Origin: Candidatus Heimdallarchaeum aukensis | GTDB taxonomy: Archaea > Asgardarchaeota > Heimdallarchaeia > Heimdallarchaeales > Heimdallarchaeaceae | Direction: 5' to 3' | Length of the DNA stretch: 64,000 bases | NCBI GenBank assembly: GCA_021513695.1 | Contig: CP084166.1 | Coordinates: 672,001 to 736,000 of the forward strand | Shown: positions 1 through 64,000 of the stretch, in pieces | Layout: each line of letters starts with the position of its first letter | Numbering within the stretch: the stretch's first letter is position 1 | Made by a program: the position numbers and the translations under genes | Notes under the pieces: model-generated | Seen by the model: only the letters and a program-made list of their open reading frames with translations | The model's database searches: none | Told to the model about the DNA's origin: nothing

Positions 1-888
1 ACCATTCCAAATAAAATAAAGCTAATAAATAGGAGTAAGATACTCCCTCTCACTTCAATACCAAAAACAAATATTCCAAAAATCATTATCGCAAAAATCA
101 TTAGCAAACCAATTATAGTTAAACCAAAAACATACCCTAGCATTCTCTCTGTTGCAGTTAAAGGTGTAGAGTATAATCTCGATTCTGTACCACTTATTTT
201 TTCTCTAATTAAAGTAACTAAAGAGATAAGAAGAAGCAGAAAAGATAGCACATAAGCCATTGAAGCAGACATCCCAACCTCTAAACCAGTATATTCTGAT
301 CCACCATGAGCTATAATTTGGTTAATTTGTATTCCTTGGCTACCCCTAATTTCTGCTAAAGCATCATAAAGAGAGTTTAAAACACTTGCTCTTACATTTG
401 GTTCAGTTGCATCAATATACACTATAATTTCAATAACAGTATTATAACCCATCGACAATCTGTATATACCCTCCGAGAAATTCGAAGGAATTAATATTGC
501 AGCTATATATTTTCCTTCTTCTACTTGTTGAATATTATCTTCATATGAACCCAAATATACATCTACTCTAGTATCATTAATTAGAAAATCAGTGATATTT
601 GTTCCAATGTCAAGTGAGATAGGACCAATATCAAAACCTTCATCTTGATTATCTATAATTATTGGAACATCTTTAACTTCACCACTAAAAGCCAAACCAA
701 AAACAATCATTATGATAGATGGTACAACAATAAGAAGACCTAAAGTCCTAGGATCTCTCTTAAATGAATTAAGAATTCTTATTGTAACAGCTAGAACTCT
801 TTTCCAAGAAAAAGTCTTTAATTCTTGATTTCCCTTTGTTTTCTTTTGTTCTTTGTTTATATTTTTATTTTTATCTTCTACCTTCATT
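1..888 (-). CDS. ABC-2 type transporter permease, partial (C-terminus lies beyond the window start)
   Basis: Reverse-strand ORF runs off the window edge. Manual translation from the ATG at 886-888 gives MKVEDKNKNINKEQKKTKGNQELKTFSWKRVLAVTIRILNSFKRDPRTLGLLIVVPSII... That is a basic N-terminus followed by hydrophobic helices, typical of ABC-2 permeases. Its ATG overlaps the stop of the upstream ATPase gene (ATGA at 884-888). Confidence 0.55.
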
Positions 889-1633
889 CGCTTTCCCCCA
901 CATCGCTCAATTTTATGAATATCTCCTCTATTGTACTTGTATGATACTTTTCTTTCAGTTCTGACGGAATTCCTTCCTCAATTAACTTTCCTTTTCTCAT
1001 TAACCCTATTCTATCAGCTCTCTCTGCTTCATCCATAACATGCGAGGTTAGAATTATTGTCTTTTCTTGTTCTTTAACCAAGGACCTAAAATAATCCCAA
1101 AAGAACTTACGTTGAACTGGATCTATGCCTACAGTAGCCTCATCAAAAAACAACAAAACAGGATCGTGAATAAGAGCACAAGCAATACTTACTCTTCTCT
1201 TCATCCCTCCTGACAAATTTTTAACAACTGTCTTTCTTTTTTCATGTAAAGAGAGTATAGTTAGTAAATGATCTAATCTTTCTCTAAATTCAGATTTAGA
1301 CTGCCCATAAAGAAGTGAAAAGAAACGAACATTTTCTTCTAATGTGAGTTCATTATAAAGAGAATATTCTTGGGGGGCAATACCTATGAAATTGGCTGTT
1401 TTTTTTCTATCTTTTGGAATAGCATAATCAAGAATTCTAACTTTTCCTGAAGTTGGATAAAGAGCACCTGTTAAAACATTTATTGTTGTAGTTTTTCCAG
1501 AACCGTTTGCTCCTATTAAAGCGTAAATCTCTCCTCTTTTAATTTGTAAATTGAGGTTATCTACAGCTTTGATATTCCCCGTTTTATAGACTTTTACGAG
1601 ATCTTTGACCTCTATAATATAATTATCCATATT
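884..1633 (-). CDS. ABC transporter ATP-binding protein (ABC-2 type)
   Basis: Walker A GANGSGKTT, ABC signature LSGGMKRR, Walker B LLFFDEATVGID and the H-loop are all present. The likely start is the internal Met of MDNYIIEVKDL rather than the far-upstream hydrophobic Met of the ORF track. Coupled to the downstream permease. Confidence 0.85.
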   Translation of the reverse strand, partial: NMDNYIIEVKDLVKVYKTGNIKAVDNLNLQIKRGEIYALIGANGSGKTTTINVLTGALYPTSGKVRILDYAIPKDRKKTANFIGIAPQEYSLYNELTLEENVRFFSLLYGQSKSEFRERLDHLLTILSLHEKRKTVVKNLSGGMKRRVSIACALIHDPVLLFFDEATVGIDPVQRKFFWDYFRSLVKEQEKTIILTSHVMDEAERADRIGLMRKGKLIEEGIPSELKEKYHTSTIEEIFIKLSDVGESE

Positions 1634-1783
1634 GCGTTTTTTTAGAAAATAAATATATAAAACTATTTGAGAAAAATGAAATTTTAGAAATAAATTTTGA
1701 AAAACAAAAAAATAAAGATATACCACAATAAATTAACAAAATAAAGTTAAGAAACTAAAGTAGATTATAAAAAAATGGTAGGA

Positions 1784-2248
1784 TTACCTTTTTTTTACAT
1801 AAATACCGTTAGGAAAAACAGAATAAAAAGCTTGTTTATATTTTTTAGACCTAAAAAAGCCCATAATTCTTCCACTACTATGATAAAAATGAGCATAGAA
1901 TCTAGAAACATCACGCCTTAATAAAAGGTGGAACATTAAAAAACCTATAGAAGGAGCAAGTATAATTAATCCTAACAGTTCAGGACCATCACTAAAGAAA
2001 CCTAAAGTCCAGAGGAAACTTAAAAGTGATAATATCGAGAGTATAGCTACAGAAAAAATAAATCTCATTTTGCCAATATTATAACAATATTTACAAATAT
2101 AGGTTGTAACATTGAGTTTTACAGACTGATTTTGAGTATATCCTTGATACTGTGTTTGACTTAAAAGCTGCGACCATGTATATTGCTGTTTAATTAGATG
2201 ATTCTCATTCTCATTTCCACATCGTACACACATAACAGGCCAAGACAT
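1784..2248 (-). CDS. hypothetical membrane protein with N-terminal zinc-ribbon (CxxC...CxxC)
   Basis: CVRCGN...CKYCYN cysteine pairs are followed by predicted TM helices. No family recognised. Confidence 0.4.
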   Translation of the reverse strand: MSWPVMCVRCGNENENHLIKQQYTWSQLLSQTQYQGYTQNQSVKLNVTTYICKYCYNIGKMRFIFSVAILSILSLLSFLWTLGFFSDGPELLGLIILAPSIGFLMFHLLLRRDVSRFYAHFYHSSGRIMGFFRSKKYKQAFYSVFPNGIYVKKR

Positions 2249-2621
2249 AAAAAAAGAGATTCACAGCTTTATAAAAAGGTTGTTAGATTTTTTTATATTC
2301 AACTAATATCTGCAAATTATCAACTTTTTAATGGTTATATACTTCTTAAATGCTAATATTGAAATTTCAGAAAAAAATTACTTTAGGATATAACAATACT
2401 TGAAGACAAATCTGAACTAAGAAAGAAACAGTTTGGATAAAGGTTACTCCAAAAAGAAAAATTGCTATTTATGGTGTAGGAATAAAACTTTTAGAAATGA
2501 GAAAAACAGGAAAACTGGAAATATTGTAGAATTAACATAGCTTTTTTCTTTTTATTAAACTAGTTCTTAATGTACGGATAATATTTACTCTTATAAATAA
2601 ACTTGAAAAAGTTGTACTATC

Positions 2622-3350
2622 TTGCGAATTTCTAAGAACACAATAAAATTAAGAGAATACTCTATTCCGTATAGTATTGAACTTAGAGATGTAAAATACG
2701 CAAGAATTGAAATATTACCAACAAAAAAAATACGATTAATTTTCCCAAAAGGATTAGAAAACATTGATAATAAGAAGATATTAAATGAACATAAAGAATG
2801 GTTAAAAAAAAGAATTCAAAGAATTGACGAATCATTAAAAAAAATAGGCTTTAGTTGGAATAAGATAGGAGAGCATGAAATAGTTTTTGGAAAGAGATAC
2901 CAACTAAGAATTTACAGAAGCTACTACGATTCTGTTTTCTTTGAAGGTTCAATAATTTCAGTATCTGTTCGAGATATTGATAATGCTTTAAACTACCTAA
3001 GATCAATAATATATGCTGAATTTTCTAAAAAGGTTGAAACTTTCACAAATTTCTTTGCAAGAAAAATGAATGTAGAAGTAAAAAAGATTTCAATTAAAAA
3101 ACAAAAAAATATCTGGGGGAGCTGCTCAACTAAAGGAAATATAAATATCAATTTTCGTGCAGCTATATTGAGTGATGAACTATTGATGTTCTTAATTGCT
3201 CACGAAGTGGCACATCTTCAACATCCTAACCATGGACCTGGCTTTAAACAACTTCTTTCTTCCTTTTTTGAGGATATTAAAGAAAAAAATGATTTATTGG
3301 AAGCTTTTTGGTTTATTTCTCATAGTTCCAAAATTTTTTCTTTTGAATAA
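2622..3350 (+). CDS. YgjP-like (DUF45) metal-dependent hydrolase, M48-related
   Basis: Motif AHEVAHLQHPNHGPGF matches the HExxHxxxxNH..F signature of the YgjP/DUF45 family. Size about 240 aa. Confidence 0.65.
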   Translation: MRISKNTIKLREYSIPYSIELRDVKYARIEILPTKKIRLIFPKGLENIDNKKILNEHKEWLKKRIQRIDESLKKIGFSWNKIGEHEIVFGKRYQLRIYRSYYDSVFFEGSIISVSVRDIDNALNYLRSIIYAEFSKKVETFTNFFARKMNVEVKKISIKKQKNIWGSCSTKGNININFRAAILSDELLMFLIAHEVAHLQHPNHGPGFKQLLSSFFEDIKEKNDLLEAFWFISHSSKIFSFE

Positions 3351-3439
3351 TCAAATCTCAACTTCTAATCATTTTTAAACGATAAACCGACAAGTTTAAA
3401 TAGTTTATAGGGGGCATATATTTACTCAATATAAAGTGA

Positions 3440-4678
3440 ATGAAAATGAGTCCATTTGAGATAAAGATTGATGAGGAGAAAAAGAAATTAGTGAAAGAGC
3501 TAATAAAGAAATTGCACCAAGGAGAAAATATACAAGAAGTGAGAAAGCAGTTTAAAGAAGTATTAAGAGATATGAATGCTTTAGAGATCACACAAGTAGA
3601 ACAGGAATTAATTAAAGAGGGAATGGATCCAAGAGAGATTTTTTCTATGTGTGACATACATTTAGAAGTGTTTAAAGAAAACCTAAGTACAAATTTGGAT
3701 TTAGCTCCACCAGGACATCCTATTCATACGTTAATGCATGAGCATGTAAAACTAGTCGAATTTGGAGAAAAGTTGTTCCAAACGACCAAGGATTTAAGAA
3801 AAGTGAAAGATTTTCCTTTTGCAGGAAACATTTTAGGAGCTATTCAAGATATTGTTAACCATTTTAAAGAAGCAGAAAAGCATTACTTAAGAGAAGAGAA
3901 TATTCTATTTCCATACTTGGAAAAACACGGAATTACGCAACCACCCAAGATTATGTGGATGGATCATGATCGTATTAGAGAATTAAAGAAGGAGATTTTT
4001 GAACTAGTAGAAGGACGAAAAATAACGGACTATTCTGAGTTTGTTGATAGACTTGAAAAGGCAAGTTTAGCATTAGCTGAATACCAAAGTGGTCATTTTG
4101 AGAAAGAAAACAAAATTCTATTTCCAACTGCTATGAAAGTTATTTCTGAAGAGGAATGGAAAGATATAACAAAGGAATTTAATGACATTGGTTATTGCTG
4201 TTTCTCACCTAAAGAAGCTGTTGAAGCAGTAGAAGAAGAACAAACTCAAAAAGCTACACTCGACTCAGGAATAATCGAATTTGAAACTGGAAAAATAGAT
4301 GTTAAAACATTAGAAGCAGTCCTAGATACACTTCCTTTTGATATCACGTTTGTTGATAAAAATGATAGAGTAGCCTATTATAGTAATTCTAGCGAGAGAC
4401 TGTTTGTTAGAACTAAAGCTATTATTGGAAGAACAGTGCAAAATTGCCATCCTAATAAAAGCATTCATATAGTAAACAAAATCATCAATGATTTTCGTGA
4501 AGGAAAGAAAGACAAGGCTGAATTTTGGTTCAGATTAGGAGACAAATACGTTTACATTCGCTACTATGCAGTTAGAAGTAGAGAAGGAGAATATTTAGGA
4601 ACTTTAGAAGTCAGCCAAGATATAGCACAAATAAAACAAATCGAAGGTGATAAGAAGCTTTTAGATTGGGAAGATTAA
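3440..4678 (+). CDS. DUF438/hemerythrin-like domain protein with C-terminal PAS domain
   Basis: HPIHTLMHEH and later His/Glu-containing helices resemble hemerythrin-like cation-binding motifs. The C-terminal approx 110 aa (ITFVDKNDRVAYYSNSSERLF...) look like a PAS fold. Confidence 0.55.
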   Translation: MKMSPFEIKIDEEKKKLVKELIKKLHQGENIQEVRKQFKEVLRDMNALEITQVEQELIKEGMDPREIFSMCDIHLEVFKENLSTNLDLAPPGHPIHTLMHEHVKLVEFGEKLFQTTKDLRKVKDFPFAGNILGAIQDIVNHFKEAEKHYLREENILFPYLEKHGITQPPKIMWMDHDRIRELKKEIFELVEGRKITDYSEFVDRLEKASLALAEYQSGHFEKENKILFPTAMKVISEEEWKDITKEFNDIGYCCFSPKEAVEAVEEEQTQKATLDSGIIEFETGKIDVKTLEAVLDTLPFDITFVDKNDRVAYYSNSSERLFVRTKAIIGRTVQNCHPNKSIHIVNKIINDFREGKKDKAEFWFRLGDKYVYIRYYAVRSREGEYLGTLEVSQDIAQIKQIEGDKKLLDWED

Positions 4679-4693
4679 AAGGAGGAAATAAAA

Positions 4694-4924
4694 ATGGTAA
4701 AATATAAAATAACTATTAATCGAGATGAATGTATAGCTTGTGGATTATGTTATTCAGACGACCCTGAACATTTTAAAGCTGATGATTCAGATATTTCAAT
4801 GGTTGTTGGAGGAGAAACAACCGACGACTTATCAGAAGGACACTTTGATGATGACGAGATTGAAAATGTTAGAGATATAGCTTCTGAATGTCCAGCAGAG
4901 ATTATACATGTAACCGAAGAGTAA
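4694..4924 (+). CDS. small ferredoxin (single Fe-S cluster)
   Basis: CIACGLC...ECP pattern, 76 aa, acidic. A strong GGAGG Shine-Dalgarno sits 7 nt upstream. Confidence 0.65.
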   Translation: MVKYKITINRDECIACGLCYSDDPEHFKADDSDISMVVGGETTDDLSEGHFDDDEIENVRDIASECPAEIIHVTEE

Positions 4925-4932
4925 ATCTCTTC

Positions 4933-4941
4933 TTTTTTTTT
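4933..4941 (+). terminator. T9 run after ferredoxin gene (possible archaeal oligo-T terminator or spacer)
   Basis: tcttttttttt immediately after the stop at 4924. The next gene starts at 4953, so read-through is possible. Confidence 0.2.
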
Positions 4942-4952
4942 GGTGATTAAAG

Positions 4953-5870
4953 TTGAGATTTCCTTGTGAATATGTTACTTCTGAATTTTTACCTGGTTTA
5001 AGGATCAGAGTCAGTCATTTGTTACGTGAAGCAGGATATTCTCAAAATGAAATTGCTGAAAAACTCGGTGTTAAGCAACCTGTTGTAGTAAGTTATCTTA
5101 AAGCATATGAAAAGAGAATTATAAAAGAAAAAGAGGACAATTTTCATTTGGATAACTTAGCTAACGAAATAACTAATGCTATTTTGGAGGGTAAATCTAC
5201 AGCTTTTTTGATTCGAACAGTTTGTACTCGATGTAAGTCTTTAAGAGTAGATAGTTTCATCTGCACTCAACACAAAAAACTTATTCCAGAGTTAAGTAAC
5301 ATAAAAAACTGCGACTTGTGTATGGGCTTTCCAGATAAAATGCCTACAATAGAAGAACGTAAACATATTAAAGATGAAATGATTGAGATGTTCAATTTAC
5401 TTACTTCGTATAAAGAATTCATTAATTGGATACCTGAAATTGGTGGACAAATTGCTCATTGTGATGATAAAGCTCTAGAATTAGATGATGTTGCCAGTTT
5501 TCCAGGAAGAATAGTGAAAGTTAAAAACGAAATTCGAAGATTAAGTGACCCTGAATTCGGTGAATCAAAAACAATGGCTCATTTATTAATCTGGGTTAGA
5601 AAATTTCAATCTAATATTAAGTGGATTTTAAGCATTAAAAACAAACCTGTTCTTCAAAAGAAACTGAAAAATCTAAATTTACCTATTTTAGAAACTCAAG
5701 AAATTGACACAAAATGGAAAAAAACTTTAGACAAACTTTCAAAAAATCCAGATATTTTCCAGTTTAGATTTTTGTTAGATAGTGGCGGAAAAGGATATGA
5801 GCCTATCACATATATCTTTGCAGAAAACAAAAACGAACTTGAAGAACTTTTGAAAAAAGTTTTTGCTTAA
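4953..5870 (+). CDS. HTH-domain protein, possibly ThiN-type regulator
   Basis: N-terminal SQNEIAEKLGVKQPVVVSYL helix-turn-helix. The C-terminal half contains IPEIGGQIAHC, reminiscent of the ThiN domain. Weak. Confidence 0.35.
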   Translation: MRFPCEYVTSEFLPGLRIRVSHLLREAGYSQNEIAEKLGVKQPVVVSYLKAYEKRIIKEKEDNFHLDNLANEITNAILEGKSTAFLIRTVCTRCKSLRVDSFICTQHKKLIPELSNIKNCDLCMGFPDKMPTIEERKHIKDEMIEMFNLLTSYKEFINWIPEIGGQIAHCDDKALELDDVASFPGRIVKVKNEIRRLSDPEFGESKTMAHLLIWVRKFQSNIKWILSIKNKPVLQKKLKNLNLPILETQEIDTKWKKTLDKLSKNPDIFQFRFLLDSGGKGYEPITYIFAENKNELEELLKKVFA

Positions 5871-6057
5871 GTAACAAATATGTTAAGGAGGTAATTCTTC
5901 TGTTTCATCTTTTTCCTTGTTAGCTAGTTGAAACATCAGGTAAACGCTAGTTACAATTATTACTACGATGAGAAGAAACAAGAAACTCCATAGTAATGCC
6001 GAAATCATTAAATCAATTTTACTATTCTGTTTATAAAGATTCTTAAAAAACGTTATA

Positions 6058-6729
6058 ATGTCTAAAGATGCTATTCTTTTGCATATGGAAGTTGAGATTA
6101 TTAAAGTATCAGCAAAGCTTGCAGAAGATGAACTAACTAAAGTAATCAAATATCTTGAAGAAGAAAAAACAGTTATTTTTCCTACTGATACTGTATATGG
6201 TATAGGCTCTGATCTCTTCAAAGAAAAAGCTGTAAAAAGGTTGTTCGAGATCAAAAGACGACCACTAGATAAACCAATTAATGCTTTAGTATCTTCAATG
6301 AAGCAAGTACAAATGATTGTAGAAGATATTCCTGATTTAGCCGTAAAATTAATGGAAGAATTCTGGCCAGGTGGATTAACTATTATCTTAAAGAAAAAAG
6401 AAATTGTTCCAGATATAGTTACAGCAGGGAAAAAAACAATTGGAGTAAGAAAACCTAACAATAAGATTATTCTTCAGATACTTAATAAATTTGGAAAACC
6501 TCTTGCAGCTACTAGCGCTAATATTTCAGGCTTACCAAGTCCAATTACTGCAAACGAAGCTATACAACAACTAGGAAAGGAAGGTTATTTGGTTATTGAT
6601 GGAGGGAAGACATTTGAGCAACAACCATCTACAATTATTGATTTATCCTCAAAAAATCCTCTAATTCTTCGTAAAGGAAGTGTAAATGTAGAAGAACTAA
6701 AGAAAATAGTACCTTCAATTATTGAATGA
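6058..6729 (+). CDS. L-threonylcarbamoyladenylate synthase, YrdC/Sua5/TsaC family
   Basis: VIFPTDTVYGIG motif and the overall YrdC-fold pattern (KxR...P..L...). A TATA-like TTTATAAAG lies about 30 nt upstream. Confidence 0.8.
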   Translation: MSKDAILLHMEVEIIKVSAKLAEDELTKVIKYLEEEKTVIFPTDTVYGIGSDLFKEKAVKRLFEIKRRPLDKPINALVSSMKQVQMIVEDIPDLAVKLMEEFWPGGLTIILKKKEIVPDIVTAGKKTIGVRKPNNKIILQILNKFGKPLAATSANISGLPSPITANEAIQQLGKEGYLVIDGGKTFEQQPSTIIDLSSKNPLILRKGSVNVEELKKIVPSIIE

Positions 6730-6769
6730 ATTTATAAATGAAAAAGATAATAATATAGCTTGAATTAAG

Positions 6770-7438
6770 ATGACCTCGAGTAAAAAAGAGAAAGTTACAA
6801 CTATTTTTTGGGACGTCGACACACAGCGAGACTTTATTGAGCCAAACGGAAAACTATATGTAAAGAATGCTGAATTGATTAAACCTAATTTAGAAAAACT
6901 TACTCAATATGCAAGAATGGCAGGAATTAGAATTCTGGGTTCCGTAGACTGGCATGTTATTGGAGATGAAGAGATAGTTGAAAAACCTGAAGAAGCAGAT
7001 TTTGATAAACATTATCCCCCACATTGTTTGAAAGGTGATCCTGGCTCAGAAAAGATAATGGAAACTCGTTCAGATACTGCAATTTTTGTAGACTATATTC
7101 CATATAATGAAGAAAGAATCAACGAAATAGTAAATAGTAATGCACCTATTTATTTCAGAAAAAAAGAGTTTGATGTCTTTACAAACCCTAACGTTTTACC
7201 TATATTAAACAAGATTAACCCCTCAAAAATTGTGATTTATGGTGTTGCTGCAGATGTATGTGTCAAATATGCTATTGATGGTTTAGCGATGAGAGGAAAT
7301 GCAGAAATTTATCTAGTAATCGATGCTATTGAAGGAATAAATGAAATAGAAACCAAAAGATTAGTCCATGCATGGCAAGTTGTAGGGATTATTCCCATCA
7401 CAACAGAGCAGGTCCTCAAAGGAAATTGGATTAAATAA
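6770..7438 (+). CDS. isochorismatase-family cysteine hydrolase (nicotinamidase-like)
   Basis: N-terminal Asp (FWDVDTQRDF), Lys, and catalytic Cys in VYGVAADVCVKY, as in PncA/isochorismatase-fold enzymes. Confidence 0.6.
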   Translation: MTSSKKEKVTTIFWDVDTQRDFIEPNGKLYVKNAELIKPNLEKLTQYARMAGIRILGSVDWHVIGDEEIVEKPEEADFDKHYPPHCLKGDPGSEKIMETRSDTAIFVDYIPYNEERINEIVNSNAPIYFRKKEFDVFTNPNVLPILNKINPSKIVIYGVAADVCVKYAIDGLAMRGNAEIYLVIDAIEGINEIETKRLVHAWQVVGIIPITTEQVLKGNWIK

Positions 7439-7528
7439 TTAAAAACAGTTTTCTTTTTTCAAATTTCTTTTTTAGATTAGAAAAAAAAATAAAAAAATGA
7501 CTGGAGAAATTACTGAGTTATTGAATAT

Positions 7529-9352
7529 TCAATAATGTTTTTTTTCTCTTCTTTTGTTGATTATTGAAACTGAAATTACGATGAACATAAGAATTGAAAT
7601 GGTGCTCTCAAGGTTATAACTTACTGAGTTTGTGTTAGTCGTATCATCACCAGGTAAAGTAGTGTTGTATTTTATATCATAACCAGCAAACTCCATATAT
7701 TGTCTAGCAAGATAAATATCATAAATATACGGTTCAAGATCGCTATCAAAACCAATACATCCTTCTGGCATGGGTGATACACCAGGTGCTCCTTGTCCTT
7801 CTAAAATTTCGTTTACTATCATTTCACGTGGAACAGAATGGCTTATGGCTTTTCTAATGAACTTCGCTGCTTCTGCAGTTCCTAAAGGAGTAAGTTCTCC
7901 TGTCCCAAGGATAGGATGACGCATGTTGATTGCCATTTCTTGTGTAGATGTGATTTTTGTAAGGGCAAGATTAGTATCGATTCCCTCAAAATCTGAAAAA
8001 TGTAAACCATATTGAGAATCTACAATGTCAACTATCCCTTCTGTAAAAGCATCAATGGCCTTACTTTTACTAGGAACAAAGGTAAATATCAAACTATCTA
8101 GCAAATCATCATCTGTTAAGTTCCAATAAGGATTAGGATAAAGTATGACTGTACTTGAAGTAACATTAAAATCACTTACATTAAGCATAAATGGCCCACA
8201 ACTAGTTACAAAAGCTTGATCTAGAACATCCATGCTATAGCCATTTAAATTGATGTAATTTTGGACAAGATTCTTGTTAATTATACCATAGCTCAATAGA
8301 CTTAAACTAAAAGCATATCGTTTTTTGAAAGTAAACTGAATAGTGTCTTCATCTAAAGCTTTGATAGATTCGTTATTTTCAAAGTAAGTAGTTAAGGGGT
8401 CATATAATACGGAATCAACAGCAGGTGTCATGTATAACTCATAAGTGTAGTCAACATCATAAGCAGTTACAGGTTCTCCATTACTGAAGTAAGCATTAGG
8501 ATTAATATCCACTGTAATGGTTAATTTATCTTCTGATACACTGTAATTCTTTGCTATTACTGGCTCCATTAAACGCTTATTTTGACTTCGTTCAAAAAGT
8601 CCATAATAAACACAACTCATCCATAGAGCATCATAATACCATTCTTGAACAAAGATGTTATATTCTCTAAATTCTGCAGGTTGAGCATAAGTAATATTGT
8701 TCTTTAATGAATTTCTCCAATTTTCAGCTCGATGAGCACTATCACTTAACAATTGTGTATCAATTCCGCTAATTGACTTATTCAACGCATAGATCTCTCT
8801 TGGATACAATATTGTTATAGCTGGTAAATCATCATAAAGGATAGCTTGCAGTTCCTTTCCTTTAGCGATACGTTTAGTACCATCAAGTTCAGTAGTATAT
8901 TCTACTAGTTTTTCATCAAATTCTGGATTACTGTACTGGTAAACATTGTCTCCCGCGGGAACAATGCTTTCTGTATCAAAAAGACCTGTTGGATCCCAGT
9001 CTAATCCCCAGCTCCAACCTACAAAGAGTATATCATATCCTCCTTTATCATATGTAGGGATATAATCATAATAGCCTTCTTTACCAACAGGATAGAGCCA
9101 TGTTCTAGGAGCAATATTTCCCCAACCTGTTGTTTCATGGAAAGCTATACCTATACCTATTTTTGGTAACTCTTCTTCCATCAGGAATGCCCATTGATAT
9201 CTATAAGTACAACTAATTGGTGAAAGTAAATTAAGATAAAAGAGAGGAAGAGGATTTTCTTCTTCATCTGCATGTAGAGGAAGAACACTAGTTACGAAAA
9301 AAAAACAAATAACTAATGAGAGAAAAATCGTTTTTCTCTTTTTCATATTCAT
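7529..9352 (-). CDS. secreted solute-binding protein (ABC family-5, OppA/DppA-like) with C-terminal membrane anchor
   Basis: N-terminal signal peptide (KKRKTIFLSLVICFFFVTSVLP), about 550 aa binding-protein body with SCGPFML. C-terminal hydrophobic stretch plus KRREKKHY tail. Confidence 0.5.
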   Translation of the reverse strand: MNMKKRKTIFLSLVICFFFVTSVLPLHADEEENPLPLFYLNLLSPISCTYRYQWAFLMEEELPKIGIGIAFHETTGWGNIAPRTWLYPVGKEGYYDYIPTYDKGGYDILFVGWSWGLDWDPTGLFDTESIVPAGDNVYQYSNPEFDEKLVEYTTELDGTKRIAKGKELQAILYDDLPAITILYPREIYALNKSISGIDTQLLSDSAHRAENWRNSLKNNITYAQPAEFREYNIFVQEWYYDALWMSCVYYGLFERSQNKRLMEPVIAKNYSVSEDKLTITVDINPNAYFSNGEPVTAYDVDYTYELYMTPAVDSVLYDPLTTYFENNESIKALDEDTIQFTFKKRYAFSLSLLSYGIINKNLVQNYINLNGYSMDVLDQAFVTSCGPFMLNVSDFNVTSSTVILYPNPYWNLTDDDLLDSLIFTFVPSKSKAIDAFTEGIVDIVDSQYGLHFSDFEGIDTNLALTKITSTQEMAINMRHPILGTGELTPLGTAEAAKFIRKAISHSVPREMIVNEILEGQGAPGVSPMPEGCIGFDSDLEPYIYDIYLARQYMEFAGYDIKYNTTLPGDDTTNTNSVSYNLESTISILMFIVISVSIINKRREKKHY

Positions 9353-9473
9353 CTCCTTACTAGTAAAAATTAGTATAAAAAAGATATAAATGTTCCTTTT
9401 CTTTGAGATTTAGGTTTAGATTTTCTCATTTTCAGATATAGACCTAAAGATAATGTTTTTTCGTTTCCGAAAT

Positions 9474-9481
9474 CTTTTAAA
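9474..9481 (+). promoter_or_regulatory. TATA-box-like element (TTTTAAAT) about 28 nt upstream of the tldD start
   Basis: An AT box at archaeal BRE/TATA spacing relative to the ATG at 9506, suggesting a leaderless transcript. Confidence 0.3.
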
Positions 9482-9505
9482 TGTGTATGACCCTTTCTTT
9501 ACAGA

Positions 9506-10948
9506 ATGGAAGATATAATAAATTTAGCTCTAAAAGAAGCAGAATCAAAGAATGTTAACTTTGCAGAAGTTAGAATCTTTGGTTATGATAGCGAAGTAAT
9601 CGCTTTAAGGAATGCTGAAATTGATCAAATAGGAAGGGCTTACAATATAGGTTATGGAGTTAGAGTGATTAAGAACGGTGCATGGGGCTTTGCTAGTTCA
9701 GCAGATATTAGTAAAGAAAGGGTAAAAGAAGTAGTAAATAACGCAATAAAAGAAGCTGATGCCACAAGTAAAGTAATTAAAAGGCCAGTAGAATTATCAG
9801 AAGAACCAATAATTAAAGACACCTACAAAACTCCCTTTAAAATCGACCCTTTTGATGTTGATATTGAAGAGAAACTGGAGATTTTGAAAAAAGCTGATGG
9901 AATTATAGCAGAAAAAGGAGATGCAATTAAAGTAAGACAAACTGAAATGGGTTTTTACAAAGTATACCTGAATTATGGGAACACAGAGGGAACTAGAATA
10001 AAACAAGAAGAGCTTTTCACTGGAGCAAAAGCATCAGCCACTGCAATTGCTAACGATAATCAGAGAAGAGCGATTGGACTCTATGAAATGAGAGGATTTG
10101 AATATATTGATATGTATAATTTTGAGGAGAAATCAGAACAAGTAGCTCAAGAAGCTATTGTTCTTGCAACTGAAGCTGTAGCTCCTAAACAACAAAAAAC
10201 TGCTTTTATCTTGGAACCTTTTCAACTAGGATTAACTATTCATGAGAGTTGTGGACATCCTACAGAATTAGACAGAGTACTTGGTTGGGAAGCTGATTTT
10301 GCTGGAACAAGTTTTCTTACTTTGGATAAACTGGGTAAGAATTATCAATATGGTTCTGAAAAAGTTAACCTTGTTAATGATCCTACTATTCCTTATGTTC
10401 TCGGACATGAGAAATATGACCATGAAGGAGTAGAAACTAAACGATTCTATGTTGTCAAGAACGGTATTTTTAACGATTACCAAACTGATAGACAAACAGC
10501 TAAAATTATTGGTAAAGAACACAGCAACGGTAACGCTAGAATTGCTAGATATAACAGAGTTCCTTTAGTAAGAATGAGTAACTTGTATTTAGAAGCCGAC
10601 CCTGAAGGACCAAAAGATATTGATGAATTAATAGCAGAAACTAAAGAAGGAATCTATGGAATCGGTTGGAAGAGCCATTCTATCGATGATAAAAGAACTA
10701 ATTTTCAGTTTAGTGTTCAACTAGCTTATGAAATAAAAAATGGGGAATTAGCTATACCTCTAAAGAACACTATTTATCAAGCAGTTACCCCTGAATTCTG
10801 GGGAGGACTTGACTTAATGACTAAAGAGTGGAGAATCGACGGTCTTGGACCAAGTTGTGGTAAAGGAGCACCTCATACACAAACTATGTGGGTAAGCCAT
10901 GGAGGGCCTTATGCTCGTTTCCAAGGGGTGAATATCTTTTCAGGATAA
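9506..10948 (+). CDS. tldD: TldD metalloprotease
   Basis: 480 aa with the HESCGH zinc-binding motif and GxC...motifs of the TldD/PmbA family. Followed immediately by the paralogue. Confidence 0.85.
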   Translation: MEDIINLALKEAESKNVNFAEVRIFGYDSEVIALRNAEIDQIGRAYNIGYGVRVIKNGAWGFASSADISKERVKEVVNNAIKEADATSKVIKRPVELSEEPIIKDTYKTPFKIDPFDVDIEEKLEILKKADGIIAEKGDAIKVRQTEMGFYKVYLNYGNTEGTRIKQEELFTGAKASATAIANDNQRRAIGLYEMRGFEYIDMYNFEEKSEQVAQEAIVLATEAVAPKQQKTAFILEPFQLGLTIHESCGHPTELDRVLGWEADFAGTSFLTLDKLGKNYQYGSEKVNLVNDPTIPYVLGHEKYDHEGVETKRFYVVKNGIFNDYQTDRQTAKIIGKEHSNGNARIARYNRVPLVRMSNLYLEADPEGPKDIDELIAETKEGIYGIGWKSHSIDDKRTNFQFSVQLAYEIKNGELAIPLKNTIYQAVTPEFWGGLDLMTKEWRIDGLGPSCGKGAPHTQTMWVSHGGPYARFQGVNIFSG

Positions 10949-10949
10949 G

Positions 10950-12332
10950 GTGAAAAAAATGAGTCTAGAAGAACAAAAAAATCAAGTTTTGGAACTCACA
11001 GATTTAGCTCTTGAAAAAGCAAGAGCACTGAATTGTGATGCTTCTATAAATGTAAGTGTAGGAAAAGAGTATGCTACTCGTTTCTCTAACAGCGAGATAT
11101 TACAGAATTATGTAGATTTAAGAAGATTAATTGAGATAACAGTAGTTTATAAAGATAAACAACGTGCTTCTTCCACTACAAATACTTTTACTAAAGAAAA
11201 TATAATTAATCTGGTAGAATTTTTAGCTAAAGTTGCTAAAACTGTTTCTCCTGACCCTTCTTATCCTGGAATTGTAAAAGAAAAACACAGCTATCCTAGC
11301 TTAAAGTTAAACGATACTAAAGCTTCTCGAGTTAACCCTGATTATATTGCGGATAGAATTGCTGCAACTATTGACGCTGGTGAATCAATTGATAAGAGGA
11401 TAGGAGGAGTATCTGGAAACTTACTTTTCTCTAATGGTTTTGAATATCACAAATCTACTACAGGAAACGAGCTTTTCTATCCTTCTACGGTAATTGAATC
11501 AACCATCAATATCAACGCTCTCAGTGGTGGAGAAGAAAGTAGATCAAACAGTATTTTTGGAAGCAGGTTCTTTGATAAATTGCCACTAGAAAAAGAAGCA
11601 GAAGAAGTTGCAGAAAGAGCTTTAAGAGGATTAAATGCCAAATCTATTGAACCAGGTAATTATGAAGTAATACTTGACCACCAAGCAGTGAGTACAATAC
11701 TATTTTTTGTAGGGTATGCAACTTCTTCAAGATTGATAATTAACAGAGCAAGTTTCCTTAATGATAGAATTGGACAACAAGTTTTCGATGATGATCTATC
11801 TCTCATTAATGACCCACATAACCCTGAACATCTATCAGCTAGACCAATCGACGACGAGGGATTACCTACAACTAGGTTTCCAGTGATAGAAGAAGGAATT
11901 CTTAAGAATTACTCATATTCGAGACTAGACGCTGCAAGATTAGGAGCAAAAGCACAAGGAACTGGTTTTTCATTTATGGGTAATGCAATAGGATTTCCAT
12001 TTGCTGAAACAATCCAACCTGGAGACATGAAGGTAGAAGAGATGGTCGCTGATATAAAAGACGGATTACTAATAACAAACCTACATTATACTAACTTTGT
12101 AAATCCTCCTGTTGGAAGTATAACTGGAATGAGTAAAGATGGTTTATTTATAATTAAAAATGGAGAAATAGTTGGTTCTGCAAAGAACATGCGTTTCACA
12201 GATACAATTCCAAACATACTCAAAGATATTGATGTAGGAAAAGAACTTAAACAACCTGGAGGAAGGTTTGCAAATATAGTTGCTCCTATCAGAACAAAGA
12301 ACTTCAGATTTACAAGTAAAACAACTCACTAA
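10950..12332 (+). CDS. pmbA: PmbA/TldE family protein (TldD partner)
   Basis: 460 aa TldD/PmbA-family paralogue lacking HExxxH. Begins 2 nt after the tldD stop. Confidence 0.8.
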   Translation: MKKMSLEEQKNQVLELTDLALEKARALNCDASINVSVGKEYATRFSNSEILQNYVDLRRLIEITVVYKDKQRASSTTNTFTKENIINLVEFLAKVAKTVSPDPSYPGIVKEKHSYPSLKLNDTKASRVNPDYIADRIAATIDAGESIDKRIGGVSGNLLFSNGFEYHKSTTGNELFYPSTVIESTININALSGGEESRSNSIFGSRFFDKLPLEKEAEEVAERALRGLNAKSIEPGNYEVILDHQAVSTILFFVGYATSSRLIINRASFLNDRIGQQVFDDDLSLINDPHNPEHLSARPIDDEGLPTTRFPVIEEGILKNYSYSRLDAARLGAKAQGTGFSFMGNAIGFPFAETIQPGDMKVEEMVADIKDGLLITNLHYTNFVNPPVGSITGMSKDGLFIIKNGEIVGSAKNMRFTDTIPNILKDIDVGKELKQPGGRFANIVAPIRTKNFRFTSKTTH

Positions 12333-12448
12333 CTTCTACTTTTTTTCAATTTTTAACAGTAAAAATGCTGTGCGTATCATTTCTTTCTTTGAAAAACTTT
12401 TGAATTCAAGAACAACTAAGAAAAATCAGTCCAAAATAATCAACATTG

Positions 12449-12456
12449 TTTTATAT
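12449..12456 (+). promoter_or_regulatory. TATA-box-like element (TTTTATAT) about 26 nt upstream of the methyltransferase ATG
   Basis: Matches the archaeal TATA consensus at the spacing expected for a leaderless mRNA. Confidence 0.3.
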
Positions 12457-12477
12457 TGAAATAATTTTTTTGTTTTA

Positions 12478-13563
12478 ATGAAAATTAATCGTATTTACAA
12501 GAGAGATTGTATTGAAGGATTAAAGCAACTTCAAGAAAATTCAGTGGATTTAATATTTGCAGATCCACCTTATAATCTACAATTGCGTAACGAACTTTAT
12601 CGCCCTGATCAATCCAAAGTAGATGCGGTTAATGACAAATGGGATAGATTCTATTCTTTTGAAGAATATGACAATTTCTCTTTAAAATGGCTGAAAGAAT
12701 GCAGACGTGTATTGAAACCCACAGGCTCTATATGGGTAATAGGGACTTATCATAATATTTTCAGGATAGGTAAAATTATGCAAGATTTAGGTTTTTGGAT
12801 ACTAAACGACATAATTTGGGTAAAAACAAATCCTATGCCCAATTTTAAAGGAACAAGGTTCAATAACGCACATGAGACACTTATTTGGGCTGCTAAAGAA
12901 AAAAATGCAAAACAAACTTTTCATTACAAATCAATGAAGATTATGAATGATAATAAACAAATGCGAAGCGATTGGTATTTACCTATTTGTATTGGTAATG
13001 AAAGGTTAAAAAATAATGGAAAGAAGGTTCATTCTACTCAGAAACCTGAATCTCTCCTCTACCGTATAATTTTATCTTCTTCCAATGTTGGAGATCTAGT
13101 TTTAGACCCTTTTATGGGTACAGGAACAACTGCTGCTGTTGCTAAAAAACTGCGAAGGAATTACATCGGATTTGAGATTGATGATTATTACATTAGTGAA
13201 GCAGAAAAAAGAATTGCTAAAGTTTTACCTTTATCCGAAGATCTTTTAGATTACAAAATTGAAAAAAAACCTCCTAAAGTATCCTTTGGTATGCTAATTG
13301 AGAACAAATACATCAATCCGGGGGATTTTCTTTATTCCAGAGATTTAAAACACAAAGCAATTATTAAGGCTAATGCTTCAATTGAATATGAAGGGAAAGT
13401 GGGTTCTATTCATTCTATTAGTGCTTTTATTTTAGGAAAAAAAGCAAATAACGGTTGGGAATTCTGGTACTTAAAGAATAGCTCTGGTGAATTGGTATCT
13501 ATTGATTCACTAAGAAAAAAATTCGCAGTGAATGAATGGGGTGAAGAATGGAATGTCATCTAA
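12478..13563 (+). CDS. DNA methyltransferase, beta-class N6-adenine/N4-cytosine (DPPY before FxGxG), with approx 110-aa C-terminal extension
   Basis: Motif IV FADPPYNL near the N-terminus and motif I FMGTGTT downstream (beta permutation), as in the CcrM/M.RsrI group. C-terminal extra domain with GWEFWY. Confidence 0.85.
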   Translation: MKINRIYKRDCIEGLKQLQENSVDLIFADPPYNLQLRNELYRPDQSKVDAVNDKWDRFYSFEEYDNFSLKWLKECRRVLKPTGSIWVIGTYHNIFRIGKIMQDLGFWILNDIIWVKTNPMPNFKGTRFNNAHETLIWAAKEKNAKQTFHYKSMKIMNDNKQMRSDWYLPICIGNERLKNNGKKVHSTQKPESLLYRIILSSSNVGDLVLDPFMGTGTTAAVAKKLRRNYIGFEIDDYYISEAEKRIAKVLPLSEDLLDYKIEKKPPKVSFGMLIENKYINPGDFLYSRDLKHKAIIKANASIEYEGKVGSIHSISAFILGKKANNGWEFWYLKNSSGELVSIDSLRKKFAVNEWGEEWNVI

Positions 13564-13627
13564 AAAGAATAACCTTCAACTCACATTAAATGGAAAAGGT
13601 TATCATAGATAAGATCCATTTAGCTTT

Positions 13628-14938
13628 ATGAAGTTATCCAAGGACAAAGTCAACTATCTTATTTTTGAAGGTGGTGGAGGAAAAGGAGTTACTTATATTG
13701 GGGCTTTAGAAGCTCTTGAAGAATTAGGTATTCTCAGATTTACTGAAAAAAATATAGGAGAAAAGGTTGTTACTCATCTTGCTCCAAATTGCTTGAAAGG
13801 AGTAGCTGGAACTTCAGTTGGTTCACTTTTTGCTTTACTTGTATCTTTGGGCTACAACTCACAAGAAATAAGAGAATTATTAAAAAGCAACTTAACTGAC
13901 GAGTTTCTAGATACTATCGAATTTGGTTTGATTCAATCAATTTATAGCCAGCTTACTGAACAATCTTTTGTTAAAGACCCTCAACTAGAAATATCTACAA
14001 ATTTCGTTGAGAATAAATGGTCTTCTTTTCTTCAAAAACAAGAGAAATCTTTCAAAGATTTGTTTGCTTACCCTCTTAAAATGATCAAGCAAGCAAATTA
14101 TTATATCCTCTCAATGTTCATCAAATTTCTTCTTTATTATGAATCAAGAAAAATAAAGAATGAAAAACCATCTAACGAAACAGAAACTACATTTATCCCT
14201 ACATTACGAGACTTTGCGCAGTCAAAAACTCTAAAAAATGCTGTAGATAAAATTTTGGATAAACCAGCCGATGCTCTTAATAGTCTTAAATATGAATTTG
14301 GTTTTTTCCTTGGCAATGGGGCAAGAGAAGTTATAGATAGGTTAATTGAAGAAAGAACAGGAGTGAAAAACTGTACTTTCAATCAATTTTATGAAATTTT
14401 AGGAATTGATCTTGTTATTACTTCTTTTGATTTACAGACAAAACAAGTTGAATACTTAAGAAAAGATTCTAAATGGAAAAACCTTTGTGTGGCAGATGCA
14501 GTAAGAATGTCAATTTCTATTCCATTAGTCTTCAAACCTGTTGTTATTAACATGAAAGACGAGTTCATTCTTCCAATTACAGATGATGTTTCTTATGCTC
14601 ATTATTTCATTGATGGTGGAGCAGCAAACAATTTTCCCCTTCATGTTTTTGATGATAGAGAAGACAAACTAAATCCCTACGTTCTAGGATTTACTCTATC
14701 GTATAAAAGACAATATAATCCTTTTATTGAAGAAATTACTTTCTTTGAATATTTAGAAGATGTCTTCCTTTCAGTTCTTAAACAGACAACAAATTTACAA
14801 TTCAAAAAGAAAGAAGAACAAGAACAAGTGATAGAACTTGACCCAGAGTACATAAAAGTACTTGACTTTTCTTTTGATGAGATACCAGAAAAAACAATAC
14901 AAAAAGCAAAGAAGAAAACACTAGAATATTTCAAATGA
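13628..14938 (+). CDS. patatin-like phospholipase
   Basis: Oxyanion hole FEGGGGKGVTYIGAL, nucleophile elbow GTSVGS (GxSxG), and catalytic Asp in IDGGAANNFPL (DGG). There is a long insertion between GxSxG and DGG. Confidence 0.75.
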   Translation: MKLSKDKVNYLIFEGGGGKGVTYIGALEALEELGILRFTEKNIGEKVVTHLAPNCLKGVAGTSVGSLFALLVSLGYNSQEIRELLKSNLTDEFLDTIEFGLIQSIYSQLTEQSFVKDPQLEISTNFVENKWSSFLQKQEKSFKDLFAYPLKMIKQANYYILSMFIKFLLYYESRKIKNEKPSNETETTFIPTLRDFAQSKTLKNAVDKILDKPADALNSLKYEFGFFLGNGAREVIDRLIEERTGVKNCTFNQFYEILGIDLVITSFDLQTKQVEYLRKDSKWKNLCVADAVRMSISIPLVFKPVVINMKDEFILPITDDVSYAHYFIDGGAANNFPLHVFDDREDKLNPYVLGFTLSYKRQYNPFIEEITFFEYLEDVFLSVLKQTTNLQFKKKEEQEQVIELDPEYIKVLDFSFDEIPEKTIQKAKKKTLEYFK

Positions 14939-15032
14939 TAATAATTTATTTGTTTCATCCAATGCAAAAATTTAGTAATCATTAAGAAAACTAACAGAAA
15001 TGTTTTTTTATCTTAAATAGATTTTTTTTTGA

Positions 15033-16100
15033 ATGATTAGAGAATTAAACGTTGAGAACTTCAAATCAATAGAAAATCTTTATCTTAAATGCTCAAAAAT
15101 TAACATCTTTATTGGAGAACCAAACGTAGGAAAATCAAATATTATTGAGTCTTTAGGATTGTTTTCATCTATTTTATTTCATGAAAATTCTTCAAATAGA
15201 AATGAAGCTATTAACAAAGAGTTTATACGTTATAACAATTTTATTGACCTATTTCATAACAGTAATCTAAGAAAAAAAATCAAAGTATCTACAGATAAAT
15301 ACCAAATTGAAATTAGAGCGGAAGAAAATAATTTCTATATTTCTGTTTATCGAATTCAACTAAGTTCAGAAGAAAAAGATAAAAACTTTAGTAAAAGAAT
15401 CATTAGATCAGAAAATATCTTACAAGTAGAAGCAATAGCAAATTCACCTGGAATATATTCTTGGAACTTTAAGACTAATTTTAACGATTTTAAGAAAGAA
15501 AAGAATTTCCCAAAGATAATGTATTATAAAAATATGGAAACAGAAAAATTCGTTTCTCTAAACTTTGATTTTTTGAATCCTCCATCAGGAAATAACCTTC
15601 TAACTATATTGCAAACAAATACAGATCTTTACAAAAAAATCAATGAGATACTTTTTTCTTTCAATCTCAAATTAATGCTGAGAGAAGTAGAAAAGACTAT
15701 CGAACTTGTAAGAGATATAGAAGGAAAATTAATTGCTATTCCCTTTAAGCTAGTTGCTGAATCTTTCCATCAACTTTTCCTTTTACTAAGTGCGATGAAT
15801 ACATGTAAAGATTCTATTATCTGTTTGGAAGAACCAGAGACACATCTATTCCCAAAATATACAAAGTTAATAGCTGAACTCATAGCTAAAAATAAAAACA
15901 ATAATCAGTATTTTATTTCAACACACAACCCCTATTTTTTGATTTCATTAATAGAAAAAGCAAAAAAAGAAGATTTAAGTATTTTTGCAGTAAGTTTTCA
16001 GAATAATCATACAAAAGTTTCAAAAATACAAGAAAATGAGATAAGAGAACTCTTAGAAGGAGAAGATCCATTTTTTAACATCAATAAGTACTTCGAGTAG
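15033..16100 (+). CDS. AAA_21/ABC-type ATPase of the OLD/AbiL/PARIS-AriA kind
   Basis: Walker A GEPNVGKSN, Walker B ICLEEPETHLFP (the EEPE..LHP-type motif typical of AAA_21), H-loop ISTHNPYF. The stop TAG abuts the ATG of the next gene. Confidence 0.7.
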   Translation: MIRELNVENFKSIENLYLKCSKINIFIGEPNVGKSNIIESLGLFSSILFHENSSNRNEAINKEFIRYNNFIDLFHNSNLRKKIKVSTDKYQIEIRAEENNFYISVYRIQLSSEEKDKNFSKRIIRSENILQVEAIANSPGIYSWNFKTNFNDFKKEKNFPKIMYYKNMETEKFVSLNFDFLNPPSGNNLLTILQTNTDLYKKINEILFSFNLKLMLREVEKTIELVRDIEGKLIAIPFKLVAESFHQLFLLLSAMNTCKDSIICLEEPETHLFPKYTKLIAELIAKNKNNNQYFISTHNPYFLISLIEKAKKEDLSIFAVSFQNNHTKVSKIQENEIRELLEGEDPFFNINKYFE

Positions 16101-16597
16101 ATGTCAATGATACTAGTTGAATGTTATGCTGATGAAAGATTAGTGAGAACACTTCTACCAGAATTATCTAAAAAAGAATATTCTCATGCAGGTAACAAAA
16201 CAGGGGTAATCAAAAGGTTAATTAAAATAAAAAATGGAAAAAAATACATTGGATTAGTTGATAGAGATCCCCACTCTAATCCTCCTGGTTTTTTCCACAA
16301 CTTTACTCTTCTGGAAAATCATGAAGAATCAAAAATATCTATTTACTTTTTCAAAAAAAAAACAATGCTAAACTTGTCGTTATTGAACCTGAACTTGAAG
16401 GATGGATTGTAAACATCGCTCATTCGATTCACTTTAAACTCAGAGATTATGGTTTACCTGAAGATCCAGATAAATTGCATGAGGTTATCAACGAAAAAAG
16501 AAACCTAGATAATTTCTCAAAGCTTGTTTCAGACTTACTACAAAAAAGTGTTCACCTTTCTAAATTAAAAAAAATTTTATCAAAAAGTATAGATTAA
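16101..16597 (+). CDS. Toprim-like small protein (DUF4276/OLD-family Toprim-like), interrupted by a -1 frameshift in an A10 tract
   Basis: The N-terminal ORF (16101-16412) has ILVECYADE (Toprim Glu) and GLVDRDPHS (DxD). After the A10 run at 16353-16362 the frame continues as NNAKLVVIEPELEGWIVNIAHSIHFKLRDYGLPEDPDKLHEVINEKRNLDNFSKLVSDLLQKSVHLSKLKKILSKSID, ending at 16597. One additional A would give a single approx 165-aa protein. Confidence 0.55.
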
Positions 16598-16613
16598 AAA
16601 AGAAAAAATTCAT

Positions 16614-17099
16614 TTAATCTATAACAGCTTTCTTGTTTTTCTTACCACTCATATATGAAATATTGATCTTTCCTATTTTTACATTTATTATTGATTTTTC
16701 AGTGAGATACTCCTTGTTCTTTTTTTCTGGTTCTTTTTCAAACTTCTCAATTAAAAGCTCTAAAGCTTTCTTTTTTTCTTCAAATTCCTCAATAAAGGTT
16801 ACGTTACTTTGGAAATGTACTGAAGCGTAATTATGGTCACATTCTCCTTCTAGGTAGCCAAAGTCAAGCATTGCTTCTCCCCAGATTAAATTGTTTTTTT
16901 CTAAAATTTCTATCTTTTTTCCTTTTTTAGCACAATGGAAGTAAATACACTTTTGATCATTATCAAGAACAAAGTTTAGGGTTACTAAATAGGGAATATT
17001 ATTGTTACACATCGCAATTGTAACATAGAGAGCTCTGTTTAAAATTCTCAATTGTTCTTCTTCATCTATAGCTTTTTCCTTTCTTCTTATTTCTCTCAA
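16614..17099 (-). CDS. pyridoxamine 5'-phosphate oxidase-like FMN-binding split-barrel protein
   Basis: Start MREIRRKEKAIDEEEQLRILNRALYVTIAM...YLVTLNFV...IYFHCAKKGKK matches the PNPOx-like/NimA pattern. Confidence 0.5.
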   Translation of the reverse strand: MREIRRKEKAIDEEEQLRILNRALYVTIAMCNNNIPYLVTLNFVLDNDQKCIYFHCAKKGKKIEILEKNNLIWGEAMLDFGYLEGECDHNYASVHFQSNVTFIEEFEEKKKALELLIEKFEKEPEKKNKEYLTEKSIINVKIGKINISYMSGKKNKKAVID

Positions 17100-17170
17100 A
17101 ATATTCAGCTCCTACAATAGAAATAGACTAAATACCCTTAAAAGTATTTATTAGGTGAAAAAAGGAAAAA

Positions 17171-18133
17171 TTAGAAGATTATACCTAGCAACCAGAGTAA
17201 AAAGGCCATTACCATAAACATAGATGCAAGTTTAAAAATCAGCCATGTGGTTTTTTCACTGGGCCTAATAAGATTCTTTATGGATAGAAAAATAAAAAAT
17301 AAAGCTGTTAAACAAGCGAGGATATGGATTACAATATTTACTTTTAGTGAAAGGCTGATTAAAATTGTAATGATTGCACTAATTATTGATGAAAGAGTTA
17401 TAACTATTATAGTTCTATCTTTTCCTTTCACTACAGGCCACATAGGAACACCAGCGAGTTGATATCCTTCTAGGTTTTTGGGTATCAAAGCTAATGTTAG
17501 AATGTGCATTGGTATCCAGGCTAGTATAAACACTCCAAACATTATTGCCAAAGAATCAATTTTGTTTATTGCTGCTGTTCTACCAGCAATAGCCGGTAAA
17601 GCTCCTGCTATTCCTCCAAAAAGAATTGAAAATCTTGTTCTTCTTTTTAACCAGTAAGAGTAGATAATCACATCAAAAAAAGCCCCCAATAAGATTACAA
17701 GTCCTGTAAGGGCATTTAGGAACACTACTGCACTCATAATTCCGCTAATTGTGAATACTATCCCATGTCCAACTACTGTTTCTTCTGCTATTTTTCCAGA
17801 TGCTAGAGCTCGATTTTTTGTTCTTTCCATTATCTTGTCGATATCTTGGTCAATGTACATATTTAGTAACGTTGATCCAGAGATAGAAAAAAAGAGGGCG
17901 ATTATTAACCAACTTAGGGTGAATAAACTAAAATCTTTCCACGAGCTTATTAAATAGGTGAGCACTCCAGTATATACAAGTAAAAAAGTCTGCTTTGTTT
18001 TGATTAGTTCAAAATAAACCTTAATAGGAAGAAAAAAAGGAATGATGTTCTCATTTTTACTTGTTCCAATGTTCACGTAGGCTTCTACATTTGAATTGTT
18101 AGTGTTGTATATATTTGGAGTTTCTTCAGTCAA
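17171..18133 (-). CDS. UbiA-family prenyltransferase, heme O synthase (CtaB/CyoE)-like
   Basis: Asp-rich motif NMYIDQDIDKIMERTKNRAL matches the N..DxDID..M.RT..RP signature of protoheme IX farnesyltransferases. Has 8-9 TM helices. Confidence 0.55.
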   Translation of the reverse strand: MTEETPNIYNTNNSNVEAYVNIGTSKNENIIPFFLPIKVYFELIKTKQTFLLVYTGVLTYLISSWKDFSLFTLSWLIIALFFSISGSTLLNMYIDQDIDKIMERTKNRALASGKIAEETVVGHGIVFTISGIMSAVVFLNALTGLVILLGAFFDVIIYSYWLKRRTRFSILFGGIAGALPAIAGRTAAINKIDSLAIMFGVFILAWIPMHILTLALIPKNLEGYQLAGVPMWPVVKGKDRTIIVITLSSIISAIITILISLSLKVNIVIHILACLTALFFIFLSIKNLIRPSEKTTWLIFKLASMFMVMAFLLWLLGIIF

Positions 18134-18150
18134 TTAATTCACCAATTAAA

Positions 18151-19623
18151 TTATTCTTCTAGATCTATGGATATCTTTTCTTTGTAAACCTTGCTTTGGA
18201 TTATTTTAACTAATTGATATACACAGAATATACCGATTGCAGTTAAAATTAGAACGATTCCAACATCTGTAAGATACATATACCATGCTGACATATCTGG
18301 CCATTTAAGCATATAGAACATAACAAATCCGAAAGCAAAGGTGCTTCCAATAGTTATTCCCCAACCTAATATTTCTCTTATCCACTTCTTTTTTATCCTA
18401 ATTGAATCAATGTACATCAATAAAATCATCATTGCAGATAAAGTTGCTAAAACGTGCCAATGACCAACATTATAAGCATATTCTAGTTCAAAAGGTCCAG
18501 CTCTCACTTCATCAAGATTCAAGGCAATGTATATTCCAGGAACAGTAACAACTAGATTAACCCATATGAATAAGAAATACAATCCTGAAAGCACAGAATC
18601 TTTGAAGATTGCGAGAAATTTCTTGTAAAAGGGAGCTTCATCATACTTTTCTCCTAGAACTTTTTTAGACACTTTTCTAAAACCATCAACAATCAACACA
18701 ATAGAAGCTAAAATTAAAATCGATACTCCAACATTTATTATCATGTGTGCAGATTCAACATCAGCTGGAACTAACCACCCACCAGCATCAGTAATAAGTA
18801 TACCTGGTATTATAGCTATTTGAGCAACAAGATACCATTTTCCTTTTGTTTTTGTAAATTTAAAGGCTATAAGTAAAATAGCAGCATCAATTAAAGCCAA
18901 CATAATATGCAAGTGTGCAACTATCATTCTAACATACACTGCTTCAGGAGTAAAACCACTATGATCGATTCTCACTCTTGCTTCAGCTATAAATGCTTCA
19001 AAATTGAGTGCTGAATCTGGATTTCCAAAATTAGCACCCACAATAGCACCAAGTGTAGCTGTAACTATTAAAGATAAACCTACAAGAACTAAATTCAAAT
19101 TTTCTAGATTAATCTTTCCAATTATTGGCCCTTCTTTACTCTCAGGAAAACTCTTTGTAGGCCATACTCCAACAACAAAAGCCATTCCTGAGTACCACAC
19201 TAAGCTTAATCCTACCACAAAAAGACCATGTAAAATCATATTTTCTTGGAAAATATATGCATAAGTTAATCCGCTAACACTTGTAAGCATCGAACCGTAA
19301 AAAAGAGGCCATTTTACATGTGATTCAGCTCTTTTTCTTATTGGAAACAAGTCTAGAATAAAGAATACAACAGCTGCAAGGAAAGGCATAGCTATAGAAT
19401 GGTAAAGCATAATTATTCTTCCTACTCTTGTTTCTTCAGATAGATCAATATTAATTAAGGAAAAACCTAATATTTTCTCAACAGGTTCAGAAAAGGAACC
19501 CAAGAAAAGTATTACTAAAATCAGGTAAGCAATTATAAACGTTATAAGACCAGTATATGTTCCAAACCCATAATTGAAAATATTTTTTATTCTTAATGAC
19601 AGATTTTCTTTTGTCTCTGACAT
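18151..19623 (-). CDS. polytopic membrane protein with conserved intramembrane histidines (function unknown)
   Basis: 490 aa, more than 12 predicted TM helices. His residues lie within helices (HSIAMPF, VAHLHIML, GHWHVLATL). 17 nt upstream of the UbiA gene on the same strand. Confidence 0.4.
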   Translation of the reverse strand: MSETKENLSLRIKNIFNYGFGTYTGLITFIIAYLILVILFLGSFSEPVEKILGFSLINIDLSEETRVGRIIMLYHSIAMPFLAAVVFFILDLFPIRKRAESHVKWPLFYGSMLTSVSGLTYAYIFQENMILHGLFVVGLSLVWYSGMAFVVGVWPTKSFPESKEGPIIGKINLENLNLVLVGLSLIVTATLGAIVGANFGNPDSALNFEAFIAEARVRIDHSGFTPEAVYVRMIVAHLHIMLALIDAAILLIAFKFTKTKGKWYLVAQIAIIPGILITDAGGWLVPADVESAHMIINVGVSILILASIVLIVDGFRKVSKKVLGEKYDEAPFYKKFLAIFKDSVLSGLYFLFIWVNLVVTVPGIYIALNLDEVRAGPFELEYAYNVGHWHVLATLSAMMILLMYIDSIRIKKKWIREILGWGITIGSTFAFGFVMFYMLKWPDMSAWYMYLTDVGIVLILTAIGIFCVYQLVKIIQSKVYKEKISIDLEE

Positions 19624-19852
19624 ACATTTTTTTCAATTCAACAGTTTTAAAATATTTTGCATAAAAGAAGACAAAAAATATAGTTTAGAAATTAAAAATT
19701 AGGAATCAAATATTGTTATTTTTTATTCTAAGAGTTAATTTAAGAATAAAACCTTATCAATAAATCGCCAATCAAATTCAAAATAATACGCCTAGTTCTT
19801 ACTATGAAAAAATTTATTTTTGATAATATGATTCTTTAGAAGTGATTATTTA

Positions 19853-20698
19853 ATGAAAAAAGAAAATCTTGATTTACAACTAACTAATCTTTTTTTAGAA
19901 CTAGAAAAGAAAGTAGATGAGTTTAATAAAGAAACAATAGATAGTAAAGAGATTTTAACATATTTTAAAAAATATTATTTCGAATTTTACACTTCTTTCT
20001 CTTCTAAATTTTCTTACAAAAAACTCAAAGCCAAGAAAGAAAAATTGAGAATGAATACTACTTTCACAAGAGGAGAAAAGAAGTATCTTGACTCGTTATC
20101 AATGTTAAATCAATGTCTTATTAAAATAATTTCAAAAAACCAACAAAAAATTGTCACTTTACAATATTTTGACCCAAAAATAGAATCATTAGAAAAACTA
20201 ACAGAGAACTTTGCCACGCAGAAAGAAGAATCAAATGAGGTAATATCTGTTTTAAGAACTATAACGGATTGGTTTCTCAAAAATAGAGAATATTTCAATT
20301 CATTAAATTCAGAAAAAACAGAGCTAATAATTAGGAAATTACTCTCGACATCCAATATTCTTTCAAAAGTAAGTACCCAGATAGACCTCCAATTAGAGAG
20401 AATAAAATTCCAAGACTATTTAGAGAACCTTAAAAGCAGAAGAGAAGAAATACTGAAAAAAATCATTTATGAGCGAGAGAAAATTCCTCTGCAAGAACTT
20501 TCTCCTCTTTTAGAATTCAATGATGTATTAGAACTTGAAAGATGGATATTGCATTTACCTACTAAACTTTTCAAAATTGATGATGAAATAGTTATTATCA
20601 ATAAAGATGAGCAAGATTCTGACATTGTCTCTGCTATTTCAATGTTACTTGATAAATTCCAAGAGTATGAAGAATTAGGATTAGGTAAGAAGATTTAG
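19853..20698 (+). CDS. hypothetical alpha-helical/coiled-coil protein
   Basis: 281 aa, Lys/Glu-rich, no recognised motif. The stop is immediately followed by the start of the LRR gene. Confidence 0.4.
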   Translation: MKKENLDLQLTNLFLELEKKVDEFNKETIDSKEILTYFKKYYFEFYTSFSSKFSYKKLKAKKEKLRMNTTFTRGEKKYLDSLSMLNQCLIKIISKNQQKIVTLQYFDPKIESLEKLTENFATQKEESNEVISVLRTITDWFLKNREYFNSLNSEKTELIIRKLLSTSNILSKVSTQIDLQLERIKFQDYLENLKSRREEILKKIIYEREKIPLQELSPLLEFNDVLELERWILHLPTKLFKIDDEIVIINKDEQDSDIVSAISMLLDKFQEYEELGLGKKI

Positions 20699-21637
20699 GT
20701 GATAGAGATGAAAATCAAACTTAACACTATAAAAGGAGAAAAAGAAATATCTCTGAAAAAAAATCAGCATATAATTGATCTTTCGAATATGAATCTTTTA
20801 ACTATAAATTTAGATTTTTTGGAAGAATTACCAAATGTTGAAGCAATAAACCTGTCAAATAACAGTTTATCCAGGTTAGATTTAACCCCAATAGAAAACT
20901 GTTCTAACTTATCTTCTCTACGTTTATCTAATAATAATTTAGTCAAAATTAGACTAGAACCGCTAAGAAATTGTCCCAATCTCGAGATATTAGATTTATC
21001 AAACAATCAGCTTACAGAAATCGATTTATCTCCTATTATATCTTGTACTATGATCAAATCTCTTAATCTATCTTTCAATAAGTTAGAGTCTATAGATCTT
21101 TCTCCTCTTTCTCTTTTCCCTAATCTACGAACGCTTAATATTTCCAATAATAGACTTACCTTCGTCAACTTAAAAAAGATAGTTTTCTGCATTGCACTCA
21201 AAGAGCTAGATATTTCAAACAATAATTTCAGAACTTTAGATTTAACTCCAATTTTTGGTTTTAGAAATTTGGTTCGTTTATACTTATCTGAAAATGAAAA
21301 AAAAGTAGCTGACTGGGATGTTTCCTACTTAAAATATCAACAATTGTCAAGTGGTTTAAGATATTATTTTCAAGAGATTAAAAAACAAAACCTGAAAGTT
21401 CAAAGAAATGATATTTTCAAGAAAGTACTAGAAAAATACATATCAATCAGGCTTTCAAAACTAGCCATATTTCTCGGATTCGATGAATTAATAGATTTAG
21501 AAAATTGGATTTTGGGTTTAAATTTGAATAATGTCACCATAAAAGGGAATTATTTGCTGATAGATCAATCAGTTTATGTTGACATAGATAAGGAAATGAA
21601 TAAATTAATGCAAAGTTTTGACGGGTTAAATAGATAA
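20699..21637 (+). CDS. leucine-rich repeat (LRR) protein
   Basis: About eight tandem 22-23-aa repeats of the form LxxLDLSNNxLTxIDLSPIxxCxxL, plus an approx 100-aa C-terminal non-LRR region. Confidence 0.7.
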   Translation: MIEMKIKLNTIKGEKEISLKKNQHIIDLSNMNLLTINLDFLEELPNVEAINLSNNSLSRLDLTPIENCSNLSSLRLSNNNLVKIRLEPLRNCPNLEILDLSNNQLTEIDLSPIISCTMIKSLNLSFNKLESIDLSPLSLFPNLRTLNISNNRLTFVNLKKIVFCIALKELDISNNNFRTLDLTPIFGFRNLVRLYLSENEKKVADWDVSYLKYQQLSSGLRYYFQEIKKQNLKVQRNDIFKKVLEKYISIRLSKLAIFLGFDELIDLENWILGLNLNNVTIKGNYLLIDQSVYVDIDKEMNKLMQSFDGLNR

Positions 21638-21700
21638 CAGATAAACTATTTAGTGAATGAAAATTTTTATTTGGAGTTTGAAAGAAAAGTAAAGATTTTC

Positions 21701-21952
21701 TTAATTTTCTTTTAAAGAATAAATTAACTTTAATTTTTCCATAGCTTCTTGAATAGGCAATTCTCTGAGTTTTGAAGCTTGCTCTAAATGTTCATTACAA
21801 AACCATTCTGCATTTATTGGATGACCAACCTTTCCTTCTCTTTCCATTTTTTTATTCCATTCTTTAACTTCCTCAGTTTCTTTGAAATAGATTATATCTC
21901 CAGTTCCTGGTGAAAATCTCTTTCCACAGATAACACAAATTGGGGGTTTCAT
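21701..21952 (-). CDS. small zinc-ribbon protein
   Basis: CVICGKR...CNEH cysteine/histidine pairs, 83 aa. Confidence 0.35.
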   Translation of the reverse strand: MKPPICVICGKRFSPGTGDIIYFKETEEVKEWNKKMEREGKVGHPINAEWFCNEHLEQASKLRELPIQEAMEKLKLIYSLKEN

Positions 21953-22126
21953 TAGAAATAAACAATTATCGTTCTTTAAAAAATTATCTTATTTTTTAGA
22001 TAATCAAAACAAATTTTCTTCTTTTTTTTCACAGACACTAGTTTTTAATTATAATATATCTAATTAGCATCTCCTAATACGGTTATGTTTAAATAATTTA
22101 GACTAACCTTATTTTTTTAGATAAAA

Positions 22127-22371
22127 ATGGAAAATATTATCGAAGCAAAGGATATTACAAAAACTTACAACGGAAAAACAATTCTGAATAAACTTTCATT
22201 TCAAGTCAAAAAAGGAGAATTATTCACATTAATTGGCCATAACGGTGCAGGAAAAACAACTCTTTTCAAGATTCTTACAGGACAAATTAAACAAGATAGT
22301 GGTACAGCAAGAATCTTTGATACTAATGTTGAATCGCAATTAAAGAGTAAGTATAAATTACGTATCAGCTA
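22127..22371 (+). pseudogene. ABC transporter ATP-binding protein, N-terminal fragment (disrupted by IS insertion)
   Basis: Walker A GHNGAGKTT and Q-loop region up to KLRISY. The remainder of the ORF (DLLFYVKFFALCLAREKTKGSLIS) is not ABC-like and reads into the inserted element. Confidence 0.7.
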
Positions 22372-22640
22372 TGATTTACTTTTTTACGTAAAGTTTTTCG
22401 CACTCTGTCTTGCAAGAGAGAAAACTAAAGGAAGTTTAATCTCTTGAACTCAACCAAGCCATACAATGCCATGAAGGGGTTGAGACAGACATCATACACG
22501 AAACGTGGGAATCATAAAGAAGAATAGAAAGTTTTTCTTTCTTTTCTTCACTCCACGAGAGACAAAAAAAAGAATTACTCCTATAATAGAGAAGGAGTTA
22601 CTTTCCTTTTTGTCTACTGGGACTGCAACCAATGGCTGAG
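22372..22640 (-). ncRNA. putative omega-RNA (reRNA) region at the right end of the TnpB element
   Basis: In IS200/IS605 TnpB elements the guide RNA overlaps the 3' end of tnpB and the right end. The region is GC-richer and structured-looking. No direct evidence of transcription. Confidence 0.25.
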
Positions 22641-24062
22641 CCCTCGGCAAACAGTGAAATGGGAAGAACTGAACCTTTGACCAGTGAGGTAATCAGTGAT
22701 AGTTGTTCCTCGAGGACGAAAAAGATCTCCAAGGAACTTACGAGCGATATTCATTGCTCCTGTGAGGTCAGAGTGGAAAGTGTAATTGCAAGAGGAGCAA
22801 TGAACTAAACCTCTTACTGGACGGATAACTTTCCTTCCACAACGAGCACAGTGAGAAGATGTCCCTCTTTCATTCATTGTTAATATTCGGTGAGGTTCAA
22901 AACCTCGAAGTATCAATGCCCGACGGAGAAGAGCAAGAATAAGAGAAAAGTTCCACCGATGAAGTTTCCTGCGAAACTTACGAGTACTTTTACCTTTTCC
23001 TTTCTCCTCACGAACATGTTTAGGATAACCTACAACGACGAAAAGGTCATATATTCGCGCATAAGTCTCTATCGTCTGCACGATGTCGCTTACAAATTGG
23101 TAAATATAGGCTCGTTTAACGTTTCTATATCTTCTTCGGAGGAGACTAAGAAAACGATAAACTTGGTGTTTTTTACCCGACTGGTCATTTAAAGCCGCTT
23201 TCCTCTGAAGACGGGAAAGTTTGAGTTTATATCGATGATTGACTCTATTCCACTGTTTGGTATACCAGAACTTTATCTCTTTGTTTGTTAATTTCTTTTT
23301 AGGGGTCAGTAACACTCCTGTAGCAGGAATGTTTATCCCTATATCTATTCCCAGCACAGCTGGGGGAAGAGAAGAAGAACTTTTTTCTTCAGGAGGATAA
23401 AAAGAAGAAGGAAGAACTTTTAATTGGAAATACACCCACCACTCACGTGTAGAACGTTTATATCTTAGTTCTAGACTTTTTATTCTTCCTTTCTTTAACT
23501 CCTTCTGGTGGAAATCACTCATCTCTAAAGGTAACCATATTTTCTGATGATAAGGGGTGTTTCTTTTCCACGTATCTAACGAGTCTCTTATCCCCACCCA
23601 CCAACGAGTGAGAGTGTTATTCTTCTCTTTTGGTAGATGAACGAGAATGAACCTCTTTGCATTAATTAGTTGTTTTCTAGCTCTCTTTATTGGAGGACGA
23701 GTATTGTTAGGCCTATACCCTTGTTCATATAGTTGCACGCCTATATCTCTACATTCTTGGAATTCATTGTGAGAACAATAAAGGAACATTTTCTTAAGAT
23801 CGTGAGGAACAGTCTTTCTTCTCTCTTCTTCTTTAACTTTTGAAGTAGTTAGCGTCAGTTCATCTAGTTTTCCTCTATGTACTCTTATTTTCCCTCTCTT
23901 AGTTTTAGTACATATTTTTCCTCTGTTATGATGTATTATTCTCACATACTTCTCTATTATCCTCGTGTCTCTCCCCGTTATTCTCCTTAACTTTTCCTTC
24001 TTCCTCGTCGTCAATACCTCATTCTTTATTCTCACTTTCAAGGTTTTGACGACGTCCTCCAT
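22614..24062 (-). CDS. tnpB: TnpB (OrfB) RNA-guided endonuclease-like transposase-associated protein
   Basis: 482 aa. RuvC-I LGIDIGI, C-terminal zinc finger CARCGRK...CSSCNY, and RuvC-III HSDLTGAMNIARKF. Basic N-terminus. Confidence 0.85.
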   Translation of the reverse strand: MEDVVKTLKVRIKNEVLTTRKKEKLRRITGRDTRIIEKYVRIIHHNRGKICTKTKRGKIRVHRGKLDELTLTTSKVKEEERRKTVPHDLKKMFLYCSHNEFQECRDIGVQLYEQGYRPNNTRPPIKRARKQLINAKRFILVHLPKEKNNTLTRWWVGIRDSLDTWKRNTPYHQKIWLPLEMSDFHQKELKKGRIKSLELRYKRSTREWWVYFQLKVLPSSFYPPEEKSSSSLPPAVLGIDIGINIPATGVLLTPKKKLTNKEIKFWYTKQWNRVNHRYKLKLSRLQRKAALNDQSGKKHQVYRFLSLLRRRYRNVKRAYIYQFVSDIVQTIETYARIYDLFVVVGYPKHVREEKGKGKSTRKFRRKLHRWNFSLILALLRRALILRGFEPHRILTMNERGTSSHCARCGRKVIRPVRGLVHCSSCNYTFHSDLTGAMNIARKFLGDLFRPRGTTITDYLTGQRFSSSHFTVCRGLSHWLQSQ

Positions 24063-24215
24063 CTTTCTCTTTTCTCCTTCTTTCCTCTTTTTTTGTTTCT
24101 TCTTCTCTTTTTTATTCTACTTTTTTTCCCTATAAAAACCCCTCCCCTTCTTCTCTTCCCTTTTTTCTCTCTACATCTTCCTCAACAATTATAAATTACG
24201 CAAAAAATAGACGCA

Positions 24216-24951
24216 TGTTCCACAAGCAGATCTTCTTTGGGATAATCTAACTATAAAAGAAAACATCTCTCTAATGGGTAATCTTTATGGATTAAAGAAA
24301 GCACAAATTGAAGAAAAAGCAAACAAATTTCTTACTGATTTTAATTTGGTTGAACATCAAAAAAAACTTGCTGATAAACTGTCTGGAGGTATGAAAAAGA
24401 AATTATCAATTGCTATGTCTTTGATGAATGATCCATTACTTCTATTTTTAGATGAACCAACTACAGGACTTGATGTTGAAGCAAGAACTTTGTTAATTGA
24501 AGATTTGAAAAGGCTGAAAGAAGAAGGAATAACCATTATTCTTACTACCCATTTAATGGAAGTAGCAGAATCACTAGCGTCAAAAGTTTTAATCATCGAC
24601 AAAGGACAAGTAGTTGCATTTGGAACAGTAGAGAATATAATTAATGAATCTATAGGTGATAAAATCCTCCAAGTAGGATTAATCAAAAGAAATAATGAAT
24701 TTGAAGATTTTATTGAAAAAGAAATCAAACATTCAAAAGAAGTCGATTATATTCAAATCAAACAAACATTTTTCTTCAAGGGAGAAAAGTTACCAGAACT
24801 TATACAAGTAATTTCTTCTTCTGAATTTATTAAAGACATCTATGAAATTAACATTAAAAAAAGTTCTCTAAAGGAAGCTTTTCTCTTTATTACTCATAAA
24901 ATTTACAAGAATGGGAATAACTTTAATTCTTTACTGGAGGTTCAAAAATGA
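24216..24951 (+). pseudogene. ABC transporter ATP-binding protein, C-terminal fragment (same gene as 22127-22371)
   Basis: Reading upstream of the annotated Met stays in frame as THVPQADLLWDNLTIKENISLMGNLYGL. ABC signature LSGGMKKKL, Walker B LLFLDEPTTGLD, H-loop TTHLM. Confidence 0.7.
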
Positions 24952-26354
24952 TCTTATACCTTACTCTTATTCGAATAAAACAGATAATCAGAGAAAAGGA
25001 ATTTTACTTTTATGTAATAGTTTTTCCATTATTCTTCTTAATTCTATTTGGTTTTCTTAGTTCAAGCTGGGTACAAACAACAACAACTATTCCTATTGGA
25101 TACATTTCTGAAGATTTAGGAATTAGTGATGATATCCTTAACGAAACAATAATGTTTGATGAAGCATTCTACAATTTCTTGAACAAACACCACTTAGAAA
25201 ATAATATCAAAACTTTCGAGATACATAATTATACAGAAGTAAATTCTTTGGAAAATGATATCAACAATAGAATTATCGATGGAGGAATAGTAATTCCTTT
25301 CGATTTTTCAGAACAAATGCTTAACATATCAAGGTTTTACAGTTCTCTTATTCTAGTTAATTTCCTTGGGAGTCAATTTAATACTTATGCTTCAGAATCT
25401 GCTAATATTTCTGCAGCTATTAACTCTCTTTCATCTCATCTTCAAGGAACAGCTAATTTATCTTTACTTTTCTATGGTGATATAACAATCGACACAGCTA
25501 TGACTTCTTATTCTGTTCTTTGGCAAGTGATAAACGACTATGTTCAAAACACAACTCTTTCTTACACTGAAAAGATTTGGAAGGTTATTAAGAATGAATT
25601 CGATCTATCTTTCAATTTCTCTTCTACAAGTAATGATTCTTCGCAAAACTCTATAACCTATAGTATTATCGTAGTTGATTCTGGAACAGGAGAATTAGTT
25701 ACCAACTTCAGAAAAGAATATATTTCCAATATCCTTCCAGGTCAAATTATACAAAGCATCCTAATGTCTTCAATCTCTGTAATATGGTTGACTGAAATGG
25801 AAGAACGAAAAGAAATTTTAAAACGATTAAAATTGACTAAACTTACTGCTGGAGGATATATAGGAAGTATAATTCTCGCATGGGGAACTATTGCTTTACT
25901 TCAAGGTTTATTTTTGATTACTGTTTCTGCTGTGCTTGGATTCTTCAGTTTTTCTGTTGGTCCATTAGCTTGGTTGATGACTATTTTGACCTTAGTTTTT
26001 CTAGGTTTCATTACTGCAACTATTTCTTTACTTGTGACAAGTTTCATTAAACCTCGAACGGCAACTCCAATATTAGTTCTTTCTAGTACTGTTCTGGCTA
26101 TGTTTGTAGGAGAATATTTCTTTCAAGTTAAACCTGCTTTTACTTTTGCAAAGAAAAACTTTACTTGGTTAGACATATTTCCTGTTCGACCAGCTTTCCT
26201 TGTTATGAAGAATGCTCTATTATTAGGAAAAAATGGAGACATCACTATTTTGCTTTTTGACTTTGCTCTTGTTGTTTTATGGACAATTTTAATATTTGCC
26301 ATAAGTAGTTTCGCTTTTAGCAAACTAAAACTCAAATATATAGAAAAAGAATGA
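24948..26354 (+). CDS. ABC-2 type transporter permease with large extracytoplasmic domain
   Basis: N-terminal TM, approx 250-aa non-membrane region, then 5-6 C-terminal TM helices. Overlaps the ATPase stop by 4 nt. Confidence 0.55.
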   Translation: MILYLTLIRIKQIIREKEFYFYVIVFPLFFLILFGFLSSSWVQTTTTIPIGYISEDLGISDDILNETIMFDEAFYNFLNKHHLENNIKTFEIHNYTEVNSLENDINNRIIDGGIVIPFDFSEQMLNISRFYSSLILVNFLGSQFNTYASESANISAAINSLSSHLQGTANLSLLFYGDITIDTAMTSYSVLWQVINDYVQNTTLSYTEKIWKVIKNEFDLSFNFSSTSNDSSQNSITYSIIVVDSGTGELVTNFRKEYISNILPGQIIQSILMSSISVIWLTEMEERKEILKRLKLTKLTAGGYIGSIILAWGTIALLQGLFLITVSAVLGFFSFSVGPLAWLMTILTLVFLGFITATISLLVTSFIKPRTATPILVLSSTVLAMFVGEYFFQVKPAFTFAKKNFTWLDIFPVRPAFLVMKNALLLGKNGDITILLFDFALVVLWTILIFAISSFAFSKLKLKYIEKE

Positions 26355-26368
26355 GAAATTCTTTTCTA

Positions 26369-27277
26369 TTATATCTTTTTTTGACTTTTTTCTTTTGAAA
26401 CAATTAATAACAAAATTCCAAGAACAATTAGCATTAGAGAAAAACTTAAACCCATTTTATTTGCAAACGACATTGTTTCCCACTCTCTTAAAAACAGAAC
26501 TGCATAAATTGTAGGAAATATGAGAACTGAAGAGTGGTAAATTGGAACTATTACAATCGCTTTAGCTTTTTGGTAAGAAATTTGCATTAGAATTGTTGCT
26601 ATGTTTGCTAGTAACATATTTAGTCCTCCTAAAAGCCAGAATTTAAAATCTGTTACATCGATTGAAATTGGTATAGAAAAGTATATACTCCAACCTTTCA
26701 TGTTAATTATTGCAAGCGACATTAATATCCCAGCAGTTAATGTGTTTGGTACTCCACTATATACAGAACTGAATTTGACTACAATTTCAAAAACAAGCAG
26801 TATTGTAGCAATAAAAAAGAGAATTAATTGAAAAATAACAGAAGGTTGATAAACATAAAGATTCCAAAACTCATCTATTGATGATTGAGTATAAGTTTGA
26901 GAAGAAAAAAAGCTAGATACAACTACTCCAACTATAATTAAAAGAAAGCTTACGATCTCTTTTACATTCATTTTCTCTTTTAGGATTAAATAAGAGAAAA
27001 TTGATAAAAAAACTAAACCAGAACCATTAATACTAGCTATTAACAAAATGTTTCCGTAAGAGTATGCAAATATTGCTGCAGGTACAGAAAAGGTAGTAAA
27101 CAGTAGTCCTAATAACCATACAGGGTTAGTGAAAAAGTTCTTTATTGTTTTCCTAATTCTCGTCTTTTCAATTGGCTCCATTGTCTCAGTAGCTTTTTTT
27201 TGTAAAACATAACCTAGCATAACAGAAGCGTTTCCAGCTAAAGCTATTGGGATTGCCAAGAGCGAAACATTAATCAC
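26369..27277 (-). CDS. membrane protein, possibly DMT/EamA-like
   Basis: About 10 TM helices in two similar halves. No specific motif. Confidence 0.4.
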   Translation of the reverse strand: MINVSLLAIPIALAGNASVMLGYVLQKKATETMEPIEKTRIRKTIKNFFTNPVWLLGLLFTTFSVPAAIFAYSYGNILLIASINGSGLVFLSIFSYLILKEKMNVKEIVSFLLIIVGVVVSSFFSSQTYTQSSIDEFWNLYVYQPSVIFQLILFFIATILLVFEIVVKFSSVYSGVPNTLTAGILMSLAIINMKGWSIYFSIPISIDVTDFKFWLLGGLNMLLANIATILMQISYQKAKAIVIVPIYHSSVLIFPTIYAVLFLREWETMSFANKMGLSFSLMLIVLGILLLIVSKEKSQKKI

Positions 27278-27336
27278 AAAGAAATTATAGGTTTTAAAGA
27301 ATAAAAATTTTTGTAAAGTTCAAGACTCTTTCAAAA

Positions 27337-27609
27337 TTAAGATAATGCTTTTTTCATAATCGCTACAAGCGTTGACCAACCAAATGATTTTGCTCTTATT
27401 CTATCACCTGTATAAGGATTATAGAATTCTTTAATACCACTTTTCTTTACTAAATCCAAAGTCTTTGTTGCTAGTTTGTTAGCTAAATCCAATTCATTTT
27501 GTTCTTTCAAACCCAACCAAATTAGAAAATTTGTATTGACCCATGCATTTCTACAATCCTTCATTTCCTTCAAATATGGCGGCAAAGCGAGAGTTAATCT
27601 TAGGGGCAC
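27337..27609 (-). pseudogene. orphan C-terminal fragment of a six-hairpin glycoside hydrolase-like protein
   Basis: 90-aa ORF ending EFYNPYTGDRIRAKSFGWSTLVAIM resembles the C-terminal tail of trehalase/GH15/GDE-like enzymes. No upstream coding continuation. Confidence 0.3.
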
Positions 27610-27948
27610 GTAATTCTTTTATCTTATCGATAATTTTTATCAAATAATCATATTTTAAGCCATTTTATCATTGCTCTAGTTGTTTTTGTCCCTTAAATGT
27701 TTTTACAATCAAATTAAGTTTTAATTAACATGTTGGCAAAATTAGTTAATGCTTAAGCAATATAGTATCAGACAAAAAGAAGTTTAAGAGTAAAAAATTT
27801 GGTTGATATAGGTTGTTTAGAATGTTTTTTACTTAATACACAAGGAGCAAGATAACTTCATATTTTTGTATAAAAATTAATCTAATGAAACTAAGAAGCA
27901 TTTTTTAAATTAAGAAATAAATTTTTATTTAGTGAAGAGAACGTTAGT

Positions 27949-29124
27949 TTGACCAAATTGATTTCATTAAGAGTGATAAAAACTTTCACTTGTATTTCAT
28001 TTTTCTTTCTTAATCTACTACTTATTTCTGATTTTTCAAACGCAAATATGAAAAAACAAAGCCAGTACACGTTTAAAGTTGGTATCTATGACAACGAACC
28101 TTTAGTTTTCAAATCAAAAGAAGGAGATTATAAAGGAATATACATAGATATTCTAACATATATCGCAGAAATTGAAAATTGGGAACTAGAATTTGTTGAA
28201 GGTACTTGGAACGAAACTTACAATGCCTTACTTAACAATGAAATTGATATAATGACTGGAATTGCATATTCTATAGAAAGAACAGAATATATTGATTTTA
28301 CTAATGAAACTTTATTATTAAACTGGGGAACGGTTATCACTCGAAAGAACCTAAAAATTAAATATTTTTTTGATTTAGAAGGATTGAAAGTTGGAGTGCT
28401 TTCCAATGATATTTATTTTGATTATCCTGGTGGAATTAAGGCAATATTAAACAAATTTCAAATAAATTGTACATATCAAGAATATAACGACTATAAAGAA
28501 ATAACTAAAGATATCCAGAATAAGCTAATAGATGCAGGGGTAGTAAACAGAATTTTTTATCAAAGTTTAGTGGATAAAAGAGATTTAAAAGAAACAAATT
28601 TGATTTTCCAACCTGTACAACTTCATTATGCTTTCAATAAGAATAATTCCTACAAGTCATATTTAATTGAACGAATAGATCATCATTTATCGGAACTCAA
28701 AAAAGACAAACAGTCAATTTATTATAGTATTTTAGATGAATATCTAAACCCTAAAATTAAACTGCAAATTTCATGGTGGGGCATTCTAATTATTATCTTT
28801 TCAGTAGGAGTTAGTGTAATTTCAATTTCTGCATTTATTTTCTTTAGATATAAAAATAAAGTTGAACTCAAAAAATCAAAGATTAAACAAAAAAAACTAG
28901 TTTCAATTCTTCTTGAAAGTTATGAACAACTAGAAAGTCTTATTGATAAACTAAGGAATCAACTTCAGTTGATTTCAGGAAAGCTAGAATTTTTTGAATC
29001 AGAAGATATAAAATTTATAAAAGAGTTAGAAAGGTTAAAGCTGACGTTGGATGATCTAGATTCCATCTTTTACACTTATGTAAAAGAAAAAAAACAAGCA
29101 CTAAAAGAGGAGGAAAAAACTTAA
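27949..29124 (+). CDS. membrane sensor with periplasmic solute-binding (SBP_bac_3-like) domain, TM helix and cytoplasmic coiled coil
   Basis: Signal/TM, FKVGIYDNEPLVF...GIYIDIL...DIMTGIA binding-protein motifs, TM (WWGILIIIFSVGVSVISISAFIFF), then an approx 100-aa coiled-coil. No kinase domain. Confidence 0.5.
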   Translation: MTKLISLRVIKTFTCISFFFLNLLLISDFSNANMKKQSQYTFKVGIYDNEPLVFKSKEGDYKGIYIDILTYIAEIENWELEFVEGTWNETYNALLNNEIDIMTGIAYSIERTEYIDFTNETLLLNWGTVITRKNLKIKYFFDLEGLKVGVLSNDIYFDYPGGIKAILNKFQINCTYQEYNDYKEITKDIQNKLIDAGVVNRIFYQSLVDKRDLKETNLIFQPVQLHYAFNKNNSYKSYLIERIDHHLSELKKDKQSIYYSILDEYLNPKIKLQISWWGILIIIFSVGVSVISISAFIFFRYKNKVELKKSKIKQKKLVSILLESYEQLESLIDKLRNQLQLISGKLEFFESEDIKFIKELERLKLTLDDLDSIFYTYVKEKKQALKEEEKT

Positions 29125-29148
29125 GTTAATAAAAACAAAGAGAGATAG

Positions 29149-29531
29149 AAGATTGATGAGGAAGTAGAATCTAGAGTAGAAAATATCAAAAAATTACTTA
29201 TCGTAGATAATGATGAAGATATAGTTTTCCTTTTTAAAAAATAACTAGAGCGAGAATTTTTTGTAACTACAGCAATAAACGGTATTGAAGCTTTAATAGC
29301 AGCAAAAAATCAAAAACCAAATATTATACTAATGGACATTTGCATGCCAGTAATGGATTGAATAAAGCAGCAAAGCTCATTAAAGAAAAAAATAAAGAAA
29401 TAATCATCATTGCTGTAACTGCGTATAGCGAAGTAGAAGAAAAACACTTAGATAGTAATCCTTTCGATTTTTATGTGAGAAAACCTGTTTCAATGAAAAA
29501 TCTTTTACTAATAATAAAAGATATTGATTAA
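29149..29531 (+). pseudogene. CheY-like response regulator receiver, decayed (in-frame TAA plus frameshift, no clear start)
   Basis: Frame A: KKLLIVDNDEDIVFLFKK*LEREFFVTTAINGIEALIAAKNQKPNIILMDICMPVMD*. Frame B continues NGLNKAAKLIKEKNKEIIIIAVTAYSEVEE...KPVSMKNLLLIIKDID. The TAA sits where receivers usually have Tyr. 1-nt deletion at about 29352. Confidence 0.55.
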
Positions 29532-29783
29532 AATAACAATAATCTTTTTTACTTTTTTACAGTTCGATTTCTCAGGAAAAAACTCCTTTGGAATAATCTA
29601 TGCTTTTAATGCGAATTTACAATAACTATTCTAAATAAAGATTTTTTGTAAATTAATTATTCTGCTATAAATAAAAATCTATTCACACTTACGAACATTG
29701 ACATATTTATTTTTTAACATAATTTTTTAACAAGTAATATCTTTTCTTGGATTTTGCTATTTTAAAATATAAGAATGAAAAAA

Positions 29784-31217
29784 TTATTTTTTATTATTAG
29801 GGCACTTTGGTACTTCAATTTCAAAGGTAACGTTTCCTTCTTCATTTGAAACTAATGTAATTTTTCCGCCTAGTAACGAAATAAGTTTATTAGAGATAAA
29901 TAACCCCATACTTGTTCGATCTCCTTTTTGTATAGTTTCTACAAATAACGAATTTACAATTTCTTCTTTTATTTTTAATCCGTTATTAGAAATCCTGATA
30001 ATACATGTTTTATTTCTTGAAAGAATTTTCAATCTAACTAAAGTTGCAGAACCATGAGTAACTCCATTTAGAATAATGTTGTAAATAACTGAAATAAGTG
30101 TTTTATTTGCTCTTGCTTTACAATCTCCTTCTTTAACTATTTTTACATTAAATTTCTTTATAATATCATCTAATTCTTTTCCAATATCTAAAACATAAAC
30201 AATATCTGTTAATTCTTCGGTAAGTATAGAGCTAATGTTTTCCATTTCAACTAGAGCCAATTCTAAATTCTCCATCCCTTTCTGAAAATAGGGGTCTATT
30301 TTTTCTTCATTATATATTTCAAAGAATCCAATTGCCGCACTTAATCTATTCCTTAAGTCATGCTTGATTAAACTGTAGATTATTTTATGAGTTCTATTCA
30401 TTAATTTTATTTTCTCATTTTTTTCGATTAACTCTTTGAATATTAAATTGTAAGGGTTTTGAATTCCTTCTTTAACAAAGACAACAAATAGAAAACCCAT
30501 AGAGACAAACAACGAAAGATGCCCGAAAACATTAGATATTCCATAAACACTGACATAAAAAGTGAAAAAGATTTCTCCTATTGTATTAAAAATTAGTGAA
30601 AAAATTATAAGCCTACGAATTTTAGGGGTAAAAAGTCTAAATTTATAAATTAAAAAACATGTAACAATAAACAGGAACGAAATAATGTACTCGCTTATAA
30701 TTTTAAATAATGTTAATCCTTCACCTTCAATATAACAAGTTGGAAAAATCCTTGCAAATATTAAAAAAATCATAGTTCCTGTTACTATCGAATACCCGAT
30801 CATAATGTGCAAAAGTTTTATTTTCTTTTTAGTAAAAGCAAAAATCATAACAAAAGTCAAGGCATCTAGATATCTTGCTAGAATCCACAAAGAAGTTGGT
30901 AAATTAGCATCATATCCATAAATGATGTTCATTCCTTTATAGCTAACTACATGTAGAAACTCAACCAATGCAACAAATATTTTAGAAATACCAAGAATAA
31001 GTAAAAAGTCTGTACTAAGAAACTTTCTACCATACCAGCTAATAATAGATATAAAGATTATACTTATTATTATAGAAATTTCAACGAAAATATGAAAAAG
31101 GAGAAAATTAAAATTGCTCAAAAAAAACAATCCGGTGATAACAGAAACTGATGCGGTAAAAATAAGTAGATATTTAACATAATCTTTCTTATATAAATTT
31201 AATATAGATTGCAACAT
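29784..31217 (-). CDS. membrane sensor histidine kinase
   Basis: About 7 N-terminal TM helices, H-box HDLRNRLSAAIGF, and C-terminal HATPase-like region (GHGSAT...GLFISNKLISLLGG). Confidence 0.75.
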   Translation of the reverse strand: MLQSILNLYKKDYVKYLLIFTASVSVITGLFFLSNFNFLLFHIFVEISIIISIIFISIISWYGRKFLSTDFLLILGISKIFVALVEFLHVVSYKGMNIIYGYDANLPTSLWILARYLDALTFVMIFAFTKKKIKLLHIMIGYSIVTGTMIFLIFARIFPTCYIEGEGLTLFKIISEYIISFLFIVTCFLIYKFRLFTPKIRRLIIFSLIFNTIGEIFFTFYVSVYGISNVFGHLSLFVSMGFLFVVFVKEGIQNPYNLIFKELIEKNEKIKLMNRTHKIIYSLIKHDLRNRLSAAIGFFEIYNEEKIDPYFQKGMENLELALVEMENISSILTEELTDIVYVLDIGKELDDIIKKFNVKIVKEGDCKARANKTLISVIYNIILNGVTHGSATLVRLKILSRNKTCIIRISNNGLKIKEEIVNSLFVETIQKGDRTSMGLFISNKLISLLGGKITLVSNEEGNVTFEIEVPKCPNNKK

Positions 31218-31472
31218 AGGAATTTTGACAGAAGAATTAAAAATTTTTCTGTAAACAAATCCTTTTTAAAATGAAAATTGATTTTAAGAAAAATCTCTTA
31301 TACTTACTTTGACACCTATTTTTCAATAAGATACCCCCTTTTTTCTAATAATCTAGCTTATTAGATAGGAGACATTATTAGAAAACAACTATTTAGGTCT
31401 CTTCAAACTATGAGTTTACTTGTAATCAGTAAAAAAAATAGTTCAAAGAAAGAAATGATAATTTGAGAGTAT

Positions 31473-32963
31473 TTATTCTGAAATTTGTCTGTGATTCATT
31501 TTCCCATTTTTGTCATCCCATAGTGGAATAAGCAACGAAACTATTAATCCTGTAGGCTTATTATCTGATAAATTCAGTTTTCCTCCTAAAGATTCTATTG
31601 TTCTTTTTGCTAAAGATAATCCTACTCCACCTGAATTTGTTGTAGGAAGATCAGCCTGCAATATTTTTTCTTTTTCTTCATCAGTCATTCCTTTTCCATT
31701 ATCTTTTATTTGGATTTCAGCATAACTGTCTTTTATAAAGCATTCAATTTTGACATTAGTTGTTTTTTCACCGTGAATAAACGCATTCGAAATTATATTG
31801 TAAAGAATTAAATTTAATAACTTATTTCCTCTCACAAAAACATTCTTTTTTGGTAATTTAACTGAAACGTTTTGGAAAAGATAAGAAATATTAGAAGCAA
31901 ATGAGAGAGGGATTTTCTGTATCTCTAGATTCGACAGTATATCCTTTGTTGATATTTGTTTATTTATTCTACTTTCAACTTCCTTTATTCTGTTATCCAA
32001 TAAATCTAAAAATTGTTTATCACCAGTTTCTCTGTACAATTCAAGTGAAGAACTTAATACCACAAGATCATTATTTAAATCATGTCTAAAGAATTTATTT
32101 AGTATAACTAAAAAGTGAACAAGTTCTTCCATTTCTTTATACAATACACTGAGTTCTTCTTTTTCTCTTTCAATTTCAGTAAGGGTTTTTGCTTCTGTTC
32201 TCGGAGAAATAACAGAAAAAATGATAATGGTGATGAAAATGTAAATAAAGAAAATACTACTGAATTTTGATGTCTTAACAATGCTGAAATATTCAAGGAT
32301 AGAAAACAAGTCAGACAAGTATAAGAATGTTGCAGATATCATTCCCGTTGCAAAAATCTTAAACTTCTTTTGCTGATAATAAACAATAAAAAGCAATATC
32401 ATAAGAGATAAGACAGTAACATCTAAAGTAATTTTTACAATCAAATAATTGAAATAAAAAACGTTATATTCAGATTGTAGAAAAAATAGAATCATTTGAT
32501 TGAGACCAAATACTGAAAAAACAAGCAAAACAAAAAGAATTACCCCCATCAATAAAGAATAGTGGGTAAAAAAATTTCTATCCTTGTAAATACGCATTAA
32601 AATGAGAAGAAAAAGGGGAAAATAGCCAGAGAGCATTATAGAAAAGAAGATTATTTCGACATTTTCGATAAAAGGTGAAGCAATTATGTAAAAAAGAATA
32701 GAGATTGCAACGATAATTAAAATTGCCAATAAAGTGTAATACATGTTTCTGATCTCGTGTGAAAATTGATTTCTAATGACAAACACGGAAAGAACTATCA
32801 AAAAACAGAACGAAATTACGATAATATTAAAGAATAATTTAAAAGTTTCTTCATTTTTAATAAAGAGTAAAAACAATGGAAAAATTGCTAAAAATAAGAT
32901 TATTATATATTTTAGTTTATTAAAGTTAACTTGATTTACAAATAATTTTCCTCTTAAATTCAT
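31473..32963 (-). CDS. membrane sensor histidine kinase
   Basis: Multi-TM N-terminus, H-box FRHDLNNDLVVL, N/G boxes (NAFIHGEK, DNGKGM, GGVGLSLAKRTIESLGG). Confidence 0.75.
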   Translation of the reverse strand: MNLRGKLFVNQVNFNKLKYIIILFLAIFPLFLLFIKNEETFKLFFNIIVISFCFLIVLSVFVIRNQFSHEIRNMYYTLLAILIIVAISILFYIIASPFIENVEIIFFSIMLSGYFPLFLLILMRIYKDRNFFTHYSLLMGVILFVLLVFSVFGLNQMILFFLQSEYNVFYFNYLIVKITLDVTVLSLMILLFIVYYQQKKFKIFATGMISATFLYLSDLFSILEYFSIVKTSKFSSIFFIYIFITIIIFSVISPRTEAKTLTEIEREKEELSVLYKEMEELVHFLVILNKFFRHDLNNDLVVLSSSLELYRETGDKQFLDLLDNRIKEVESRINKQISTKDILSNLEIQKIPLSFASNISYLFQNVSVKLPKKNVFVRGNKLLNLILYNIISNAFIHGEKTTNVKIECFIKDSYAEIQIKDNGKGMTDEEKEKILQADLPTTNSGGVGLSLAKRTIESLGGKLNLSDNKPTGLIVSLLIPLWDDKNGKMNHRQISE

Positions 32964-33027
32964 AGTAATCCAACAAGTTTTTTTATAAAAAAAAAGAAAG
33001 AAAGGATAAAAGTATTACTCTTCTACT

Positions 33028-33324
33028 CTACTTTGCATGTTCATTTAATGCACTTTGGATCATGTAAACTCCAATTGGGTTGAAGATTACAAGAGCTAAA
33101 AATAGAGCAAATGCACTTTTTCCTGTTGCTTTTCCATATCCAACAATGTATTTAATCATCCAATATATGTTTAGAATAGGAATGAATACAAAGATGTAGG
33201 ATGGGATATCAGCTCCTAGTTCATTTAACTCGTTTTTAGTCCAATAATACCAAAATAGTGCATAAATTCCAAAAGTTATCATCATCAGGATAATAACTAC
33301 TATGGGGTTTCTTTCTTTAATCAT
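33028..33324 (-). CDS. small membrane protein
   Basis: 98 aa, 3 predicted TM helices. Confidence 0.35.
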   Translation of the reverse strand: MIKERNPIVVIILMMITFGIYALFWYYWTKNELNELGADIPSYIFVFIPILNIYWMIKYIVGYGKATGKSAFALFLALVIFNPIGVYMIQSALNEHAK

Positions 33325-33441
33325 AGTAACTTTTTATTTATAACGCTTTCTTATAAATATTTTCTATAAGAAAATATAAATAACTCATTAATTTTTCAGG
33401 TCTAATTACTTGAAAAGTTAGTTTTCTTAAGAAAAGTATGA

Positions 33442-35235
33442 TTATATCTCACCCTTCCAAATTCTTTGCATTTCTTCAGATTTAGCAAGTAATTCATCTA
33501 ATTTTCCTATTTGTTCTATTTTACCATCTTTAAGTAATATTATTTTATCTGCTTTTTTTAACACCATTTTTCTATGTGAAACAGCAAAACAAGTCATTTC
33601 TTTGTTCCTAAAAATTCTTTTCCATAATTCTTGTTCAGTTTTTACATCAAGTGCACTTGACAAATCATCAAAAATATACAAATCAGATTTTCTTGCAAAC
33701 ATTCTTGCTGTGGCTAATCTTTGTTTTTGTCCTCCTGAAAGCATCACTCCTTTTGGTCCAATCAGAGTTTTGCTTTTTTTCTCAAACTTTTCTATTTCTT
33801 CTTCTAATACTGCTAATTTGAGTGCTTTTTCTATGTCGATGTTATTTTCTTCTAATCCTAAGAGTATATTCTCTTTTATAGTATCACTAAACAAGTGCGG
33901 AACTTGAGGAGTATAAGCTGTTCTAGGAGGAATAAAAAATAAAGAACAATCTTCTACTTTTTTGTTATTCCAACTTATTTCTCCTGATTGTTTATCGTAC
34001 AATCCTAAAAGTGTCCTTAATAAGGTTGTTTTACCAGAACCCACACGGCCTGTTAAAACTGTAAAAGTTCCTCGTTCTATTTCAAAAGATACATCTTCTA
34101 TCCCTTTATTAGAGTTAGGAAAGATATACGTTAAATTCCTAACAACTAGTTTTTGTAAAGGTTCGTAATCTTCATTTAAATCAGATTTTTGGTCAGTATA
34201 AGGCTTATTAATGTACACAGGACCATAAATAACAAGTTTTTCTTCTAGTTTCTGATAACTCTCTCTTTTTCTTCCTCGTACCAATTTGAATATTCTTGAA
34301 TAAGACACTTTTGTTCTTAAATAACGAGGAATAAAGTCTCCAATGTCCCAAATAAAATTGGCAAGAGAATTTAAGATCCCAACAAACAAAGCCAAATCTC
34401 CAATAGTAAATGTATTATTGGTTAAACTATTTCCAACGATGTAAAGAACTATCCCGATTCCTACAGAAACAGTGATTCGGTATATTGAGTTTAATATAGC
34501 AACAAATAATTCATCTTTGATTTCTGCTTTTCTCCTCTTTTCATTTATAGTGTTAAAATATCTCAAAACTCTTTCTTCAGAATTAGTAATTTTTATTGCT
34601 TGGATAGAATGATAAATCTCTCCTATTGCTCTCGTTACTGCTCCTGCTGCTTTTCTTCTTGTCTTTCTTAACTCAATAATCTTCTTCTTCGAAAAAAGCA
34701 CTAAAAAGATCATTACAGTAAAAGGAATAGATAGATAAGCTGTGACTTGCCAATTTATTTTCTGCATTACAAAAAAAGAGAATCCTGCAAACACTGCAAT
34801 AGAAAATTTCTGTGTAATTTCATATGTAAACCAAATCGCTTCTTCCACATCACCTCTAAATCGTGAAACAGACTCTCCTGCTGTATCTGTCAGAGCTTCT
34901 GCTCCAGGCAAGCTAAATATTTGAATAAGCATATTTTTTCTTAACAATATTTGTGCTTGTTTAACATAAGGCATCATTGTAACAAAAAATATAGCATCAG
35001 CTAGAAAATTAAATGCTCGTGCTAAAGGAATCAAGAATAGAATTAACACCCAAATACTAATATTAAAACTCGAGATATTCTCTATTTTATTAAATATTTC
35101 ACGTATAACTAAACTTACCATTAAAGGAGTTAAGAAGAACAAAATGTCAGATAAGAAACCTAAAAACACTAATACTGGCTTAAATTTAAGCAATTTCCAG
35201 CTTAGTTTCAAAACTCTGATTTTTTCTTCTTTCAT
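33442..35235 (-). CDS. ABC exporter, fused permease-ATPase (MdlB/type I exporter half-transporter)
   Basis: Six TM helices then NBD with GRVGSGKTT, LSGGQKQRLATAR and Walker B. Overlaps its partner by 4 nt. Confidence 0.85.
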   Translation of the reverse strand: MKEEKIRVLKLSWKLLKFKPVLVFLGFLSDILFFLTPLMVSLVIREIFNKIENISSFNISIWVLILFLIPLARAFNFLADAIFFVTMMPYVKQAQILLRKNMLIQIFSLPGAEALTDTAGESVSRFRGDVEEAIWFTYEITQKFSIAVFAGFSFFVMQKINWQVTAYLSIPFTVMIFLVLFSKKKIIELRKTRRKAAGAVTRAIGEIYHSIQAIKITNSEERVLRYFNTINEKRRKAEIKDELFVAILNSIYRITVSVGIGIVLYIVGNSLTNNTFTIGDLALFVGILNSLANFIWDIGDFIPRYLRTKVSYSRIFKLVRGRKRESYQKLEEKLVIYGPVYINKPYTDQKSDLNEDYEPLQKLVVRNLTYIFPNSNKGIEDVSFEIERGTFTVLTGRVGSGKTTLLRTLLGLYDKQSGEISWNNKKVEDCSLFFIPPRTAYTPQVPHLFSDTIKENILLGLEENNIDIEKALKLAVLEEEIEKFEKKSKTLIGPKGVMLSGGQKQRLATARMFARKSDLYIFDDLSSALDVKTEQELWKRIFRNKEMTCFAVSHRKMVLKKADKIILLKDGKIEQIGKLDELLAKSEEMQRIWKGEI

Positions 35236-37013
35236 CTCAGTACCTCTTCAATTTTTCCAGTTTTTAGTAATTGATAAAAGTAAGAATTCTTATCGTTTAC
35301 AAGCTTCTTTCTTTCTCCATATTCAATCACTTTTCCTTTATCAAGTACTAAAATTTCATCTACATGATTTAGAGTCTCTAATCTATGGGCAATAATTATT
35401 GCAGTTCTATTAACTAACAATTTATCAATTGCAGTTTTGACCAAATTCTCTGTTACAGGATCAAGGCGAGAAGAAGCTTCGTCAAGAATAACTAAATTTG
35501 GTCTTTTCAAAAAAACACGAGTTAATGTCAAAAGTTGAGCTTCTCCCGCAGATAATCCTTGTTCATCAGAACTTATTATTGTGTCTAAACCATCGGGTAA
35601 TCGTTCGAACCATTCTTTTAGACCTAAATCAAACATAATGTGTATAATTTTTTCATCAGAAATCCTGTCATCAAAAAATGTTATATTATCTCTTAATGAA
35701 GCTTGAAATAATTCAATATCCTGAGTAACATAAGCGATATTACTTCTAAGGTTTTTAATATCATATTCTTTGATATCTTCCCCATTAATTTTTATTCTCC
35801 CATTTCCTTCATTAATATCATAGAGTCTGAAAATTAATCTTGAAATCGTAGTTTTACCAGAACCAGTATGACCTACCAGACCCAATTTTTTTCCTTTATT
35901 TAGTTTAAATGAAACACCCTTTAGGACAGGTTCAGTATCAATATAAGAAAAGTTTACATTTTCAAACTCTAATTCTATAGCTCCAGGAGCTACTTTCTTG
36001 GTTCCACTTGCTTTAATTTCAGACTTAATATGGAATAAGGAAGTTATTCTCCTAATTGAAGCAGCTGCTTTTTGAAACTGTTGAACTTGCCTAATAATAC
36101 GATAAATTGGAAGAATTAATATTCCAACAATCATCTGAACAAAAAAAATTGTTCCTAAAGTTATTTTTCCATTTTCAAAAAGCAGAAATGAAGGAGAAAA
36201 AACTAAGATATCAGCTAAAGAAAGTAAAATCCAACTTCCAAATATTATGTACAATTCTTTAATTAGTGCGTTCATAAATGTTTTATAATTGTATCTCGAT
36301 TTATCAAAGAATTTATTTAACGCGAAATCTATTGCATCATTGGTTTTTATATCTTCAATTGCATTCAAGTTTTCTTCAATAACACCAAAAAGTTCAGAAC
36401 TTGATTGCCTTTCTTTTTCCCAATTTTTGACAGAAATATCTCTAAGGAAATAAATTAGGATAAATGCAAAGATTGTAAAACCGAAAAACACCAACCCAAT
36501 AATCCAATTTTTAATAAACAAAACTGTTATGATTCCAATAATTAACAGAAATGAGGTCAGCAATTGAACTGAAAATTGTGAGAAAAATTGTGCTAAAGTA
36601 TTTATATCTCCGTCTATTCTTTCTATCATCTCTCCAGCTTTAAACTTATTATGAAAAGACATGTCTAAGTTAATAGTATGAGATGTAAGATCATATCTGA
36701 GTTTATTTGTTGTTGACCAAGCTAGATCTTGACCTATGTAAACTGTTCCTAAATACATGGTAAATTGTAACAGAGAGAGAATAATGTATAAAAAAGCATA
36801 GAAGTTTAGTGTTTTTTTAACACTTGAAAATAGTATTCTACCAATATTTTCTGTTGCTAAATCGATATACCACTGAATTAGAAAAGGAGAAAAAACTTGG
36901 ATAAGTGTCATTGAAAATAGTAGTAAACCCAATAATATAACTTTGATAAAATGAGGTTGCAAATATTTCTTTTGCAAATTCCAATAATCTGACACTTGAA
37001 TTTGAGATTGCAT
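35232..37013 (-). CDS. ABC exporter, fused permease-ATPase (partner half-transporter)
   Basis: TMD plus NBD with GHTGSGKTT, LSAGEAQLLTLTR, ILDEASSRLD. Confidence 0.85.
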   Translation of the reverse strand: MQSQIQVSDYWNLQKKYLQPHFIKVILLGLLLFSMTLIQVFSPFLIQWYIDLATENIGRILFSSVKKTLNFYAFLYIILSLLQFTMYLGTVYIGQDLAWSTTNKLRYDLTSHTINLDMSFHNKFKAGEMIERIDGDINTLAQFFSQFSVQLLTSFLLIIGIITVLFIKNWIIGLVFFGFTIFAFILIYFLRDISVKNWEKERQSSSELFGVIEENLNAIEDIKTNDAIDFALNKFFDKSRYNYKTFMNALIKELYIIFGSWILLSLADILVFSPSFLLFENGKITLGTIFFVQMIVGILILPIYRIIRQVQQFQKAAASIRRITSLFHIKSEIKASGTKKVAPGAIELEFENVNFSYIDTEPVLKGVSFKLNKGKKLGLVGHTGSGKTTISRLIFRLYDINEGNGRIKINGEDIKEYDIKNLRSNIAYVTQDIELFQASLRDNITFFDDRISDEKIIHIMFDLGLKEWFERLPDGLDTIISSDEQGLSAGEAQLLTLTRVFLKRPNLVILDEASSRLDPVTENLVKTAIDKLLVNRTAIIIAHRLETLNHVDEILVLDKGKVIEYGERKKLVNDKNSYFYQLLKTGKIEEVLR

Positions 37014-37067
37014 AAAGTTGTCCTTTCCTAAAGATGCCTAAGATATCTATCTTAAAGCTTGTAACAG

Positions 37068-37976
37068 CTATATTTCGATATCGATGAAATTAGAAATTAG
37101 TCCTATAGATTCTGGACCTAAATGCGAAAGAACTGAACCATAAGATCTTGCTACTTCAATTTTAATAGAACTATCCCATTCTTTTATATAATCAACTAAT
37201 TTTTCTGCGTAATCAGGTCTTGTTCCATAAACAATTGACACTTCTTTGGGTCTATTTTGCAAATTGTTTGTACTCAAATTTAGAAGTTCTCTTAATCCTT
37301 CGTCAACTTCTTTTACTGCTTTTACAGGTTCCAGTTCTCCTTCTTCATTCATTGTTATGATAGGCTTTCTCCTCAACATATTTCCAATCAAAAATTTTGT
37401 AGTAGATAAACGTCCTCCTTTCCATAAATATTTTAAAGTAGGAAGAAGAATATGTGTTTTAATATTTAGAGCTTGTTGTCTTAAAATTGATGCTATTTCT
37501 TCACCTGTCTTTTTGGTTTTTTCTATTAATTTCAAAGCCAACCTAATTAGATGTACTTCAGGAAAAGAAGCGGATTTACTATCAATAATGTGAATATTTA
37601 CATCTTTATATTTCCTAGCAATATTTCTAGCAGCTAATCGAGCACTATTTATTGTCCCACTTAATCCTTTGGTAACATGAATAGACAGAATATCTTTTAC
37701 ACCTTCTTCAATTAGAGACTCATAAGCTTGAAAAAATTCTCCAGGAGAAGGTTGAGAAGTTTTCGGAATGAAAGAAAATAATTTTAGTTTAGGTATGTGG
37801 AAATAAGCTTTTTCTTCTTCAAACAGTCTATAGTAAGCATCATAATCAAAATTCTCATCCTCTTTGTATTCTTTATCGTGAATTATTATAGTTAGAGGAA
37901 CAACTTTAATTCCTTTTTCTTTTGCGAAACTCCAGGGAATATCTGATGTTGAATCAGTAACGATTCCAAAAGACAT
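37068..37976 (-). CDS. DegV family fatty-acid-binding protein
   Basis: N-terminal GIVTDSTSDIP...VVPL pattern and length of about 300 aa, typical of DegV/EDD-fold proteins. Confidence 0.65.
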   Translation of the reverse strand: MSFGIVTDSTSDIPWSFAKEKGIKVVPLTIIIHDKEYKEDENFDYDAYYRLFEEEKAYFHIPKLKLFSFIPKTSQPSPGEFFQAYESLIEEGVKDILSIHVTKGLSGTINSARLAARNIARKYKDVNIHIIDSKSASFPEVHLIRLALKLIEKTKKTGEEIASILRQQALNIKTHILLPTLKYLWKGGRLSTTKFLIGNMLRRKPIITMNEEGELEPVKAVKEVDEGLRELLNLSTNNLQNRPKEVSIVYGTRPDYAEKLVDYIKEWDSSIKIEVARSYGSVLSHLGPESIGLISNFIDIEI

Positions 37977-38103
37977 AATTATATTTTATATTTAAATCTT
38001 AAAAAATTATTTATGTTGGATACCAAAAATCAAATCTAAATAAATGAAAGAAATCTATTCTGGTGGACAGAATAAAATTGATTTTATGAACTCAACAACT
38101 ATT

Positions 38104-39336
38104 TTACTGAAGAATTATTAGAGTCGAAAAAAGGACCAGAAAACTTGTAGAGATAAGATCTGCCATTGTGCTTAAAACAGGAATAACTATGTTATCAGGA
38201 TTAAAACCATATTTATATGTTAAAACAGCTGTCACAAAGGCTAATGAACTTATAATTAAGTAAGAAATCAAGTTTGTTAAAATTAAAACCAATAAAAGCG
38301 AAAAATAAAGATTTAGAGTTATGTCAAAAGGATAAATTGCAACTGCAAGAAGACTGTAAATTATAGACATCAGGAAACCTACAGTACCAAAAGCACTGAA
38401 AGGAAGAATAAGCTCTTTTGATCCAATAAAACTTATTTTTGGTTCTAGTGAACCTAGATGTAATTTTGTTGTTGTTGTATTAGCAATAATTGAATTTTGT
38501 GCTCCGACTGTACTAAGAACAGAAGGAAGAACAACTAAAACAATAGGGACTGCTTGCAATAAACTTTCAAATGAAACGAGAATACTTCCAGTTCCTGCAG
38601 CAATAATAGTAGTAACTAGAAGAGGAGGTAAACTTTGTTTTAATCCAAGCATTATGAAATCATTTTTTAAGCAATATACTTGCAAGAAAACAATAAAAGA
38701 TAATACTAAAATCACAAATGGGATACCAACAAATAGAGACAATTTTGTTTTCCATGGTCTATAAAAGATACATATTAGAAAGAATACAATTGTAATTATA
38801 ATATCATTGGCTGTGCTCATTATTGGATAGGTATAAACATCTGGATCACCATTATGCTTGAAAACAAAAAATGAAAAGGCAACTGTTAATGATAAAGAAA
38901 TAACAGTTCCAATAAAGAAAGTTGTAATGACAATAACTAAAATTGATAAAAATTCTATAGGGATTCCTATAATTAAACAAATAATAGAGGATATTATAGT
39001 CACAAAAACTGAATCATAAAAAGATAACATCATAATCAAAGATAAAAGTTCGTAAAACCTTTTTGAATTATCCTTAAAAGAAGGTTTAATTGTACCTAAA
39101 TGGAGAGATGTTCCAAGGTTTCCTGTTAATATTCCGCTTATGTCCCCTCTCACTGTTAAAAGCAATGGAAATATCAGAAAGATCCAAGGTAAATAAGGTT
39201 GGATTTTGTTTAATAATACAGCTGTTCTACCTGCAAAAATCCCTCCGATATTAAAGACAATTGCCCCAAACGCAGAAATAGCTAAAGCACTAAATTCAGT
39301 AAATAGAGATTGTTGTCGTGAAAGGCGTCGAGGCAT
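38104..39336 (-). CDS. multi-pass membrane protein with internal duplication (possible MgtE-like cation transporter domain x2)
   Basis: Two approx 200-aa halves with similar motifs (GNLGTSLHLGTIKP / TKLHLGSLEPK). About 10 TM helices. Confidence 0.35.
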   Translation of the reverse strand: MPRRLSRQQSLFTEFSALAISAFGAIVFNIGGIFAGRTAVLLNKIQPYLPWIFLIFPLLLTVRGDISGILTGNLGTSLHLGTIKPSFKDNSKRFYELLSLIMMLSFYDSVFVTIISSIICLIIGIPIEFLSILVIVITTFFIGTVISLSLTVAFSFFVFKHNGDPDVYTYPIMSTANDIIITIVFFLICIFYRPWKTKLSLFVGIPFVILVLSFIVFLQVYCLKNDFIMLGLKQSLPPLLVTTIIAAGTGSILVSFESLLQAVPIVLVVLPSVLSTVGAQNSIIANTTTTKLHLGSLEPKISFIGSKELILPFSAFGTVGFLMSIIYSLLAVAIYPFDITLNLYFSLLLVLILTNLISYLIISSLAFVTAVLTYKYGFNPDNIVIPVLSTMADLISTSFLVLFSTLIILQ

Positions 39337-39405
39337 ATGTAGGTTTATATTATACGAAATATTAAAGTTGTTGTCAGCTTAAAAAAAAGAAAAAAAATAA
39401 ACAAA

Positions 39406-39990
39406 CTAATACTCTTCACATTTTAACTCAAAGTAATTGTATGAATGTTCACATGCTGGACATTTTTTAGGTGGCTCTGTACCTTCATGGATGTAACCAC
39501 ATTTTTCGCATACCCAGTAGTATTTCTTTTCCTTCTTAAAGACAGTTTTAGCTTTTACTTCTTTGAGGAGCTTTGTATAACGTTCTTCATGGTGAACTTC
39601 TGCTCTTCCAATAGCTCTTAGTTTGATAGCTATTTTTTGAAATCCTTCTTCTTCTGCAACTTTAGCAAATTCAGGATACATTATTGTGTTCTCGTAATGT
39701 TCGCCATCTATTGCAGCTTGTAAGTTTTCTTCTGTTGAACCAATAACAGTTGGAACAGCAGCATCAATTTCTAGTTCTTTTATGTCCATTTTTTCTTTCT
39801 CTAACAATTCGTTTAATAATTCAAACAAAACTTTGGAATGTTCTTTTTCGTTCATTGCAGTAATCTCAAATAATTGTGAAATTTGCATATAACCTTCTTT
39901 TCGAGCAATTTTAGCATAAAATGTATATCTATTTCTTGCTTGACTCTCCCCAACAAAAGCTTTAGCTAAATTTTTTATTGTTTCTTTCAT
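39406..39990 (-). CDS. rbr: rubrerythrin
   Basis: Ferritin-like diiron E..H motifs ([13 protein letters not shown]) plus a C-terminal rubredoxin-like CEKCG...CPAC. Confidence 0.85.
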
Positions 39991-40182
39991 AGTAATAAAA
40001 AATAAGGATTAATTTTTTTTAAATTTATTCATCTGTCTTCTTTTTAATTGTAAAATCATACTGATCAAAATTAATTGAACAACCTGTACAATTAGAACAA
40101 TCAAAGTTGCATCTTTTTGTTTTTCTTCTAAAATCATTGTATATTTTTTTCAAAAATAAAACAAATTTACTCATGCGATCAC

Positions 40183-42297
40183 TCAAATAATTAAATTCAA
40201 GATTTGATAAACAATTGTTGTTATCAAAGTTGTTAAGAACAAAGGCCACAGAATGCTAAATAGAGCCCATTTATTGCTGTTTGTTTCAGATTTTACAGCT
40301 GCAATTGTAGGAAAACATGGAGCATAAGTTAGTTGAAAGAGAAGGAAAGAAATTACTTGGGGGAAAGTCCATAGATTTAAGAGTACTGATTTCAGATCTC
40401 CTGATGCATATATTACTCCTAAAGCAACAATTATAGTCTCTTTTGCTGCTACACCAAAAACAAGAGGGGCAATCATTTCCCATGATAATCCCATTAAAGG
40501 ATAAGTGACGAAGGAGAAAACTTTTCCTAAATAACCTAAAATTGTAAATTCTGGTGAAACATTATAAGGTAAGTTACTTAGTATCCAAATGAATATAGAT
40601 GCTGAAAAAATGAATGTCCCGGCTTTTTTTACAAAAACACCAGCTCTACTCCATGTTAAGTAATAAATATTTTTTAAGATTGGTTTTCTATATTCTGGCA
40701 TTTCAAGAATCAAAGGTAAAGGATCTTCTTTTTCCATAAATAATCTAAGAATACTCGATGAAATAAGAGTTAGAAAGATGCTAAAAGCATACAATCCCAG
40801 CATAATTAATGATGCTTTCCATGGAGCAAAAAATATTCCTGTGATAAATGCAATAACACCTAAAGTTGCTGCACAAGGGATGAAAGAAAGAGAAACTATC
40901 ATTCTTATTCTGTCCTTAGGATTTTTTATAATTCTCGTTGCTAGAATCCCTGCTGCATTACAACCAAATCCCATTACTATTGAAAGAAAAGCTGTTCCTT
41001 GCAGACCAAATTTGCTCATAAACCTATCCATTAGATATGCAGAACGGGCTAGATATCCTGAATCTTCCATTATAGCTACAAGAGTATAAAAAACTATTAT
41101 TAATGGTAAAAATAAAAGAAAAGCACTGATCCCTGAAATAACTCCGTCTACTACAAAACTTGTAATTATTTCTGGAGAACTAGATTGTATCATTACTGAA
41201 CGAATATATTCTGCAAATAAATTAAGTAAGTAAGACATGCCATCTATTATTGGAGAAGATATAGAAAAAGAGATGAAGAAAAATAGGGCGTAAATTAGTA
41301 CCAAAATAGGATATCCAAATATTGGATGTAAAACTATTTTATCAATTTTATCGCTGAGTGTTTCTTTAAACTCAATATCTCCCTTAACTGATTGTGTTAC
41401 AATAGTATGCAATCCTGAATATTTTGTCTTTGCAATCTCTACTTTAGGGTTGATTTTTTCTTTTTCTTTTATTTCCTCTAATGTTTTCAATAGAATATCT
41501 AAATCGAATTCTTTAGCCAGTTCACTTTTGATCCAATTATCTTCTTCTAATAATTTTATTGCTATCCATCTTGTGGGATATTCTTTGAGAACTTTTCTAT
41601 CTTCTATCTGTTCTGAAATTTTCCTAATAAGTCCTTCAATTTTGTCTGAATAGAATATCTTTGCAGGATGAAAGTGGTATTTATCAGTGTGAAGAGCATC
41701 ATAGATAAATTTCTTAAGTTCTATAAGAGAGGAATCTCTTAAAGCACTTACTAAAATGACTGGAACACCTAACGAATTCTCTAATTTTTTCCTATTAATT
41801 TCAAGATTATGTTTCTCTGCAACATCGATCATATTTACAATAATTGCAACTTTATCTGTTAACTCAAAAGCTTGTAAAGCTAAATATAATGTTCTCTCTA
41901 ATCGCATAGCATCAGCAATTACACAGACCAAATCAGGTCTTTCTTGTACAATAAATTCTTCTGTTATTATTTCTTCATCTGACCTTCCAGAGAGTGAATA
42001 AGTTCCTGGTAAATCAACAACTGAAAAATATTCATCTGCTAAGATAAAATGACCTTCCTTCTTTTCAACTGTTTTCCCAGGCCAATTACCTATATGTTGA
42101 TGACTCCCAGTTAATTCATTAAATAAAGAAGACTTCCCTACATTTGGGTTCCCTAAAAAACCTATTACATGCTCTATTGAATGTTTCTTAGATGCATAAT
42201 AATTTCTCTTACATTTCTTCAATTTTTGTTTTTTCTTGTTTTTTCTTTTAGTGCTGTGACAATTACGAAAAACCATATTTTTACACATCGTCTCCAA
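40183..42297 (-). CDS. feoB: ferrous iron transporter FeoB (with unusual Lys-rich N-terminal extension in the ORF as called)
   Basis: G-domain GNPNVGKSSLFN, DLPGTYSL, and a large C-terminal polytopic membrane domain. The true start may be the internal Met (MVFRN...). Confidence 0.85.
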   Translation of the reverse strand: METMCKNMVFRNCHSTKRKNKKKQKLKKCKRNYYASKKHSIEHVIGFLGNPNVGKSSLFNELTGSHQHIGNWPGKTVEKKEGHFILADEYFSVVDLPGTYSLSGRSDEEIITEEFIVQERPDLVCVIADAMRLERTLYLALQAFELTDKVAIIVNMIDVAEKHNLEINRKKLENSLGVPVILVSALRDSSLIELKKFIYDALHTDKYHFHPAKIFYSDKIEGLIRKISEQIEDRKVLKEYPTRWIAIKLLEEDNWIKSELAKEFDLDILLKTLEEIKEKEKINPKVEIAKTKYSGLHTIVTQSVKGDIEFKETLSDKIDKIVLHPIFGYPILVLIYALFFFISFSISSPIIDGMSYLLNLFAEYIRSVMIQSSSPEIITSFVVDGVISGISAFLLFLPLIIVFYTLVAIMEDSGYLARSAYLMDRFMSKFGLQGTAFLSIVMGFGCNAAGILATRIIKNPKDRIRMIVSLSFIPCAATLGVIAFITGIFFAPWKASLIMLGLYAFSIFLTLISSSILRLFMEKEDPLPLILEMPEYRKPILKNIYYLTWSRAGVFVKKAGTFIFSASIFIWILSNLPYNVSPEFTILGYLGKVFSFVTYPLMGLSWEMIAPLVFGVAAKETIIVALGVIYASGDLKSVLLNLWTFPQVISFLLFQLTYAPCFPTIAAVKSETNSNKWALFSILWPLFLTTLITTIVYQILNLII

Positions 42298-42303
42298 TTC
42301 TTT

Positions 42304-42525
42304 TTATCGAACTAAGATTTTTTTTGCAAGCCCTCGACCAATTGCTACTCGAGTTTTTTTAACTTCTACAATTATTGGACCATAGTCGTTTTTTACTACT
42401 CTAACTTTTTCTCCTTCATGGATGCCTAAATCTGCAAGAAAATTGTGTGCTTTAAAACCAGCATTAATTAAGAATATATCTACTTTTTCTCCAGCTTTTA
42501 CATCAATTAATGCTTTTGTCATCAT
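42304..42525 (-). CDS. feoA: FeoA
   Basis: 73-aa SH3-like small protein immediately upstream of feoB. Confidence 0.7.
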   Translation of the reverse strand: MMTKALIDVKAGEKVDIFLINAGFKAHNFLADLGIHEGEKVRVVKNDYGPIIVEVKKTRVAIGRGLAKKILVR

Positions 42526-42723
42526 TCCTTTATCTACTACAAGGGTTTATAAAATTTTGGTTACCCGAAAATTTTAGGTGTTAAGAAAAGTTGCACAAAT
42601 GTTAATGGTAAATTATACTATAGGTTTAAAGCTAGAGAAAGAAAAGAAAAGTACAATTTTACAAGAATTCTTTGATTGATAAAATATGGACAAAAACATA
42701 CAAAAGAATAAAAAATGTTACTT

Positions 42724-43797
42724 TTAAACTGTTTTAACAACAGGAACATAGAGAATAATACGAGTACCCACAGTTTTTCCAGAACGGCGAATATCTTCAA
42801 CTTTTATATTTATCATGTATCTTTCCAATAATGTTTGAATTACTATAAGATCTAATTTCTTTATTGAAGGATATTCTATTAATGCTTTAGTCATTAATTC
42901 TTTCTTTTGTTCATTGGTTAAAATTGCACCTTCAAAGTGCAAAACAATTGTTGCTTGTTCTTTGTTATAGTCTGGCTCTCCAACTGTTATTTCAACGGCA
43001 ATTTTGTGAGAAACCCATTCGTAAACAGATAGAATAAGATTTACAAAAACCCTGTAATAGTAGTCATCTCCAGGAACATAAAAATTAGCTATTCTGATTA
43101 TTTCTATATCTAATATTGAATAAAAAAAGGATTTTAAGTATCTTACCGCATGATTAATAGCATCACCAATATTTTGATTTGTTAATTCTTCAAAATCACG
43201 AAGCATTAGCATGATATTTATATTTTGAACCAAGTAAATGTTTCGCACTGTTAAATCTCTTACTTTTTCAATTAATTGTAATGATGATTCAGAGAGTTCA
43301 GAGTTTACTCCGGCAATTTGCTTAAAAAAGTCAATAAAACCTATTTCAGCATGCAACTTATTTAACAAATCATGTTGAAATAATTCATAAAGAAATTTTC
43401 TTTGAGCATCCGATTGCGCAAGTTCATGGACATCTTTACATATAAAAACAAGATAATTTGATTGTTCATCGCCTATTTTTGTTATAGTTACGTCAAATAA
43501 ACGTATTCCTTGACTTGGTGTATCAAGAGATAAACGCTGCACTGTATATCCTTCTTTTAACACTATTTCGATTAAAGATTTAAGTTTCCTAGACTCCACG
43601 CACCAATTACAAATGTTTTTTCCTCTAATTTGGTTTAAAGTTGTTCTAAAGTATCTTAGAGTTTTGATATTGGCATCTACTATATTACCTTGTATATCTG
43701 TCAATAAGATTAGATCAGGACTATTTTGAAATATTACGTCAAAGGTATCTCGAAGAATGTCAAACTCCCCTTTTTGAATATCTGAAATAAAGAACAC
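42724..43797 (-). CDS. cytoplasmic PAS-domain sensor kinase-like protein
   Basis: N-terminal PAS-like region, H-box-like FQHDLLNKLHAEIGF, and a degenerate C-terminal ATPase region. Confidence 0.45.
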   Translation of the reverse strand: MFFISDIQKGEFDILRDTFDVIFQNSPDLILLTDIQGNIVDANIKTLRYFRTTLNQIRGKNICNWCVESRKLKSLIEIVLKEGYTVQRLSLDTPSQGIRLFDVTITKIGDEQSNYLVFICKDVHELAQSDAQRKFLYELFQHDLLNKLHAEIGFIDFFKQIAGVNSELSESSLQLIEKVRDLTVRNIYLVQNINIMLMLRDFEELTNQNIGDAINHAVRYLKSFFYSILDIEIIRIANFYVPGDDYYYRVFVNLILSVYEWVSHKIAVEITVGEPDYNKEQATIVLHFEGAILTNEQKKELMTKALIEYPSIKKLDLIVIQTLLERYMINIKVEDIRRSGKTVGTRIILYVPVVKTV

Positions 43798-44102
43798 CTC
43801 TCTAAGTATAGTATTTTTTTCATAATTTTCTCATTATCAATCTAACTACACTATTAATTTAAAAATATATCTCTTAAATATTTATTGAGTGAAATAAAGC
43901 ATTAAGTATTGACATTTTACTTTGGATTTATTGCTGTTCTTATGTTTCATCATTGATTAATTAAGATTTCCTCAAAGTAATCTACAACTTATTATCTAAA
44001 AAAGTCATTCAGTTAATTCAATCATATTTAACATTAAAAAATAGTCTTGAAATATATATATCTTCAAGTCCCATATAGTAATATCAAAATTTCAAAGAAC
44101 AA

Positions 44103-44819
44103 TTATTCGGAACTTTTAATAAGTATTTTTTTTAAGACTTTTTCAGCAGCTTTTTTTCTAGCTATTTTTTTCTTTTCTCCAACTGCTCTTTCACAAATAA
44201 TTACATTCCCTAAATTTACTTGACATTCTATTTCAAATTCAGGGCGGTGCTCTTCTCCTCTTTTTTCGATTAAAATAAATTTGGGCATGTCAATCTTATT
44301 TTTTTGACAATATTCTTGTAATTCATTTATTGGATTTTGTTCACATACAGATTGCTCTAGTAGTTTTTCTAAACCTTCTTTAGTTTTACTTTGATTTTTT
44401 ATTGTTTCAAGCTTTTCCTCAAAGATCATTATTACAAACTTTTCTGCTTCTTCTGCTCCTTTACTAACATATATTGCTCCACACATTGCCTCGACACAAT
44501 CTTCTATATCTGAATCTAATATATGATAGTCTTGTGCTGTTATGATATATTTTGCTACATTCAATTTTTTACCTACTTCTGCAAGAGAATCAGTTCTGAC
44601 AACAATTGATCTGAGTTTAGTAAGAATTCCTTCTTTTTCATCAATATTCAGATATAACCATTTAGCAACAACTAGATCAATGACAGCGTCACCTACAAAT
44701 TCAAGTCTTTCATAATTAGGAATGGATGATTGATCAGTGTAGCTAGGGTGTAAAAAAGCTTCAGTAAGTACTTTTTCATCAAGCTTAAGAGTGTCTTTGA
44801 GGTATGAATAAATCTCCAT
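44103..44819 (-). CDS. rnc: ribonuclease III
   Basis: Signature ERLEFVGDAV, catalytic acidic residues, and a C-terminal dsRBD-like region with the KKKIARKKAAEK basic helix. Confidence 0.8.
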   Translation of the reverse strand: MEIYSYLKDTLKLDEKVLTEAFLHPSYTDQSSIPNYERLEFVGDAVIDLVVAKWLYLNIDEKEGILTKLRSIVVRTDSLAEVGKKLNVAKYIITAQDYHILDSDIEDCVEAMCGAIYVSKGAEEAEKFVIMIFEEKLETIKNQSKTKEGLEKLLEQSVCEQNPINELQEYCQKNKIDMPKFILIEKRGEEHRPEFEIECQVNLGNVIICERAVGEKKKIARKKAAEKVLKKILIKSSE

Positions 44820-44911
44820 AGAAAATTAATTTTTAACACAAAAAAAAAGGTTTTGATTAAATCTCTGAATTATTTAGAAATTTTTATTTAGTTTAATGTG
44901 GCTTTGATTTT

Positions 44912-45850
44912 ATGTACTCAATCATTGACACACATATGGATTCATTTGTAAGTGGTAATCAGTATGCTCCGAGGGATTTTGGAAAGAAAACTAATATTGG
45001 ACATGTAGACTATTACAGACTTAAAGAAGGGAATGTTTCTGCAGGTTTCTTTGCAGTCTATCCAGCACATAGTGATTATCTACTAAACTGGGGTACAAAC
45101 GCTTGGTTTGAAATATTGGAGAACTATCCAGAATATTTTTGTCAAATTAAGAAATTTAACGATTTAAAAAAGGTACAAAGTAGCGAAAAAGTTGGTGCGA
45201 TTCTTCATTTTGAAGGTTCAGGGGGTATTGATTCAGAATTTAATAATTTGAAGAACTTTTATCGTATTGGATTAAGAAGCATGGGAATTACTTGGTCCAA
45301 TATGAACAGATTCGGAACAGGAGTTGGAACGAATAAAGACAGAGGTTTAACTGCTGAAGGAAAAGAATTAGTTCAAGAAATGAACAGATTAGGGATTATT
45401 GTAGATGTCAGTCATTTAAATGAAAAGAGTTTTTGGGATGTTATAGAAGTTTCCAACAAACCTGTGATAGCATCACACAGTAATGCTTGGGAAATATGTA
45501 ATCACAAACGTAATTTAAAAGATGACCAAATTGAAGCAATAAAAGAATCAGGTGGTACTATAGGACTTAACCTTTGTATTAGTTTTCTAAAAGAAAAAGT
45601 CGAAAAACCAGAAAAAATAGGATTTAAGCATATCATTAAGCACATTAATTACATTGTAAAAAAAGCTGGAATTGACCATCTAACTTTAGGTTCAGACTTC
45701 GATGGAGCTCGTGTTCCTGAAGTCATAAAAGACGTAAGCTATTATCCTAATTTAATTAGAATATTAGAAGGAGAAGGTTATTCTTCAGAAGATATAGAAA
45801 AAATTACTCATAAAAATATTGAAAGAGTGATAAAAAAAGTATGGAAATAA
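44912..45850 (+). CDS. membrane dipeptidase, peptidase family M19
   Basis: IIDTHMDSF (HxD), DVSHLNEKSFWDV, PVIASHSNAW..HKRNLKDDQIEAIKESGGTIGLN match the renal-dipeptidase family pattern. Confidence 0.75.
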   Translation: MYSIIDTHMDSFVSGNQYAPRDFGKKTNIGHVDYYRLKEGNVSAGFFAVYPAHSDYLLNWGTNAWFEILENYPEYFCQIKKFNDLKKVQSSEKVGAILHFEGSGGIDSEFNNLKNFYRIGLRSMGITWSNMNRFGTGVGTNKDRGLTAEGKELVQEMNRLGIIVDVSHLNEKSFWDVIEVSNKPVIASHSNAWEICNHKRNLKDDQIEAIKESGGTIGLNLCISFLKEKVEKPEKIGFKHIIKHINYIVKKAGIDHLTLGSDFDGARVPEVIKDVSYYPNLIRILEGEGYSSEDIEKITHKNIERVIKKVWK

Positions 45851-45853
45851 TTT

Positions 45854-46303
45854 TTACTCAAGTTCATTATCTTTGTTTATTTTTATTCTTCTCCCAAAAC
45901 CTTCGTCATCTTCAATTAACAATCCTTTAGAAAGGAGTTTATCCACTCTTTCTCTTATTATTCTTCTAGAAGCCGTTCCCCTCTCTTTTCTAACAGCTTC
46001 AGTAAGCTGAGAAATGTTCAATGGCCCCTTTCTTTCTAAAGCAGAGATTATAGCTTTTGATATTTCATCATATCTTAGGAATGGATTTTTTTCAACAATT
46101 GTCTGTGTTAAACTTTTTGTTTTCCTGTATACAGAAAAAGGTGCTTGAGATAGTTGCAATGTGTTTACTACTACTTGAAGTAAATTCAGAATATTATCAA
46201 TATCTTGACCTTGTTCTTTTAAGCTGTTGACTTGTTGTATTAGTTCATTTATCTTGTTCTCCATTGCATTTAACTTCTCTTCAATTGTTTCGTCATCAGC
46301 CAA
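45854..46303 (-). CDS. coiled-coil plus winged-helix DNA-binding protein
   Basis: N-terminal heptad-rich segment. C-terminal LERKGPLNISQLTEAV...LLSKGLLIEDDEG wHTH. Confidence 0.35.
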   Translation of the reverse strand: MADDETIEEKLNAMENKINELIQQVNSLKEQGQDIDNILNLLQVVVNTLQLSQAPFSVYRKTKSLTQTIVEKNPFLRYDEISKAIISALERKGPLNISQLTEAVRKERGTASRRIIRERVDKLLSKGLLIEDDEGFGRRIKINKDNELE

Positions 46304-46632
46304 CAGTTTTCACCTTGGATTCAAATGCTTTTATTAAGTTTAAAATCAAGCAAATTTCTTAATTTAAAAGTTCCAGTTATATATTTATATTGCTTTACCA
46401 GGTCTTTTCTTATATTTCTAGGAACATCAAAAGCTATTAAAGTTCTTTTAAGCTTAAATATCGCTCTCCTCTTCATAATAAAGTTACGTAAAAAAATGTA
46501 AAAAAGAAAAGGGGGAGAAAAAAGTAGGATTTTCAGGATATAATAGATAGAAAGAAAAATTTGACCTACTTTTTTCAGTCTTTGTTTTTGCATTGTAATC
46601 ACAGTTTTTTTTGAAACCTTATAGTAGAGTAA

Positions 46633-47010
46633 TTATTTTTCTTCATCTTCTTCGATGTGTTTTTCAATTTTAACTTGCTTTCCAGTACCTGATTTAATAG
46701 CATCTCCAATAATATTGATTGAACTAGCATATCGCATTACAATTTCTCTGATCATATCTTCAGGTAATCCTTGTTCTTTTAGCTGCTGATAGAGTTGTCC
46801 CACTCCTTTTCCATATTCTTGAGCTATATCTGCACTGTATAACGAACTGAAAATGTTTTTTATAAGGGTTGGTACTTCTGTTGAGACAACAGAAAGTATT
46901 TCTTTAACTTCTTCTGCATCACTTATTTTATCCTTTTTTGTTTTGAATTCTTTTTGGTTTTCCATAATTATAACCTCTTTTTGTTCTAATAAAATATTAT
47001 CATTGGTCAC
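46633..47010 (-). CDS. hypothetical protein
   Basis: 125-aa acidic ORF, no motif. Confidence 0.3.
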   Translation of the reverse strand: MTNDNILLEQKEVIIMENQKEFKTKKDKISDAEEVKEILSVVSTEVPTLIKNIFSSLYSADIAQEYGKGVGQLYQQLKEQGLPEDMIREIVMRYASSINIIGDAIKSGTGKQVKIEKHIEEDEEK

Positions 47011-47082
47011 TGTTTTTTTACATTTCGAAAAGAAGTGACCAAACGATGGTCAGTTTAGTGAAAAGAAGAATTACCCTTTTTT

Positions 47083-48339
47083 TCAGATCTGTATTTTCCT
47101 TGCCATTACATACTTTTTTATAAAAACAAAAAGAACTATAGAAAAGAGGAACGAAACGATTGAAATGTAGAAACTTACTTTCAACATAGAGATTATGGTT
47201 GTGGTTTTATCAGCAACTATACCTAACAATATTACTCCAGCTATTATTCCTAATAGTCCTATAGAGTTAAAGATACCATATGCTGTAGCTCTTCTTTTTA
47301 CGTTTGACAATGAAGTTACTACCCAGTAAAAAGAGATGTTATAGATAGGATACATCGGAACACTGTAAAAAATTAAATTCAAAACTGAATTGTAAGGATT
47401 GAAGGTCATTATTCCAAAAATAATTGCTTGAAAAAACGAAAAAATCATAATCAGAGATGCATTCTTAAGATCAGTTTTCACTTTACCTAAAAGATAAGAA
47501 ACAAAAATTCCTAAAATAGTAACAACAACAAGAAAGTTTGAATAAACCCTTGCTTTTATTTCTAAAAAGTCTATAAAGTATAACGTATTAAAAGACCAAA
47601 ATCCTCCAGAAGCTGCCTGAAAGACAAAACTCAGAGCAATTAAAATAGCAAAAGGAGTAACGAAATCAGTTATTTTTTCTTTACCATCCAAAGAGTTGAC
47701 TTCTGTTTTTTCTTGTTCTAGTTCCTTGCTTTCTTTAACAAAAAATATGATAATTAATGAAACAAAACATGAAATAGAAGCTATACTCATTTGGATTTGA
47801 TAAGAATTATCCATTGTATCAAAAATCTTTCCTGCGATAGGACTCATGATTAACCAAGATAAACTCATAACTATTGATATTTTACTTAAAACAACTTCTT
47901 TTGTCTTTTTTGTACTTTTTGTAGCTAATGCATAAATATTTCCAGTTTGAGCTGAACCAAATAAAAAGCCAATAAAAATTACTACTAGAAAAAAAGTAGA
48001 GGAGTTAGAAAATATAAGAGAAAAATACATTAGAGCCATGGAGCCTAGTCCTAAAATAACAAATTTTTTAGGGAGAAAGATATCTGCTAGTCTTCCCCAT
48101 ATTGGAGTTCCAACTACAATCATTGCATTGGTAATAATGCTAATAGCTCCTAAGGCTGAATAACTGTTGACACTAAATATCTCCTTTAGATAAACAGGCG
48201 CATAAGGTGAAAAATTTGCAAATGAAAGAGAAACAAAAAAGATCGCTAACAAAATTAAAATCTCATTTCTCTCAAAATGATAAATAGGATATCCTTTTTT
48301 TTCTTCTTTAAAATTTGTAGAAGAAGTTAGCGAATCCAT
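47083..48339 (-). CDS. MFS transporter
   Basis: 12 TM helices in 6+6 arrangement, GRLAD motif after TM2. Confidence 0.6.
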   Translation of the reverse strand: MDSLTSSTNFKEEKKGYPIYHFERNEILILLAIFFVSLSFANFSPYAPVYLKEIFSVNSYSALGAISIITNAMIVVGTPIWGRLADIFLPKKFVILGLGSMALMYFSLIFSNSSTFFLVVIFIGFLFGSAQTGNIYALATKSTKKTKEVVLSKISIVMSLSWLIMSPIAGKIFDTMDNSYQIQMSIASISCFVSLIIIFFVKESKELEQEKTEVNSLDGKEKITDFVTPFAILIALSFVFQAASGGFWSFNTLYFIDFLEIKARVYSNFLVVVTILGIFVSYLLGKVKTDLKNASLIMIFSFFQAIIFGIMTFNPYNSVLNLIFYSVPMYPIYNISFYWVVTSLSNVKRRATAYGIFNSIGLLGIIAGVILLGIVADKTTTIISMLKVSFYISIVSFLFSIVLFVFIKKYVMARKIQI

Positions 48340-48483
48340 AATTTCAAGATTTAATGTTGAATATTAACTTTTCTGAATATAATTGAAAAAACTGCTTTAA
48401 CTTTAAAAAATGTAAATTTAGCTTTTTTTCGATTAAGAATAAAAAGACTCTTCAAGCTGTAGCGAAAAATTGATATTCTTGTT

Positions 48484-48493
48484 TTTTTAATAT
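48484..48493 (+). promoter_or_regulatory. TATA-box-like element (TTTTTAATAT) about 25 nt upstream of the ATG at 48516
   Basis: AT box at archaeal promoter spacing. Confidence 0.25.
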
Positions 48494-48515
48494 GAAATTG
48501 AGTGTTTGATTGTAA

Positions 48516-49694
48516 ATGGCTAACGCAAGTAGTGTTAAAGATATTCTTATAGAAATGAAGACACTTTCTGAAATATGCATTGATTTAGCTTTTGCTTCCT
48601 TAATGTATTCAGATGAATTAGTAGCCAAGCAAGTTTTTGTTATTGAAAAACAAATAGATGAACTTTACAAAAAGCTTCTTACACACCTTTCTTTATCAAT
48701 AAAAAGCACATCTATGGCTCAACAGTTTCATATTTACTTCACAATTGGAGAAGCTACAAACATCATCTCCGATTCAGCTGCTGACATTGCGTCCCTAGTT
48801 CAAAGGAATATAGTTGTCGATGATGAAATAAAAGAATTACAAAATCACATGGAACAAGTTGTAGATTTAGTAAGGATAAACGAGAAATCAATTTTTATCG
48901 GAGAATCTGAGCTTTCTTCTGACATACATGATGTTATTGGAGTAGACATTGTAGGAATAATTAGGCCTGAAGAAGGATTCTTCACAGAGTATAATAAAAT
49001 AATGAAAGAAGGAGATTTAGTTATTTTTCGAGCCCCTTTAGAATGTGCGAATGCTTTTATAATGCTCGCTAACGGAGAGATTACTTCTGTTGATGAAGCG
49101 AGAGTAAGAATCATCGAACAAAAAGAAAAGGAACCAGAAAAGAAACTAAGAAGACATCAAGAGCTACTTGTAGATATGAAAGAAAAAGCTGAATTGCTTG
49201 TAGATTTTGCTTATATCCTTGCTCTTGAAGACCTTCCAAATATTAAGAATCTTATCATTCAAACAGAAGAGGAGATAGATGATCTTCAATATAAAATTAT
49301 TGAAGAAGTATTATCTTTGTATAAGAATGACAAAATATCAAAAAGTACTTTAATTGCTTATTTAAGAATGGCAGACTCCTTTGAAGAGATAGCTGATGCT
49401 GCAGTAAAAATAGCTTTTGGCATAGCCACAAAGCACAAACCCTATAGAATTTTAGAGGAAATTGTTGATGATTCATCAGAAGCACTTTATTTTATTAATG
49501 TGACTTCTGATTCTCCTTACCTTAACAAAACAGTTAGAGAAGCAGAGCAAACTGGAGACTATTTCCAGATATTAGCAATTAAGAGAAAAGGAAAAATGAT
49601 TTTTGAACCTGAAGGAGAGATCATAATTAGAAAAGGAGATGGATTAATAATTAAAGAATTCTCTAGTCCAGAAGATGAGAAAAAAGAAGAGTAG
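48516..49694 (+). CDS. PhoU-like domain protein with TrkA-C-like domains
   Basis: Two helical PhoU-like repeats interleaved with two small beta-rich TrkA-C-like segments (DLVIFRAPL..., GDGLIIKE). Confidence 0.4.
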   Translation: MANASSVKDILIEMKTLSEICIDLAFASLMYSDELVAKQVFVIEKQIDELYKKLLTHLSLSIKSTSMAQQFHIYFTIGEATNIISDSAADIASLVQRNIVVDDEIKELQNHMEQVVDLVRINEKSIFIGESELSSDIHDVIGVDIVGIIRPEEGFFTEYNKIMKEGDLVIFRAPLECANAFIMLANGEITSVDEARVRIIEQKEKEPEKKLRRHQELLVDMKEKAELLVDFAYILALEDLPNIKNLIIQTEEEIDDLQYKIIEEVLSLYKNDKISKSTLIAYLRMADSFEEIADAAVKIAFGIATKHKPYRILEEIVDDSSEALYFINVTSDSPYLNKTVREAEQTGDYFQILAIKRKGKMIFEPEGEIIIRKGDGLIIKEFSSPEDEKKEE

Positions 49695-49695
49695 C

Positions 49696-50526
49696 TTAAC
49701 AGAGTGACTCAATCCACTGAATCATATCCTCTATCGCTCCTTTTCCATCCTCAAATATTTCATTATATATCTCATGCTTGCAGTTATCATAAACTATTTT
49801 CTTTTTATTTTCAGAGCCGAAAGAGTTAAACAATTCTTCCTGACCAATCATAGTTGTGTCATCTTTTCCATATTGCATCAAAATTGGAACAGTAATCTGT
49901 TTAAGCTGTTCTTTTACTTTTTTGTAGTGAGTAACGAAATTCTTTCCTAATGCACAAGTAGCTGTTTTATAATTAACTAAAGTGTCATTTATGTATTTCT
50001 CCACATTTTCTTTGTTATAAGATAGACCATTAGGATCAAGCATTGAAGGCAGTCGCAACTTTGGAGCAACAGTACCTAAAAATATCACAATTGGGTTTAA
50101 GATTACAGGATTTGTGCTGTTTCTTGTTCCTGTTCCTGAAAGTATCATTCCTTTGATTTTATCTTGATATTTAATGGCATAGGAATAGGCTATTATACTC
50201 CCCATTGAATGACCTAATATGAATAGGGGTAAATTTTTGTACTCTTTTGTTATTATATCAGTTAATATTTTTTCGTCTTCAACATATTCAAAGAAACTCT
50301 TTGCATGATTCCTTACCCCCTCACTTTTCCCATGCCCCCTATGATCATCCGCGACAACTATAAATCCTCTAGAATTTAGTTTCTTTGCTACATGTTGATA
50401 TCGACCCGAGTGCTCTCCAAAGCCGTGGAAAATTTGAACAATTCCCTTAGGATTTTCAACTTTCCAAATTCTATAAAAGATATTTAGATTATCTTTTGTT
50501 TCAAATGAACTTTCTTTATAATTCAT
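49696..50526 (-). CDS. alpha/beta hydrolase (lysophospholipase/monoacylglycerol lipase-like)
   Basis: HGFGEHSGRY, nucleophile elbow GHSMGS, C-terminal Asp/His. Confidence 0.75.
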   Translation of the reverse strand: MNYKESSFETKDNLNIFYRIWKVENPKGIVQIFHGFGEHSGRYQHVAKKLNSRGFIVVADDHRGHGKSEGVRNHAKSFFEYVEDEKILTDIITKEYKNLPLFILGHSMGSIIAYSYAIKYQDKIKGMILSGTGTRNSTNPVILNPIVIFLGTVAPKLRLPSMLDPNGLSYNKENVEKYINDTLVNYKTATCALGKNFVTHYKKVKEQLKQITVPILMQYGKDDTTMIGQEELFNSFGSENKKKIVYDNCKHEIYNEIFEDGKGAIEDMIQWIESLC

Positions 50527-50562
50527 AATGAAAAAAAAGAGGAAGGTAAAAATAAATTTTTT

Positions 50563-51477
50563 TCAAAAAGTATTTTTATTAGATATTTTTAATTTTTCTA
50601 GAATCAGTTTAGCAATGTTTTCGATTGTTTCTTGAATATCTTTAACAGATTTATCTTCTGAATCTATTTCAACAACAGTTTTTTTCTCAATCATCGCTTG
50701 AGTAAAGATGTGGTTATGCGGTATTTTCGCAATAACAGGAAAGTCTTTTTCAAATTTATCTTCAATCTCTTGAGTTATTTCCATGTTTATGTCACTTTTA
50801 TTGACTACTATAAAACCTGGAATATTGAACTGTTTTAAAAGCTCTAGAACTCTTTCTAAATCGTGTTTTCCAGAAATGGTTGGTTCACTAACAACTATAG
50901 CCAGATGGCTTCCAGATAAAGAACTTATAACCGGACAGCCAATACCTGGAGAGCCATCAATTAAAACCAATGATTTATTCTTTTCTTTTGCAACCTGTAA
51001 GGCTTTCTTTCTTACTTCTGCAACCAACAATCCGCTACTTTCTTCTCCAGGAACAAGTCTTGCATGAATCATTTTTCCAATTCTTGTATCAGAAACAAAA
51101 TAATTACCACTAACTCTTTCAATCATAGTTATTGCATCAACAGGACATACATGTTTGCATAATCCGCATCCTTCACAACGTACTATTTCAATATTTAATT
51201 CTTGATCTATTGCTCCATAACGACATGATTCATAACATTTCATACATTTTGTACATTTATCAAAATCTATTACGGCCTTTTTTGTTCCATAATAATCTGT
51301 TTTTTCTGATTTCTCAGGAGAGAATATAAGATACAAGTCAGCAGCGTCTACATCAGCATCTGCAAGAATAGAATAATTTTGAAGTAAGTAGGCTAAAGAA
51401 GAAATTAGTGAAGTTTTTCCAGTTCCACCCTTACCACTTATTACAGTTACTTGTTTTATATCTGTATTATCACTCAT
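50563..51477 (-). CDS. MinD/ParA-superfamily P-loop ATPase with inserted 2x[4Fe-4S] ferredoxin domain
   Basis: Deviant Walker A GKGGTGKTS. Two Cx2Cx2Cx3CP motifs (CTKCMKCYESC, CEGCGLCKHVCP). Confidence 0.8.
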   Translation of the reverse strand: MSDNTDIKQVTVISGKGGTGKTSLISSLAYLLQNYSILADADVDAADLYLIFSPEKSEKTDYYGTKKAVIDFDKCTKCMKCYESCRYGAIDQELNIEIVRCEGCGLCKHVCPVDAITMIERVSGNYFVSDTRIGKMIHARLVPGEESSGLLVAEVRKKALQVAKEKNKSLVLIDGSPGIGCPVISSLSGSHLAIVVSEPTISGKHDLERVLELLKQFNIPGFIVVNKSDINMEITQEIEDKFEKDFPVIAKIPHNHIFTQAMIEKKTVVEIDSEDKSVKDIQETIENIAKLILEKLKISNKNTF

Positions 51478-52315
51478 TTTTCACTTCCTCCGTAATCTCT
51501 TCTATCATCTGTTGAAATTTCTCTTTCCATTCTGGAAAAGTAGTTAGGAAATTATTACCAACAGAATAGGATTTAGCTATCTTCAGATCAAAAGGAATAC
51601 GTAAAAGAATAGGAATATTATTTTCTTTGCAATAGTTTTCTAATTCTTCATTGCCTATTCCCTCTTTATTTATTATCACTCCAAATTTTTTGTTTAACTG
51701 ATATAAGGTTTCTACTACAACTTTCATGTCAGAAAGACCAAATGGTGTGGGTTCTGCAACGACTATTACATAGTCAACATCTATTACTGTTTCTACCATA
51801 GGACAAGCTGACCCAGGAGGAGAATCAAATATCACATAATCCTTCTTTTTATCTACTTGTTCCTTAAGAGTAGAAATTATAGGTGTTGAGAGTTCTTCTC
51901 CAACTATAAGTTCACCATAGTCAAATCTTCTATTTCCTTTTATTCCTGAAAAGATTTTACCTAAACTCCTATTTTTTTCAGTTATTGCTTCTGTAGGACA
52001 AACAACAGAGCATACTCCACATCCATGACATATTCTATCAAAAACTAATATTTGATTCGGTAAATTAGCTAAAGCATTATATTCACAATTTTTCACACAT
52101 TCACCGCATAAAATGCACTTTGAGCTATCTATAACAGGAATAGGAATTTGTGCGTCTTTTACATGCTGTGTTCTTATATCCAAAAATAGTGAACAATTGG
52201 GTTCATCTACATCTGCATCGATTAATTGTACATTATCCAAGGATAAAAACAAACTTGTGGCAATGGTTGTTTTTCCAGTTCCACCTTTACCTGACACTAC
52301 AGCTATTGAAATCAC
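51470..52315 (-). CDS. MinD/ParA-superfamily P-loop ATPase with inserted 2x[4Fe-4S] ferredoxin domain (paralogue)
   Basis: GKGGTGKTT. CILCGECVKNC and CHGCGVCSVVCP. Overlaps the downstream paralogue by 8 nt. Confidence 0.8.
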   Translation of the reverse strand: MISIAVVSGKGGTGKTTIATSLFLSLDNVQLIDADVDEPNCSLFLDIRTQHVKDAQIPIPVIDSSKCILCGECVKNCEYNALANLPNQILVFDRICHGCGVCSVVCPTEAITEKNRSLGKIFSGIKGNRRFDYGELIVGEELSTPIISTLKEQVDKKKDYVIFDSPPGSACPMVETVIDVDYVIVVAEPTPFGLSDMKVVVETLYQLNKKFGVIINKEGIGNEELENYCKENNIPILLRIPFDLKIAKSYSVGNNFLTTFPEWKEKFQQMIEEITEEVKNE

Positions 52316-52381
52316 TTTCTTTACCTTCCTACATTTGTTTCAAATTAAAAAAAATAAACAAAAACATCTTTAATTGTGTAT

Positions 52382-52756
52382 TTAATGGTCATGATCATGG
52401 TCATGTTCGTGGTGCCCACAACCATCAGTTTTTGAAGCTAGTCTCAGTTTTCCTTCTTTGAAATTGTCAATTACATTCTTTACAGTTCCTTCAGCACCGA
52501 CATATACCCCAAGATTGAGTTCTTCTGCTAGTTGAATAGCTCTTGAACCTATTCCTCCACAGAGAAGAGCATTGCTATGTTTAGCTAAAAATTCAGCAGG
52601 CATCCCTACACCGCCAAAATGATTGCTTTCATTGTTAATTATTTTAAGTTCATTTGTTTCTTCATCCCAAATTGCATATAATGGAGCTCTTCCAAAATGT
52701 GCTGATACAGGGGAATCCCACCCTTTATCGTCTTCTACAGGAATTGCATATCTCAT
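52382..52756 (-). CDS. dinitrogenase iron-molybdenum cofactor biosynthesis-family (NifX/NafY-like) protein with His-rich C-terminal tail
   Basis: Small alpha/beta NifX-like pattern (HFGRAP..., LLCGGIGSRA). Tail GCGHHEHDHDHDH. Confidence 0.7.
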   Translation of the reverse strand: MRYAIPVEDDKGWDSPVSAHFGRAPLYAIWDEETNELKIINNESNHFGGVGMPAEFLAKHSNALLCGGIGSRAIQLAEELNLGVYVGAEGTVKNVIDNFKEGKLRLASKTDGCGHHEHDHDHDH

Positions 52757-52767
52757 CTTTTTTCCTC

Positions 52768-53097
52768 CTAAACTTTTTTTAGTTCATTTTTTTCTAGTTT
52801 CTCTATCAAATTTTTCCAAGGTTCAACTTGACCTTCATAAATCGTGATATTGGAAGCTCGTAACACTTGTTCTGCATTAGGGCCTACTCTTGGAGCAATA
52901 ACTGCTTTTACCCCTTGAGAAACAAGAAATTCAGAAGCTTTAACTCCTGCTCCTCCTCTTGCCATAGCAGAGGGATTTTCATGATATTCATATTCTTTTG
53001 AATCTGAATCGTATATTAGATAATATAACGCTCTTCCAAATCTACTTGCCATTGAAGCATCTTCAGATCTTTCATCTATTGGTATTCCTATTTTCAT
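52768..53097 (-). CDS. NifX/NafY-like (dinitrogenase FeMo-cofactor family) protein
   Basis: MKIGIPIDE...SRFGRA...GVKAVIAPRVGPNA pattern. Confidence 0.7.
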   Translation of the reverse strand: MKIGIPIDERSEDASMASRFGRALYYLIYDSDSKEYEYHENPSAMARGGAGVKASEFLVSQGVKAVIAPRVGPNAEQVLRASNITIYEGQVEPWKNLIEKLEKNELKKV

Positions 53098-53402
53098 AAA
53101 ATCACTTCTTTATCTTTGTTTAATTCTGGTTCAGAGTCGAATTTTATAGCTTGATTTTCAAATAAAGCAGTAGCTATTTTTTTTCTTGCAATTCTTAAAT
53201 CTCTACTATAACTTGACTGAGATATACCCATCTTTTTTGCTGCTTCAACTTGCTTCAATCCCAAGTAATCAGCATAGTACAACACAGTTATTTCTTCTTT
53301 TGTTAGTATTTGTGTCTCCAGCTCCTTAAATGGTATAGCCACTGGCTTGAACACATGTTCGTTTACATCTATACAACAACGTTTTATCTTCCTCTGAACC
53401 AT
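53094..53402 (-). CDS. DUF134-family predicted DNA-binding protein
   Basis: VFKPVAIP...LTKEEITVLYYADYLGLKQVEAAKKMGISQSSYSRDLRIARKKIATAL matches the DUF134/UPF0251 pattern (sigma-70 region-4-like HTH). Confidence 0.6.
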   Translation of the reverse strand: MVQRKIKRCCIDVNEHVFKPVAIPFKELETQILTKEEITVLYYADYLGLKQVEAAKKMGISQSSYSRDLRIARKKIATALFENQAIKFDSEPELNKDKEVIL

Positions 53403-53535
53403 ACATCAGAAATTTTTCTAATTGATTATATAAACATTTAGTTATGAATAATTATTCACATATATGGTGATAAACACCTTTATTCTAAGAAGAAAAAGTC
53501 AAAAATTAGGGTTTAAAGCAAAATAGAAAGAAAAA

Positions 53536-53967
53536 TCAGTCAGTTATTTCTATCTCAATAAGGTTATGATTAATAATTGAATGAGCAATCCTTTTTCTAA
53601 GACCTTTAAGATAGCGCCAAACACTTGTTTGAGATATTCCTAATTTCTCGGCTATCTCTTTCTGAGTTAGCTCCTCTACATCAGCCATTTTTAAAATTTC
53701 TAATTCAAAACTGGATATAGCAAGAATATTATGAGGTTGATTTATTCTACGATTAATAGGGATAGAATAAGCTACAGGAGGACGCCCTTTCCTAAAATGT
53801 TTTCTACGTATGCCATGCGGACCATGCATTCCTCCTCTTCTCATTCCTCGCCTAGGTCCTCCGCCCATACCTCTTCTCGGAGGAAAGAGTTGATTATTAA
53901 GATTAGTTTTTTCTTCTTCTTTTCTCGTTTTTTCACCGTTTGATGGTTCGTCATTCATACTGTTCAC
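53536..53967 (-). CDS. DUF134-like HTH protein with Arg/Gly/Met-rich N-terminal low-complexity extension
   Basis: C-terminal ELEILKMADVEELTQKEIAEKLGISQTSVWRYLKGLRKRIAHSII. N-terminal PPRRGMGGGPRRGMRRGGMHGPHGIRRKHFRKGRPP. Confidence 0.5.
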   Translation of the reverse strand: MNSMNDEPSNGEKTRKEEEKTNLNNQLFPPRRGMGGGPRRGMRRGGMHGPHGIRRKHFRKGRPPVAYSIPINRRINQPHNILAISSFELEILKMADVEELTQKEIAEKLGISQTSVWRYLKGLRKRIAHSIINHNLIEIEITD

Positions 53968-54004
53968 TCTTTGAAAAAAGAAAAAAACAAATAAAAAAGT
54001 GTTT

Positions 54005-54355
54005 TTACTTATTCAATTTCTGTTTTTCTTCTTCTAGTAAAGATATTTCTTTTTGAAGATACTCTATTTGCTTTTCGATTAATGAAATCTCATAATCTAT
54101 GGCGTTTTCATTGGATGGTTTTCCATATGGATCCCATTGTGCATTTGTTGGTGGATTTTCTACTCCTTGATATTCAGGCATTGCCCACCAACCCCTTGGT
54201 CTGTCGGGGAAAAAGTCACAATTTGGACTTATCCATCTACGTCCTCCAAAACCTGCACCAAATCCTCTTCTAAATCCAAATCCTCGTCCATAACCGTATC
54301 CTCTTCCATACCCATATCCGGGGCCATATCCATATCTTCTATATCTGTATGCCAT
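54005..54355 (-). CDS. DUF5320-like low-complexity (Tyr/Gly/Arg-rich) protein with C-terminal coiled coil
   Basis: MAYRYRRYGYGPGYGYGRGYGYGRGFGFRRGFGAGFGGRRW followed by a Trp/Pro-containing linker and the heptad-rich ISLIEKQIEYLQKEISLLEEEKQKLNK. Confidence 0.5.
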   Translation of the reverse strand: MAYRYRRYGYGPGYGYGRGYGYGRGFGFRRGFGAGFGGRRWISPNCDFFPDRPRGWWAMPEYQGVENPPTNAQWDPYGKPSNENAIDYEISLIEKQIEYLQKEISLLEEEKQKLNK

Positions 54356-54514
54356 TTTTTCACCTCAAATGTTTTTGAGTTATTACTCAATATTAGTTAG
54401 ACTTTGCCGATATATAAAGTTTATGTTTTGCGTTATAATTCAAAAATTGTTTTCAGTAATTACACAACTACAAATTTAAAAAAGGTTGAATTGGAAATAA
54501 GTCGGTAGATAATA

Positions 54515-55792
54515 ATGGTAGACGTGAAACCTTTTCGAGGGATAAGATATACTGAAAAAGCAGGAGATATAGCAAATTTAATTGCACAGCCATATGATAA
54601 AATTGATGAAGAAATGCAGAAAGAATACTATGAAAAATCAGAATATAATTACTGTAGACTAACATTACCAATGGAAGAAGACAGATATAATGTTGCTAGA
54701 AAAAGATTAGAAGAATGGTTAGCTAATGAAATACTACAAAAAGATGAAGACCCAGCCTTTTATGTTTATTTCCAAGAATTCGAACTTTTCGGAAAAAAAT
54801 TTATTCGTAAAGGCTTTATTGGAGCATTAAGACTACACCCATTTGAAGAAAATATAGTTCTTCCTCATGAGAAGACTCACAAAGGACCAAAAATCGACAG
54901 ATTAAACATGCTAAAAACAACTAAACACACTTTAGAACCTGGATTCATCCTTTATTCTGATAATGATAAAGTAACGATTAGTATTTTTGAAGAGGTTGCC
55001 CAAAAAGAAAAACCAATAATTGATGTAGTCGACAGTTTAGGAGCCAGAAATAGAGTATGGAAACTTACTGATCCCGAAAAAATAAAAAGAGTTCAAGAAA
55101 TTTTCAAAGATCAACAGTTAGTAATTGCAGATGGACATCACCGGTATGAAACAGCTTGTACTTACAGAGACATGAGAAGGGAAGAAAAGAAAGATTGGGA
55201 CGAAAATGATGCTTTTAATTTTAGAATGACTTATTTAGTTCCTGTAGAAGATGAAGGTCTAGTAGTACTTGCTACACATAGATGTCTAGCAAAAGTAAAA
55301 GTTACACCAGAACAAGAAGAGATTTTTAAGAAGTACTTTGAGATAGAGGAAATATCCAAAGAAAAAATACCTGAATTTTTGGAGAAAAACCAAGACAATC
55401 ATGTCTTTGTTTATTATCAAGATGGCAAAGCTAAATCTATGATTATGAAGGATCCTACCACAATCAATGAATTTGTTAAAGATAGAAGTGAAGAATACAA
55501 GAATCTAGATGTCGTAATTCTTCGAGACATGATCTTTCAAGGAATTATGGGACTATCAGATTTAAAGATAGATGATGATATTTTCTACGAGAGATGGTGG
55601 AATGAAGCAATTCAGAAAGTTGATGAAGGAAAATATAAAGTTGTTTTCATTCTCAATCCTACTAGAGCAAAACAAGTTTTAGCTGTTGCCAAAAATCATG
55701 AAAGAATGCCTCAAAAATCTACAGACTTCTATCCAAAAATGATTAGTGGTCTTACAATGATGAGTTTAGAAGATGGAGAAAAATTGAACTAA
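54515..55792 (+). CDS. DUF1015-like protein (full-length copy)
   Basis: N-terminal VKPFRGIRY...AQPYDKIDEE pattern and about 425 aa. Weak family recognition. Confidence 0.45.
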   Translation: MVDVKPFRGIRYTEKAGDIANLIAQPYDKIDEEMQKEYYEKSEYNYCRLTLPMEEDRYNVARKRLEEWLANEILQKDEDPAFYVYFQEFELFGKKFIRKGFIGALRLHPFEENIVLPHEKTHKGPKIDRLNMLKTTKHTLEPGFILYSDNDKVTISIFEEVAQKEKPIIDVVDSLGARNRVWKLTDPEKIKRVQEIFKDQQLVIADGHHRYETACTYRDMRREEKKDWDENDAFNFRMTYLVPVEDEGLVVLATHRCLAKVKVTPEQEEIFKKYFEIEEISKEKIPEFLEKNQDNHVFVYYQDGKAKSMIMKDPTTINEFVKDRSEEYKNLDVVILRDMIFQGIMGLSDLKIDDDIFYERWWNEAIQKVDEGKYKVVFILNPTRAKQVLAVAKNHERMPQKSTDFYPKMISGLTMMSLEDGEKLN

Positions 55793-57260
55793 AGTTTTCT
55801 AAACTCTTTTTTCTTCATATTTTTAATCTACTTTAATTGCATATCTTTTTTCTGCTTCTTTAGAATATAAAGCCAAGAGTTTATCGAAATTCTCTTTTTC
55901 TAGATAACCATGTGCTGTCATCATTTCAGTGAATCTTTTCGGGAATTTTTGATAAGCTTCTTTAAGACTAAAGCCTTCTGCATATTTGAACTGTAATCTT
56001 TTTCTCTGTATTTCTTTTCCTATTTTTAGTAGTCTTCATCAGTTCTGTTGATTTTTAAGCTCTCTAAAGCTTGAATTGTTGTATTCATATCGTATACTCC
56101 TCTAGCAAAAAGGCAAATAACCATGCTGTTTAGAACGTTTCTCCACTCTTCTTCATTCATTAGAGAATTCATTCCTTGTTCAAAAGTTATTGGTTTATTC
56201 AGTACTTTTTGGTCCAGTGAATAACCAGCGTTGTCTAGATGACTGTGTCTTCCACCAACGAGAAAACCCATAATAGCATAATATCCAGTTCTATAACCTG
56301 CAGGTTCTAGTTTTGCTACTCTTATACCGAAATCATTTCCGCCATATTTCTCTACAAGAGCTTCTACTCCCTTTGAAGCTGTATAATAAAGTTCGCTTTC
56401 TTCTGTAGCTTTAGATATTTTTCCGATGATAGATAAGAAATCATCCACCCTACCAAATCTAATTAATTCTCCTTCTGTGTCTTTAGGACTAATTAAGTTT
56501 CTTTCATATGCTTCAGCTAACCAAGCCAGAACAACTCCTGTAGATATAGCGTCCATTCCTTCTTTCTCAATAGCTTCAATTAGTTTTAAGATATCTTTGG
56601 CATTACCTATCTTAAGATTTGAACCAAGAGCATAGATGAGTTCGTAATCGTAAGATACAGCAATAGAGTGAATGTCAGCTACAGTTCCTTTTTCCCATCT
56701 TTCTCTTAAGATTGCTAAATGAATACAACCGATTGGACAACCTCCGCAAGCTACTCTTTTGCCTAACAATTCTGAAGCGAAATATTCACCAGAGATATTT
56801 TCAGCTTCTTCAAAGTAGCTTTCTGCAAAGTTCTTAGTAGGTAAGGATTTTAACGCATTTAGAGGTAATATTCCCGCAGCTGTCCCAAGAACATGATATT
56901 TGGCCATTAAATTTGTTTCAGTAGTTTTCTTGTATATTTCTCTAAACACTCTTCTATATTGTTTATAATTAGTATTTGACTCCAAAGAAATGGGTTGATC
57001 TCCGATAATTGCGAAACCTTTAACATTCTTGCTTCCTAAAACTGCGCCTAGACCTGTTCTACCGAAATGCCTTGTTCTGTCTACAGTTGCACAAGCATAA
57101 GGAATTAATCTTTCTCCTGCTGGTCCAATTGTTACCACAGAACGATTACCAGGATGACCTATCTTTTCTCTTATAATTCTACCAGTTGTATTGGGAGACA
57201 TATACATTAGAGGTTTAGCATTAACAAATTGAACTCCATCTTCATAAGAAACAAAGTAGA
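54801..57260. repeat. tandem direct repeat, copy 1 (approx 2.46 kb)
   Basis: Sequence from 54801 is repeated from 57261 with a 2460/2461-nt offset. Verified at multiple points; differences listed in findings. Confidence 0.9.
55823..57260 (-). pseudogene. aldehyde:ferredoxin oxidoreductase, 5'-truncated and frameshifted duplicate copy
   Basis: Identical to the C-terminal approx 480 codons of the AOR gene at 58283-60085, except for a 1-nt deletion near 56034 (agtcttc versus agttcttc) that terminates the frame (…INRTDEDY*). The N-terminus is cut by the duplication junction at 57260. Confidence 0.6.
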
Positions 57261-58252
57261 TTATTCGTAAAGGCTTTATTGGAGCATTAAGACTACACCC
57301 ATTTGAAGAAAATATAGTTCTTCCTCATGAGAAGACTCACAAAGGACCAAAAATCGACAGATTAAACATGCTAAAAACAACTAAACACACTTTAGAACCT
57401 GGATTCATCCTTTATTCTGATAATGATAAAGTAACGATTAGTATTTTTGAAGAGGTTGCCCAAAAAGAAAAACCAATAATTGATGTAGTCGACAGTTTAG
57501 GAGCCAGAAATAGAGTATGGAAACTTACTCCTCCCGAAAAAATAAAAAGAGTTCAAGAAATTTTCAAAGATCAACAGTTAGTAATTGCAGATGGACATCA
57601 CCGGTATGAAACAGCTTGTACTTACAGAGACATGAGAAGGGAAGAAAAGAAAGATTGGGACGAAAATGATGCTTTTAATTTTAGAATGACTTATTTAGTT
57701 CCTGTAGAAGATGAAGGTCTAGTAGTACTTGCTACACATAGATGTCTAGCAAAAGTAAAAGTTACACCAGAACAAGAAGAGATTTTTAAGAAGTACTTTG
57801 AGATAGAGGAAATATCCAAAGAAAAAATACCTGAATTTTTGGAGAAAAACCAAGACAATCATGTCTTTGTTTATTATCAAGATGGCAAAGCTAAATCTAT
57901 GATTATGAAGGATCCTACCACAATCAATGAATTTGTTAAAGATAGAAGTGAAGAATACAAGAATCTAGATGTCGTAATTCTTCGAGACATGATCTTTCAA
58001 GGAATTATGGGACTATCAGATTTAAAGATAGATGATGATATTTTCTACGAGAGATGGTGGAATGAAGCAATTCAGAAAGTTGATGAAGGAAAATATAAAG
58101 TTGTTTTCATTCTCAATCCTACTAGAGCAAAACAAGTTTTAGCTGTTGCCAAAAATCATGAAAGAATGCCTCAAAAATCTACAGACTTCTATCCAAAAAT
58201 GATTAGTGGTCTTACAATGATGAGTTTAGAAGATGGAGAAAAATTGAACTAA
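57261..58252 (+). pseudogene. DUF1015-like protein, N-terminally truncated duplicate copy
   Basis: Identical to codons approx 96-425 of the gene at 54515-55792, except GA to CC at 57530-57531 (Asp to Pro). The first in-frame Met is at 57368. Confidence 0.55.
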
Positions 58253-59723
58253 AGTTTTCTAAACTCTTTTTTCTTCATATTTTTAATCTACTTTAATTGC
58301 ATATCTTTTTTCTGCTTCTTTAGAATATAAAGCCAAGAGTTTATCGAAATTCTCTTTTTCTAGATAACCATGTGCTGTCATCATTTCAGTGAATCTTTTC
58401 GGGAATTTTTGATAAGCTTCTTTAAGACTAAAGCCTTCTGCATATTTGAACTGTAATCTTTTTCTCTGTATTTCTTTTCCTATTTTTAGTAGTTCTTCAT
58501 CAGTTCTGTTGATTTTTAAGCTCTCTAAAGCTTGAATTGTTGTATTCATATCGTATACTCCTCTAGCAAAAAGGCAAATAACCATGCTGTTTAGAACGTT
58601 TCTCCACTCTTCTTCATTCATTAGAGAATTCATTCCTTGTTCAAAAGTTATTGGTTTATTCAGTACTTTTTGGTCCAGTGAATAACCAGCGTTGTCTAGA
58701 TGACTGTGTCTTCCACCAACGAGAAAACCCATAATAGCATAATATCCAGTTCTATAACCTGCAGGTTCTAGTTTTGCTACTCTTATACCGAAATCATTTC
58801 CGCCATATTTCTCTACAAGAGCTTCTACTCCCTTTGAAGCTGTATAATAAAGTTCGCTTTCTTCTGTAGCTTTAGATATTTTTCCGATGATAGATAAGAA
58901 ATCATCCACCCTACCAAATCTAATTAATTCTCCTTCTGTGTCTTTAGGACTAATTAAGTTTCTTTCATATGCTTCAGCTAACCAAGCCAGAACAACTCCT
59001 GTAGATATAGCGTCCATTCCTTCTTTCTCAATAGCTTCAATTAGTTTTAAGATATCTTTGGCATTACCTATCTTAAGATTTGAACCAAGAGCATAGATGA
59101 GTTCGTAATCGTAAGATACAGCAATAGAGTGAATGTCAGCTACAGTTCCTTTTTCCCATCTTTCTCTTAAGATTGCTAAATGAATACAACCGATTGGACA
59201 ACCTCCGCAAGCTACTCTTTTGCCTAACAATTCTGAAGCGAAATATTCACCAGAGATATTTTCAGCTTCTTCAAAGTAGCTTTCTGCAAAGTTCTTAGTA
59301 GGTAAGGATTTTAACGCATTTAGAGGTAATATTCCCGCAGCTGTCCCAAGAACATGATATTTGGCCATTAAATTTGTTTCAGTAGTTTTCTTGTATATTT
59401 CTCTAAACACTCTTCTATATTGTTTATAATTAGTATTTGACTCCAAAGAAATGGGTTGATCTCCGATAATTGCGAAACCTTTAACATTCTTGCTTCCTAA
59501 AACTGCGCCTAGACCTGTTCTACCGAAATGCCTTGTTCTGTCTACAGTTGCACAAGCATAAGGAATTAATCTTTCTCCTGCTGGTCCAATTGTTACCACA
59601 GAACGATTACCAGGATGACCTATCTTTTCTCTTATAATTCTACCAGTTGTATTGGGAGACATATACATTAGAGGTTTAGCATTAACAAATTGAACTCCAT
59701 CTTCATAAGAAACAAAGTAGATT
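57261..59723. repeat. tandem direct repeat, copy 2
   Basis: See copy 1. The distal junction at 59720-59723 reads gtagatt|ggttctgg, where the unique AOR 5' sequence resumes. Confidence 0.9.
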
Positions 59724-60085
59724 GGTTCTGGAGATTTACCCTTTAAAATTATAACTCCTAAGTTATTAAAACGCATTGCTGTTGATAACCTTCCTCCAGC
59801 ATAAGATTCACCTAAATTGCCAGTTAATGGACTCTTAAAAACTGCACAAGTTTTGGAAGCAACGGGAAAATATGTATTTAGAGGTCCAATAGCAAAAATT
59901 ACAACATTTTCTGGAGAAAGAGGATCTACTCCTGTTTGAAGATGTTGATTGAGTAATTCAATACCTACACCTATTCCTCCCATATACTTATCAAAAAGAT
60001 TCTCTGATTCATAAATCTCGAATGAGAGATCACTTAAATTAATTTCTAAAATATTTGGATATAACACTTTCAACTCACCTACCAT
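58283..60085 (-). CDS. aor: tungsten-type aldehyde:ferredoxin oxidoreductase (AOR family), full-length
   Basis: About 600 aa. N-terminal MVGELKVLYPNILEINLSD...GGIGVG, GLGAVLGSKNVKG, and C-terminal AFOR_C-like helical domain. The likely start is the internal Met of the ORF-track protein (60085), giving a 7-nt overlap with the ferredoxin gene. Confidence 0.85.
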   Translation of the reverse strand: MVGELKVLYPNILEINLSDLSFEIYESENLFDKYMGGIGVGIELLNQHLQTGVDPLSPENVVIFAIGPLNTYFPVASKTCAVFKSPLTGNLGESYAGGRLSTAMRFNNLGVIILKGKSPEPIYFVSYEDGVQFVNAKPLMYMSPNTTGRIIREKIGHPGNRSVVTIGPAGERLIPYACATVDRTRHFGRTGLGAVLGSKNVKGFAIIGDQPISLESNTNYKQYRRVFREIYKKTTETNLMAKYHVLGTAAGILPLNALKSLPTKNFAESYFEEAENISGEYFASELLGKRVACGGCPIGCIHLAILRERWEKGTVADIHSIAVSYDYELIYALGSNLKIGNAKDILKLIEAIEKEGMDAISTGVVLAWLAEAYERNLISPKDTEGELIRFGRVDDFLSIIGKISKATEESELYYTASKGVEALVEKYGGNDFGIRVAKLEPAGYRTGYYAIMGFLVGGRHSHLDNAGYSLDQKVLNKPITFEQGMNSLMNEEEWRNVLNSMVICLFARGVYDMNTTIQALESLKINRTDEELLKIGKEIQRKRLQFKYAEGFSLKEAYQKFPKRFTEMMTAHGYLEKENFDKLLALYSKEAEKRYAIKVD

Positions 60086-60510
60086 TCTCCTGTAGCTTCT
60101 TCCATTACTAAAACACCAGTAGAGCAATATTGAACGCAAGCTCCACACTGACGACATACTATTGCTTTATTGATATCAACATCAATATGTATTGCACCAG
60201 GGATAGGACATGCTTCTATGCATTCTTGATTACACTTACTTGCATCACAAATTTCTCTGTCGACAATAACCCCTCCACCCTGTCTTGGTTTAATCGCTCC
60301 AGGAATAGGACAAGCAGGAGCACAAGGAGGAGATCTACAACCTCTACAGACTACGACAACATAATTGCGTTCTATTCCCCCACTTGCTTTAACTGTAATT
60401 GAACTACGATAATTAGACAATAATTTTTCATTTGTCCTAGAACAAGCATAAACACATTCTAAACAACCAATACATCTATCTAGATTTTTGACTCTTAATC
60501 TTTTGCCCAT
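60079..60510 (-). CDS. multi-cluster 4Fe-4S ferredoxin (AOR-associated electron-transfer subunit)
   Basis: Four Cys clusters: CIGCLECVYAC, CRGCRSPPCAPACP, CNQECIEACP, CRQCGACVQYC. Confidence 0.7.
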   Translation of the reverse strand: MGKRLRVKNLDRCIGCLECVYACSRTNEKLLSNYRSSITVKASGGIERNYVVVVCRGCRSPPCAPACPIPGAIKPRQGGGVIVDREICDASKCNQECIEACPIPGAIHIDVDINKAIVCRQCGACVQYCSTGVLVMEEATGEW

Positions 60511-60709
60511 AAATAAGATATGGATTTAAACCTTAAAAAAGAAATTGGTTCATTTTTTCTATTATTAAGACTTATTTGTAAATAAACGAGGAAAAAAGGC
60601 TTTGATTAAGTATCTAAAATATGCTTGTTAATTACTAAAATCTAAATAAAGTTTAAATTCTTTTACTTATCATTGTTTATAATCAGAAAAATCAAGTAGT
60701 TGATTACTA

Positions 60710-62038
60710 ATGCGTAAAGTAAAGATATCAGTAGTCTCATTATTAATAATTATAATTTCAGCAATTCTTTCAACTAACCAATTAGTTATAGTTGGACAAG
60801 TTGAAGAAGGGAAAAATTCTAGAGATTTAATAATTAATTCTTTCAATGCTACTGCTTCTGATAACTTTTTCAATGAAACAAAGGATCCAAGATATCACTT
60901 AATAACTAAACCCTTAACTCTATTATTTTATCCAAACAAAGGTTATCCTATAATTACTGAATATGACAAACAATTTTCTATTAAAGTTTCAGCTCCAGAA
61001 GAGACTACAGGATGGAATCTGAGTTTGATTTCAGAAACAGCTAACGTTTCGCTAGAAATTCTAAATACAAAGTTTGATTCTGAAAAAAAGAGATGGATCA
61101 TTGAAGTAAAACCAGAACAAGAAATTGAAGGATTATTTGATCTAAAACTTGTTTGCAGTGCAGGTAATGATTATCAAACTCATTCTGTAAAACTTGTGGC
61201 AAAATTTAGTTACCCCTTTTCATTTGTTCAAATAAGTGACAGTCACTTTCCAGGTTATGCTCCAGATATTAACAGTACAGCAATTGACCTTGAAGTAATC
61301 CAAAAAATCAAGGAGTTAAATCCTGATTTTGTAATCCACACGGGAGATGTAATTGATGGCCCAAATACGGTTTTTGTTGATCCTAATACAGGAAAATCAA
61401 TAGCAGCAGAAGTGCAACTTAAACTAGCTCTTTGGGCTTTAGATAAACTCGATGTCCCTGTTTTTATAGTTGCAGGAAACCACGATTTTGAAACAAGTAA
61501 TTTGATTCCAGATAACCCAGAGGAAGTGTGGAACAAATATTTTGGATATGGTCGTATTCAAAATTTCAGTTTTCTAGATTGGGATTTCACGGGATATAGT
61601 GTGTCTTTTGAAGGGTTATCCGATTTCTTTTATTCTTCATTGAGAGAGCATCTAGAACAAAACAGTAATGGTTCTGATGTCTTATATTATCATTATGATT
61701 TCAAAGAGCAAGCAACTAATATTCTAAAGAATTATAACATAGAGATAGCTTTATGGGGGCATGAGCACCGCGAAAGGTTTTACTATTCTCAAGGAACATT
61801 ATATCATTGCCAGGATGCAATGTTTAAGAATCAAGATAGCTATACTCTATTTACAATGGAAAGTGAAAACATTTTTACTGTGAAAGAAGAGACCTTCAAC
61901 ACTTCTACTTTTATAAGAGAAGAAACTGAAAGTCCAACTACTAAAACATCATTTCCTACAATATTATCACTGATTTTTCCTTTCTTTGTAACCACAATCT
62001 ATATGCTTAAAAGAAGAAAAATGTCAAGAAAAACATAG
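60710..62038 (+). CDS. secreted calcineurin-like metallophosphoesterase with C-terminal TM anchor
   Basis: Signal peptide, then FVQISDSHF, GDVIDG, GNHDF, WGHEHRE phosphoesterase motifs. C-terminal FPTILSLIFPFFVTTIYMLKRRK. Confidence 0.7.
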   Translation: MRKVKISVVSLLIIIISAILSTNQLVIVGQVEEGKNSRDLIINSFNATASDNFFNETKDPRYHLITKPLTLLFYPNKGYPIITEYDKQFSIKVSAPEETTGWNLSLISETANVSLEILNTKFDSEKKRWIIEVKPEQEIEGLFDLKLVCSAGNDYQTHSVKLVAKFSYPFSFVQISDSHFPGYAPDINSTAIDLEVIQKIKELNPDFVIHTGDVIDGPNTVFVDPNTGKSIAAEVQLKLALWALDKLDVPVFIVAGNHDFETSNLIPDNPEEVWNKYFGYGRIQNFSFLDWDFTGYSVSFEGLSDFFYSSLREHLEQNSNGSDVLYYHYDFKEQATNILKNYNIEIALWGHEHRERFYYSQGTLYHCQDAMFKNQDSYTLFTMESENIFTVKEETFNTSTFIREETESPTTKTSFPTILSLIFPFFVTTIYMLKRRKMSRKT

Positions 62039-62114
62039 CGAATAAGTAAAATTAACAACAGCCTTTATTTTTTTTTACTAAGATATAAATATATCAAGGA
62101 CTTTTATTATACAA

Positions 62115-62603
62115 ATGAGTATTGACATCGATTTGAGTCCTCTATCACACCCTTCGACTTTAAAGTTATTTTTATTTGCAAAATCTTGCTATCCTGATGA
62201 TTTTGGAGTGAGAGAAGCTAAAAGAAAATTAGAATTTCATAGCATAAGTAATGTCGCTTGGCACCTAAACAAACTTGAAGAAGCTGGATTAATCGAAAAA
62301 TTACCTTCAAACAGATATAAATTGCTAGAAAATAGTTTAAAAATTAAAGAAATTGAAGTCCCTGTAACACTAACAGCACAACTTATAAAAGATGAAATCA
62401 TTACAAAGAAGGTTTTTCTTTTATCTTTTATGATTACAGCAACAATAGCAACAATAATTGTAATTTTCTTCAACCCTTTAGTTGCAGCATTAAATGGGAT
62501 TTTTCTATTAGTTATTAATTGTGTATTTTATTTGGAAGAATATTTTTCAACTAAAAAACAACTTTCTTTTTACAAATGGAAAGAAAAAAAGAAGAATAAT
62601 TAA
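62115..62603 (+). CDS. membrane-anchored winged-helix (ArsR/MarR-like) protein
   Basis: SNVAWHLNKLEEAGLIEKLPSNRYKL wHTH followed by two TM helices. Confidence 0.4.
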   Translation: MSIDIDLSPLSHPSTLKLFLFAKSCYPDDFGVREAKRKLEFHSISNVAWHLNKLEEAGLIEKLPSNRYKLLENSLKIKEIEVPVTLTAQLIKDEIITKKVFLLSFMITATIATIIVIFFNPLVAALNGIFLLVINCVFYLEEYFSTKKQLSFYKWKEKKKNN

Positions 62604-62698
62604 GAAAAACCTTCTAGAAGAACTGTACTAGGTATTGAACACGAGTGTTCTTGTTCTAGTTTTATAAGTATAGAAAAATAATACTAAATTAGATTAAA

Positions 62699-64000
62699 AT
62701 GAAATTCAGAAATCCGATTTTAACTGGAATTATAATAGCACTAATAATAAGTGCTTTTTCAATAGGAGGGTTTCTTATTATAAGAAATACCTCTCCAGGG
62801 TTGATTGGACCAGGAGAAAATATTCAACAACAAATACCATTAGCTATCAATACTACTTTCGCAACTTATAATTTACAAGGATTGAATTATTCTCCCTCTA
62901 TAGTTCCAACAAAAATTAAGAGTGGGCTTTCAAATGTTGATCTTCAAGGATTAAAGGATGAACTGACATCAGATATAATTAAAGATTTAGAAGAATATGG
63001 TTTTGCTCTAGTGGACAAAGGAATAGAAGATATTTATGAACCTGTGGACTTCGATATGAATATCGAGACCCCTATGTATGTTAGTACTGATCTATGTTTA
63101 CACACTCTTCATTCACTATTCGATAACTACTTGCGTATTCTTGAGTATCAATATTTTAACGAATATTTTACAAGTATGGTAAAGGCATTAAGAGACAAAC
63201 AGATAGTAATATACGATGGTACTTCTGTCGAACAGTCTCTTAAGCCTATCTTAGAAAAGAATATTGCATATTTATCTGTAATCCTTAAGCTGTTGGATAA
63301 TGAAACATCTATACCAGATTATGTAGAAGATATAGTTAATGCAGAGTTAGAAAATATTAACTTAGGAATACCTGCTTACTCTTCTATTTTTGGCTATTTA
63401 GAAGACTTTTCGCAATACAAACCTAGAGGACATTATACCAGAAATGAAAAATTAGCAAGTTATTTCCAAGGAATGATGTATGCAGGAAGAATGAAATTCC
63501 TTTTAGATGACAAGACAGAAGAAAACACTTTAGGAATTGAGCAAACGAAGATGGCTTTATTATTGGTTTACACTCTTTCTGCAGAGTTAGACAATCAAGT
63601 TATATGGGATTACTGGGATAAAATTGTTAGAACAACTAGTTTTCTTGTAGGAATAAGCGATGATCTTACACCAAAGGAATATTATGAAGTGTGGTTAAAC
63701 CAGACAGATGGAAATATTGAACTATCTGCACTAACAGACGAAGATTTTGTAAAAGAGATTATAGTAGAATTGCAAAAACTACGTGCACCAAAGATAAATT
63801 CAAGGATCACAGCAGCTTTTGAAGGCGAAGAAAGCTCTGAAAAAGGAATGAGTTTGTTTGGACAAAGCTATACCCCTGACGCATATATTTTCCAAGAACT
63901 AGTATATGATAATTTACCTAATCGAATGTTTCCAAAAGGTTTAGATATTTTCTCTGTGTTTGGAAGTGAAAGAGCAGAATACCATCTAGAAGCAGAAAAG
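62699..64000 (+). CDS. DUF3160-like secreted/membrane-anchored protein, partial (continues past window end)
   Basis: ORF not in the track because it has no stop within the window. N-terminal TM (ILTGIIIALIISAFSIGGFLII), then a soluble domain with the YKPRGHYT motif that I associate with DUF3160. Confidence 0.4.
   Translation, partial: MKFRNPILTGIIIALIISAFSIGGFLIIRNTSPGLIGPGENIQQQIPLAINTTFATYNLQGLNYSPSIVPTKIKSGLSNVDLQGLKDELTSDIIKDLEEYGFALVDKGIEDIYEPVDFDMNIETPMYVSTDLCLHTLHSLFDNYLRILEYQYFNEYFTSMVKALRDKQIVIYDGTSVEQSLKPILEKNIAYLSVILKLLDNETSIPDYVEDIVNAELENINLGIPAYSSIFGYLEDFSQYKPRGHYTRNEKLASYFQGMMYAGRMKFLLDDKTEENTLGIEQTKMALLLVYTLSAELDNQVIWDYWDKIVRTTSFLVGISDDLTPKEYYEVWLNQTDGNIELSALTDEDFVKEIIVELQKLRAPKINSRITAAFEGEESSEKGMSLFGQSYTPDAYIFQELVYDNLPNRMFPKGLDIFSVFGSERAEYHLEAEK

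Follow-up and report, generated by a model that had tools for sequence, protein, structure and literature searches.

The window (the whole 64-kb stretch of DNA analysed) contains, at positions 12478-16600, four co-directional genes: a CcrM-like methyltransferase (MTase), a patatin, an ABC ATPase of the AAA_15/21 type and a small open reading frame (ORF) with an E…DxD pattern (Table 1). The original prediction had described four same-strand genes here, with tldD/pmbA upstream and a PNPOx-like gene and UbiA downstream, and these ORFs, domains and flanking genes were all recovered as it had them. Its label of defence island fits poorly: the locus is not a typical one, and here and in most relatives the flanks are housekeeping or unknown genes.

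Table 1. Features of the locus, in window coordinates.
Feature	Position	Strand	Remarks
Left edge of strain-variable segment	12333..12355	.	blastn of L091 against the window
MTase	12478..13563	+	361 aa; neighbour outside the module
Patatin	13628..14938	+	436 aa; neighbour outside the module
ABC ATPase, AAA_15/AAA_21 (OLD-ABC) type	15033..16100	+	355 aa
Small ORF, frame 1	16101..16412	+	103 aa
Mini-Toprim partner gene	16107..16598	+	162 aa if intact; frameshifted in the window
Poly-A tract A10, cause of the frameshift	16353..16362	+	DNA alignment of the window, L087-L090 and L001/2

The ATPase and its small partner

The ATPase matches Pfam families AAA_15 (E=1e-14) and AAA_21 (E=9e-13), and its Walker A (GEPNVGKSN), Walker B (LEEPE) and H-loop (STHNP) motifs, which are invariant across the family, bear out the earlier description of an AAA_21-type enzyme with an EEPE Walker B. 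Its fold is that of an ABC head without a coiled coil, in which a beta-rich insert (approximately residues 83-165) separates the Walker A lobe from the signature/Walker B lobe. Walker A and B, catalytic Glu, H-loop and head fold together place the protein among the ABC ATPases of the AAA_15/AAA_21, OLD-ABC clade. When it was set against housekeeping ABC/SMC proteins the outcome was mixed: the sequence is of the AAA_15/21 type and scores 26 bits with SMC_N, under the cutoff of 40, but the best structural matches are the heads of SMC and Rad50, not OLD, in a list that also includes GajA, OLD, AriA and PtuA.

The small ORF carries the motifs ILVECYADE and GLVDRDPHS. The ATPase stop adjoins its first ATG (16101), as had been claimed, but comparison with relatives indicates that the true start is the second ATG, at 16107. 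Frame 1, read from 16101 or 16107 to 16412, encodes 103 or 101 aa that include E7 and D54xD56, and P97, E100, W102 and a C-terminal helical bundle fall in the -1 frame, which ends at 16598. Across the family E7, D56, P97, E100 and W102 are invariant and D54 nearly so. The structural model (pLDDT 93.7) has the layout beta1-E, beta3-DxD, beta4-E, and its fold, three alpha/beta layers in which a Glu past beta1 and a DxD past beta3 are conserved, is that of the Toprim superfamily. The proposed Toprim identity is clear in structure but not in sequence profiles, all of which, for any Toprim family, stayed under their curated thresholds. A Foldseek search against the PDB returned nothing significant (top match GajA, E=0.07), the protein and 57 relatives gave no match to the OLD Toprim (PF20469) or to the PADLOC Old model, and the DUF4276 Pfam matched none of 57 family members; weak in-register matches were found to DUF4435/AriB and to Mad4. 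Both genes of the pair are under purifying selection, with dN/dS values, relative to L001, of 0.16 (ATPase) and 0.32 (small gene).

Distribution of the pair

In 73 of 78 informative related loci, archaeal and bacterial, the gene after the ATPase encodes a ~150-165-aa homologue of the small protein, so that the two-gene ATPase and Toprim unit, originally likened to split OLD, PARIS and AbiL, is genuine. In paired loci the small gene lies on the same strand and directly downstream, mostly with a 4-bp overlap; neither the window nor any of the 73 loci has the two genes fused, and no further neighbour family appears in more than 5 of the 78. Clustering at 50% identity divides the family into about 1,580 clusters (1,582 representatives), and the best 150 of the 1,582 representatives measure about 126-280 aa (mostly 150-175 aa), none of them able to hold an ATPase.

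Occurrence of the pair is sporadic, with at least 498 matches, spread across many phyla of both domains, among 185,579 species genomes, and synteny around it is not conserved. A Heimdall relative of 55% identity has it among unrelated genes, relatives with PmbA 60-78% identical lack it at this site, and Pyrococcus abyssi carries it amid housekeeping flanks. The family is passed on horizontally between archaea and bacteria, although searches of IMG/VR and of plasmids yielded no member. Three of its loci lie in a defence context, between HmaB and HmaC. In seven other loci the small gene is disrupted next to an intact ATPase, which points to toxicity or cost of the effector.

This distribution bears on whether the pair could be a housekeeping factor of DNA repair or recombination, comparable to RecF plus RecR or to a miniature Rad50-like complex, a reading that would fit the housekeeping flanks of both the window copy and the P. 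abyssi pair and the name 'recombination protein F' that one database source gives to a homologue. We consider it very improbable, because the pair is patchy, horizontally transferred and not core, its surroundings are not conserved, it is missing at this site in the relatives mentioned above, its Toprim gene is often pseudogenised and the SMC_N score is under the cutoff. In addition, the 60 structural neighbours listed for the small protein do not include RecR.

A variable poly-A tract in the small gene

The frameshift that had been suspected in the small gene is real and sits in the A10 tract, the sole A/T run of at least 10 in the window; past it, the -1 frame reads KLVVIEPELEGWI... until the stop at 16598. 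Tract length differs among near-identical assemblies, A8 being in frame and A9 and A10 out of frame, and these three lengths were seen in assemblies from four samples. As encoded, the nuclease gene in the window would be an OFF allele, because an expansion of this coding tract from A8 to A10 puts it out of frame.

It is possible, though we think it somewhat unlikely, that the small gene is a decaying pseudogene or the frameshift an assembly error, and that the poly-A variation is biologically meaningless. Errors of assembly or sequencing could account for the tract-length differences: the comparison assemblies also carry odd, unexplained deletions of 44-85 bp, and the A10 Logan contig matches the window at 100% identity across 13.5 kb and for that reason probably derives from the same data set. 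Decay would agree with the presence of A9 and A10, both out of frame, in the most closely related strains, a pattern that fits neutral drift following a first inactivating slip. Against error and decay, the A8, A9 and A10 alleles of the small gene are 100% identical outside the tract, three lengths occur in assemblies from four samples, and, of the 30 homopolymer runs of at least 7 in the shared ~10 kb, only this one varies in length, the other 29 (a T9 and several A8 among them) keeping their run length. One of these 29, the A8 run at 22564, has a 2-base insertion (AAAAAAGAAA) in L089.

The methyltransferase and patatin genes

With a Pfam N6_N4_Mtase match of E=7e-70, DPPY and FxGxG motifs and a C-terminal RAMA domain, the MTase is predicted to be a CcrM/HinfI-like beta-class N6-adenine (or N4-C) DNA methyltransferase; its full-length NCBIfam CcrM score of 546 bits is under the cutoff of 830, so it is no equivalog, and PADLOC returned MTase_II and orphan MTase. 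It had been taken for a solitary enzyme, and its neighbours are indeed pmbA and patatin, with no recognisable cognate endonuclease. A search of the unknown ORFs nearby for a Type II restriction-modification partner gave no REase and no PADLOC match; a novel REase fold among them is possible, and the MTase is probably an orphan. The patatin (Pfam Patatin, E=3e-22) has intact GGGxxG, GTSVG and DGG motifs and an insert of ~150 aa. It matches CBASS-type lipase effectors weakly and in its N-terminal part only (CBASS_lipase score 22 bits, cutoff 200), and there is no neighbouring CD-NTase cyclase, so a CBASS identity was rejected.

The prediction had raised the idea that all four genes might make up one system. 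A new composite defence system of this kind might be MADS-like, joining methylation-associated self-marking to the ATPase and Toprim protein, or might use the patatin as a membrane effector. In its favour, all four genes run in one direction at close spacing, strains 99.5-99.9% identical keep the complete set, and they lie in a strain-variable segment whose left edge is immediately before the MTase: in L091 (91% identical) homology to the window by blastn stops at 12355, right past the pmbA stop, and no MTase follows pmbA. The ATPase and the small protein also match MAD3 and MAD4 weakly. Nevertheless, no homologue of MTase or patatin occurs within +/-6 kb of any of 80 related loci, the two co-occur with the pair in no strain below 92% identity, and the neighbours differ in the 55% Heimdall relative. 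The patatin gene is disrupted by deletions in L088 and L001, with the pair intact in both; in a 92%-identical strain the patatin deletion measures 85 bp and the adjoining pair is intact. The MADS scores (MAD3 42.5 bits against a cutoff of 420, MAD4 14.9 against 160) are likewise adverse, as is the CcrM-like character of the MTase, which does not have mad2 among its top matches. Finally, the upstream genes are separated by 64 and 94 bp, each with its own AT-rich, promoter-like spacer, against 0-6 bp inside the pair. Comparative genomics therefore largely refutes the composite, which appears extremely improbable: the pair nearly always travels together, but the four genes do not do so elsewhere. 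The MTase and the patatin are instead independent accessory genes that share one strain-variable segment.

Comparison with named systems

That the locus does not map onto a named system stands, since the pair qualifies as none of OLD, PARIS, MADS or AbiL. The OLD-family nucleases compared were P2 Old and Thermus scotoductus OLD (6p74) for class 1 and, for class 2, the C-terminal region of Burkholderia pseudomallei OLD (6nk8). [quoted passage not shown] However, OLD is a single polypeptide of ~500-600 aa whereas here separate genes encode 355 and 162 aa, the small protein has no detectable sequence-profile match to the OLD Toprim, and the ATPase has a beta-rich insert in place of the OLD dimerisation and coiled-coil elements. 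Membership in OLD classes 1-3 was rejected on both the missing fusion and the missing Toprim match, and the PADLOC Old model matches the N-terminus of the ATPase only.

PARIS resembles the pair in its split ATPase (AriA) and Toprim (AriB, DUF4435) genes, in the weak in-register AriB/DUF4435 matches of the N-terminal E...DxD region (E 2.7e-6 and 1.9e-4), and in the matches of the ATPase to AriA profiles (E~1e-14). It differs in size and assembly: AriA (~55 kDa) forms a hexamer through coiled-coil inserts and AriB (35 kDa) has a dimerisation domain, whereas the proteins here are 41 and 19 kDa. The ATPase was rejected as AriA-type for want of the IS1/IS2 coiled-coil hexamer inserts, and the small protein as a PARIS effector, with a DUF4435 score of 21.7 bits (cutoff 27) for the 103-aa fragment only and 0 matches for the full-length protein; one of 57 family members matched DUF4435/AriB at E<=0.01.

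For AbiL, the two-gene layout of ATPase (AbiLi) and RloB-like Toprim (AbiLii) is similar, and AbiLi is the best PADLOC match of the ATPase (full length, E 2.6e-20; 1e-23 for the L003 orthologue), values that are at the level of generic ABC motifs. The assignment fails because the partner has no RloB (PF13707) or AbiLii match in 57 members. MADS, an eight-gene methylation-associated defence system, contains a pair of Mad3 ATPase and small Mad4 Toprim (DUF4276), and an MTase happens to be near here, but this CcrM-like enzyme is unlinked to the pair in other genomes. The models gave E 3e-4 for mad4, 5e-11 for MAD3 (N-terminal 80 aa) and 0.02 for MAD4, and with the scores given above and no mad1, mad2 or mad5-8 genes nearby MADS was discarded.

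HEC-01, described in a 2024 preprint by Payne et al., consists of an ABC ATPase (HEC-01A) and a TOPRIM protein (HEC-01B), is defined by embedding in Hma systems, and failed to protect against any phage in the assays reported (10.1101/2024.01.29.577857). Its two-gene architecture equals that found here, and the three family members between HmaB and HmaC occupy its defining context. Matches to HEC-01A models have E of 4e-18 to 1e-11 and are partial or generic; at 1e-18 to 1e-13 they are no better than the matches to AbiLi, AriA and NsnB; HEC-01B matched none of the small proteins, the Hma-embedded ones included, in a library that may hold no HEC-01B models.

Discussion

We think it reasonably likely that positions 15033-16598 hold a self-contained, translationally coupled module of an ATPase and a minimal Toprim nuclease, with a probable defence role and OFF here. 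By analogy with PARIS, AbiL, Mad3/Mad4 and HEC-01, the pair can be regarded as an unnamed, minimal, split OLD-like module, and it is probably an ATPase-gated toxic nuclease that serves defence. PARIS, where the ATPase sequesters a toxic, tRNA-cleaving Toprim protein (PMC11464382, PMC12409363), provides the mechanistic model. On the pattern of OLD, Gabija and PARIS, the ATPase would act as an ATP-dependent sensor and gate that keeps a metal-dependent Toprim nuclease inactive; on a cue derived from an invader it would release or activate the nuclease, which could then cut DNA or tRNA and lead to growth arrest or abortive infection. Production of the nuclease in this genome would depend on slippage at the poly-A tract, during transcription or translation, that restores the frame.

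The same two genes could also be a selfish addiction module of the toxin-antitoxin type, in which the Toprim protein is the toxin, the ATPase its neutraliser and immunity plays no part. A tight two-gene operon, patchy spread, variable and often housekeeping contexts and the repeated loss of the putative toxin gene with retention of the ATPase would all suit such an element, as would the Pfam label of AAA_21 (putative AbiEii/type IV TA component). This seems to us distinctly unlikely, because the pair was not found on plasmids or viral contigs, which are common homes of addiction modules, because an ATP-hydrolysing partner of ~320-355 aa is far more elaborate than typical antitoxins, and because some members are embedded in Hma systems. 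Moreover, the characterised systems that combine an ABC ATPase with a Toprim protein are all immune systems (PMC11464382, PMC10568477).

A more ambitious version of the defence reading, in which the pair is a distinct, hitherto unnamed minimal OLD-like immune system common to bacteria and archaea (Asgard and Pyrococcus among them) and the toxic Heimdallarchaeon effector is switched ON and OFF by slipped-strand changes between A8, A9 and A10, strikes us as doubtful. If true, an immune nuclease of an Asgard archaeon would be under the control of a contingency locus. The A8/A9/A10 variation among strains and the repeated loss of the effector elsewhere illustrate the cost of such nucleases.

Systems that couple an ABC ATPase to a Toprim protein (OLD, Gabija, retron-OLD, PARIS) are a major theme of prokaryotic immunity, but the size and multi-domain build of their proteins make it difficult to work out how they are regulated. 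The pair is a variation on this known theme, and the four-gene novelty falls away. No model in Pfam, PADLOC or NCBIfam covers the effector, which current defence-finder tools therefore miss. At about 41 and 19 kDa, the family is the smallest split version seen in the present comparison, and the pair carried by the cultured Pyrococcus abyssi may serve as a structural and biochemical model.

Results

The ABC ATPase and the small gene that follows it belong to an unnamed but widespread family of minimal, split OLD-like ATPase-Toprim pairs, and in the window a poly-A tract of variable length puts the effector of the pair out of frame. The original prediction had placed both genes in a four-gene defence cluster with a beta-class methyltransferase (MTase) and a patatin-like phospholipase, set between housekeeping genes. 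The four reading frames, all on the plus strand, and the named flanking genes are present as described, and the features of the locus are collected in the table.

Features of the window and of three compared loci (positions refer to the window unless a locus is named)
Feature	Position	Strand	Remarks
tldD/pmbA			upstream flank of the four genes
Left edge of strain-variable segment	12355		match to L091 (91% DNA identity) through pmbA ends here
Beta-class MTase, 361 aa	12478-13563	+	N6_N4_Mtase E=7e-70; C-terminal RAMA domain
MTase-patatin spacer	13564-13627		perfect 8-bp inverted repeat ATAACCTT...(19 nt)...AAGGTTAT
Patatin, 436 aa	13628-14938	+	PF01734 E=3e-22; GGGxxG, GTSVG and DGG motifs kept
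ABC ATPase, 355 aa	15033-16100	+	above AAA_15 and AAA_21 thresholds; GEPNVGKSN, LEEPE, STHNP
Small ORF, 103 aa	16101-16412	+	contains ILVECYADE and GLVDRDPHS
A10 run	16353-16362		sole A/T run of at least 10 in the 64-kb window
Stop of -1 frame past A10	16598		
PNPOx-like gene, UbiA			downstream flank of the four genes
490-aa multi-pass membrane protein	18151-19623		downstream flank; no Pfam match
281-aa ORF and 312-aa leucine-rich-repeat protein	19853-21637		281-aa ORF, no family match; repeat protein, LRR_8 E=3e-23
A8 run	22564		2-base insertion (AAAAAAGAAA) in L089
Deletions in L088, L001 and L090	14097-14136, 14693-14738, 14720-14806, 16792-16866, 18598-18667		
Convergent ORF, L091	1597-2263		unrelated; after pmbA in the MTase's place
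Pyrococcus abyssi pair, L128	6001-7382		312 + 148 aa, 4-bp overlap
Locus of Hma-embedded pair, L009	3283-10009		between HmaB and HmaC

A word-indexed search returned 838 ATPase homologues at E<=1e-5, mostly archaeal and 310-355 aa long, and a pattern search across GTDB, with one genome for each species, gave at least 498 relatives. The names of the homologues point to the Heimdallarchaeota, within the Asgard archaea, as the source of the window. Neighbourhoods were analysed for the 80 best, which come from many phyla of both domains: the archaeal sources include Methanosarcinales, Syntrophoarchaeum, Bathyarchaeia, Thermococcaceae, Thermoplasmata, Korarchaeia-like Thermoproteota, Jordarchaeia, Baldrarchaeum, Archaeoglobaceae and Nitrososphaeria, and among the bacterial ones are Chloroflexota, Planctomycetota, Bacteroidota, Elusimicrobia, Nitrospirota and Spirochaetota. 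The predicted coupling of ATPase and Toprim genes was borne out, as a homologue of the small protein lies directly 3' of the ATPase, on the same strand and usually with a 4-bp overlap with its stop codon, in 73 of the 78 informative loci (tblastn and family HMM). When all neighbours within four or five genes were clustered, 79 loci contained the ATPase and 66 had the small protein at position +1, and no other family occurred in more than five. A Heimdall relative with a 55% identical ATPase carries the pair (355 + 161 aa) amid unrelated genes without a family match, and the pair of Pyrococcus abyssi (ATPase P0065) lies between pdxS/pdxT and a molybdopterin oxidoreductase. Searches of IMG/VR found distant ABC ATPases only, and sequenced plasmids gave seven weak ATPase matches and none for the small protein; neither search found a member of the family.

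The proposed four-gene system, including a MADS-like reading, is rejected on the neighbourhoods of the 80 loci and on the close strains: save for one partial MTase match, homologues of the MTase and patatin are missing near the related loci, where the pair alone recurs. In L091, the match through pmbA gives way to the unrelated convergent gene, with no MTase, and in the 92% strain (L001/L002) an intact pair stands beside a patatin with an 85-bp frame-breaking deletion. The unit is therefore two genes, not four. The convergent ORF of L091 also marks the junction after pmbA as strain-variable.

Over its whole length the MTase aligns with the CcrM model of NCBIfam, at 546 bits against an equivalog cutoff of 830. 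It scores about equally in PADLOC as a type II and as an orphan MTase, and has no recognisable endonuclease partner at the locus; even the nearest homologues in phages share only about 37% identity with it. CBASS-type lipase effectors match the patatin weakly and at its N-terminus only, and no cyclase gene lies near it. The gaps from MTase to patatin and from patatin to ATPase measure 64 and 94 bp, as opposed to 0-6 bp inside the pair, and each of the two holds AT-rich, TATA-like sequence. The inverted repeat in the MTase-patatin spacer could form a terminator-like or regulatory hairpin. The GC content of the ATPase gene (26.1%) falls in the lowest ~6% of 1-kb windows, which hints only weakly at recent transfer, and that of the MTase and patatin is at the genome mean. 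We take these two to be accessory genes, independent of the pair, that lie in a strain-variable segment. A search of metagenomes with PmbA for an 'empty site' gave no clean case of PNPOx/UbiA directly after pmbA; in the PmbA relatives found, tldD-pmbA is kept and the sequence downstream diverges.

The small protein is too diverged for current sequence models. The original prediction had proposed it as Toprim-like, with DUF4276, DUF4435 and OLD Toprim among the candidate profiles, and the repaired 165-aa protein matches no Pfam family at E<=10, whether DUF4276, DUF4435, Toprim_Old or RloB. Among 57 relatives scanned singly, DUF4435 was matched in one, PADLOC mad4 in four and AriB in one, and DUF4276, RloB and Toprim_Old in none. 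In all of the weak matches (DUF4435, 21.7 bits; AriB, E=2.7e-6; mad4, E=3e-4; NCBIfam MAD4, E=0.02), the aligned part is the N-terminal E...DxD region, in register. A family profile run against PDB sequences returned spurious matches only (CopM, IF-3), none of them credible. The family itself is large: 1.84 billion representatives, searched exhaustively with the HMM, yielded 1,582 members at E<=1e-3 and 1,181 at E<=1e-10; the best 150 of the 1,582 are nearly all stand-alone proteins of 150-175 aa, none long enough to include an ATPase. Its alignment has E7, D56, P97, E100 and W102 invariant and C8, D11, H29, D54 and P57 nearly so.

An AlphaFold2 model of P0121, an intact close homologue, was obtained at pLDDT 93.7 and pTM 0.87. 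It places the Glu after beta1 and the DxD after beta3; next come a beta-hairpin insert and beta4, which leads into the PxxExW helix, and the C-terminus forms a helical bundle. Its structural matches are led by the OLD protein of Thermus scotoductus (score 9.9), the C-terminal region of Burkholderia OLD (8.7) and GajA (8.0), with Pyrococcus horikoshii PH0156 (7.4), AriB (6.6) and Retron Ec67 (6.2) behind; the rest of the list consists of generic Rossmann-like and CheY-like folds. Foldseek gave nothing significant, with GajA again first. We conclude that the small protein is a minimal OLD-type Toprim domain with a helical tail.

By sequence, the ATPase belongs to the AAA_15/AAA_21 class, and 33 homologues show no variation in Walker A, in Walker B with its catalytic Glu or in the H-loop. 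Its predicted placement as AAA_21-type rather than SMC held in part: the SMC_N score (26 bits) is below the cutoff of 40, whereas SMC head (19.7) and Rad50 (18.7) lead the structural matches, ahead of GajA (17.1), Retron Eco8 OLD (16.0, 24% identity), the Retron Ec83 ATPase (16.0), TsOLD (15.3), RecF (15.1), AriA (14.9) and PtuA (14.0). Modelled at pLDDT 91.8, the ATPase takes the form of an ABC head without a coiled coil, with a beta-rich insert (residues ~83-165) at the position of the SMC/Rad50 coiled coil. PADLOC matches are spread evenly, at E 1e-14 to 1e-20, across AbiLi, NsnB, HEC-01A, PDC-M31A, ATPase-Toprim_I-B and AriA, and are slightly weaker for GajA (3e-13 to 4.5e-11); such matches amount to generic, motif-level similarity.

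The frameshift implied by the original prediction is real in the window sequence: the small ORF ends shortly past the A10 run, beyond which the -1 frame reads KLVVIEPELEGWI... up to its stop. As encoded in the window, the effector is inactive, because truncation removes beta4 and the helical tail as well as the invariant residues P97, E100 and W102. Where assemblies from other samples encode an identical ATPase, their small genes differ in tract length only: L089 (JGI 3300033148) has A8 and an intact, in-frame gene of 162 aa, and L088 (JGI 3300033141) and L090 (JGI 3300033156) have A9, out of frame. L087 (Logan SRR15988954), with an out-of-frame A10 like the window, is probably the same data set, because it is 100% identical over 13.5 kb. 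In L001/L002 the tract is interrupted (AGAGAAAA) and in frame. The shared ~10 kb has 30 homopolymer runs of at least 7, a T9 and several A8 among them, and run length varies only in the small-gene tract.

Possibly the tract is truly hypermutable and acts as an ON/OFF switch, or expression depends on slippage; in our literature search, no archaeal defence gene with homopolymer phase variation turned up. Alternatively, the gene may have become a pseudogene recently, after which the tract drifted neutrally, a reading favoured by the fact that A9 and A10 are both OFF and found in the closest strains. The differences may also be assembly errors, and here caution is called for since the same comparison assemblies hold unexplained 44-85-bp deletions: these occur in L088, L001 and L090 (92-99.9% identical to the window), have 2-4-bp junction microhomology, hit the patatin, the PNPOx-like gene and the 490-aa membrane protein, and are either real microdiversity or assembly artefact.

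Discussion

Between the window and the 92% strain, both genes of the pair are under purifying selection (dN/dS 0.16 for the ATPase, 0.32 for the small gene). Seven other loci (L031, L032, L040, L047, L059, L070 and L078) combine an intact ATPase ORF with a small gene that has a frameshift or an in-frame stop or is reduced to a truncated remnant, the imbalance to be expected of a Toprim protein that acts as a costly or toxic effector. The mechanism judged most likely, on the precedents of OLD, Gabija and PARIS, is that the ATPase would serve as an ATP-dependent sensor restraining a metal-dependent Toprim nuclease, which an invader cue would cause it to free. In PARIS, the Toprim protein AriB is kept sequestered by the ATPase AriA, which senses a phage protein and then lets AriB go to cut tRNA (PMC11464382, PMC12409363, PMC10568477).

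The genes flanking the pair elsewhere are heterogeneous, a few being defence genes (HmaB/HmaC, BrxH-like helicases, DUF1156 MTase/DUF499, HNH, DUF4145) and many housekeeping (e.g., TrpA, EngA, FeoB, ExbD, polysaccharide synthases). In three loci, from Syntrophoarchaeum, a Methanosarcinales MAG and an unclassified bacterium (L009, L034 and L049), the pair sits between HmaB, a methylase, and HmaC, an ATPase. The same embedding led to the nomination of HEC-01, an ABC ATPase with a TOPRIM protein, as a candidate defence system, which gave no protection against the phages tested (2024 preprint, 10.1101/2024.01.29.577857). The present family would be an analogue or distant sister of HEC-01 rather than a demonstrable member, because its ATPase matches the HEC-01A models no better than other ATPase models and the search returned no HEC-01B match for its small partners.

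Our literature search found no earlier description of this pair in Asgard archaea. The family extends a well-known ATPase-Toprim theme without breaking it, and deserves to be named, profiled and tested biochemically; for such a test Pyrococcus abyssi, a cultured hyperthermophile, is a tractable source.

Further downstream in the window, the 490-aa membrane protein adjoins the UbiA prenyltransferase and is kept in all close strains. The leucine-rich-repeat protein, which begins one base past the 281-aa ORF, has, like that ORF, no PADLOC match, and both are kept in the near-identical strains.

Follow-up and report, generated by a model that had tools for sequence, protein, structure and literature searches.

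The question posed by this locus is what might be accomplished by two small genes, here called A and B, that lie end to end in the window (the whole 64-kb stretch of DNA that was analysed) and whose products close with similar sequences. An initial annotation took them for a translationally coupled pair, a coiled-coil protein and a leucine-rich repeat (LRR) protein, that would serve as a recognition or scaffold module with a common docking domain. Its coordinates and its account of the junction between the genes are confirmed from the open reading frames and the sequence. The features to which I will refer are the following:

19806..19821, + strand: candidate archaeal promoter element, A/T-rich and TATA/BRE-like (GAAAAAATTTATTTTT), 32-47 nt 5' of the ATG of A
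19853-20698, + strand: gene A, an open reading frame of 281 aa encoding a soluble protein whose N-terminal region is probably helical and whose C-terminus is a PCI-like module
19853..20392, + strand: N-terminal region of A (aa 1-180), probably helical, with no significant Pfam or PDB match
20393..20695, + strand: module of A (aa 181-281), a PCI-like winged helix, C-terminal helix, and ELGLGKKI tail
20696..20707, + strand: stop codon of A and 9-nt spacer, with a Shine-Dalgarno-like AGGTGA (20697-20702) overlapping the stop
20708-21637, + strand: gene B, an open reading frame of 309 aa (from the ATG) encoding a soluble protein in which LRRs precede a PCI-like module at the C-terminus
20774..21277, + strand: LRRs of B, seven 24-residue repeats (aa 23-190) plus an incomplete eighth that caps them and reaches about aa 205
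21356..21634, + strand: module of B (aa 217-309), a divergent form of the PCI-like winged helix, basic and without a tail
21664..21672, + strand: oligo-T run (TTTTTATTT), 27 nt past the stop of B and before the convergent 83-aa gene, a candidate archaeal terminator
21701-21952, - strand: 83-aa CxxC gene, convergent, downstream of B

The stop codon of A (TAG, 20696-20698) is followed by GTGATAGAG and the ATG of B at 20708. An alternative start for B, the GTG at 20699, would give a protein of 312 aa; the ATG is favored because gene callers choose it and because the N-terminus that follows from it (MKIKLNT) is conserved in orthologues. The spacer between A and B measures 9-13 nt in all four lineages, with GGTGA, GGGAGG, or GGAG directly 3' of the stop. 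A spacer of this length carrying a Shine-Dalgarno-like motif of its own indicates an operon with an internal ribosome-binding site, not coupling by overlap, so that what survives of the proposed translational coupling is the close operon layout. The two genes would be transcribed together, perhaps from the A/T-rich block 5' of A, which by its sequence is a candidate promoter. Between that block and A is a Shine-Dalgarno-like motif (AGAAGTGA/AGGAGT at 19838-19845), and both elements are kept in the window and in the relatives L001 and L016 (79-80% identity), where the upstream genes differ. Archaea make use of oligo-T terminators, and on that ground I read the run past the stop of B as a candidate terminator. 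A terminator scan found no hairpin terminator of the bacterial type at A-B; the scan for sigma-70 promoters and hairpin terminators, which is unsuited to archaea, gave counts at the level of shuffled sequence and is set aside.

Is the resemblance between the two C-termini real? In an AT-rich genome, and with two proteins that abound in K, E, I, L, and N, weak similarities are inflated, and it might be argued that composition or chance accounts for the match and that no module is actually shared. Residues 181-281 of A and 217-309 of B are, however, homologous over about 95 aa (33-36% identity), with the strongest stretch found by BLASTP (A191-235 against B227-271) showing 40% identity and an E-value of 4e-7. 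Aligned by Smith-Waterman, the two modules score 97, compared to 30.7 +/- 5.6 in 5000 shuffles (z = 11.9), none of which reached 97. A profile made from 91 modules of the family described below, excluding A, B, and their orthologues, finds A with 82.9 bits (E = 1.2e-18) and B with 62.3 bits (E = 3e-12), E-values scaled to 1.8e9 sequences, and reciprocal family-profile matches on that scale run from 1e-12 to 1e-18. The module is also kept in the orthologues. Chance similarity is refuted by the shuffles and the family-profile E-values, and I give it practically no credence. The claim of a shared C-terminus thus holds up under profile comparison, with a change in extent: the module is about 95 aa long, not 45, and the 45-aa segments originally aligned (A226-270 and B261-305, one residue out of register as written) represent its weaker C-terminal half. 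When each module is compared by tblastn to the whole window, only the other is found (E = 5e-6 and 7e-7), and tblastn and an HMM scan detect no further copies in the 64 kb besides those of A and B.

The AlphaFold2 model of the module of A (pLDDT 85) shows a winged-helix topology (H1-b1-H2-H3-b2-b3) that continues into a C-terminal helix (module residues 75-94, A255-274) holding the nearly invariant I82 and L85. The single-sequence model of the module of B is poor (pLDDT below 50), though the order of its predicted secondary structure is still like that of a winged helix. The two modules differ in two other respects. A ends in ELGLGKKI, while the modules of B and of all B-type orthologues, equally C-terminal, end without the GxGKK tail (SFDGLNR, QFDEF, SFESLRR). 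The module of A is acidic (pI 4.8, net charge -7) and that of B basic (pI 8.9, net charge +2), a difference that recurs in all four pairs, with net charges of -6 to -9 in the A-type and 0 to +6 in the B-type. A net charge of +2 or more is found in 7% of the modules of the family, whose median is -3. Within the family the modules of A and B are not each other's closest relatives, which is as compatible with common membership in a family as it is with specific pairing.

That family came to light through an exhaustive search of cluster representatives; a search with single proteins gave close orthologues only. Among 1.84 billion proteins, the module profile picks out 98 cluster representatives. 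In about 80 of the 98 the module lies no more than two residues from the C-terminus, and 54 of 101 proteins end in GK plus one to three residues, the tail often being GxGKK. Helix H3 has the pattern LExWLLxL, hydrophobic and acidic, with a nearly invariant Trp. What precedes the module varies greatly: it may be a set of repeats (LRR, HEAT, or TPR), a beta-propeller, or a RING-like zinc finger, while other members have a membrane anchor together with coiled coils or are surface proteins that cross the membrane once and carry a coiled-coil stalk. Transmembrane-like segments occur in 39 of the 101 proteins, some of which have extracellular-type domains ahead of the module. At least four paralogues of the module occur in the metagenome-assembled genome (MAG) GF308, and the MAG to which the window belongs has at least three. 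All named members are Heimdallarchaeal, according to three cluster look-ups, most clusters consisting of unnamed metagenomic sequences, and the family is likely restricted to Heimdallarchaeia. It is apparently undescribed: I found no account of it in the literature searched, and no model in Pfam, NCBIfam, or PADLOC covers it. Most members for which context was fetched have no adjoining module gene. Two other genes combining LRRs with the module (P0043 and P0050) have no A-like neighbour, indicating that the module can in some cases do without a partner next door. P0050 adjoins a gene for an LRR-Arf/Roc-type GTPase. Since the same C-terminal module, predicted to lie on the cytoplasmic side, is carried by such different proteins, it is most likely a general docking or oligomerisation device.

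The nature of the device is suggested by its relatives. When 59 modules were compared to Pfam, 42 matched PCI at E <= 1 (best 3e-7), 22 matched CSN8_PSD8_EIF3K, and 11 matched Paf67/eIF3l. Among full-length members, 19 of 95 match PCI at E <= 1e-3 (best 3.7e-9), and two, P0032 (22.9 bits) and P0033 (22.2 bits), reach the gathering score of Pfam PCI (PF01399), which is 22 bits. The proteins of the window are less typical: A has no match to Pfam PCI, the module of B matches with E = 0.064 (13.9 bits), and a B orthologue with E = 0.021 (15.4 bits). The best matches of the family profile to PDB sequences are eIF3a, a proteasome PCI protein, CSN3, and eIF3e, and the top matches of the module in both sequence and structure are all PCI, with MarR-type regulators lower down. 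By three independent routes, then, the module is related to the winged helix of the PCI domain. That domain, found in the lid of the 26S proteasome, the COP9 signalosome (CSN), and eIF3 (its small members being Rpn12, CSN8, and eIF3k), and underlying TREX-2 as well, has an established role in the assembly of subunits with one another.

Residues 1-180 of A have no TPR, HEAT, or PCI match in Pfam or in the PDB sequence search, the best PDB match being a coiled-coil protein (E = 0.21), and weak matches to a second, degenerate module in this region have negative bit scores and are noise. The region evolves rapidly, with 75% identity to its counterpart in L001, and the counterparts in L001 and L008 are only about 28% identical over 111 aa (E = 0.008). 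Protein A as a whole is nearly identical to a hypothetical protein from a MAG of Candidatus Heimdallarchaeaceae (100%, or one difference within aa 1-185) and matches no family in Pfam, NCBIfam, or PADLOC. Transmembrane-like segments were found neither in A nor in B. B matches LRR_8 (3e-23), LRR_4 (1.5e-19), and LRR_1 (2.6e-10) in Pfam. Its repeats are as regular as the initial annotation had them, but the period is exactly 24 residues (LxLSxNxLxxIDLxPLxxCxNLxx), not 22-23, and the roughly eight repeats counted there are seven full ones and a part. Tandem Repeats Finder detects no repeat in this region at the level of DNA, from which I conclude that the LRRs are old and diverged. The alternation of beta-strand and helix is visible in the single-sequence AlphaFold2 model of B (block-mean pLDDT above 90 for residues 1-120 and below 90 from about 121), and the best Foldseek matches of the model are internalins and the LRR of a Chlorobium Roco protein.

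If the two genes act together, then they might be expected to travel together, and they do. No relative was found, even at 33-40% identity, in which A and B are not neighbours, so that the loss of linkage named by the initial annotation as a refutation is not observed. At least three diverged versions of the pair keep its order and spacing, and their flanks are unrelated (pair identities of 79-80% for L001 and L016, 33-38% for L008, and 34-40% for L011 and L018). The complete genome of H. endolithica PR6 has two A-B pairs, the second (L018) between the gene for an H+-pyrophosphatase and SelR/TrmO housekeeping genes, and in L008 the pair is among four adjacent module genes. At a distance of 3.4 kb upstream is the gene for an AAA_15 ATPase, accompanied by a truncated DUF4435/AriB fragment; this block is missing in the 79% relative and so is not part of the unit. 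The convergent 83-aa CxxC gene was rejected as a member, as it is syntenic only in close relatives and absent from L008 and L011. The initial annotation's remark that there is no GTPase or kinase partner nearby fits the genes scanned (15033-26354), which include neither, and B itself has no GTPase domain.

The reading I prefer, to which I would give about even chances, is that one operon encodes both subunits of a small adaptor complex in the cytoplasm, A and B, which pair through their PCI-like modules. Each protein would contribute its copy of a paralogous module, some 95 residues made up of a PCI-type winged helix with an amphipathic C-terminal helix after it, and the copies would pair in the manner of PCI subunits. 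In complexes such as Sac3-Thp1, eIF3k-eIF3l, and neighbouring subunits of the lid or the CSN, pairing takes place through edge-to-edge contacts of winged helices and bundling of C-terminal helices. The opposite charges of the modules, acidic in the A-type and neutral to basic in the B-type, may complement each other and aid the pairing. The complex would then link the LRR horseshoe of B, a surface by which a protein or ligand might be recognized and a target bound, to the helical N-terminal domain of A. The kinship with PCI winged helices fits well with the idea of a common docking domain, and the proposal of a recognition or scaffold function is further favored by the homology of the modules and the linkage of the genes; what has to be given up is any notion that the module is private to this pair, and the initial interpretation is supported in part.

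Because the module belongs to a large and promiscuous family, A and B could each dock instead to a third, common partner (A by means of its GxGKK tail as well), in which case the operon would merely co-express two clients of a hub, for instance a scaffold in the cytoplasm, the surface of a membrane, or a larger ring of PCI-like type. I consider this possible though on balance unlikely. A hub would make sense of a module attached to dozens of unrelated N-terminal domains, with several paralogues per genome and, in most instances, no module gene next door, and the conserved basic tail is suggestive of a feature recognized in common. It would not lead one to expect that A and B stay together through at least three diverged versions, twice in one genome, nor that B-type modules lose the tail and take on the opposite charge, which are more easily explained by specialization for a cognate partner. 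Moreover, wherever a PCI system has been solved, the known partner of one PCI winged helix is another.

Two other readings were weighed. The winged helix is a ubiquitous fold, and MarR, RovA, SarA, and TetR-type regulators are among the weaker structural matches of the module, so A and B might be regulators that bind DNA or RNA, with B sensing through its LRRs; even some true PCI domains (eIF3a/c, PCID2/Thp1-Sac3) are described in the literature as binding RNA. I think this improbable. The acidity of the module of A and of the median member of the family speaks against contact with nucleic acid (the module of B, with a pI of 8.9, is basic), the position of the recognition helix is occupied by the hydrophobic and acidic LExWLLxL segment with its near-invariant Trp, a character typical of a buried or protein-contacting helix, about 40% of the members have transmembrane-like segments, some with extracellular-type domains, and the top matches are PCI rather than regulators of the winged helix-turn-helix type. 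The remaining reading takes its cue from the neighbourhood, where a type II methyltransferase, a patatin-like phospholipase, and the AbiL/AriA-like ATPase with its AriB fragment lie 3.4-7.4 kb upstream, and from the role of LRRs as sensors in eukaryotic immunity: B would be an NLR-like sensor of pathogens and A the effector or adaptor of a defence island. This I hold to be very improbable indeed, for neither protein has a PADLOC match at E <= 1e-3 or any NTPase, nuclease, TIR, or other effector domain, the island is not syntenic (the block from the AAA_15 gene to a 490-aa gene is absent in the 79% relative), and the second pair of H. endolithica has housekeeping genes beside it, that of L008 other module genes.

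The pairing of A with B would matter beyond this locus. Among archaea the Heimdallarchaeia are usually considered nearest to eukaryotes, and in them a PCI-like winged helix appears as a portable module at the C-terminus. Its family counts about 100 cluster representatives, in which it is joined to recognition domains, membrane anchors, or RING-like fingers, and through it a set of Asgard "hypothetical proteins" gains a probable role. If the modules pair, they offer a simple prokaryotic model of PCI-type assembly, and the A-B operon, encoding two small soluble proteins that could be co-expressed, is a tractable test case. One may go further and imagine that the family shows the PCI assembly module at an archaeal stage, where a free-standing winged helix with its C-terminal helix would serve many proteins as a plug-in oligomerisation device and A-B would be a minimal "proto-PCI" complex of two subunits. 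I regard that extension as rather doubtful, but if it is true, the origin of the lid/CSN/eIF3 scaffold becomes open to experiment and assembly of the PCI type is older than eukaryotes. If the modules do not pair, we are left with a lineage-specific winged-helix family of modest interest.

How does the pair compare to known systems? The N-terminal 200 aa of B, a regular LRR solenoid, resemble bacterial-type LRR proteins, most closely InlA and the LRR of the Chlorobium tepidum Roco protein (CtRoco; Foldseek E about 1e-9, 27-29% identity). B differs from them in lacking a signal peptide, a cell-wall anchor, or a Roc-COR GTPase, in its 24-residue repeat with a conserved Cys, and in the fusion of LRRs to a PCI-like winged helix, a combination of which I found no description in the literature searched. 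ROCO proteins (LRR-Roc-COR) have Roc GTPase and COR domains; no GTPase domain is present in B or in its scanned neighbours.

With the PCI domain (PF01399) the family shares the topology of the winged helix, the helix that follows, and the C-terminal position. Only the winged-helix half is present, however, and it is portable: where PCI proteins carry a packed stack of TPR/HEAT-like helices, members of the family can have LRRs, coiled coils, transmembrane anchors, or beta-propellers, and B has its LRR solenoid and a linker ahead of the module with no helical-repeat subdomain. Both A and B fall under the Pfam threshold, no MPN/JAB partner was identified for them, and I know of no counterpart in PCI proteins to the conserved GxGKK tail. 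PCI complexes are regarded as eukaryotic, whereas the module family is archaeal (Heimdallarchaeia). Among them, Sac3-Thp1 (TREX-2; GANP-PCID2) and Thp3-Csn12 require Sem1/DSS1 and bind RNA through a basic platform, while the module of A is acidic, and their N-terminal domains are unrelated to those of A and B. DDRGK1 (UFBP1), which joins UFL1 in the UFM1 E3 ligase, is anchored in the membrane at its N-terminus, continues as a long charged helix, and ends in a PCI-like winged helix, which pairs with that of its partner. Many members of the family likewise consist of a transmembrane segment, a K/E-rich helix, and the module, a likeness of architecture only, as Pfam DDRGK is not among the top families and A and B have no membrane anchor.

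The nearest earlier mention of such modules concerns other archaeal proteins and is made in passing, from HHpred results (Makarova et al. 2024, mBio, PMC10936438): membrane-associated Ser/Thr kinases of archaeal ESCRT loci are there said to end in a small PCI-like winged helix, and Asgard Vps28-C proteins to have HTH/PCI domains. A role in oligomerisation is proposed in that paper. Partners and context (kinase, adaptin-like Ig, and Vps28-C domains in ESCRT loci) differ from those of the A-B family, and no ESCRT gene is among the genes scanned beside A-B (15033-26354). Judged by their description, those domains are nonetheless of the same kind as the module shared by A and B, a portable PCI-like winged helix at the C-terminus.

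Genes A and B, which encode a probably helical protein and an LRR protein, lie next to each other in the window and end in homologous C-terminal modules. Their positions are as follows.

19853-20698, plus strand: ORF A, 281 aa, stop TAG
20708-21637, plus strand: ORF B, 309 aa, start ATG at 20708
Between A's TAG and B's ATG, plus strand: A-B spacer, 9 nt, GTGATAGAG

In BLASTP, A191-235 and B227-271 share 40% identity (E = 4e-7), and the full alignment of the modules, A181-281 against B217-309, gives 33-36% identity and is reproduced in the orthologues. When all six reading frames of the window were searched with each module, its sole match was the other. Chance similarity is excluded by the Smith-Waterman score of 97 for the two modules, which none of 5000 shuffles (30.7 ± 5.6) equaled. 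The C-terminal homology is therefore confirmed as observed, with a correction of its extent: it is longer than the 45 aa of the initial annotation, whose two segments (A226-270 and B261-305) are the weaker half of the module.

The product of A is essentially identical to a hypothetical protein of a Candidatus Heimdallarchaeaceae MAG (100%, or one difference in residues 1-185) and has no match in Pfam, NCBIfam or PADLOC. B begins with a conserved MKIKLNT at the ATG chosen by gene callers in all assemblies, and matches LRR_8 of Pfam at 3e-23. The period of its repeats is exactly 24 residues rather than 22-23, with seven full repeats and one partial. In the predicted model they form a solenoid (block-mean pLDDT > 90, residues 1-120) resembling those of internalins and the LRR of a Chlorobium Roco protein. 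Transmembrane-like segments were found in neither A nor B.

A profile built from the A and B modules was searched exhaustively against 1.84 billion cluster representatives, returning 98 proteins at E <= 1e-3, of which 12 reach E <= 1e-10. The reverse profile is not circular, being made from 91 family modules without A, B and their orthologues; at the same database scale it gives A a score of 82.9 bits (E = 1.2e-18) and B one of 62.3 bits (E = 3e-12), so that the similarity is significant by profile comparison as well. The family is without a model in Pfam or NCBIfam, and those of its clusters with a named source are Heimdallarchaeal in every case. One MAG carries at least four paralogues; in that of the window, P0088 brings the number to at least three. 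In about 80 of the 98 proteins, at most two residues separate the module from the C-terminus. Its consensus ends ...AIDxLLxxFxEWExxGxGKK; GK followed by 1-3 residues closes 54 of 101 family proteins, and the last 6-8 residues form a conserved Gly/Lys-rich tail (GxGKK plus 0-2 residues) that recurs across the family.

What precedes the module varies: LRR repeats (7 members), HEAT repeats (5), TPR repeats (3), and also beta-propeller or LVIVD domains, right-handed beta-helix, TSP3 repeats and zinc ribbons. A few members have tandem or N-terminal modules. Transmembrane-like segments occur in 39 of 101 proteins, usually followed by a K/E-rich helix. Single-pass members place extracellular-type domains first and the module after the last membrane segment, an architecture that predicts a cytoplasmic location for the module in these proteins. 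About eleven members, among them P0032, P0033, P0042, P0052, P0059, P0062, P0063, P0069, P0070 and P0084, carry some 85 extra C-terminal residues with a double zinc ribbon and a RING-H2-like finger (CxVCKLPIxFGDxxGxCxxCExxGHxxHxxEWxxxxGxCPxC), weakly matched by Pfam zf-RING_2, zf-RING_16 and DZR; they retain the tail, ending KKKK or GKKNK. Such a fusion of the PCI-like winged helix to a RING-like finger may point to ubiquitin-type signalling.

The fold was modelled for A181-281 from a 59-sequence alignment (pLDDT 85). The order of elements is a long H1, b1, H2, H3, b2, b3 and a C-terminal helix, so that the module, as modelled, is a winged helix extended by one more helix. The Pfam PCI model (PF01399) matches 42 of the 59 modules (best 3e-7), and the related models CSN8_PSD8_EIF3K and Paf67/eIF3l match 22 and 11 of them. 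Among full-length members, PCI is found at E <= 1e-3 in 19 of 95 (best 3.7e-9), some reaching Pfam's own cut-off. The best PDB matches to the family profile (eIF3a, a proteasome PCI protein, CSN3 and eIF3e) all fall on winged-helix regions, each of them sub-threshold. Three independent lines point to a specific relationship with the winged-helix half of the PCI domain. I call the module PCI-like rather than a canonical PCI domain, because only this half is represented and because A (no match to Pfam PCI) and B (13.9 bits) both fall short of the Pfam threshold.

The linkage of A and B holds in relatives. The order A then B recurs in relatives at 79-80% identity (loci L001-L003, and L016 of H. 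endolithica PR6), in an uncultured relative (L008-L010; A 33% and B 38% identical to the window proteins), and in a second pair that H. aukensis (L011) shares with H. endolithica (L018), where the A module is about 40% and B 34-36% identical. The flanking genes are unrelated among these three contexts, from which it follows that H. endolithica has two paralogous pairs in one complete genome (CP084167.1): the pair at about 0.79 Mb (L016) adjoins an ABC transporter, just as A and B do in the window, and that at about 0.48 Mb (L018) lies between an H+-pyrophosphatase gene and SelR/TrmO. The spacer measures 9-13 nt in all four lineages; its first bases, a Shine-Dalgarno-like GGTGA, GGGAGG or GGAG, touch or overlap the stop codon of A, an arrangement typical of an operon-internal gene. 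The 50 nt proximal to A upstream, including an A/T-rich TATA-like block, are conserved in close relatives although the upstream genes differ.

Other LRR-plus-module genes have no A-like neighbor, and the pairing is therefore specific to the A/B subfamily. The L008 pair adjoins two more module genes, making four in a row (L008 3593-9025): the A-like and B-like genes, one whose 324-aa product carries the module twice in tandem, and one for a large surface-type protein (> 843 aa) with DUF285, CBM_56 and Big_7 domains. At L013 5001-7594, the LRR-plus-module gene P0050 is directly followed by one for a 500-aa protein with LRR and an Arf/Roc-type small GTPase, and so some family members, unlike the window pair, may work with ROCO-like GTPases.

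Convergent with B is a minus-strand gene (21701-21952) for an 83-aa protein with CxxC...CxxH spacing and no family match, syntenic with the pair in close relatives only. Beyond it, an ABC-transporter ATPase gene lies in two halves (22127-22447 and 24274-24951) around a minus-strand TnpB/Cas12f1-like ORF of 482 aa (22614-24062; Cas12f1-like_TNB, 1.2e-8). The same position in L001/L002 and L016 holds one intact 326-aa ORF, annotated ABC_tran in L001/L002. It appears that within 22127-24951 a TnpB-carrying element inserted recently, breaking the ATPase gene. A small defence-like island (12478-16412) comprises a type II DNA methyltransferase (PADLOC MTase_II, 1.6e-169), a patatin-like phospholipase (13628-14938), an AAA_15 ATPase like AbiLi/AriA/GajA (15033-16100), and a 103-aa DUF4435/AriB fragment that looks truncated (16101-16412); a 79% relative lacks the block from the AAA_15 ATPase to a 490-aa membrane protein.

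In every solved PCI system known to me, the winged helix is an assembly element. Neighboring subunits are joined via their winged helices, with C-terminal helices bundled, and assemblies can be as small as a two-subunit pair, for example Sac3-Thp1; structures of the relevant systems are present among the matches to the module. Reasoning from these systems, I propose that the modules of A and B hold the two proteins together as a heteromer, which would couple the LRR recognition surface of B to the N-terminal domain of A. The main rival is that each docks separately to a common third partner. A-type modules keep the family tail (GLGKKI) and carry a strong negative charge (net -6 to -9). B-type modules have lost the tail in all lineages; they are neutral to basic, with net charges of 0 to +6, a property found in only 7% of the family (counted at net +2 or more). 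This contrast suits proteins that are cognate partners, not clients that dock independently.

Binding of DNA or RNA by the modules is less likely, because the module is acidic and helix H3 hydrophobic, and a defence role for A and B finds no support, neither having a PADLOC match. The scaffold pair with a common docking domain envisaged initially is thus supported in part: the physical pairing of A and B is proposed by analogy, and for A and B themselves the link to PCI is indirect.

The PCI domain is considered a eukaryotic hallmark and the Heimdallarchaeal group is the one usually placed closest to eukaryotes among archaea, which makes the evolutionary angle attractive. I rate the family as a previously uncharacterised, lineage-expanded, portable form of PCI-type domain, its mechanism not categorically new. 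Archaeal PCI-like wH domains have been described by HHpred in ESCRT-locus kinases and Asgard Vps28-C proteins (Makarova et al., PMC10936438); the other Asgard literature examined does not mention PCI. These domains are among the closest known kinds to the module, as are the two-subunit PCI pair Sac3-Thp1 and DDRGK1-UFL1, in which a membrane anchor and charged helix lead to a PCI-like winged helix paired with that of the partner. The module has the same winged helix plus helix as PCI domains, but it is without their packed helical-repeat half and differs from them in tail, partner domains and taxon.

Follow-up and report, generated by a model that had tools for sequence, protein, structure and literature searches.

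A solo tnpB element with inverted-repeat ends interrupts an ABC transporter gene in Candidatus Heimdallarchaeum aukensis

An ABC transporter of Candidatus Heimdallarchaeum aukensis has been inactivated by a solo tnpB element that separates codon 82 from codon 83 of the ATPase gene and lies in antisense orientation, within a stretch of contig CP084166.1 that was analysed over its whole length of 64,000 nucleotides (the window). Taking the lines of evidence below together, we put the probability at roughly 70% that this is a non-autonomous element composed of tnpB and an RNA scaffold, which belongs to a Heimdallarchaeum family and is moved in trans.

The interrupted gene and its empty site

The ATPase gene is present in two pieces, followed by the gene of its partner permease. 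Positions are those of the window, and the genome used for comparison is that of Candidatus Heimdallarchaeum endolithica PR6 (PR6).

22127 to 22372, plus strand: 5' fragment of the ABC-2-type ATPase gene, codons 1-82, with the Walker A motif GHNGAGKT (Pfam ABC_tran positions 1-63, E 1.3e-14; collinear with PR6 codons 1-82)
24217 to 24951, plus strand: 3' fragment of the ABC ATPase gene, codons 83-326, with the signature LSGGMKKK and the Walker B motif LLFLDEP (Pfam ABC_tran positions 81-137; collinear with PR6)
24948 to 26354, plus strand: partner ABC-2 permease gene, intact, its start overlapping the ATPase stop codon (PF12698, E 5.9e-18)

The two fragments are identified as one gene by an uninterrupted, syntenic PR6 orthologue of 326 amino acids (P0091, locus L013, positions 3001-3981), which is 87% identical at the protein and 88.8% at the DNA level and has matching neighbours. 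An earlier reading of the window, made from its sequence only, had proposed that a TnpB-only element splits the gene at this point, and the empty site in PR6 bears this out; as the intact orthologue aligns with both halves, they were contiguous ancestrally, and an origin from separate fragments is excluded. Joined, the fragments form a clean open reading frame of 981 nt that encodes 326 amino acids. The joined flanks are the same sequence as the unbroken PR6 site (...attacgtatcagctat followed directly by gttccacaagcag...), and the insert, previously estimated at about 1.84 kb, is therefore exactly 1844 bp long (22373-24216; an element at 22373-24214 flanked by AT on either side is an equivalent description). 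The 5' fragment reads from M1 to KLRISY82, and its frame runs past the junction into the element as far as a stop at 22447; the 3' fragment is back in frame at 24217, where it starts with VPQADLLWDNLT..., and ends at 24951. The sequence-only reading had thus located the break and the resumption of the gene correctly, but the Tyr codon ends at 22372 and not at 22371, and the ATG behind the "Met at 24216" is out of frame. Only when the insert is removed in silico are the Walker A, signature and Walker B motifs united in one polypeptide beside the ABC-2 permease.

Apart from the insert there is no second lesion in the ATPase gene; the inactivation is therefore evolutionarily recent, in agreement with the earlier suspicion of a freshly inactivated transporter. 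The permease, also called intact before, indeed has 468 amino acids, as does its PR6 counterpart, and a dN/dS of 0.12. Multi-copy repeats such as this element are the type of sequence that misleads assemblers, which raises the alternative of a repeat misplaced inside the ABC gene during assembly. We regard such an artefact as scarcely credible, given that both junctions coincide to the base with the conserved termini of the family, that rejoining the flanks gives an in-frame gene and that a separate JGI contig from an independent metagenome (L014) has the identical junction at the left end of the element (the right-hand side in the window). Between the window and L014 the stretch 24217-25021 contains a patch of 15 substitutions, which may be a recombination import.

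The TnpB protein

22614 to 24062, minus strand: tnpB, intact, 482 amino acids, with RuvC-I D240, alternative RuvC-II E398, RuvC-III D432 and a zinc finger C405/C408/C422/C425 (PF07282, E 1.2e-8)

The single gene in the insert is preceded by a conserved 5' leader, and its product has the features of a TnpB, namely the WED/REC/RuvC fold and a split RuvC whose parts II and III are separated by a zinc finger. Its AF2 model (pLDDT 82.6) matches the structures of Cas12f, of ISFba1 and ISDra2 TnpB and of Fanzor2 with a probability of 1.00, a profile search matched Cas12f/TnpB in the PDB at E 6e-20, and the NCBIfam model guided_TnpB scores 77.5 bits, under its 100-bit cutoff. Across 40 homologues D240, E398 and D432 are invariant, and the canonical Glu position is occupied by Gly345; G345 and Y346 fill the canonical RuvC-II site, and E398 is located six residues ahead of the first CxxC (C405). 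The regular expression D{P}G...ExxxxxxCxxC, published as the motif of alternative-Glu TnpBs (PMC10711439, PMC10691335), fits the window protein as well as 37 of the 40 family members. Judged by these motifs, the protein is a TnpB of the RuvC-II-rearranged (alternative-Glu) type, a known variant, and with D240, E398 and D432 conserved it looks catalytically intact. The 482-residue minus-strand TnpB and its zinc finger had been recognized correctly before, and so had the presence of RuvC motifs, but the triad is rearranged and lacks the canonical RuvC-II Glu. A pro-Fanzor identity was considered and rejected: RuvC-I reads D240-I-G, and the diagnostic DPG regular expression matched in none of the 40 family members.

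Element family and base composition

Searches with the insert (blastn and tblastn) found no second copy elsewhere in the window. PR6 contains at least 12 copies, 79-92% identical to the window copy and situated at separate loci amid housekeeping genes; homology to 12 of them begins and ends within 3 nt of the gene break, and the search for other copies has thereby fixed the limits of the element, as had been anticipated. The family was found in H. endolithica, in H. aukensis and in several metagenome-assembled genomes (MAGs) of Heimdallarchaeaceae, and all named homologues come from Heimdall- or Thorarchaeota, with the exception of one fragment labelled Aenigmatarchaeota. Among the matches listed in a metagenome scan with the terminal-repeat pattern, two are real copies (L087 and L092) and the rest are due to chance. 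In viral contigs, neither the terminal-repeat and circle-junction patterns nor the TnpB profile found anything beyond chance or very distant matches.

Nowhere in the window is GC higher than in the insert (38.2%, against 30.4% in the rest), and the GC3 of tnpB is 35%, against 20-24% in host genes. That its GC content exceeds that of the host had been noticed correctly; the conclusion that it is a recent horizontal arrival, which would imply a donor of higher GC, is not supported. In all 12 copies measured, that is, the window copy and the 11 full-length ones of PR6, GC is 35-39% in the element and 28-32% in the flanks, about 6-9 points lower, and the offset recurs in relatives of 42% and 37% identity from other Heimdall genomes. 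Being common to all 12, the offset is therefore not evidence of recent foreign arrival. Moreover, the PR6 copies are about as similar to the window copy (79-92%) as the host genes are to those of PR6 (89-90%), and the distribution of the family over two Heimdallarchaeum species and several MAGs likewise makes a recent import very unlikely. The GC offset is a long-standing trait of a resident, multi-copy Heimdallarchaeum family.

Ends and target of the element

22373 to 22403, minus strand: right-end terminal inverted repeat, plus-strand sequence GATTTACTTTTTTACGTAAAGTTTTTCGCAC (limit of homology to the PR6 copies; aligns with the left end as an inverted repeat)
24063 to 24214, minus strand: left end, made up of a terminal inverted repeat (24187-24214), a stretch rich in purines whose length varies, and the box TTTTTATAG (24130-24138), which is conserved (left-end alignment of both subfamilies)
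22371 to 22372, no strand: right-end junction AT, also part of the Tyr82 codon (AT after ...AAATC in 17/17 right ends; single AT in the PR6 empty site)
24215 to 24216, no strand: left-end junction AT (AT, then G, in the left ends compared, 16 copies, with A in one, L008)

Every copy has AT at both junctions, and the PR6 empty site has it only once. The base that follows the right-flank AT is G in 14 of 17 copies, in genomes of which G makes up about 15%. The target is a palindromic C-AT-G/A, with the element termini abutting the fixed AT. In subfamily B the two ends, compared as inverted repeats, agree at each of the first 16 nt and are similar for about 35 nt; A-type ends and those of the 42%-identical relative (L015) likewise combine CATG with inverted repeats, and the left end of the latter also reads C-AT-G. 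Each end holds tandem motifs of about 10 bp that resemble TTTT(T)RCG, and the inverted terminus follows the pattern CATG(A/C)TTTACTTTTT(T)RCG. Stems of 4-5 bp are possible at both ends, in different registers and with loops that are complementary and not alike. The architecture had been taken for that of the IS200/IS605 type, which has hairpin ends and a target rule on the 5' side only; the terminal inverted repeats and the constrained AT and G of the right flank speak against this assignment. The TTTTTATAG box precedes the tnpB ATG by about 70 nt and is likely, from its sequence, an archaeal TATA box.

Several other readings of the junctions were discarded. An 11-nt direct repeat, TATAAATTACG (at 22352 in the host and at 24189 in the left end), is not a target duplication or a mimic of the target, since deletion between the repeats leads to a stop codon, nor is it an ancestral feature, the PR6 host sequence and the consensus left end sharing just 8 nt. 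Insertion at start codons, with ATG formed by AT and the following G, is true of one copy in 17 (L010). An insertion of the IStron or intron kind was rejected because the element runs antisense to the ABC transcript and because Rfam, with E values up to 10 admitted, gave neither an intron nor a ribozyme match.

The putative guide RNA scaffold

22373 to 22618, minus strand: structured non-coding RNA scaffold 3' of tnpB, putative omega-RNA/reRNA, about 245 nt (MFE -79.5 kcal/mol, z = -6.2)
22351 to 22370, minus strand: predicted guide segment 5'-AGCUGAUACGUAAUUUAUAC-3', flank sequence that is entered by read-through at the right end, register uncertain by up to 3 nt (conservation limit; analogy with characterised TnpB systems)
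24217 to 24220, minus strand: TAM-side flank, minus-strand ..GAAC directly 5' of AT (left-end comparison)

The region of about 245 nt that lies 3' of tnpB is read here as a putative omega-RNA scaffold. RNAalifold predicts 61 pairs, seven of them with compensatory changes, and 98.6% of the cells are paired, compared with 44-57% in slid controls; independent covariation events are few because the compensatory changes mostly separate the two subfamilies only. The structured, covarying region ends exactly at the right end of the element, and conservation among 14 copies stops at ...GTAAATC-AT, past which the sequence is different in each copy. Comparison with known omega-RNA covariance models, suggested earlier as a check, brought no match: the insert was run against Rfam and no family was hit at E up to 10, as was the case for the whole window at gathering thresholds. 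A tRNA search found none.

By analogy with characterised systems, the guide segment is predicted to occupy 22351-22370 and the TAM side to read ..AAC-AT. In the left flanks, position -1 is C in 15 of 16 copies, and position -2 is a purine in all nine A-type left ends and C in all seven of the B-type; the window copy is of the A type. The empty site had been expected to define both guide and TAM, and the pair with PR6 does supply a predicted guide and TAM-side flank.

Mobilization

No transposase was found in cis in the window, at the 12 PR6 copies, at four further copies or at six distant relatives (more than 20 loci), and no locus examined contains a gene for a Y1 HUH TnpA, a serine recombinase or a DDE enzyme. 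Pfam sweeps over 46 open reading frames of the window and 52 that flank other copies revealed no transposase partner among the top 25 families. The circle-junction sequence had a single, chance match among the loci examined, on an unrelated GC-rich contig, and a scan for bacterial promoters and terminators showed no enrichment over shuffles, the models being bacterial and the host archaeal. The roughly two dozen loci inspected were drawn from about 90 homologues. As no transposase was found, the mobilization step is argued from the anatomy of ends and target alone.

The steps that involve the TnpB itself (guide, TAM recognition, cleavage and retention) are inferred with ISDra2 and ISXfa1 as models. 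The scaffold would be transcribed, together with the tnpB mRNA or alone, through the right end into the flank, so that the last 16-20 nt or so of the guide RNA (AGCUGAUACGUAAUUUAUAC) would match the ABC gene. The left-flank ..(A/G)C-AT would serve TnpB and the guide RNA as TAM, the uninterrupted allele would be cut by them, and repair from the element-bearing copy would keep or restore the element (homing or retention). Movement to a new site would need a transposase supplied in trans. On balance, we favor a model in which the element is mobilized in double-stranded form and strands are exchanged at AT, in the way that IS607 uses GG, a preference founded on the inverted repeats, on the invariant AT that is single in the empty site, and on the palindromic target; a double-stranded circle junction would then read ...AAAAAGTAAATC-AT-G(C/A)TT.... 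Two published observations point the other way: IS607 ends are described as devoid of terminal inverted repeats and terminating in GG (PMC6188088), and one survey recorded TnpB between inverted terminal repeats in DDE-partnered elements only (PMC10691335).

The other ways of moving such an element differ in how well they accommodate these ends. A canonical IS200/IS605 element of the IS1341 group, moving as single-stranded DNA with a Y1 HUH TnpA in trans and inserting 3' of ..CAT, would agree with the usual classification of TnpB-only copies in that group, with the lack of any duplication larger than 2 bp, and with the left flank and the element ending in ..CAT and ..TCAT, respectively, like the paired cleavage motifs of the IS608 type; Y1 is also the most frequent partner of TnpB (PMC10691335). 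This nevertheless appears unlikely, because the ends are alike as inverted and not as direct repeats, because stems in different registers could not both be read by one strand-specific enzyme, because a variable right flank is expected in that family (PMC10711439) and G is found 3' of the insertion point in 14/17 copies, and because a Y1 gene is present in none of the loci. Inverted repeats that extend to the outermost bases, a 4-bp palindrome as target and the repetition of 2 bp would in turn suit DDE cut-and-paste in trans, with a 2-bp staggered cut at C-AT-G and the flanking ATs as target-site duplication, and inverted terminal repeats are reported for all DDE-associated TnpB groups (PMC10691335). 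However, DDE partners of TnpB are rare, none of the loci examined has a DDE gene, and the dinucleotide is invariant, AT being present in all 17 right ends and in all left ends seen. No IS family is known to us in which AT is the duplicated target; in IS630, which serves as the comparison for a DDE model, the target is TA within CTAG. A DDE mechanism is accordingly a poor candidate as well.

More tentatively, the element could represent an unrecognized Asgard family in which a solo TnpB with its omega-RNA lies between inverted repeats built from tandem ~10-bp motifs, has a CATG target and is moved by an unlinked, possibly new recombinase. At the extreme, the TnpB with its rearranged RuvC might itself contribute to mobility. 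Should the element indeed belong to such a new family, the subfamily-specific base at position -2 (purine or C) would reflect co-evolving TAM and target specificity.

Significance

As a gene disruption, the insertion is a routine event. The pair of filled and empty sites, on the other hand, documents that a solo TnpB element has moved recently in the Heimdallarchaeia, a lineage close to eukaryotes, and archaeal TnpBs, numerous as they are, are seldom caught moving. It also yields a concrete, predicted guide and TAM-side motif for an alternative-Glu TnpB, of possible use in nuclease prospecting. The anatomy of the ends indicates that "TnpB-only" is not equivalent to an IS200/IS605 mechanism and points to a transposase partner in these genomes. 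A word of caution also follows, in that the GC offset of a transposon can be misread as recent horizontal transfer.

Comparison with known systems

The window element resembles the IS1341 group and the ISDra2 module in its lone tnpB, in a structured 3' RNA that extends to the right end, in a guide that would derive from the flank, in the lack of a cis transposase and in the presence of several copies per genome. It differs from IS1341 and IS200/IS605 elements in its terminal inverted repeats, fixed right-flank AT and G, palindromic target and rearranged RuvC-II. The rule for IS200/IS605 that terminal inverted repeats are lacking and subterminal hairpins lie on the same strand does not describe it, nor does that of an unconstrained right flank: the left ..C(AT) is kept, and on the right AT (17/17) is followed by G (14/17).

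With IS607 elements (such as IS607, IS1535 and ISXfa1) it has in common a dinucleotide that is shared by the two ends and present once in the target, the absence of any larger duplication, short direct-repeat motifs inside each end and a fixed right-flank nucleotide; the dinucleotide is AT instead of GG, however, the termini are symmetric inverted repeats instead of unrelated sequences, and the loci examined contain no serine recombinase. The TnpB transposons linked to DDE enzymes (such as the IS630-linked DDE-6 branch) share the symmetric inverted terminal repeats and an RNA region no more than 250 bp from the end, whereas the window element is devoid of DDE and HTH genes and repeats AT, not TA.

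Published alternative-Glu TnpBs, the pro-Fanzors, are IS607-linked. The window TnpB is like Fanzors and pro-Fanzors in its alternative-Glu site and in its fold match to the mimivirus Fanzor2 (9b0l), and unlike them has D-I-G, not DPG, in RuvC-I. The RuvC-II-rearranged (RIIr) branches were described by Altae-Tran et al. in 2023, and an "Ealt, D-Phi-G" clade by Yoon et al. in the same year. With the RuvC-II-rearranged branches, which are reported to be partly archaea-specific, the window protein shares D-I-G in RuvC-I, the replacement of the canonical Glu by Gly, and another Glu that lies six residues ahead of the first CxxC.

Interruption of an ABC transporter gene

The sequence-only reading held that a TnpB-only insert has split an ABC ATPase gene whose halves were contiguous in the ancestor, and comparison with Candidatus Heimdallarchaeum endolithica PR6 bears this out to the nucleotide. 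Joining 22127-22372 and 24217-24951 in silico gives an open frame of 981 nt (326 aa), with positions 1-63 of the Pfam ABC_tran profile on the first fragment and 81-137 on the second, and a protein search with the rebuilt ATPase returned an intact 326-aa match in PR6 (87% identity, full coverage). The gene order at this PR6 locus is that of the window (a 281-aa gene, an LRR protein, an opposite-strand 83-aa gene, the ATPase and a 468-aa ABC-2 permease). Across the break PR6 reads ...attacgtatcagctat followed directly by gttccacaagcag..., without a difference from the joined window flanks, so the insertion is exactly 1844 bp. An assembly artefact is ruled out because a separate JGI metagenome contig (L014), which starts within the element, joins it to the C-terminal ATPase fragment at the same position.

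Features of the split gene, the element and a distant relative (window coordinates unless a locus is named)
22127-22372, plus strand: N-terminal ABC_tran fragment; sense ends at ...KLRISY, Tyr codon 22370-22372 (ORF map and sequence)
22373-24214: element proper, G...C, 1842 bp in the window, AT at either side
22614-24062, minus strand: tnpB, 482 aa, the sole long ORF of the insert
24217-24951, plus strand: C-terminal ATPase fragment; sense restarts at 24217 with VPQADLLWDNLT
L015 (locus of a 42%-identical TnpB relative in another Heimdall genome), 3925-3955 and 5655-5690: CATG and inverted repeat around TnpB

Judged from these comparisons, this particular insertion is a recent event, as had been claimed: the PR6 site is empty, neither ATPase half has any other lesion, and dN/dS against PR6 is 0.19 for the ATPase, comparable to the 0.12 of the permease, which is intact as stated. 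The element lies antisense within the ATPase gene, one product of which is a 106-aa peptide with Walker A only. The second half is without a promoter and begins at an internal Met (24274). The permease starts in overlap with the stop codon of the ATPase and is now cut off from the upstream promoter region.

The window and L014, both carrying the insertion, differ at 15 positions (8 synonymous, 7 not) in the 735-nt C-terminal fragment, at 2 in the adjacent 1407-nt permease and at 1 across 162 left-end nucleotides. The divergent patch (window 24259-24832, L014 205-778) begins 43 nt from the junction and, with PR6 as reference, its derived states are divided between the two lineages; it looks like an imported recombination tract, not pseudogene decay. 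A 13/14-nt direct repeat links the host sequence at 22349-22362 (AAGTATAAATTACG) with the inside of the left end at 24187-24200 (AATTATAAATTACG). Since the PR6 host sequence and the left ends of other copies have only 8 nt in common at these positions, the repeat is probably due to chance, sharpened by two substitutions specific to the window.

A resident family of elements

A search for other copies does fix the ends, as had been anticipated. The reference-genome scan found at least 12 PR6 loci with the element, to which the window copy aligns at 79.6-91.9% identity, each alignment starting and stopping within 3 nt of the gene breaks, so that these alignments define the ends without recourse to the ABC gene. 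Cluster look-ups added copies in Ca. H. aukensis and several Heimdallarchaeaceae MAGs, and the named homologues, followed down to 31% identity, all come from Heimdall- or Thorarchaeota, except one fragment labelled Aenigmatarchaeota.

The insert is indeed richer in GC than its host (38.2% versus 30.4% in the remainder of the window, of which it is the maximum), from which a recent horizontal arrival had been argued. That argument fails, since all copies measured share the offset: the window copy and 11 full-length PR6 copies have 35-39% GC in flanks of 28-32%, and relatives at 42% and 37% identity from other Heimdall genomes are similarly offset. On these figures high GC is a stable trait of the family, uninformative on when the window copy arrived; its probable causes are a protein rich in Arg and Lys (R+K = 22%) and the structured RNA.

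Two subfamilies, A and B, are told apart by their ends and RNA region. The A-type tnpB ORFs are mostly intact and those of several B-type PR6 copies (L007, L008, L010, L011) are truncated or frameshifted, so the A subfamily, which includes the window copy, seems the more recently active. One PR6 locus (L002, 3318853-3326307) combines an A-type left end with the right end and RNA region of the B type, a chimera that suggests recombination between subfamilies. Element length ranges over 1789-1873 bp, mostly through a purine-rich (GA/GGA) left-end tract (window 24140-24186, minus strand) whose length differs among copies.

Ends and target

Read in tnpB orientation, all copies have flank..C-AT-G(C/A)TT... 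at the left end and ...GTAAATC-AT-G/A..flank at the right end. Because AT occurs only once in the PR6 empty site, the element itself is G...C with an AT at either junction. Its termini mirror each other as inverted repeats: B-type copies have CATGATTTACTTTTTGCGTAATTTTGCGAAC opposite CATGATTTACTTTTTGTGAAGTTTGTCGAAC, identical over the outermost 16 nt and similar to about 35 nt, and A-type ends are likewise inverted. A joined circle would therefore contain a near-perfect palindrome centred on AT. The ends of L015 are unrelated in sequence and follow the same plan (CATG, about 5 nt, and a 22-nt inverted repeat of two tandem motifs, TTTTCCCCACTTTTNCCA), by which comparison the plan predates the Heimdallarchaeum family.

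The target has C at -1 in 15 of 16 copies, AT at the right junction in 17 of 17 and G at +1 in 14 of 17, in genomes with about 15% G. At -2 of the left flank all 9 A-type left ends have a purine and all 7 B-type ones have C (the window copy, L001-L011, L092, L154, L156 and L157), which may be a TAM difference or a target preference, and equally a transposase effect. In one of the 17 copies (L010, 4687-5478), the right-junction AT+G serves as start codon for a 264-aa ORF in tnpB orientation, the element sitting precisely between this ORF and its promoter.

The nuclease and its putative guide RNA

TnpB carries a Cas12f1-like TNB domain (Pfam); its score against NCBIfam guided_TnpB, 77.5 bits, falls below the model cutoff of 100 bits. 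An AlphaFold model built from 40 homologues (mean pLDDT 82.6) matches structures of Cas12f, ISFba1 TnpB, ISDra2 TnpB and mimivirus Fanzor2 with probability 1.00. Among the 40 aligned homologues the acidic residues D240 (G-I-D-I-G), E398 and D432 are invariant, and the canonical RuvC-II glutamate position, Gly345/Tyr346 in the window copy, is non-acidic throughout. E398 lies six residues ahead of the first CxxC of the zinc finger, and the window protein and 37/40 family members match D{P}G-x(120,160)-E-x6-CxxC-x(12,18)-CxxC-x(4,8)-D, by which Yoon et al. define 'alternative-Glu' TnpBs (PMC10711439). This Glu-to-Gly rearrangement is also found in the 'RIIr' branches of Altae-Tran et al., some of them archaea-specific (PMC10691335). 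Unlike Fanzors and pro-Fanzors, for which a DPG motif is diagnostic (PMC10711439), none of the 40 members has DPG. Given the regex match and the published rearrangement, the protein is an already known variant, and appears to be a catalytically competent one.

The 245 nt from the tnpB stop codon to the right end consist of conserved blocks with variable hairpins between them, in whose stems the two subfamilies differ by compensatory changes; no Rfam family matches this region. The window sequence folds at -79.5 kcal/mol (shuffles, -53.7 ± 4.2; z = -6.2). From 14 copies RNAalifold predicts a structure of 61 pairs, in 7 of which both partners change; its paired cells amount to 98.6%, versus 44-57% in controls with the partners shifted by 1-3 columns, and double-change cells number 38 versus 0-8. 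The covariation comprises few independent events, most separating only the two subfamilies, so that support for a conserved RNA structure is good but not overwhelming. A predicted long-range helix (GUGGAGU/ACUUUAC), about 20 nt from the right end, recalls the distal pairing on which published TnpB RNAs depend (PMC10711439). Conservation ends at ...AAAAAGUAAAUC-AU and the sequence beyond differs among copies, which is what a guide supplied by the flank would predict. The putative guide of the window copy would be 5'-AGCUGAUACGUAAUUUAUAC (22370 down to 22351), in a register uncertain by up to 3 nt because the scaffold of IS607-type systems includes the first flank nucleotide.

We propose that a TTTTTATAG box conserved in the left end (24130-24138) would drive transcription of tnpB, and that the transcript, or its processed 3' part, would form scaffold and guide. 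TnpB with this RNA would recognise ..(A/G)C-AT and cleave an uninterrupted ABC allele, arising after excision or in an incoming chromosome, whereupon homologous repair would copy the element back. If TAM specificity co-evolves with subfamily, a purine versus C at -2 is the pattern expected.

Mobilisation and relation to known systems

No transposase of any class adjoins any copy or relative examined, nor do the top-listed Pfam families include one, either for the ORFs of the window or for those that flank other copies; a metagenome scan for the termini listed mostly chance matches. The mechanisms were weighted by combining published partner frequencies with the anatomy of the ends. IS200/IS605 elements, to which the insert had been assigned, are without inverted repeats, have like-oriented hairpins on one strand, and choose targets by a motif 5' of the insertion point only; their right-flank nucleotide is variable (PMC10711439). 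The present element differs in having inverted-repeat ends and constraint on both sides of the target, which speaks against a Y1 enzyme and makes it an unlikely mover. A DDE enzyme with a 2-bp AT duplication would fit the symmetry, and the TnpBs reported to date within inverted repeats have DDE partners (PMC10691335); we consider it just as improbable as Y1, and some other mechanism a little more so. The sequence-only reading thus had the event right, its origin and family mechanics being wrong or unsupported.

Serine-type dinucleotide exchange, to which we assign a probability of about 0.6, remains our preferred mechanism for the family. In IS607 elements the right flank is fixed by recombination between matching dinucleotides (PMC10711439, PMC6188088), and the present element resembles them in having the same dinucleotide at its ends and target and a fixed right flank; it differs in using AT in place of GG and in its symmetric termini. 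Insertion sequences with TnpB and omega-RNA are a known class, within which the end architecture of this element, as read from its copies, matches no textbook family.

Follow-up and report, generated by a model that had tools for sequence, protein, structure and literature searches.

The seven genes at positions 50563-54355 of the 64-kb stretch of DNA analysed here (the window), from an Asgard archaeon of the Heimdallarchaeaceae, are that family's version of a gene neighbourhood common to many anaerobes. An earlier note on this DNA had called the cluster uncharacterised. Its ATPase pair and NifX-like proteins, however, are homologues of the studied ORP complex of Desulfovibrio, and IssA, a protein that stores thioferrate, has the same NifX-like domain (PMC5524996); the system is already known, though poorly understood. 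It probably serves to handle iron-sulfur clusters, driven by ATP and by redox reactions. This reading draws on homologies, conserved gene linkage, gene fusions and the conservation of a candidate operator, all of which are established in the present analysis.

Layout and conservation of the neighbourhood

All seven genes were found as open reading frames on the minus strand, as are all features of the cluster given below, at the positions reported previously, and the family calls are upheld for six of the seven proteins, the exception (54005..54355) being sub-threshold in Pfam yet a divergent DUF5320 protein. The description of a single tight seven-gene cluster holds for the positions but not for the unit, as the genes form two transcription units separated by a T-rich 133-bp spacer bearing its own TATA box. 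Unit 1 comprises the DUF5320-like gene followed by the long DUF134 gene, a pair often found elsewhere without the rest of the cluster; unit 2 comprises the short DUF134 gene, two NifX-like genes and the MinD-Fd ATPase pair. The T-rich stretch after the long DUF134 gene (53487..53535), in which several T4-T5 runs can be read, is a probable archaeal terminator region.

A survey of 80 archaeal and bacterial genomes, most of them from anaerobes, revealed the neighbourhood repeatedly in anaerobic archaea and bacteria, in agreement with the earlier statement that MinD-Fd ATPases, NifX-like proteins and DUF134 recur together in such organisms; the genes are linked in relatives rather than scattered. 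The ATPase pair is adjacent and intact, in the conserved order B then A, in 75 of the 80, and NifX-like genes lie within 6 kb of it in 75/80, with two copies in 53. DUF5320 is present at 43/80 loci and DUF134 at no fewer than 24/80. The linkage of the cluster genes far exceeds chance expectation. Genes for an IscU-like scaffold (31/80) and Mrp/ApbC-like proteins (37/80) are frequent neighbours, which fits the metallocluster-handling role suggested earlier; the 64-kb window itself holds neither an Mrp/ApbC-like nor an IscU-like gene.

These counts also bear on whether the NifX-like proteins might bind heterometal clusters made with thiomolybdate or thiotungstate, like the orange protein of D. 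gigas (S2MoS2CuS2MoS2; PMC6345978), and might serve tungsten enzymes or protect them, for instance the AOR encoded nearby. An AOR gene (56026-57207) does lie some 1.7 kb away from the cluster, and a full copy occupies 58283-60157; a further AOR gene lies 7 kb from the orthologous module of locus L006, and MoaA and ModA/WtpA-like genes occur near locus L010. However, the 80 related loci contain no AOR, no ModA/WtpA-like and only two MoaA-like genes, against the much commoner IscU-like and Mrp/ApbC-like ones, so that the suggested tie to AOR does not hold up and this alternative is improbable.

The MinD-Fd ATPases and the NifX-like proteins

Both ATPases consist of a CbiA/ParA P-loop domain with two Fer4 motifs in Pfam, as had been proposed from the translations, and their genes share the 8 nt at 51470-51477. 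On the basis of Pfam, conserved motifs and a structural model, paralogue B (281 aa; 51470..52315) contains the deviant Walker A motif SGKGGTGKT, a 2x[4Fe-4S] ferredoxin insert located after switch I and the invariant Cys171, seven residues beyond the Walker B Asp. Paralogue A (304 aa; 50563..51477), assigned by Pfam and motif comparison, has the same invariant motifs; the deviant Walker A with its signature Lys, the eight ferredoxin Cys and the Cys at +7 from the Walker B Asp are invariant in both paralogues. The structural model of the MinD-Fd ATPase is confident (pLDDT 94.9), and its nearest solved folds include the metallochaperones ApbC, ATPase-type HypB and Cfd1, together with MinD.

The deviant Walker A dimerising P-loop fold is common to the window ATPases and to Mrp/NBP35/ApbC, CooC, ATPase-type HypB and NifH, although the window proteins fall below the cut-offs of every model of these families searched. 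The cluster-ligand Cys of NifH lies at this +7 offset too, and other SIMIBI metallochaperone ATPases have Cys motifs at the dimer interface. In the window ATPases the redox clusters are not confined to that interface but are placed in the ferredoxin insert after switch I, a feature absent from all solved structures in the structure searches.

Given that the ATPases belong to the MinD/ParA class and that archaeal MinD is the nearest solved fold, they and their partners might instead place the septum, or some other structure within the cell, as was first proposed for the Desulfovibrio ORP complex; PMC6345978, and Fievet 2011 as cited there, describe morphological defects on loss of orp expression in D. 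vulgaris and a polar location of MrpORP. Such a positioning role is nevertheless doubtful, for the archaeal MinD model scores 55-58 bits against a cut-off of 201.75, the 2x[4Fe-4S] insert and the switch-II Cys are present in every ATPase member, and the conserved neighbours are NifX-like, IscU-like and Mrp/ApbC-like genes, with no division genes among them.

The two small proteins were correctly recognised as NifX-like, with Nitro_FeMo-Co matches of 60 (52382-52756) and 68 bits (52768-53097) against a Pfam cut-off of 26.3. NifX-like protein 1 (109 aa; 52768..53097), characterised by Pfam and by structure and sequence matches, is devoid of both Cys and tail and belongs to the MTH1175/IssA-type and ORP-type class, members of which bear RG or DUF5320 tails in other lineages. 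The NifX-like match to MTH1175 has an E-value of 9.5e-14, and MTH1175 was assigned to the IssA clade by the IssA authors (PMC5524996). NifX-like protein 2 (124 aa; 52382..52756) falls by Pfam and structure matches into a Cys/His-tail class (DGCGHHEHDHDHDH), the tail GCGHHEHDHDHDH pointed out earlier being visible in the translation, and among solved structures it comes closest to TM1816 and PH0822. The D. gigas ORP structure 2wfb is matched by both proteins (E 2.6e-7 and 1.6e-5). Both are acidic (pI 5.3 and 5.9) and, unlike IssA, whose tail is rich in Gly, Arg and aromatic residues with a pI of 10.7 (PMC5524996), neither carries a tail of that kind.

The Nitro_FeMo-Co domain in both small proteins, together with weak Fer4_NifH matches of the ATPases (E 0.004-0.01), could be taken to suggest that the NifX/NafY-like proteins and the NifH-like ATPases mature the cofactor of a nitrogenase, or of a similar enzyme, whose genes lie elsewhere. 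This is highly implausible, as none of the NifX, NafY and NifH models reaches its cut-off; moreover, the seven cluster family models, which do not cover nif genes, match nothing else in the window, and among the largest conserved families of neighbours at the 80 loci, which are partly annotated, none looks like a nitrogenase gene.

The DUF5320-like protein, DUF134 and the candidate operator

The product of 54005..54355 is a protein of 116 aa in which, as described before, a Tyr/Gly/Arg-rich N-terminal half precedes a heptad-rich C-terminal coiled coil. Its assignment as DUF5320-like is backed by a profile-profile match and by weak DUF5320 matches in 16 of the 19 members of its family but not by Pfam itself (13 bits against a cut-off of 27; E 0.25). 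The N-terminal half has a pI of 10.65, with 16 Gly, 11 Arg and 17 aromatics per 60 residues, and the protein contains the invariant motif SPNCDxxPDRPRGWW with its single Cys; what it shares with DUF5320 and with the IssA tail is for the most part low-complexity sequence. Pfam DUF5320 (PF17253) and NifX-DUF5320 fusions are known in ANME-1/Methanophagales, Dehalococcoidia, Desulfobacterales and others. Pfam DUF5320 shares with the Asgard protein the succession of RG-rich disordered region, Pro-rich linker and C-terminal coiled coil, as well as the neighbourhood, adjoining NifX and MinD-Fd genes. In contrast, the Asgard protein lacks the canonical N-terminal motif MPxGDGTGPxGxGPMTGRGxGYC, its repeats are Tyr/Phe-rich rather than Met-rich, and a DUF134 gene always comes next.

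NifX-DUF5320 fusions occur in 11/80 loci, at least 10 of them no further than about 0.7 kb upstream of the two ATPase genes; all seven fusion tails tested pass the Pfam DUF5320 cut-off, and PF02579 and PF17253 occur together in all of the best 120 homologues of one fusion. The three sampled Thorarchaeota loci (L016, L030 and L055) encode NifX proteins with RG-rich tails but without the coiled coil. Judged from these sequences, DUF5320 seems to be a cationic tail of the IssA kind, detachable and with a coiled coil, a view that is new here.

Both HTH proteins match DUF134 as the earlier note had said (48.9 bits for 53094-53402 and 43.2 bits for 53536-53967; Pfam cut-off 27). The short one (102 aa; 53094..53402), which overlaps the next gene by 4 nt, has the canonical N-terminal basic/Cys motif KRCCID..FKPVAIP. 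The long one (53536..53967), for which gene callers place the start at 53958 (140 aa), has the Arg/Gly/Met-rich N-terminal extension seen before, which ends in GRPPVAY and has an AT-hook-like RGRP core; a profile search of this N-terminus found no match in Pfam, not even to DUF5320. The long DUF134 gene directly follows the DUF5320-like gene in all related loci examined (9/9 metagenome loci, L003 and L006).

Upstream of each unit lies a candidate operator with the palindromic consensus TGARTN4AYTCA. In the module-1 promoter, a presumed TATA-like box TTTATATA (54411..54418), conserved in position among orthologous loci, is flanked by two sites. Site 1 (TGAATTATAACGCA; 54429..54442) has one mismatch and lies 10 nt upstream of the TATA box, a position also occupied in L006 and L093-L099, partly by near-matches. 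Site 2 (TGAGTAATAACTCA; 54376..54389), an exact match with perfect palindromic half-sites, sits between the TATA box and the start codon, covering the expected transcription start; its equivalent is exact in L006 and six of L093-L099 and a near-match in L098. This two-site layout is repeated upstream of the DUF5320-like genes in L093-L099. In the module-2 promoter, a second putative TATA-like box TTTATATA (53427..53434) precedes the start codon of the short DUF134 gene by 24 nt, and 10 nt further upstream is an exact, perfectly palindromic site (TGAATAATTATTCA; 53445..53458) with an ortholog at 14764-14777 of L006. The 64 kb contain only two exact matches, both in cluster promoters, and L006 contains three, all in orthologous promoters, a number reached in 0/200 shuffles, although the pattern was derived from the same sequences that were counted. 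The recurrence of the palindrome at eight related Asgard loci, reported here for the first time, and its presence in both promoters point to control by DUF134, lending support to the regulatory role proposed earlier; a DUF134 dimer most likely binds TGARTN4AYTCA.

The close association of the DUF5320-like and long DUF134 genes raises the question of whether two unrelated neighbours have been joined here, with this pair forming a self-contained regulatory module in which a disordered coiled-coil protein modulates a regulator, without any tie to NifX or MinD-Fd. L003, L093 and L096 have the pair with neither NifX nor MinD-Fd genes beside it, and in L006 the operon lies beyond a 6-kb MoxR/VWA insert. 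Against this, the same candidate operator occurs in both promoters of the window and of L006, and outside Asgard archaea the 43 MinD-Fd loci with DUF5320 carry it free-standing or fused to NifX, 16 of 44 free-standing genes being directly upstream of a NifX gene. Independence of the pair is unlikely.

Proposed mechanism and known relatives

In the proposed iron-sulfur mechanism, which as a whole has about an even chance of being right, the two NifX-like (IPR003731) proteins would hold an anionic Fe-S species, either a cluster or a thioferrate-like polymer. The DUF5320-like protein would provide in trans the cationic Gly/Arg/aromatic segment that IssA has as its C-terminal tail, and its coiled coil could multimerise the assembly. 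The paralogous MinD-type ATPases would form an ATP-dependent heterodimer with the switch-II cysteines at its interface, the ferredoxin inserts (2x[4Fe-4S] each) passing electrons and ATP hydrolysis being coupled to the loading, reduction or release of clusters to client proteins. A DUF134 dimer bound to the palindrome shared by both promoters would make the two units one autoregulated regulon. What we infer is which ligand is held, in which direction it is transferred, what ATP and electrons do and which DUF134 binds the operator. Several points count against the Fe-S reading. What the ORP complex does in the cell is not settled, a role in cell division having been proposed and the purified orange protein bearing a Mo-Cu cluster. 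In the Asgard archaea the DUF5320-like gene keeps closer company with DUF134 than with NifX; the window lacks Mrp/ApbC-like and IscU-like genes, and its NifX-like proteins are acidic and have no IssA-type tail.

Work on relatives has established that a complex forms, that Fe-S clusters are bound and passed on, and that thioferrate is stored. The Desulfovibrio ORP complex has been purified, binds Fe-S and receives clusters from MrpORP, the co-purifying components being Orp3, Orp4 and Orp8 (PMC6345978), and orp expression is confined to very low redox potential (PMC8359166). Like the window, ORP has a pair of MinD-like ATPase paralogues (Orp3/Orp4) with two [4Fe-4S] ferredoxin motifs apiece and single-domain Nitro_FeMo-Co proteins (Orp8), and in both cases the genes are tightly clustered and restricted to anaerobes. 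In D. vulgaris the genes form the operons orp5-orp4-orp3 and orp7-orp8-orp9, with OrpR. In the archaeal host, no MrpORP/Orp9 gene was found within 64 kb, the sigma-54 activator gives way to two HTH proteins of the DUF134 family and a TATA promoter of the archaeal type that carries the palindromic candidate operator, and a separate DUF5320-like protein is added. A bona fide orp-type locus among those surveyed, from a Desulfobacteraceae genome (L036), combines a sigma-54 PAS activator, two NifX-like genes, an MrpORP equivalog (518 bits; cut-off 450) and MinD-Fd B and A; window ATPase B is 43% identical to its copy over residues 4-281.

IssA of Pyrococcus furiosus stores thioferrate and rebuilds [4Fe-4S] ferredoxin (PMC5524996), and the cited literature mentions no MinD-Fd ATPase partner for it. 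In the window, the tail-like segment resides on a separate polypeptide, with a coiled coil and the SPNCDxxPDRPRGWW motif. What the two systems have in common is the IPR003731/NifX-like domain, NifX-like protein 1 being closest to MTH1175, and a cationic, disordered Gly/Arg/aromatic segment of similar pI encoded within the cluster.

Gene content and organisation of the cluster

The minus-strand gene cluster at 50563-54355 is best explained as an iron-sulfur handling system of the type represented by the orange-protein (ORP) complex of Desulfovibrio and by IssA, the thioferrate storage protein of Pyrococcus furiosus; the homology to both is very probably correct. It had earlier been read as an uncharacterised metallocluster machine under the control of DUF134 regulators. 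The neighbourhood is indeed real, the connection to metalloclusters stands and DUF134 control is probable, but the cluster is not wholly uncharacterised, consists of two modules and is unrelated to AOR.

The observation of the cluster itself is confirmed with small corrections. All seven open reading frames lie at the coordinates claimed for them, and the genes of the two MinD-like ferredoxin (MinD-Fd) ATPases (A, 50563-51477; B, 51470-52315) share 8 nt. Six of the seven family assignments are borne out by Pfam, the exception being the protein at 54005-54355, which falls under the DUF5320 cut-off. The two large proteins are P-loop ATPases of the CbiA/ParA type, each with two Fer4 motifs, the NifX-like proteins (52382-52756, 124 aa; 52768-53097, 109 aa) contain a Nitro_FeMo-Co domain (60 and 68 bits, respectively), and the two helix-turn-helix proteins (53094-53402 and 53536-53967) score 48.9 and 43.2 bits against a DUF134 (PF02001) gathering cut-off of 27. 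NifX or NafY models match neither NifX-like protein, with NCBIfam returning weak MrpORP matches only, and Pfam and NCBIfam reveal no nif genes within the seven-gene cluster. An ATPase 99% identical to one from the window, which has a G+C content of about 30%, is annotated in a Candidatus Heimdallarchaeaceae genome; together with the nearest relatives of the seventh protein (below), this marks the window as Asgard-archaeal. Searches for solved structures of the DUF134 and DUF5320-like families gave spurious matches only, and searches of the literature on DUF134, DUF5320 and the COG numbers found nothing relevant.

The cluster is made up of two modules and is not a single operon. In the window, 133 bp of spacer containing T-runs and a separate TATA box lie between the modules. 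The long DUF134 gene directly follows the DUF5320-like gene in a Lokiarchaeota locus (L003), in a second Heimdallarchaeaceae locus (L006) and in all 9 metagenome loci, of which two are nearly identical to the window. Moreover, this pair stands alone in L003 and in two of the metagenome loci (L093 and L096), with neither NifX nor MinD-Fd genes in the flanks. In L006, the short DUF134 gene, two NifX-like genes and the ATPase pair lie 6 kb from the DUF5320-like/DUF134 pair, behind an insert (8938-14756) of three genes encoding a MoxR-type AAA ATPase, an 864-aa VWA protein and a 745-aa protein without a Pfam match.

Further features were noted around the cluster. A direct tandem repeat of about 2.4 kb (54797-57210 and 57257-59670; at least 99% identical, one indel) yields a second, truncated DUF1015 copy and a truncated AOR copy. 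Since L001, another assembly of this region made independently, stops inside the DUF1015 gene, about 475 bp upstream of the DUF5320-like gene, the repeat may have arisen in assembly and may not be a true duplication. A minus-strand gene at 44103-44819 encodes a 238-aa protein with Ribonuclease_3 and dsrm domains (Pfam matches of the identical L001 gene); class-1 RNase III is uncommon in archaea. There were no tRNA or Rfam matches in the window.

Conservation of the ATPase pair and its neighbours

A scan with the ATPase alignment, taking one genome per species, gave among the matches listed 80 loci for comparison. The archaeal ones come from Altiarchaeota, methanogens, Bathyarchaeia, Thermoplasmata, Thor- and Heimdallarchaeota, among others, and the bacterial ones from Dehalococcoidia, Clostridia, Desulfobacterota, Omnitrophota, Planctomycetota, Bacteroidota, Ignavibacteria and others. 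Hidden Markov models built from our own seeds were run against all six-frame open reading frames of these 80 listed loci. The ATPase genes are adjacent on the same strand, B then A, in 75 of the 80, and most of the exceptions reach a contig end; a NifX-like gene lies within 6 kb in 75, with two copies in 53. The neighbourhood is thus recurrent, as the earlier note had stated, and far from the scatter of individual genes that would have spoken against it. DUF134 occurs in at least 24 of the 80 listed loci and DUF5320 in 43 (free-standing in 41, fused to NifX in 11); this last count depends on a model of canonical sequences, the model built from Asgard variants having found 9 loci and missed all the fused tails. 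Several partners found elsewhere are absent from the window, namely a Mrp/ApbC-like ATPase (37/80), an IscU-like NifU_N protein (31/80), an FmdB-type zinc-ribbon protein of about 80 aa (29/80) and one radical SAM family (18/80). Fur-like, FeoB-like and DtxR-like genes, assigned by eye, are occasional (8, 5 and 4 of the 80 listed loci).

The same census excludes candidates from the vicinity of the cluster. The AOR protein of the window, for which co-occurrence with the cluster had been suggested, has no relative in any of the 80 listed loci, and the tie is rejected (AOR 0, ModA/WtpA-like 0, MoaA-like 2). The DUF1015 gene (54515-55792) likewise has no counterpart in the listed loci (0/80) and is excluded as a part of the system. 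An alpha/beta hydrolase (Hydrolase_4) gene lies at 49696-50526 on the minus strand, 36 nt downstream of the last ATPase gene, and may be co-transcribed with the ATPase genes; it too is excluded as a part, with no counterpart in the 80 listed loci.

Both ATPase paralogues, in all lineages sampled, keep the deviant Walker A motif (SGKGGTGKT) with its signature lysine, the aspartates of switch I and the Asp of Walker B. Conserved too are the eight Cys of two CxxCxxCxxxC motifs, which form an insertion behind switch I, and a single Cys seven residues past the Walker B Asp. In NifH, a cluster-ligand Cys occupies this very position, and chaperones of the CooC, HypB and Nbp35 types carry Cys motifs at the dimer interface. 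The nearest solved folds to an AlphaFold model of the ATPase (pLDDT 94.9) are archaeal MinD, ApbC, FlhG, ATPase-type HypB and Cfd1; the ferredoxin insert is in none of them, nor did a sequence search find a solved homologue with it. Membership in the MinD cell-division ATPases is rejected, as the proteins score 55-58 bits against NCBIfam minD_arch (cut-off 201.75) and 32-38 bits against minD_bact (cut-off 212.9). That the two genes are always paired in the same B-then-A order, and that the Desulfovibrio ATPases Orp3 and Orp4 co-purify, points to a heterodimer of B and A, which could carry out ATP-gated electron or cluster transfer.

Operator sites and the DUF134 proteins

The pattern TGARTN4AYTCA has two exact copies in the 64-kb window, both in promoters of the cluster. 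In the promoter of the short-DUF134 operon, the exact copy (53445-53458) precedes the TATA box by 10 nt. In that of the DUF5320-like gene, the exact copy (54376-54389) falls after the TATA box and before the start codon, where transcription is expected to begin, and a third site (54429-54442), which departs from the pattern at one position, precedes the TATA box by 10 nt. L006 has three exact copies at the same three positions, a number reached in 0 of 200 shuffles, and seven other loci, from metagenomes, repeat the arrangement of two sites flanking the TATA box ahead of the DUF5320-like gene. As the sequences used to define the pattern are those in which it was then counted, its support rests on positional conservation across loci. 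The Lokiarchaeota locus L003 lacks the exact form and has related GGGTTATAACCC-type sites, and inverted-repeat scans between the DUF134 and NifX genes of L018, L021, L024 and L037 gave nothing consistent.

Such a footprint speaks for a single regulon governed by a DNA-binding protein that acts as a dimer, and the obvious candidates for this regulator are the cluster's own DUF134 proteins. With a conserved operator in both promoters, DUF134 control of the cluster, as the earlier note proposed, is probable. Moreover, the long DUF134 gene is in every case co-transcribed with its DUF5320-like neighbour, in keeping with autoregulation. The idea that the N-terminal extension of the long protein might itself belong to DUF5320 is rejected, as no Pfam family, DUF5320 included, matches it even at E 10. 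In every long homologue examined, the extension consists of RG repeats ending in GRGRPP(V/I)A. This end resembles an AT-hook core that would suit the AT-rich centre of the operator, a reading that seems more economical than a metal-binding role for the arm.

DUF134 proteins elsewhere bear a different extension. Those of L026, L027, L038, L048, L053, L055, L063, L075, L080 and L081, all bacterial loci except the Thorarchaeota locus L055, have a C-terminal CxxC...CPxC zinc-ribbon-like segment, followed in most by an Arg/Gly-rich tail; the RG-rich segment of the Asgard long form is N-terminal.

DUF5320, the NifX-like proteins and comparison with ORP and IssA

The protein at 54005-54355 scores 13 bits against Pfam DUF5320 (PF17253; gathering cut-off 27, E 0.25), in a sub-threshold alignment that spans positions 8-97 of the 99 in the profile. 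Its nearest relatives are from Heimdallarchaeaceae, Lokiarchaeota, Promethearchaeota and Helarchaeota. Common to 19 Asgard homologues are a Gly/Arg/Tyr-rich N-terminus, an invariant central motif with a single Cys (SPNCDxxPDRPRGWW), a Pro-rich linker and a C-terminal coiled coil; the RG-rich region and the C-terminal coiled coil are architecture held in common with PF17253. Weak PF17253 matches occur in 16 of the 19, and hhalign aligned the Asgard profile to a PF17253-positive set with 99.9% probability, a value to be read with the low complexity of the sequences in mind and with a positive set drawn from the same search. We treat the family as a divergent DUF5320 subfamily. In the Helarchaeota locus L005, two tandem DUF5320-type genes (7509-8366) lie with a divergent DUF134 gene about 0.3 kb upstream of both, and one of them is a distinct GLPGWMRxGFSPGW variant found also in L013.

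The two NifX-like proteins represent two conserved paralogue classes. The 124-aa protein belongs to a class ending in Cys/His-rich tails, with TM1816 and PH0822 as nearest solved relatives, while the nearest to the 109-aa protein is MTH1175 (E 9.5e-14), the orange protein also being matched. MTH1175 is a tail-less member of the IssA clade according to the IssA authors (PMC5524996). Elsewhere, this tail-less class carries C-terminal extensions: an RG-rich tail in three sampled Thorarchaeota loci, Methanotrichaceae and others, and an RG-rich segment with a coiled coil in Dehalococcoidia, Desulfobacterales, Acidobacteriota and Methanobacteriota. All seven extensions tested pass the Pfam DUF5320 cut-off (31-45 bits), and PF02579 and PF17253 are both present in all of the best 120 database homologues of one such fusion. 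Free-standing DUF5320 genes lie directly upstream of a NifX gene in 16 of 44 copies in the 80 listed loci. The existence of such fusions shows that DUF5320 and the NifX-like domain work together.

The mechanism proposed for iron-sulfur handling of the ORP/IssA type could equally well prove right or wrong. A combination of a detachable IssA-like DUF5320 tail, tail-less NifX scaffolds, a MinD-ferredoxin heterodimer and a DUF134 regulator for iron-sulfur storage and delivery is tentative and rather doubtful. DUF5320 would bind anionic iron-sulfide through a polycationic Gly/Arg/aromatic segment joined to a coiled coil, and would form multimeric storage particles with the tail-less NifX-like scaffolds. 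The heterodimer would load or mobilise these particles with ATP and low-potential electrons, and DUF134 would be the dedicated regulator, its RGRP-type arm fitting the AT-rich centre of the operator.

How Fe-S clusters are stored and delivered to the many Fe-S enzymes of strict anaerobes is poorly understood, and the role of the ORP complex has been a question since 2011. This locus and its relatives connect the ORP ATPases and the IssA-type NifX-like proteins with DUF5320, through gene fusions, and with DUF134, through an operator that is conserved. Should the proposal hold, anaerobes, among them the archaeal relatives of eukaryotes, would have a single system for storing and delivering iron-sulfur clusters, to which IssA, the ORP complex and three domains of unknown function that are widespread would all belong. 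The presence of the cluster in Heimdallarchaeaceae is relevant to Fe-S biology in the lineage of archaea nearest to eukaryotes. What makes these findings valuable is that they link DUF5320 and DUF134 with the ORP and IssA systems and offer testable parts, such as the prediction that a DUF5320 segment substitutes for the IssA tail.

Among the loci compared, that of a Desulfobacteraceae genome (L036) contains, in order, a sigma-54 PAS activator, two NifX-like genes, MrpORP (518 bits against an NCBI equivalog cut-off of 450) and MinD-Fd B and A. The ATPase B of the window is 43% identical to the copy in L036 over nearly its full length. This make-up is that of the D. vulgaris orp genes as described (PMC6345978, PMC8359166). 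Orp3, Orp4 and Orp8 co-purify and carry Fe-S clusters, which MrpORP can reload in vitro (PMC6345978), and expression of the orp operons is restricted to very low redox potential (PMC8359166). The earlier statement that no function has been demonstrated is on these grounds only partly right: Fe-S binding and transfer are known for the complex, while its cellular role is still described only as a putative link to cell division.

Like the ORP system, the window has two paralogous MinD-like ATPases with two [4Fe-4S] ferredoxin motifs each (compare Orp3 and Orp4) and single-domain Nitro_FeMo-Co proteins (compare Orp8, the orange protein), which match the ORP structure 2wfb at E 1.6e-5 and 2.6e-7. 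Unlike it, the window has no two-domain MrpORP (Orp9); our own HMM found no Mrp-like reading frame in the 64 kb, and NF041136 matches were weak and partial. Nor is there a sigma-54/PAS/Fe-S activator (OrpR) in the cluster, where Pfam and NCBIfam detect no EBP-type activator among the seven genes and TATA boxes and DUF134 regulators are found instead; archaea are not known to have sigma-54.

IssA consists of a NifX-like globular domain and an unstructured tail of 70 residues, cationic (pI 10.7) and with abundant Gly and aromatic residues, which is proposed to wrap anionic thioferrate (PMC5524996). The window NifX-like proteins have the same globular domain (IPR003731) but are unlike IssA in their pI (5.87 and 5.34) and in having no Gly-rich tail, a same-chain tail being defined by a pI of at least 9 and at least 20% Gly in the C-terminal 40 residues. 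Compared with the published description of the IssA tail, not its sequence, the N-terminal half of the DUF5320-like protein is similar (pI 10.65; 16 Gly, 11 Arg and 17 aromatic residues per 60). Whereas the tail of IssA is on the same chain, the tail-like segment here is in trans, on 54005-54355, and DUF5320 may act as an IssA-like tail supplied in trans.
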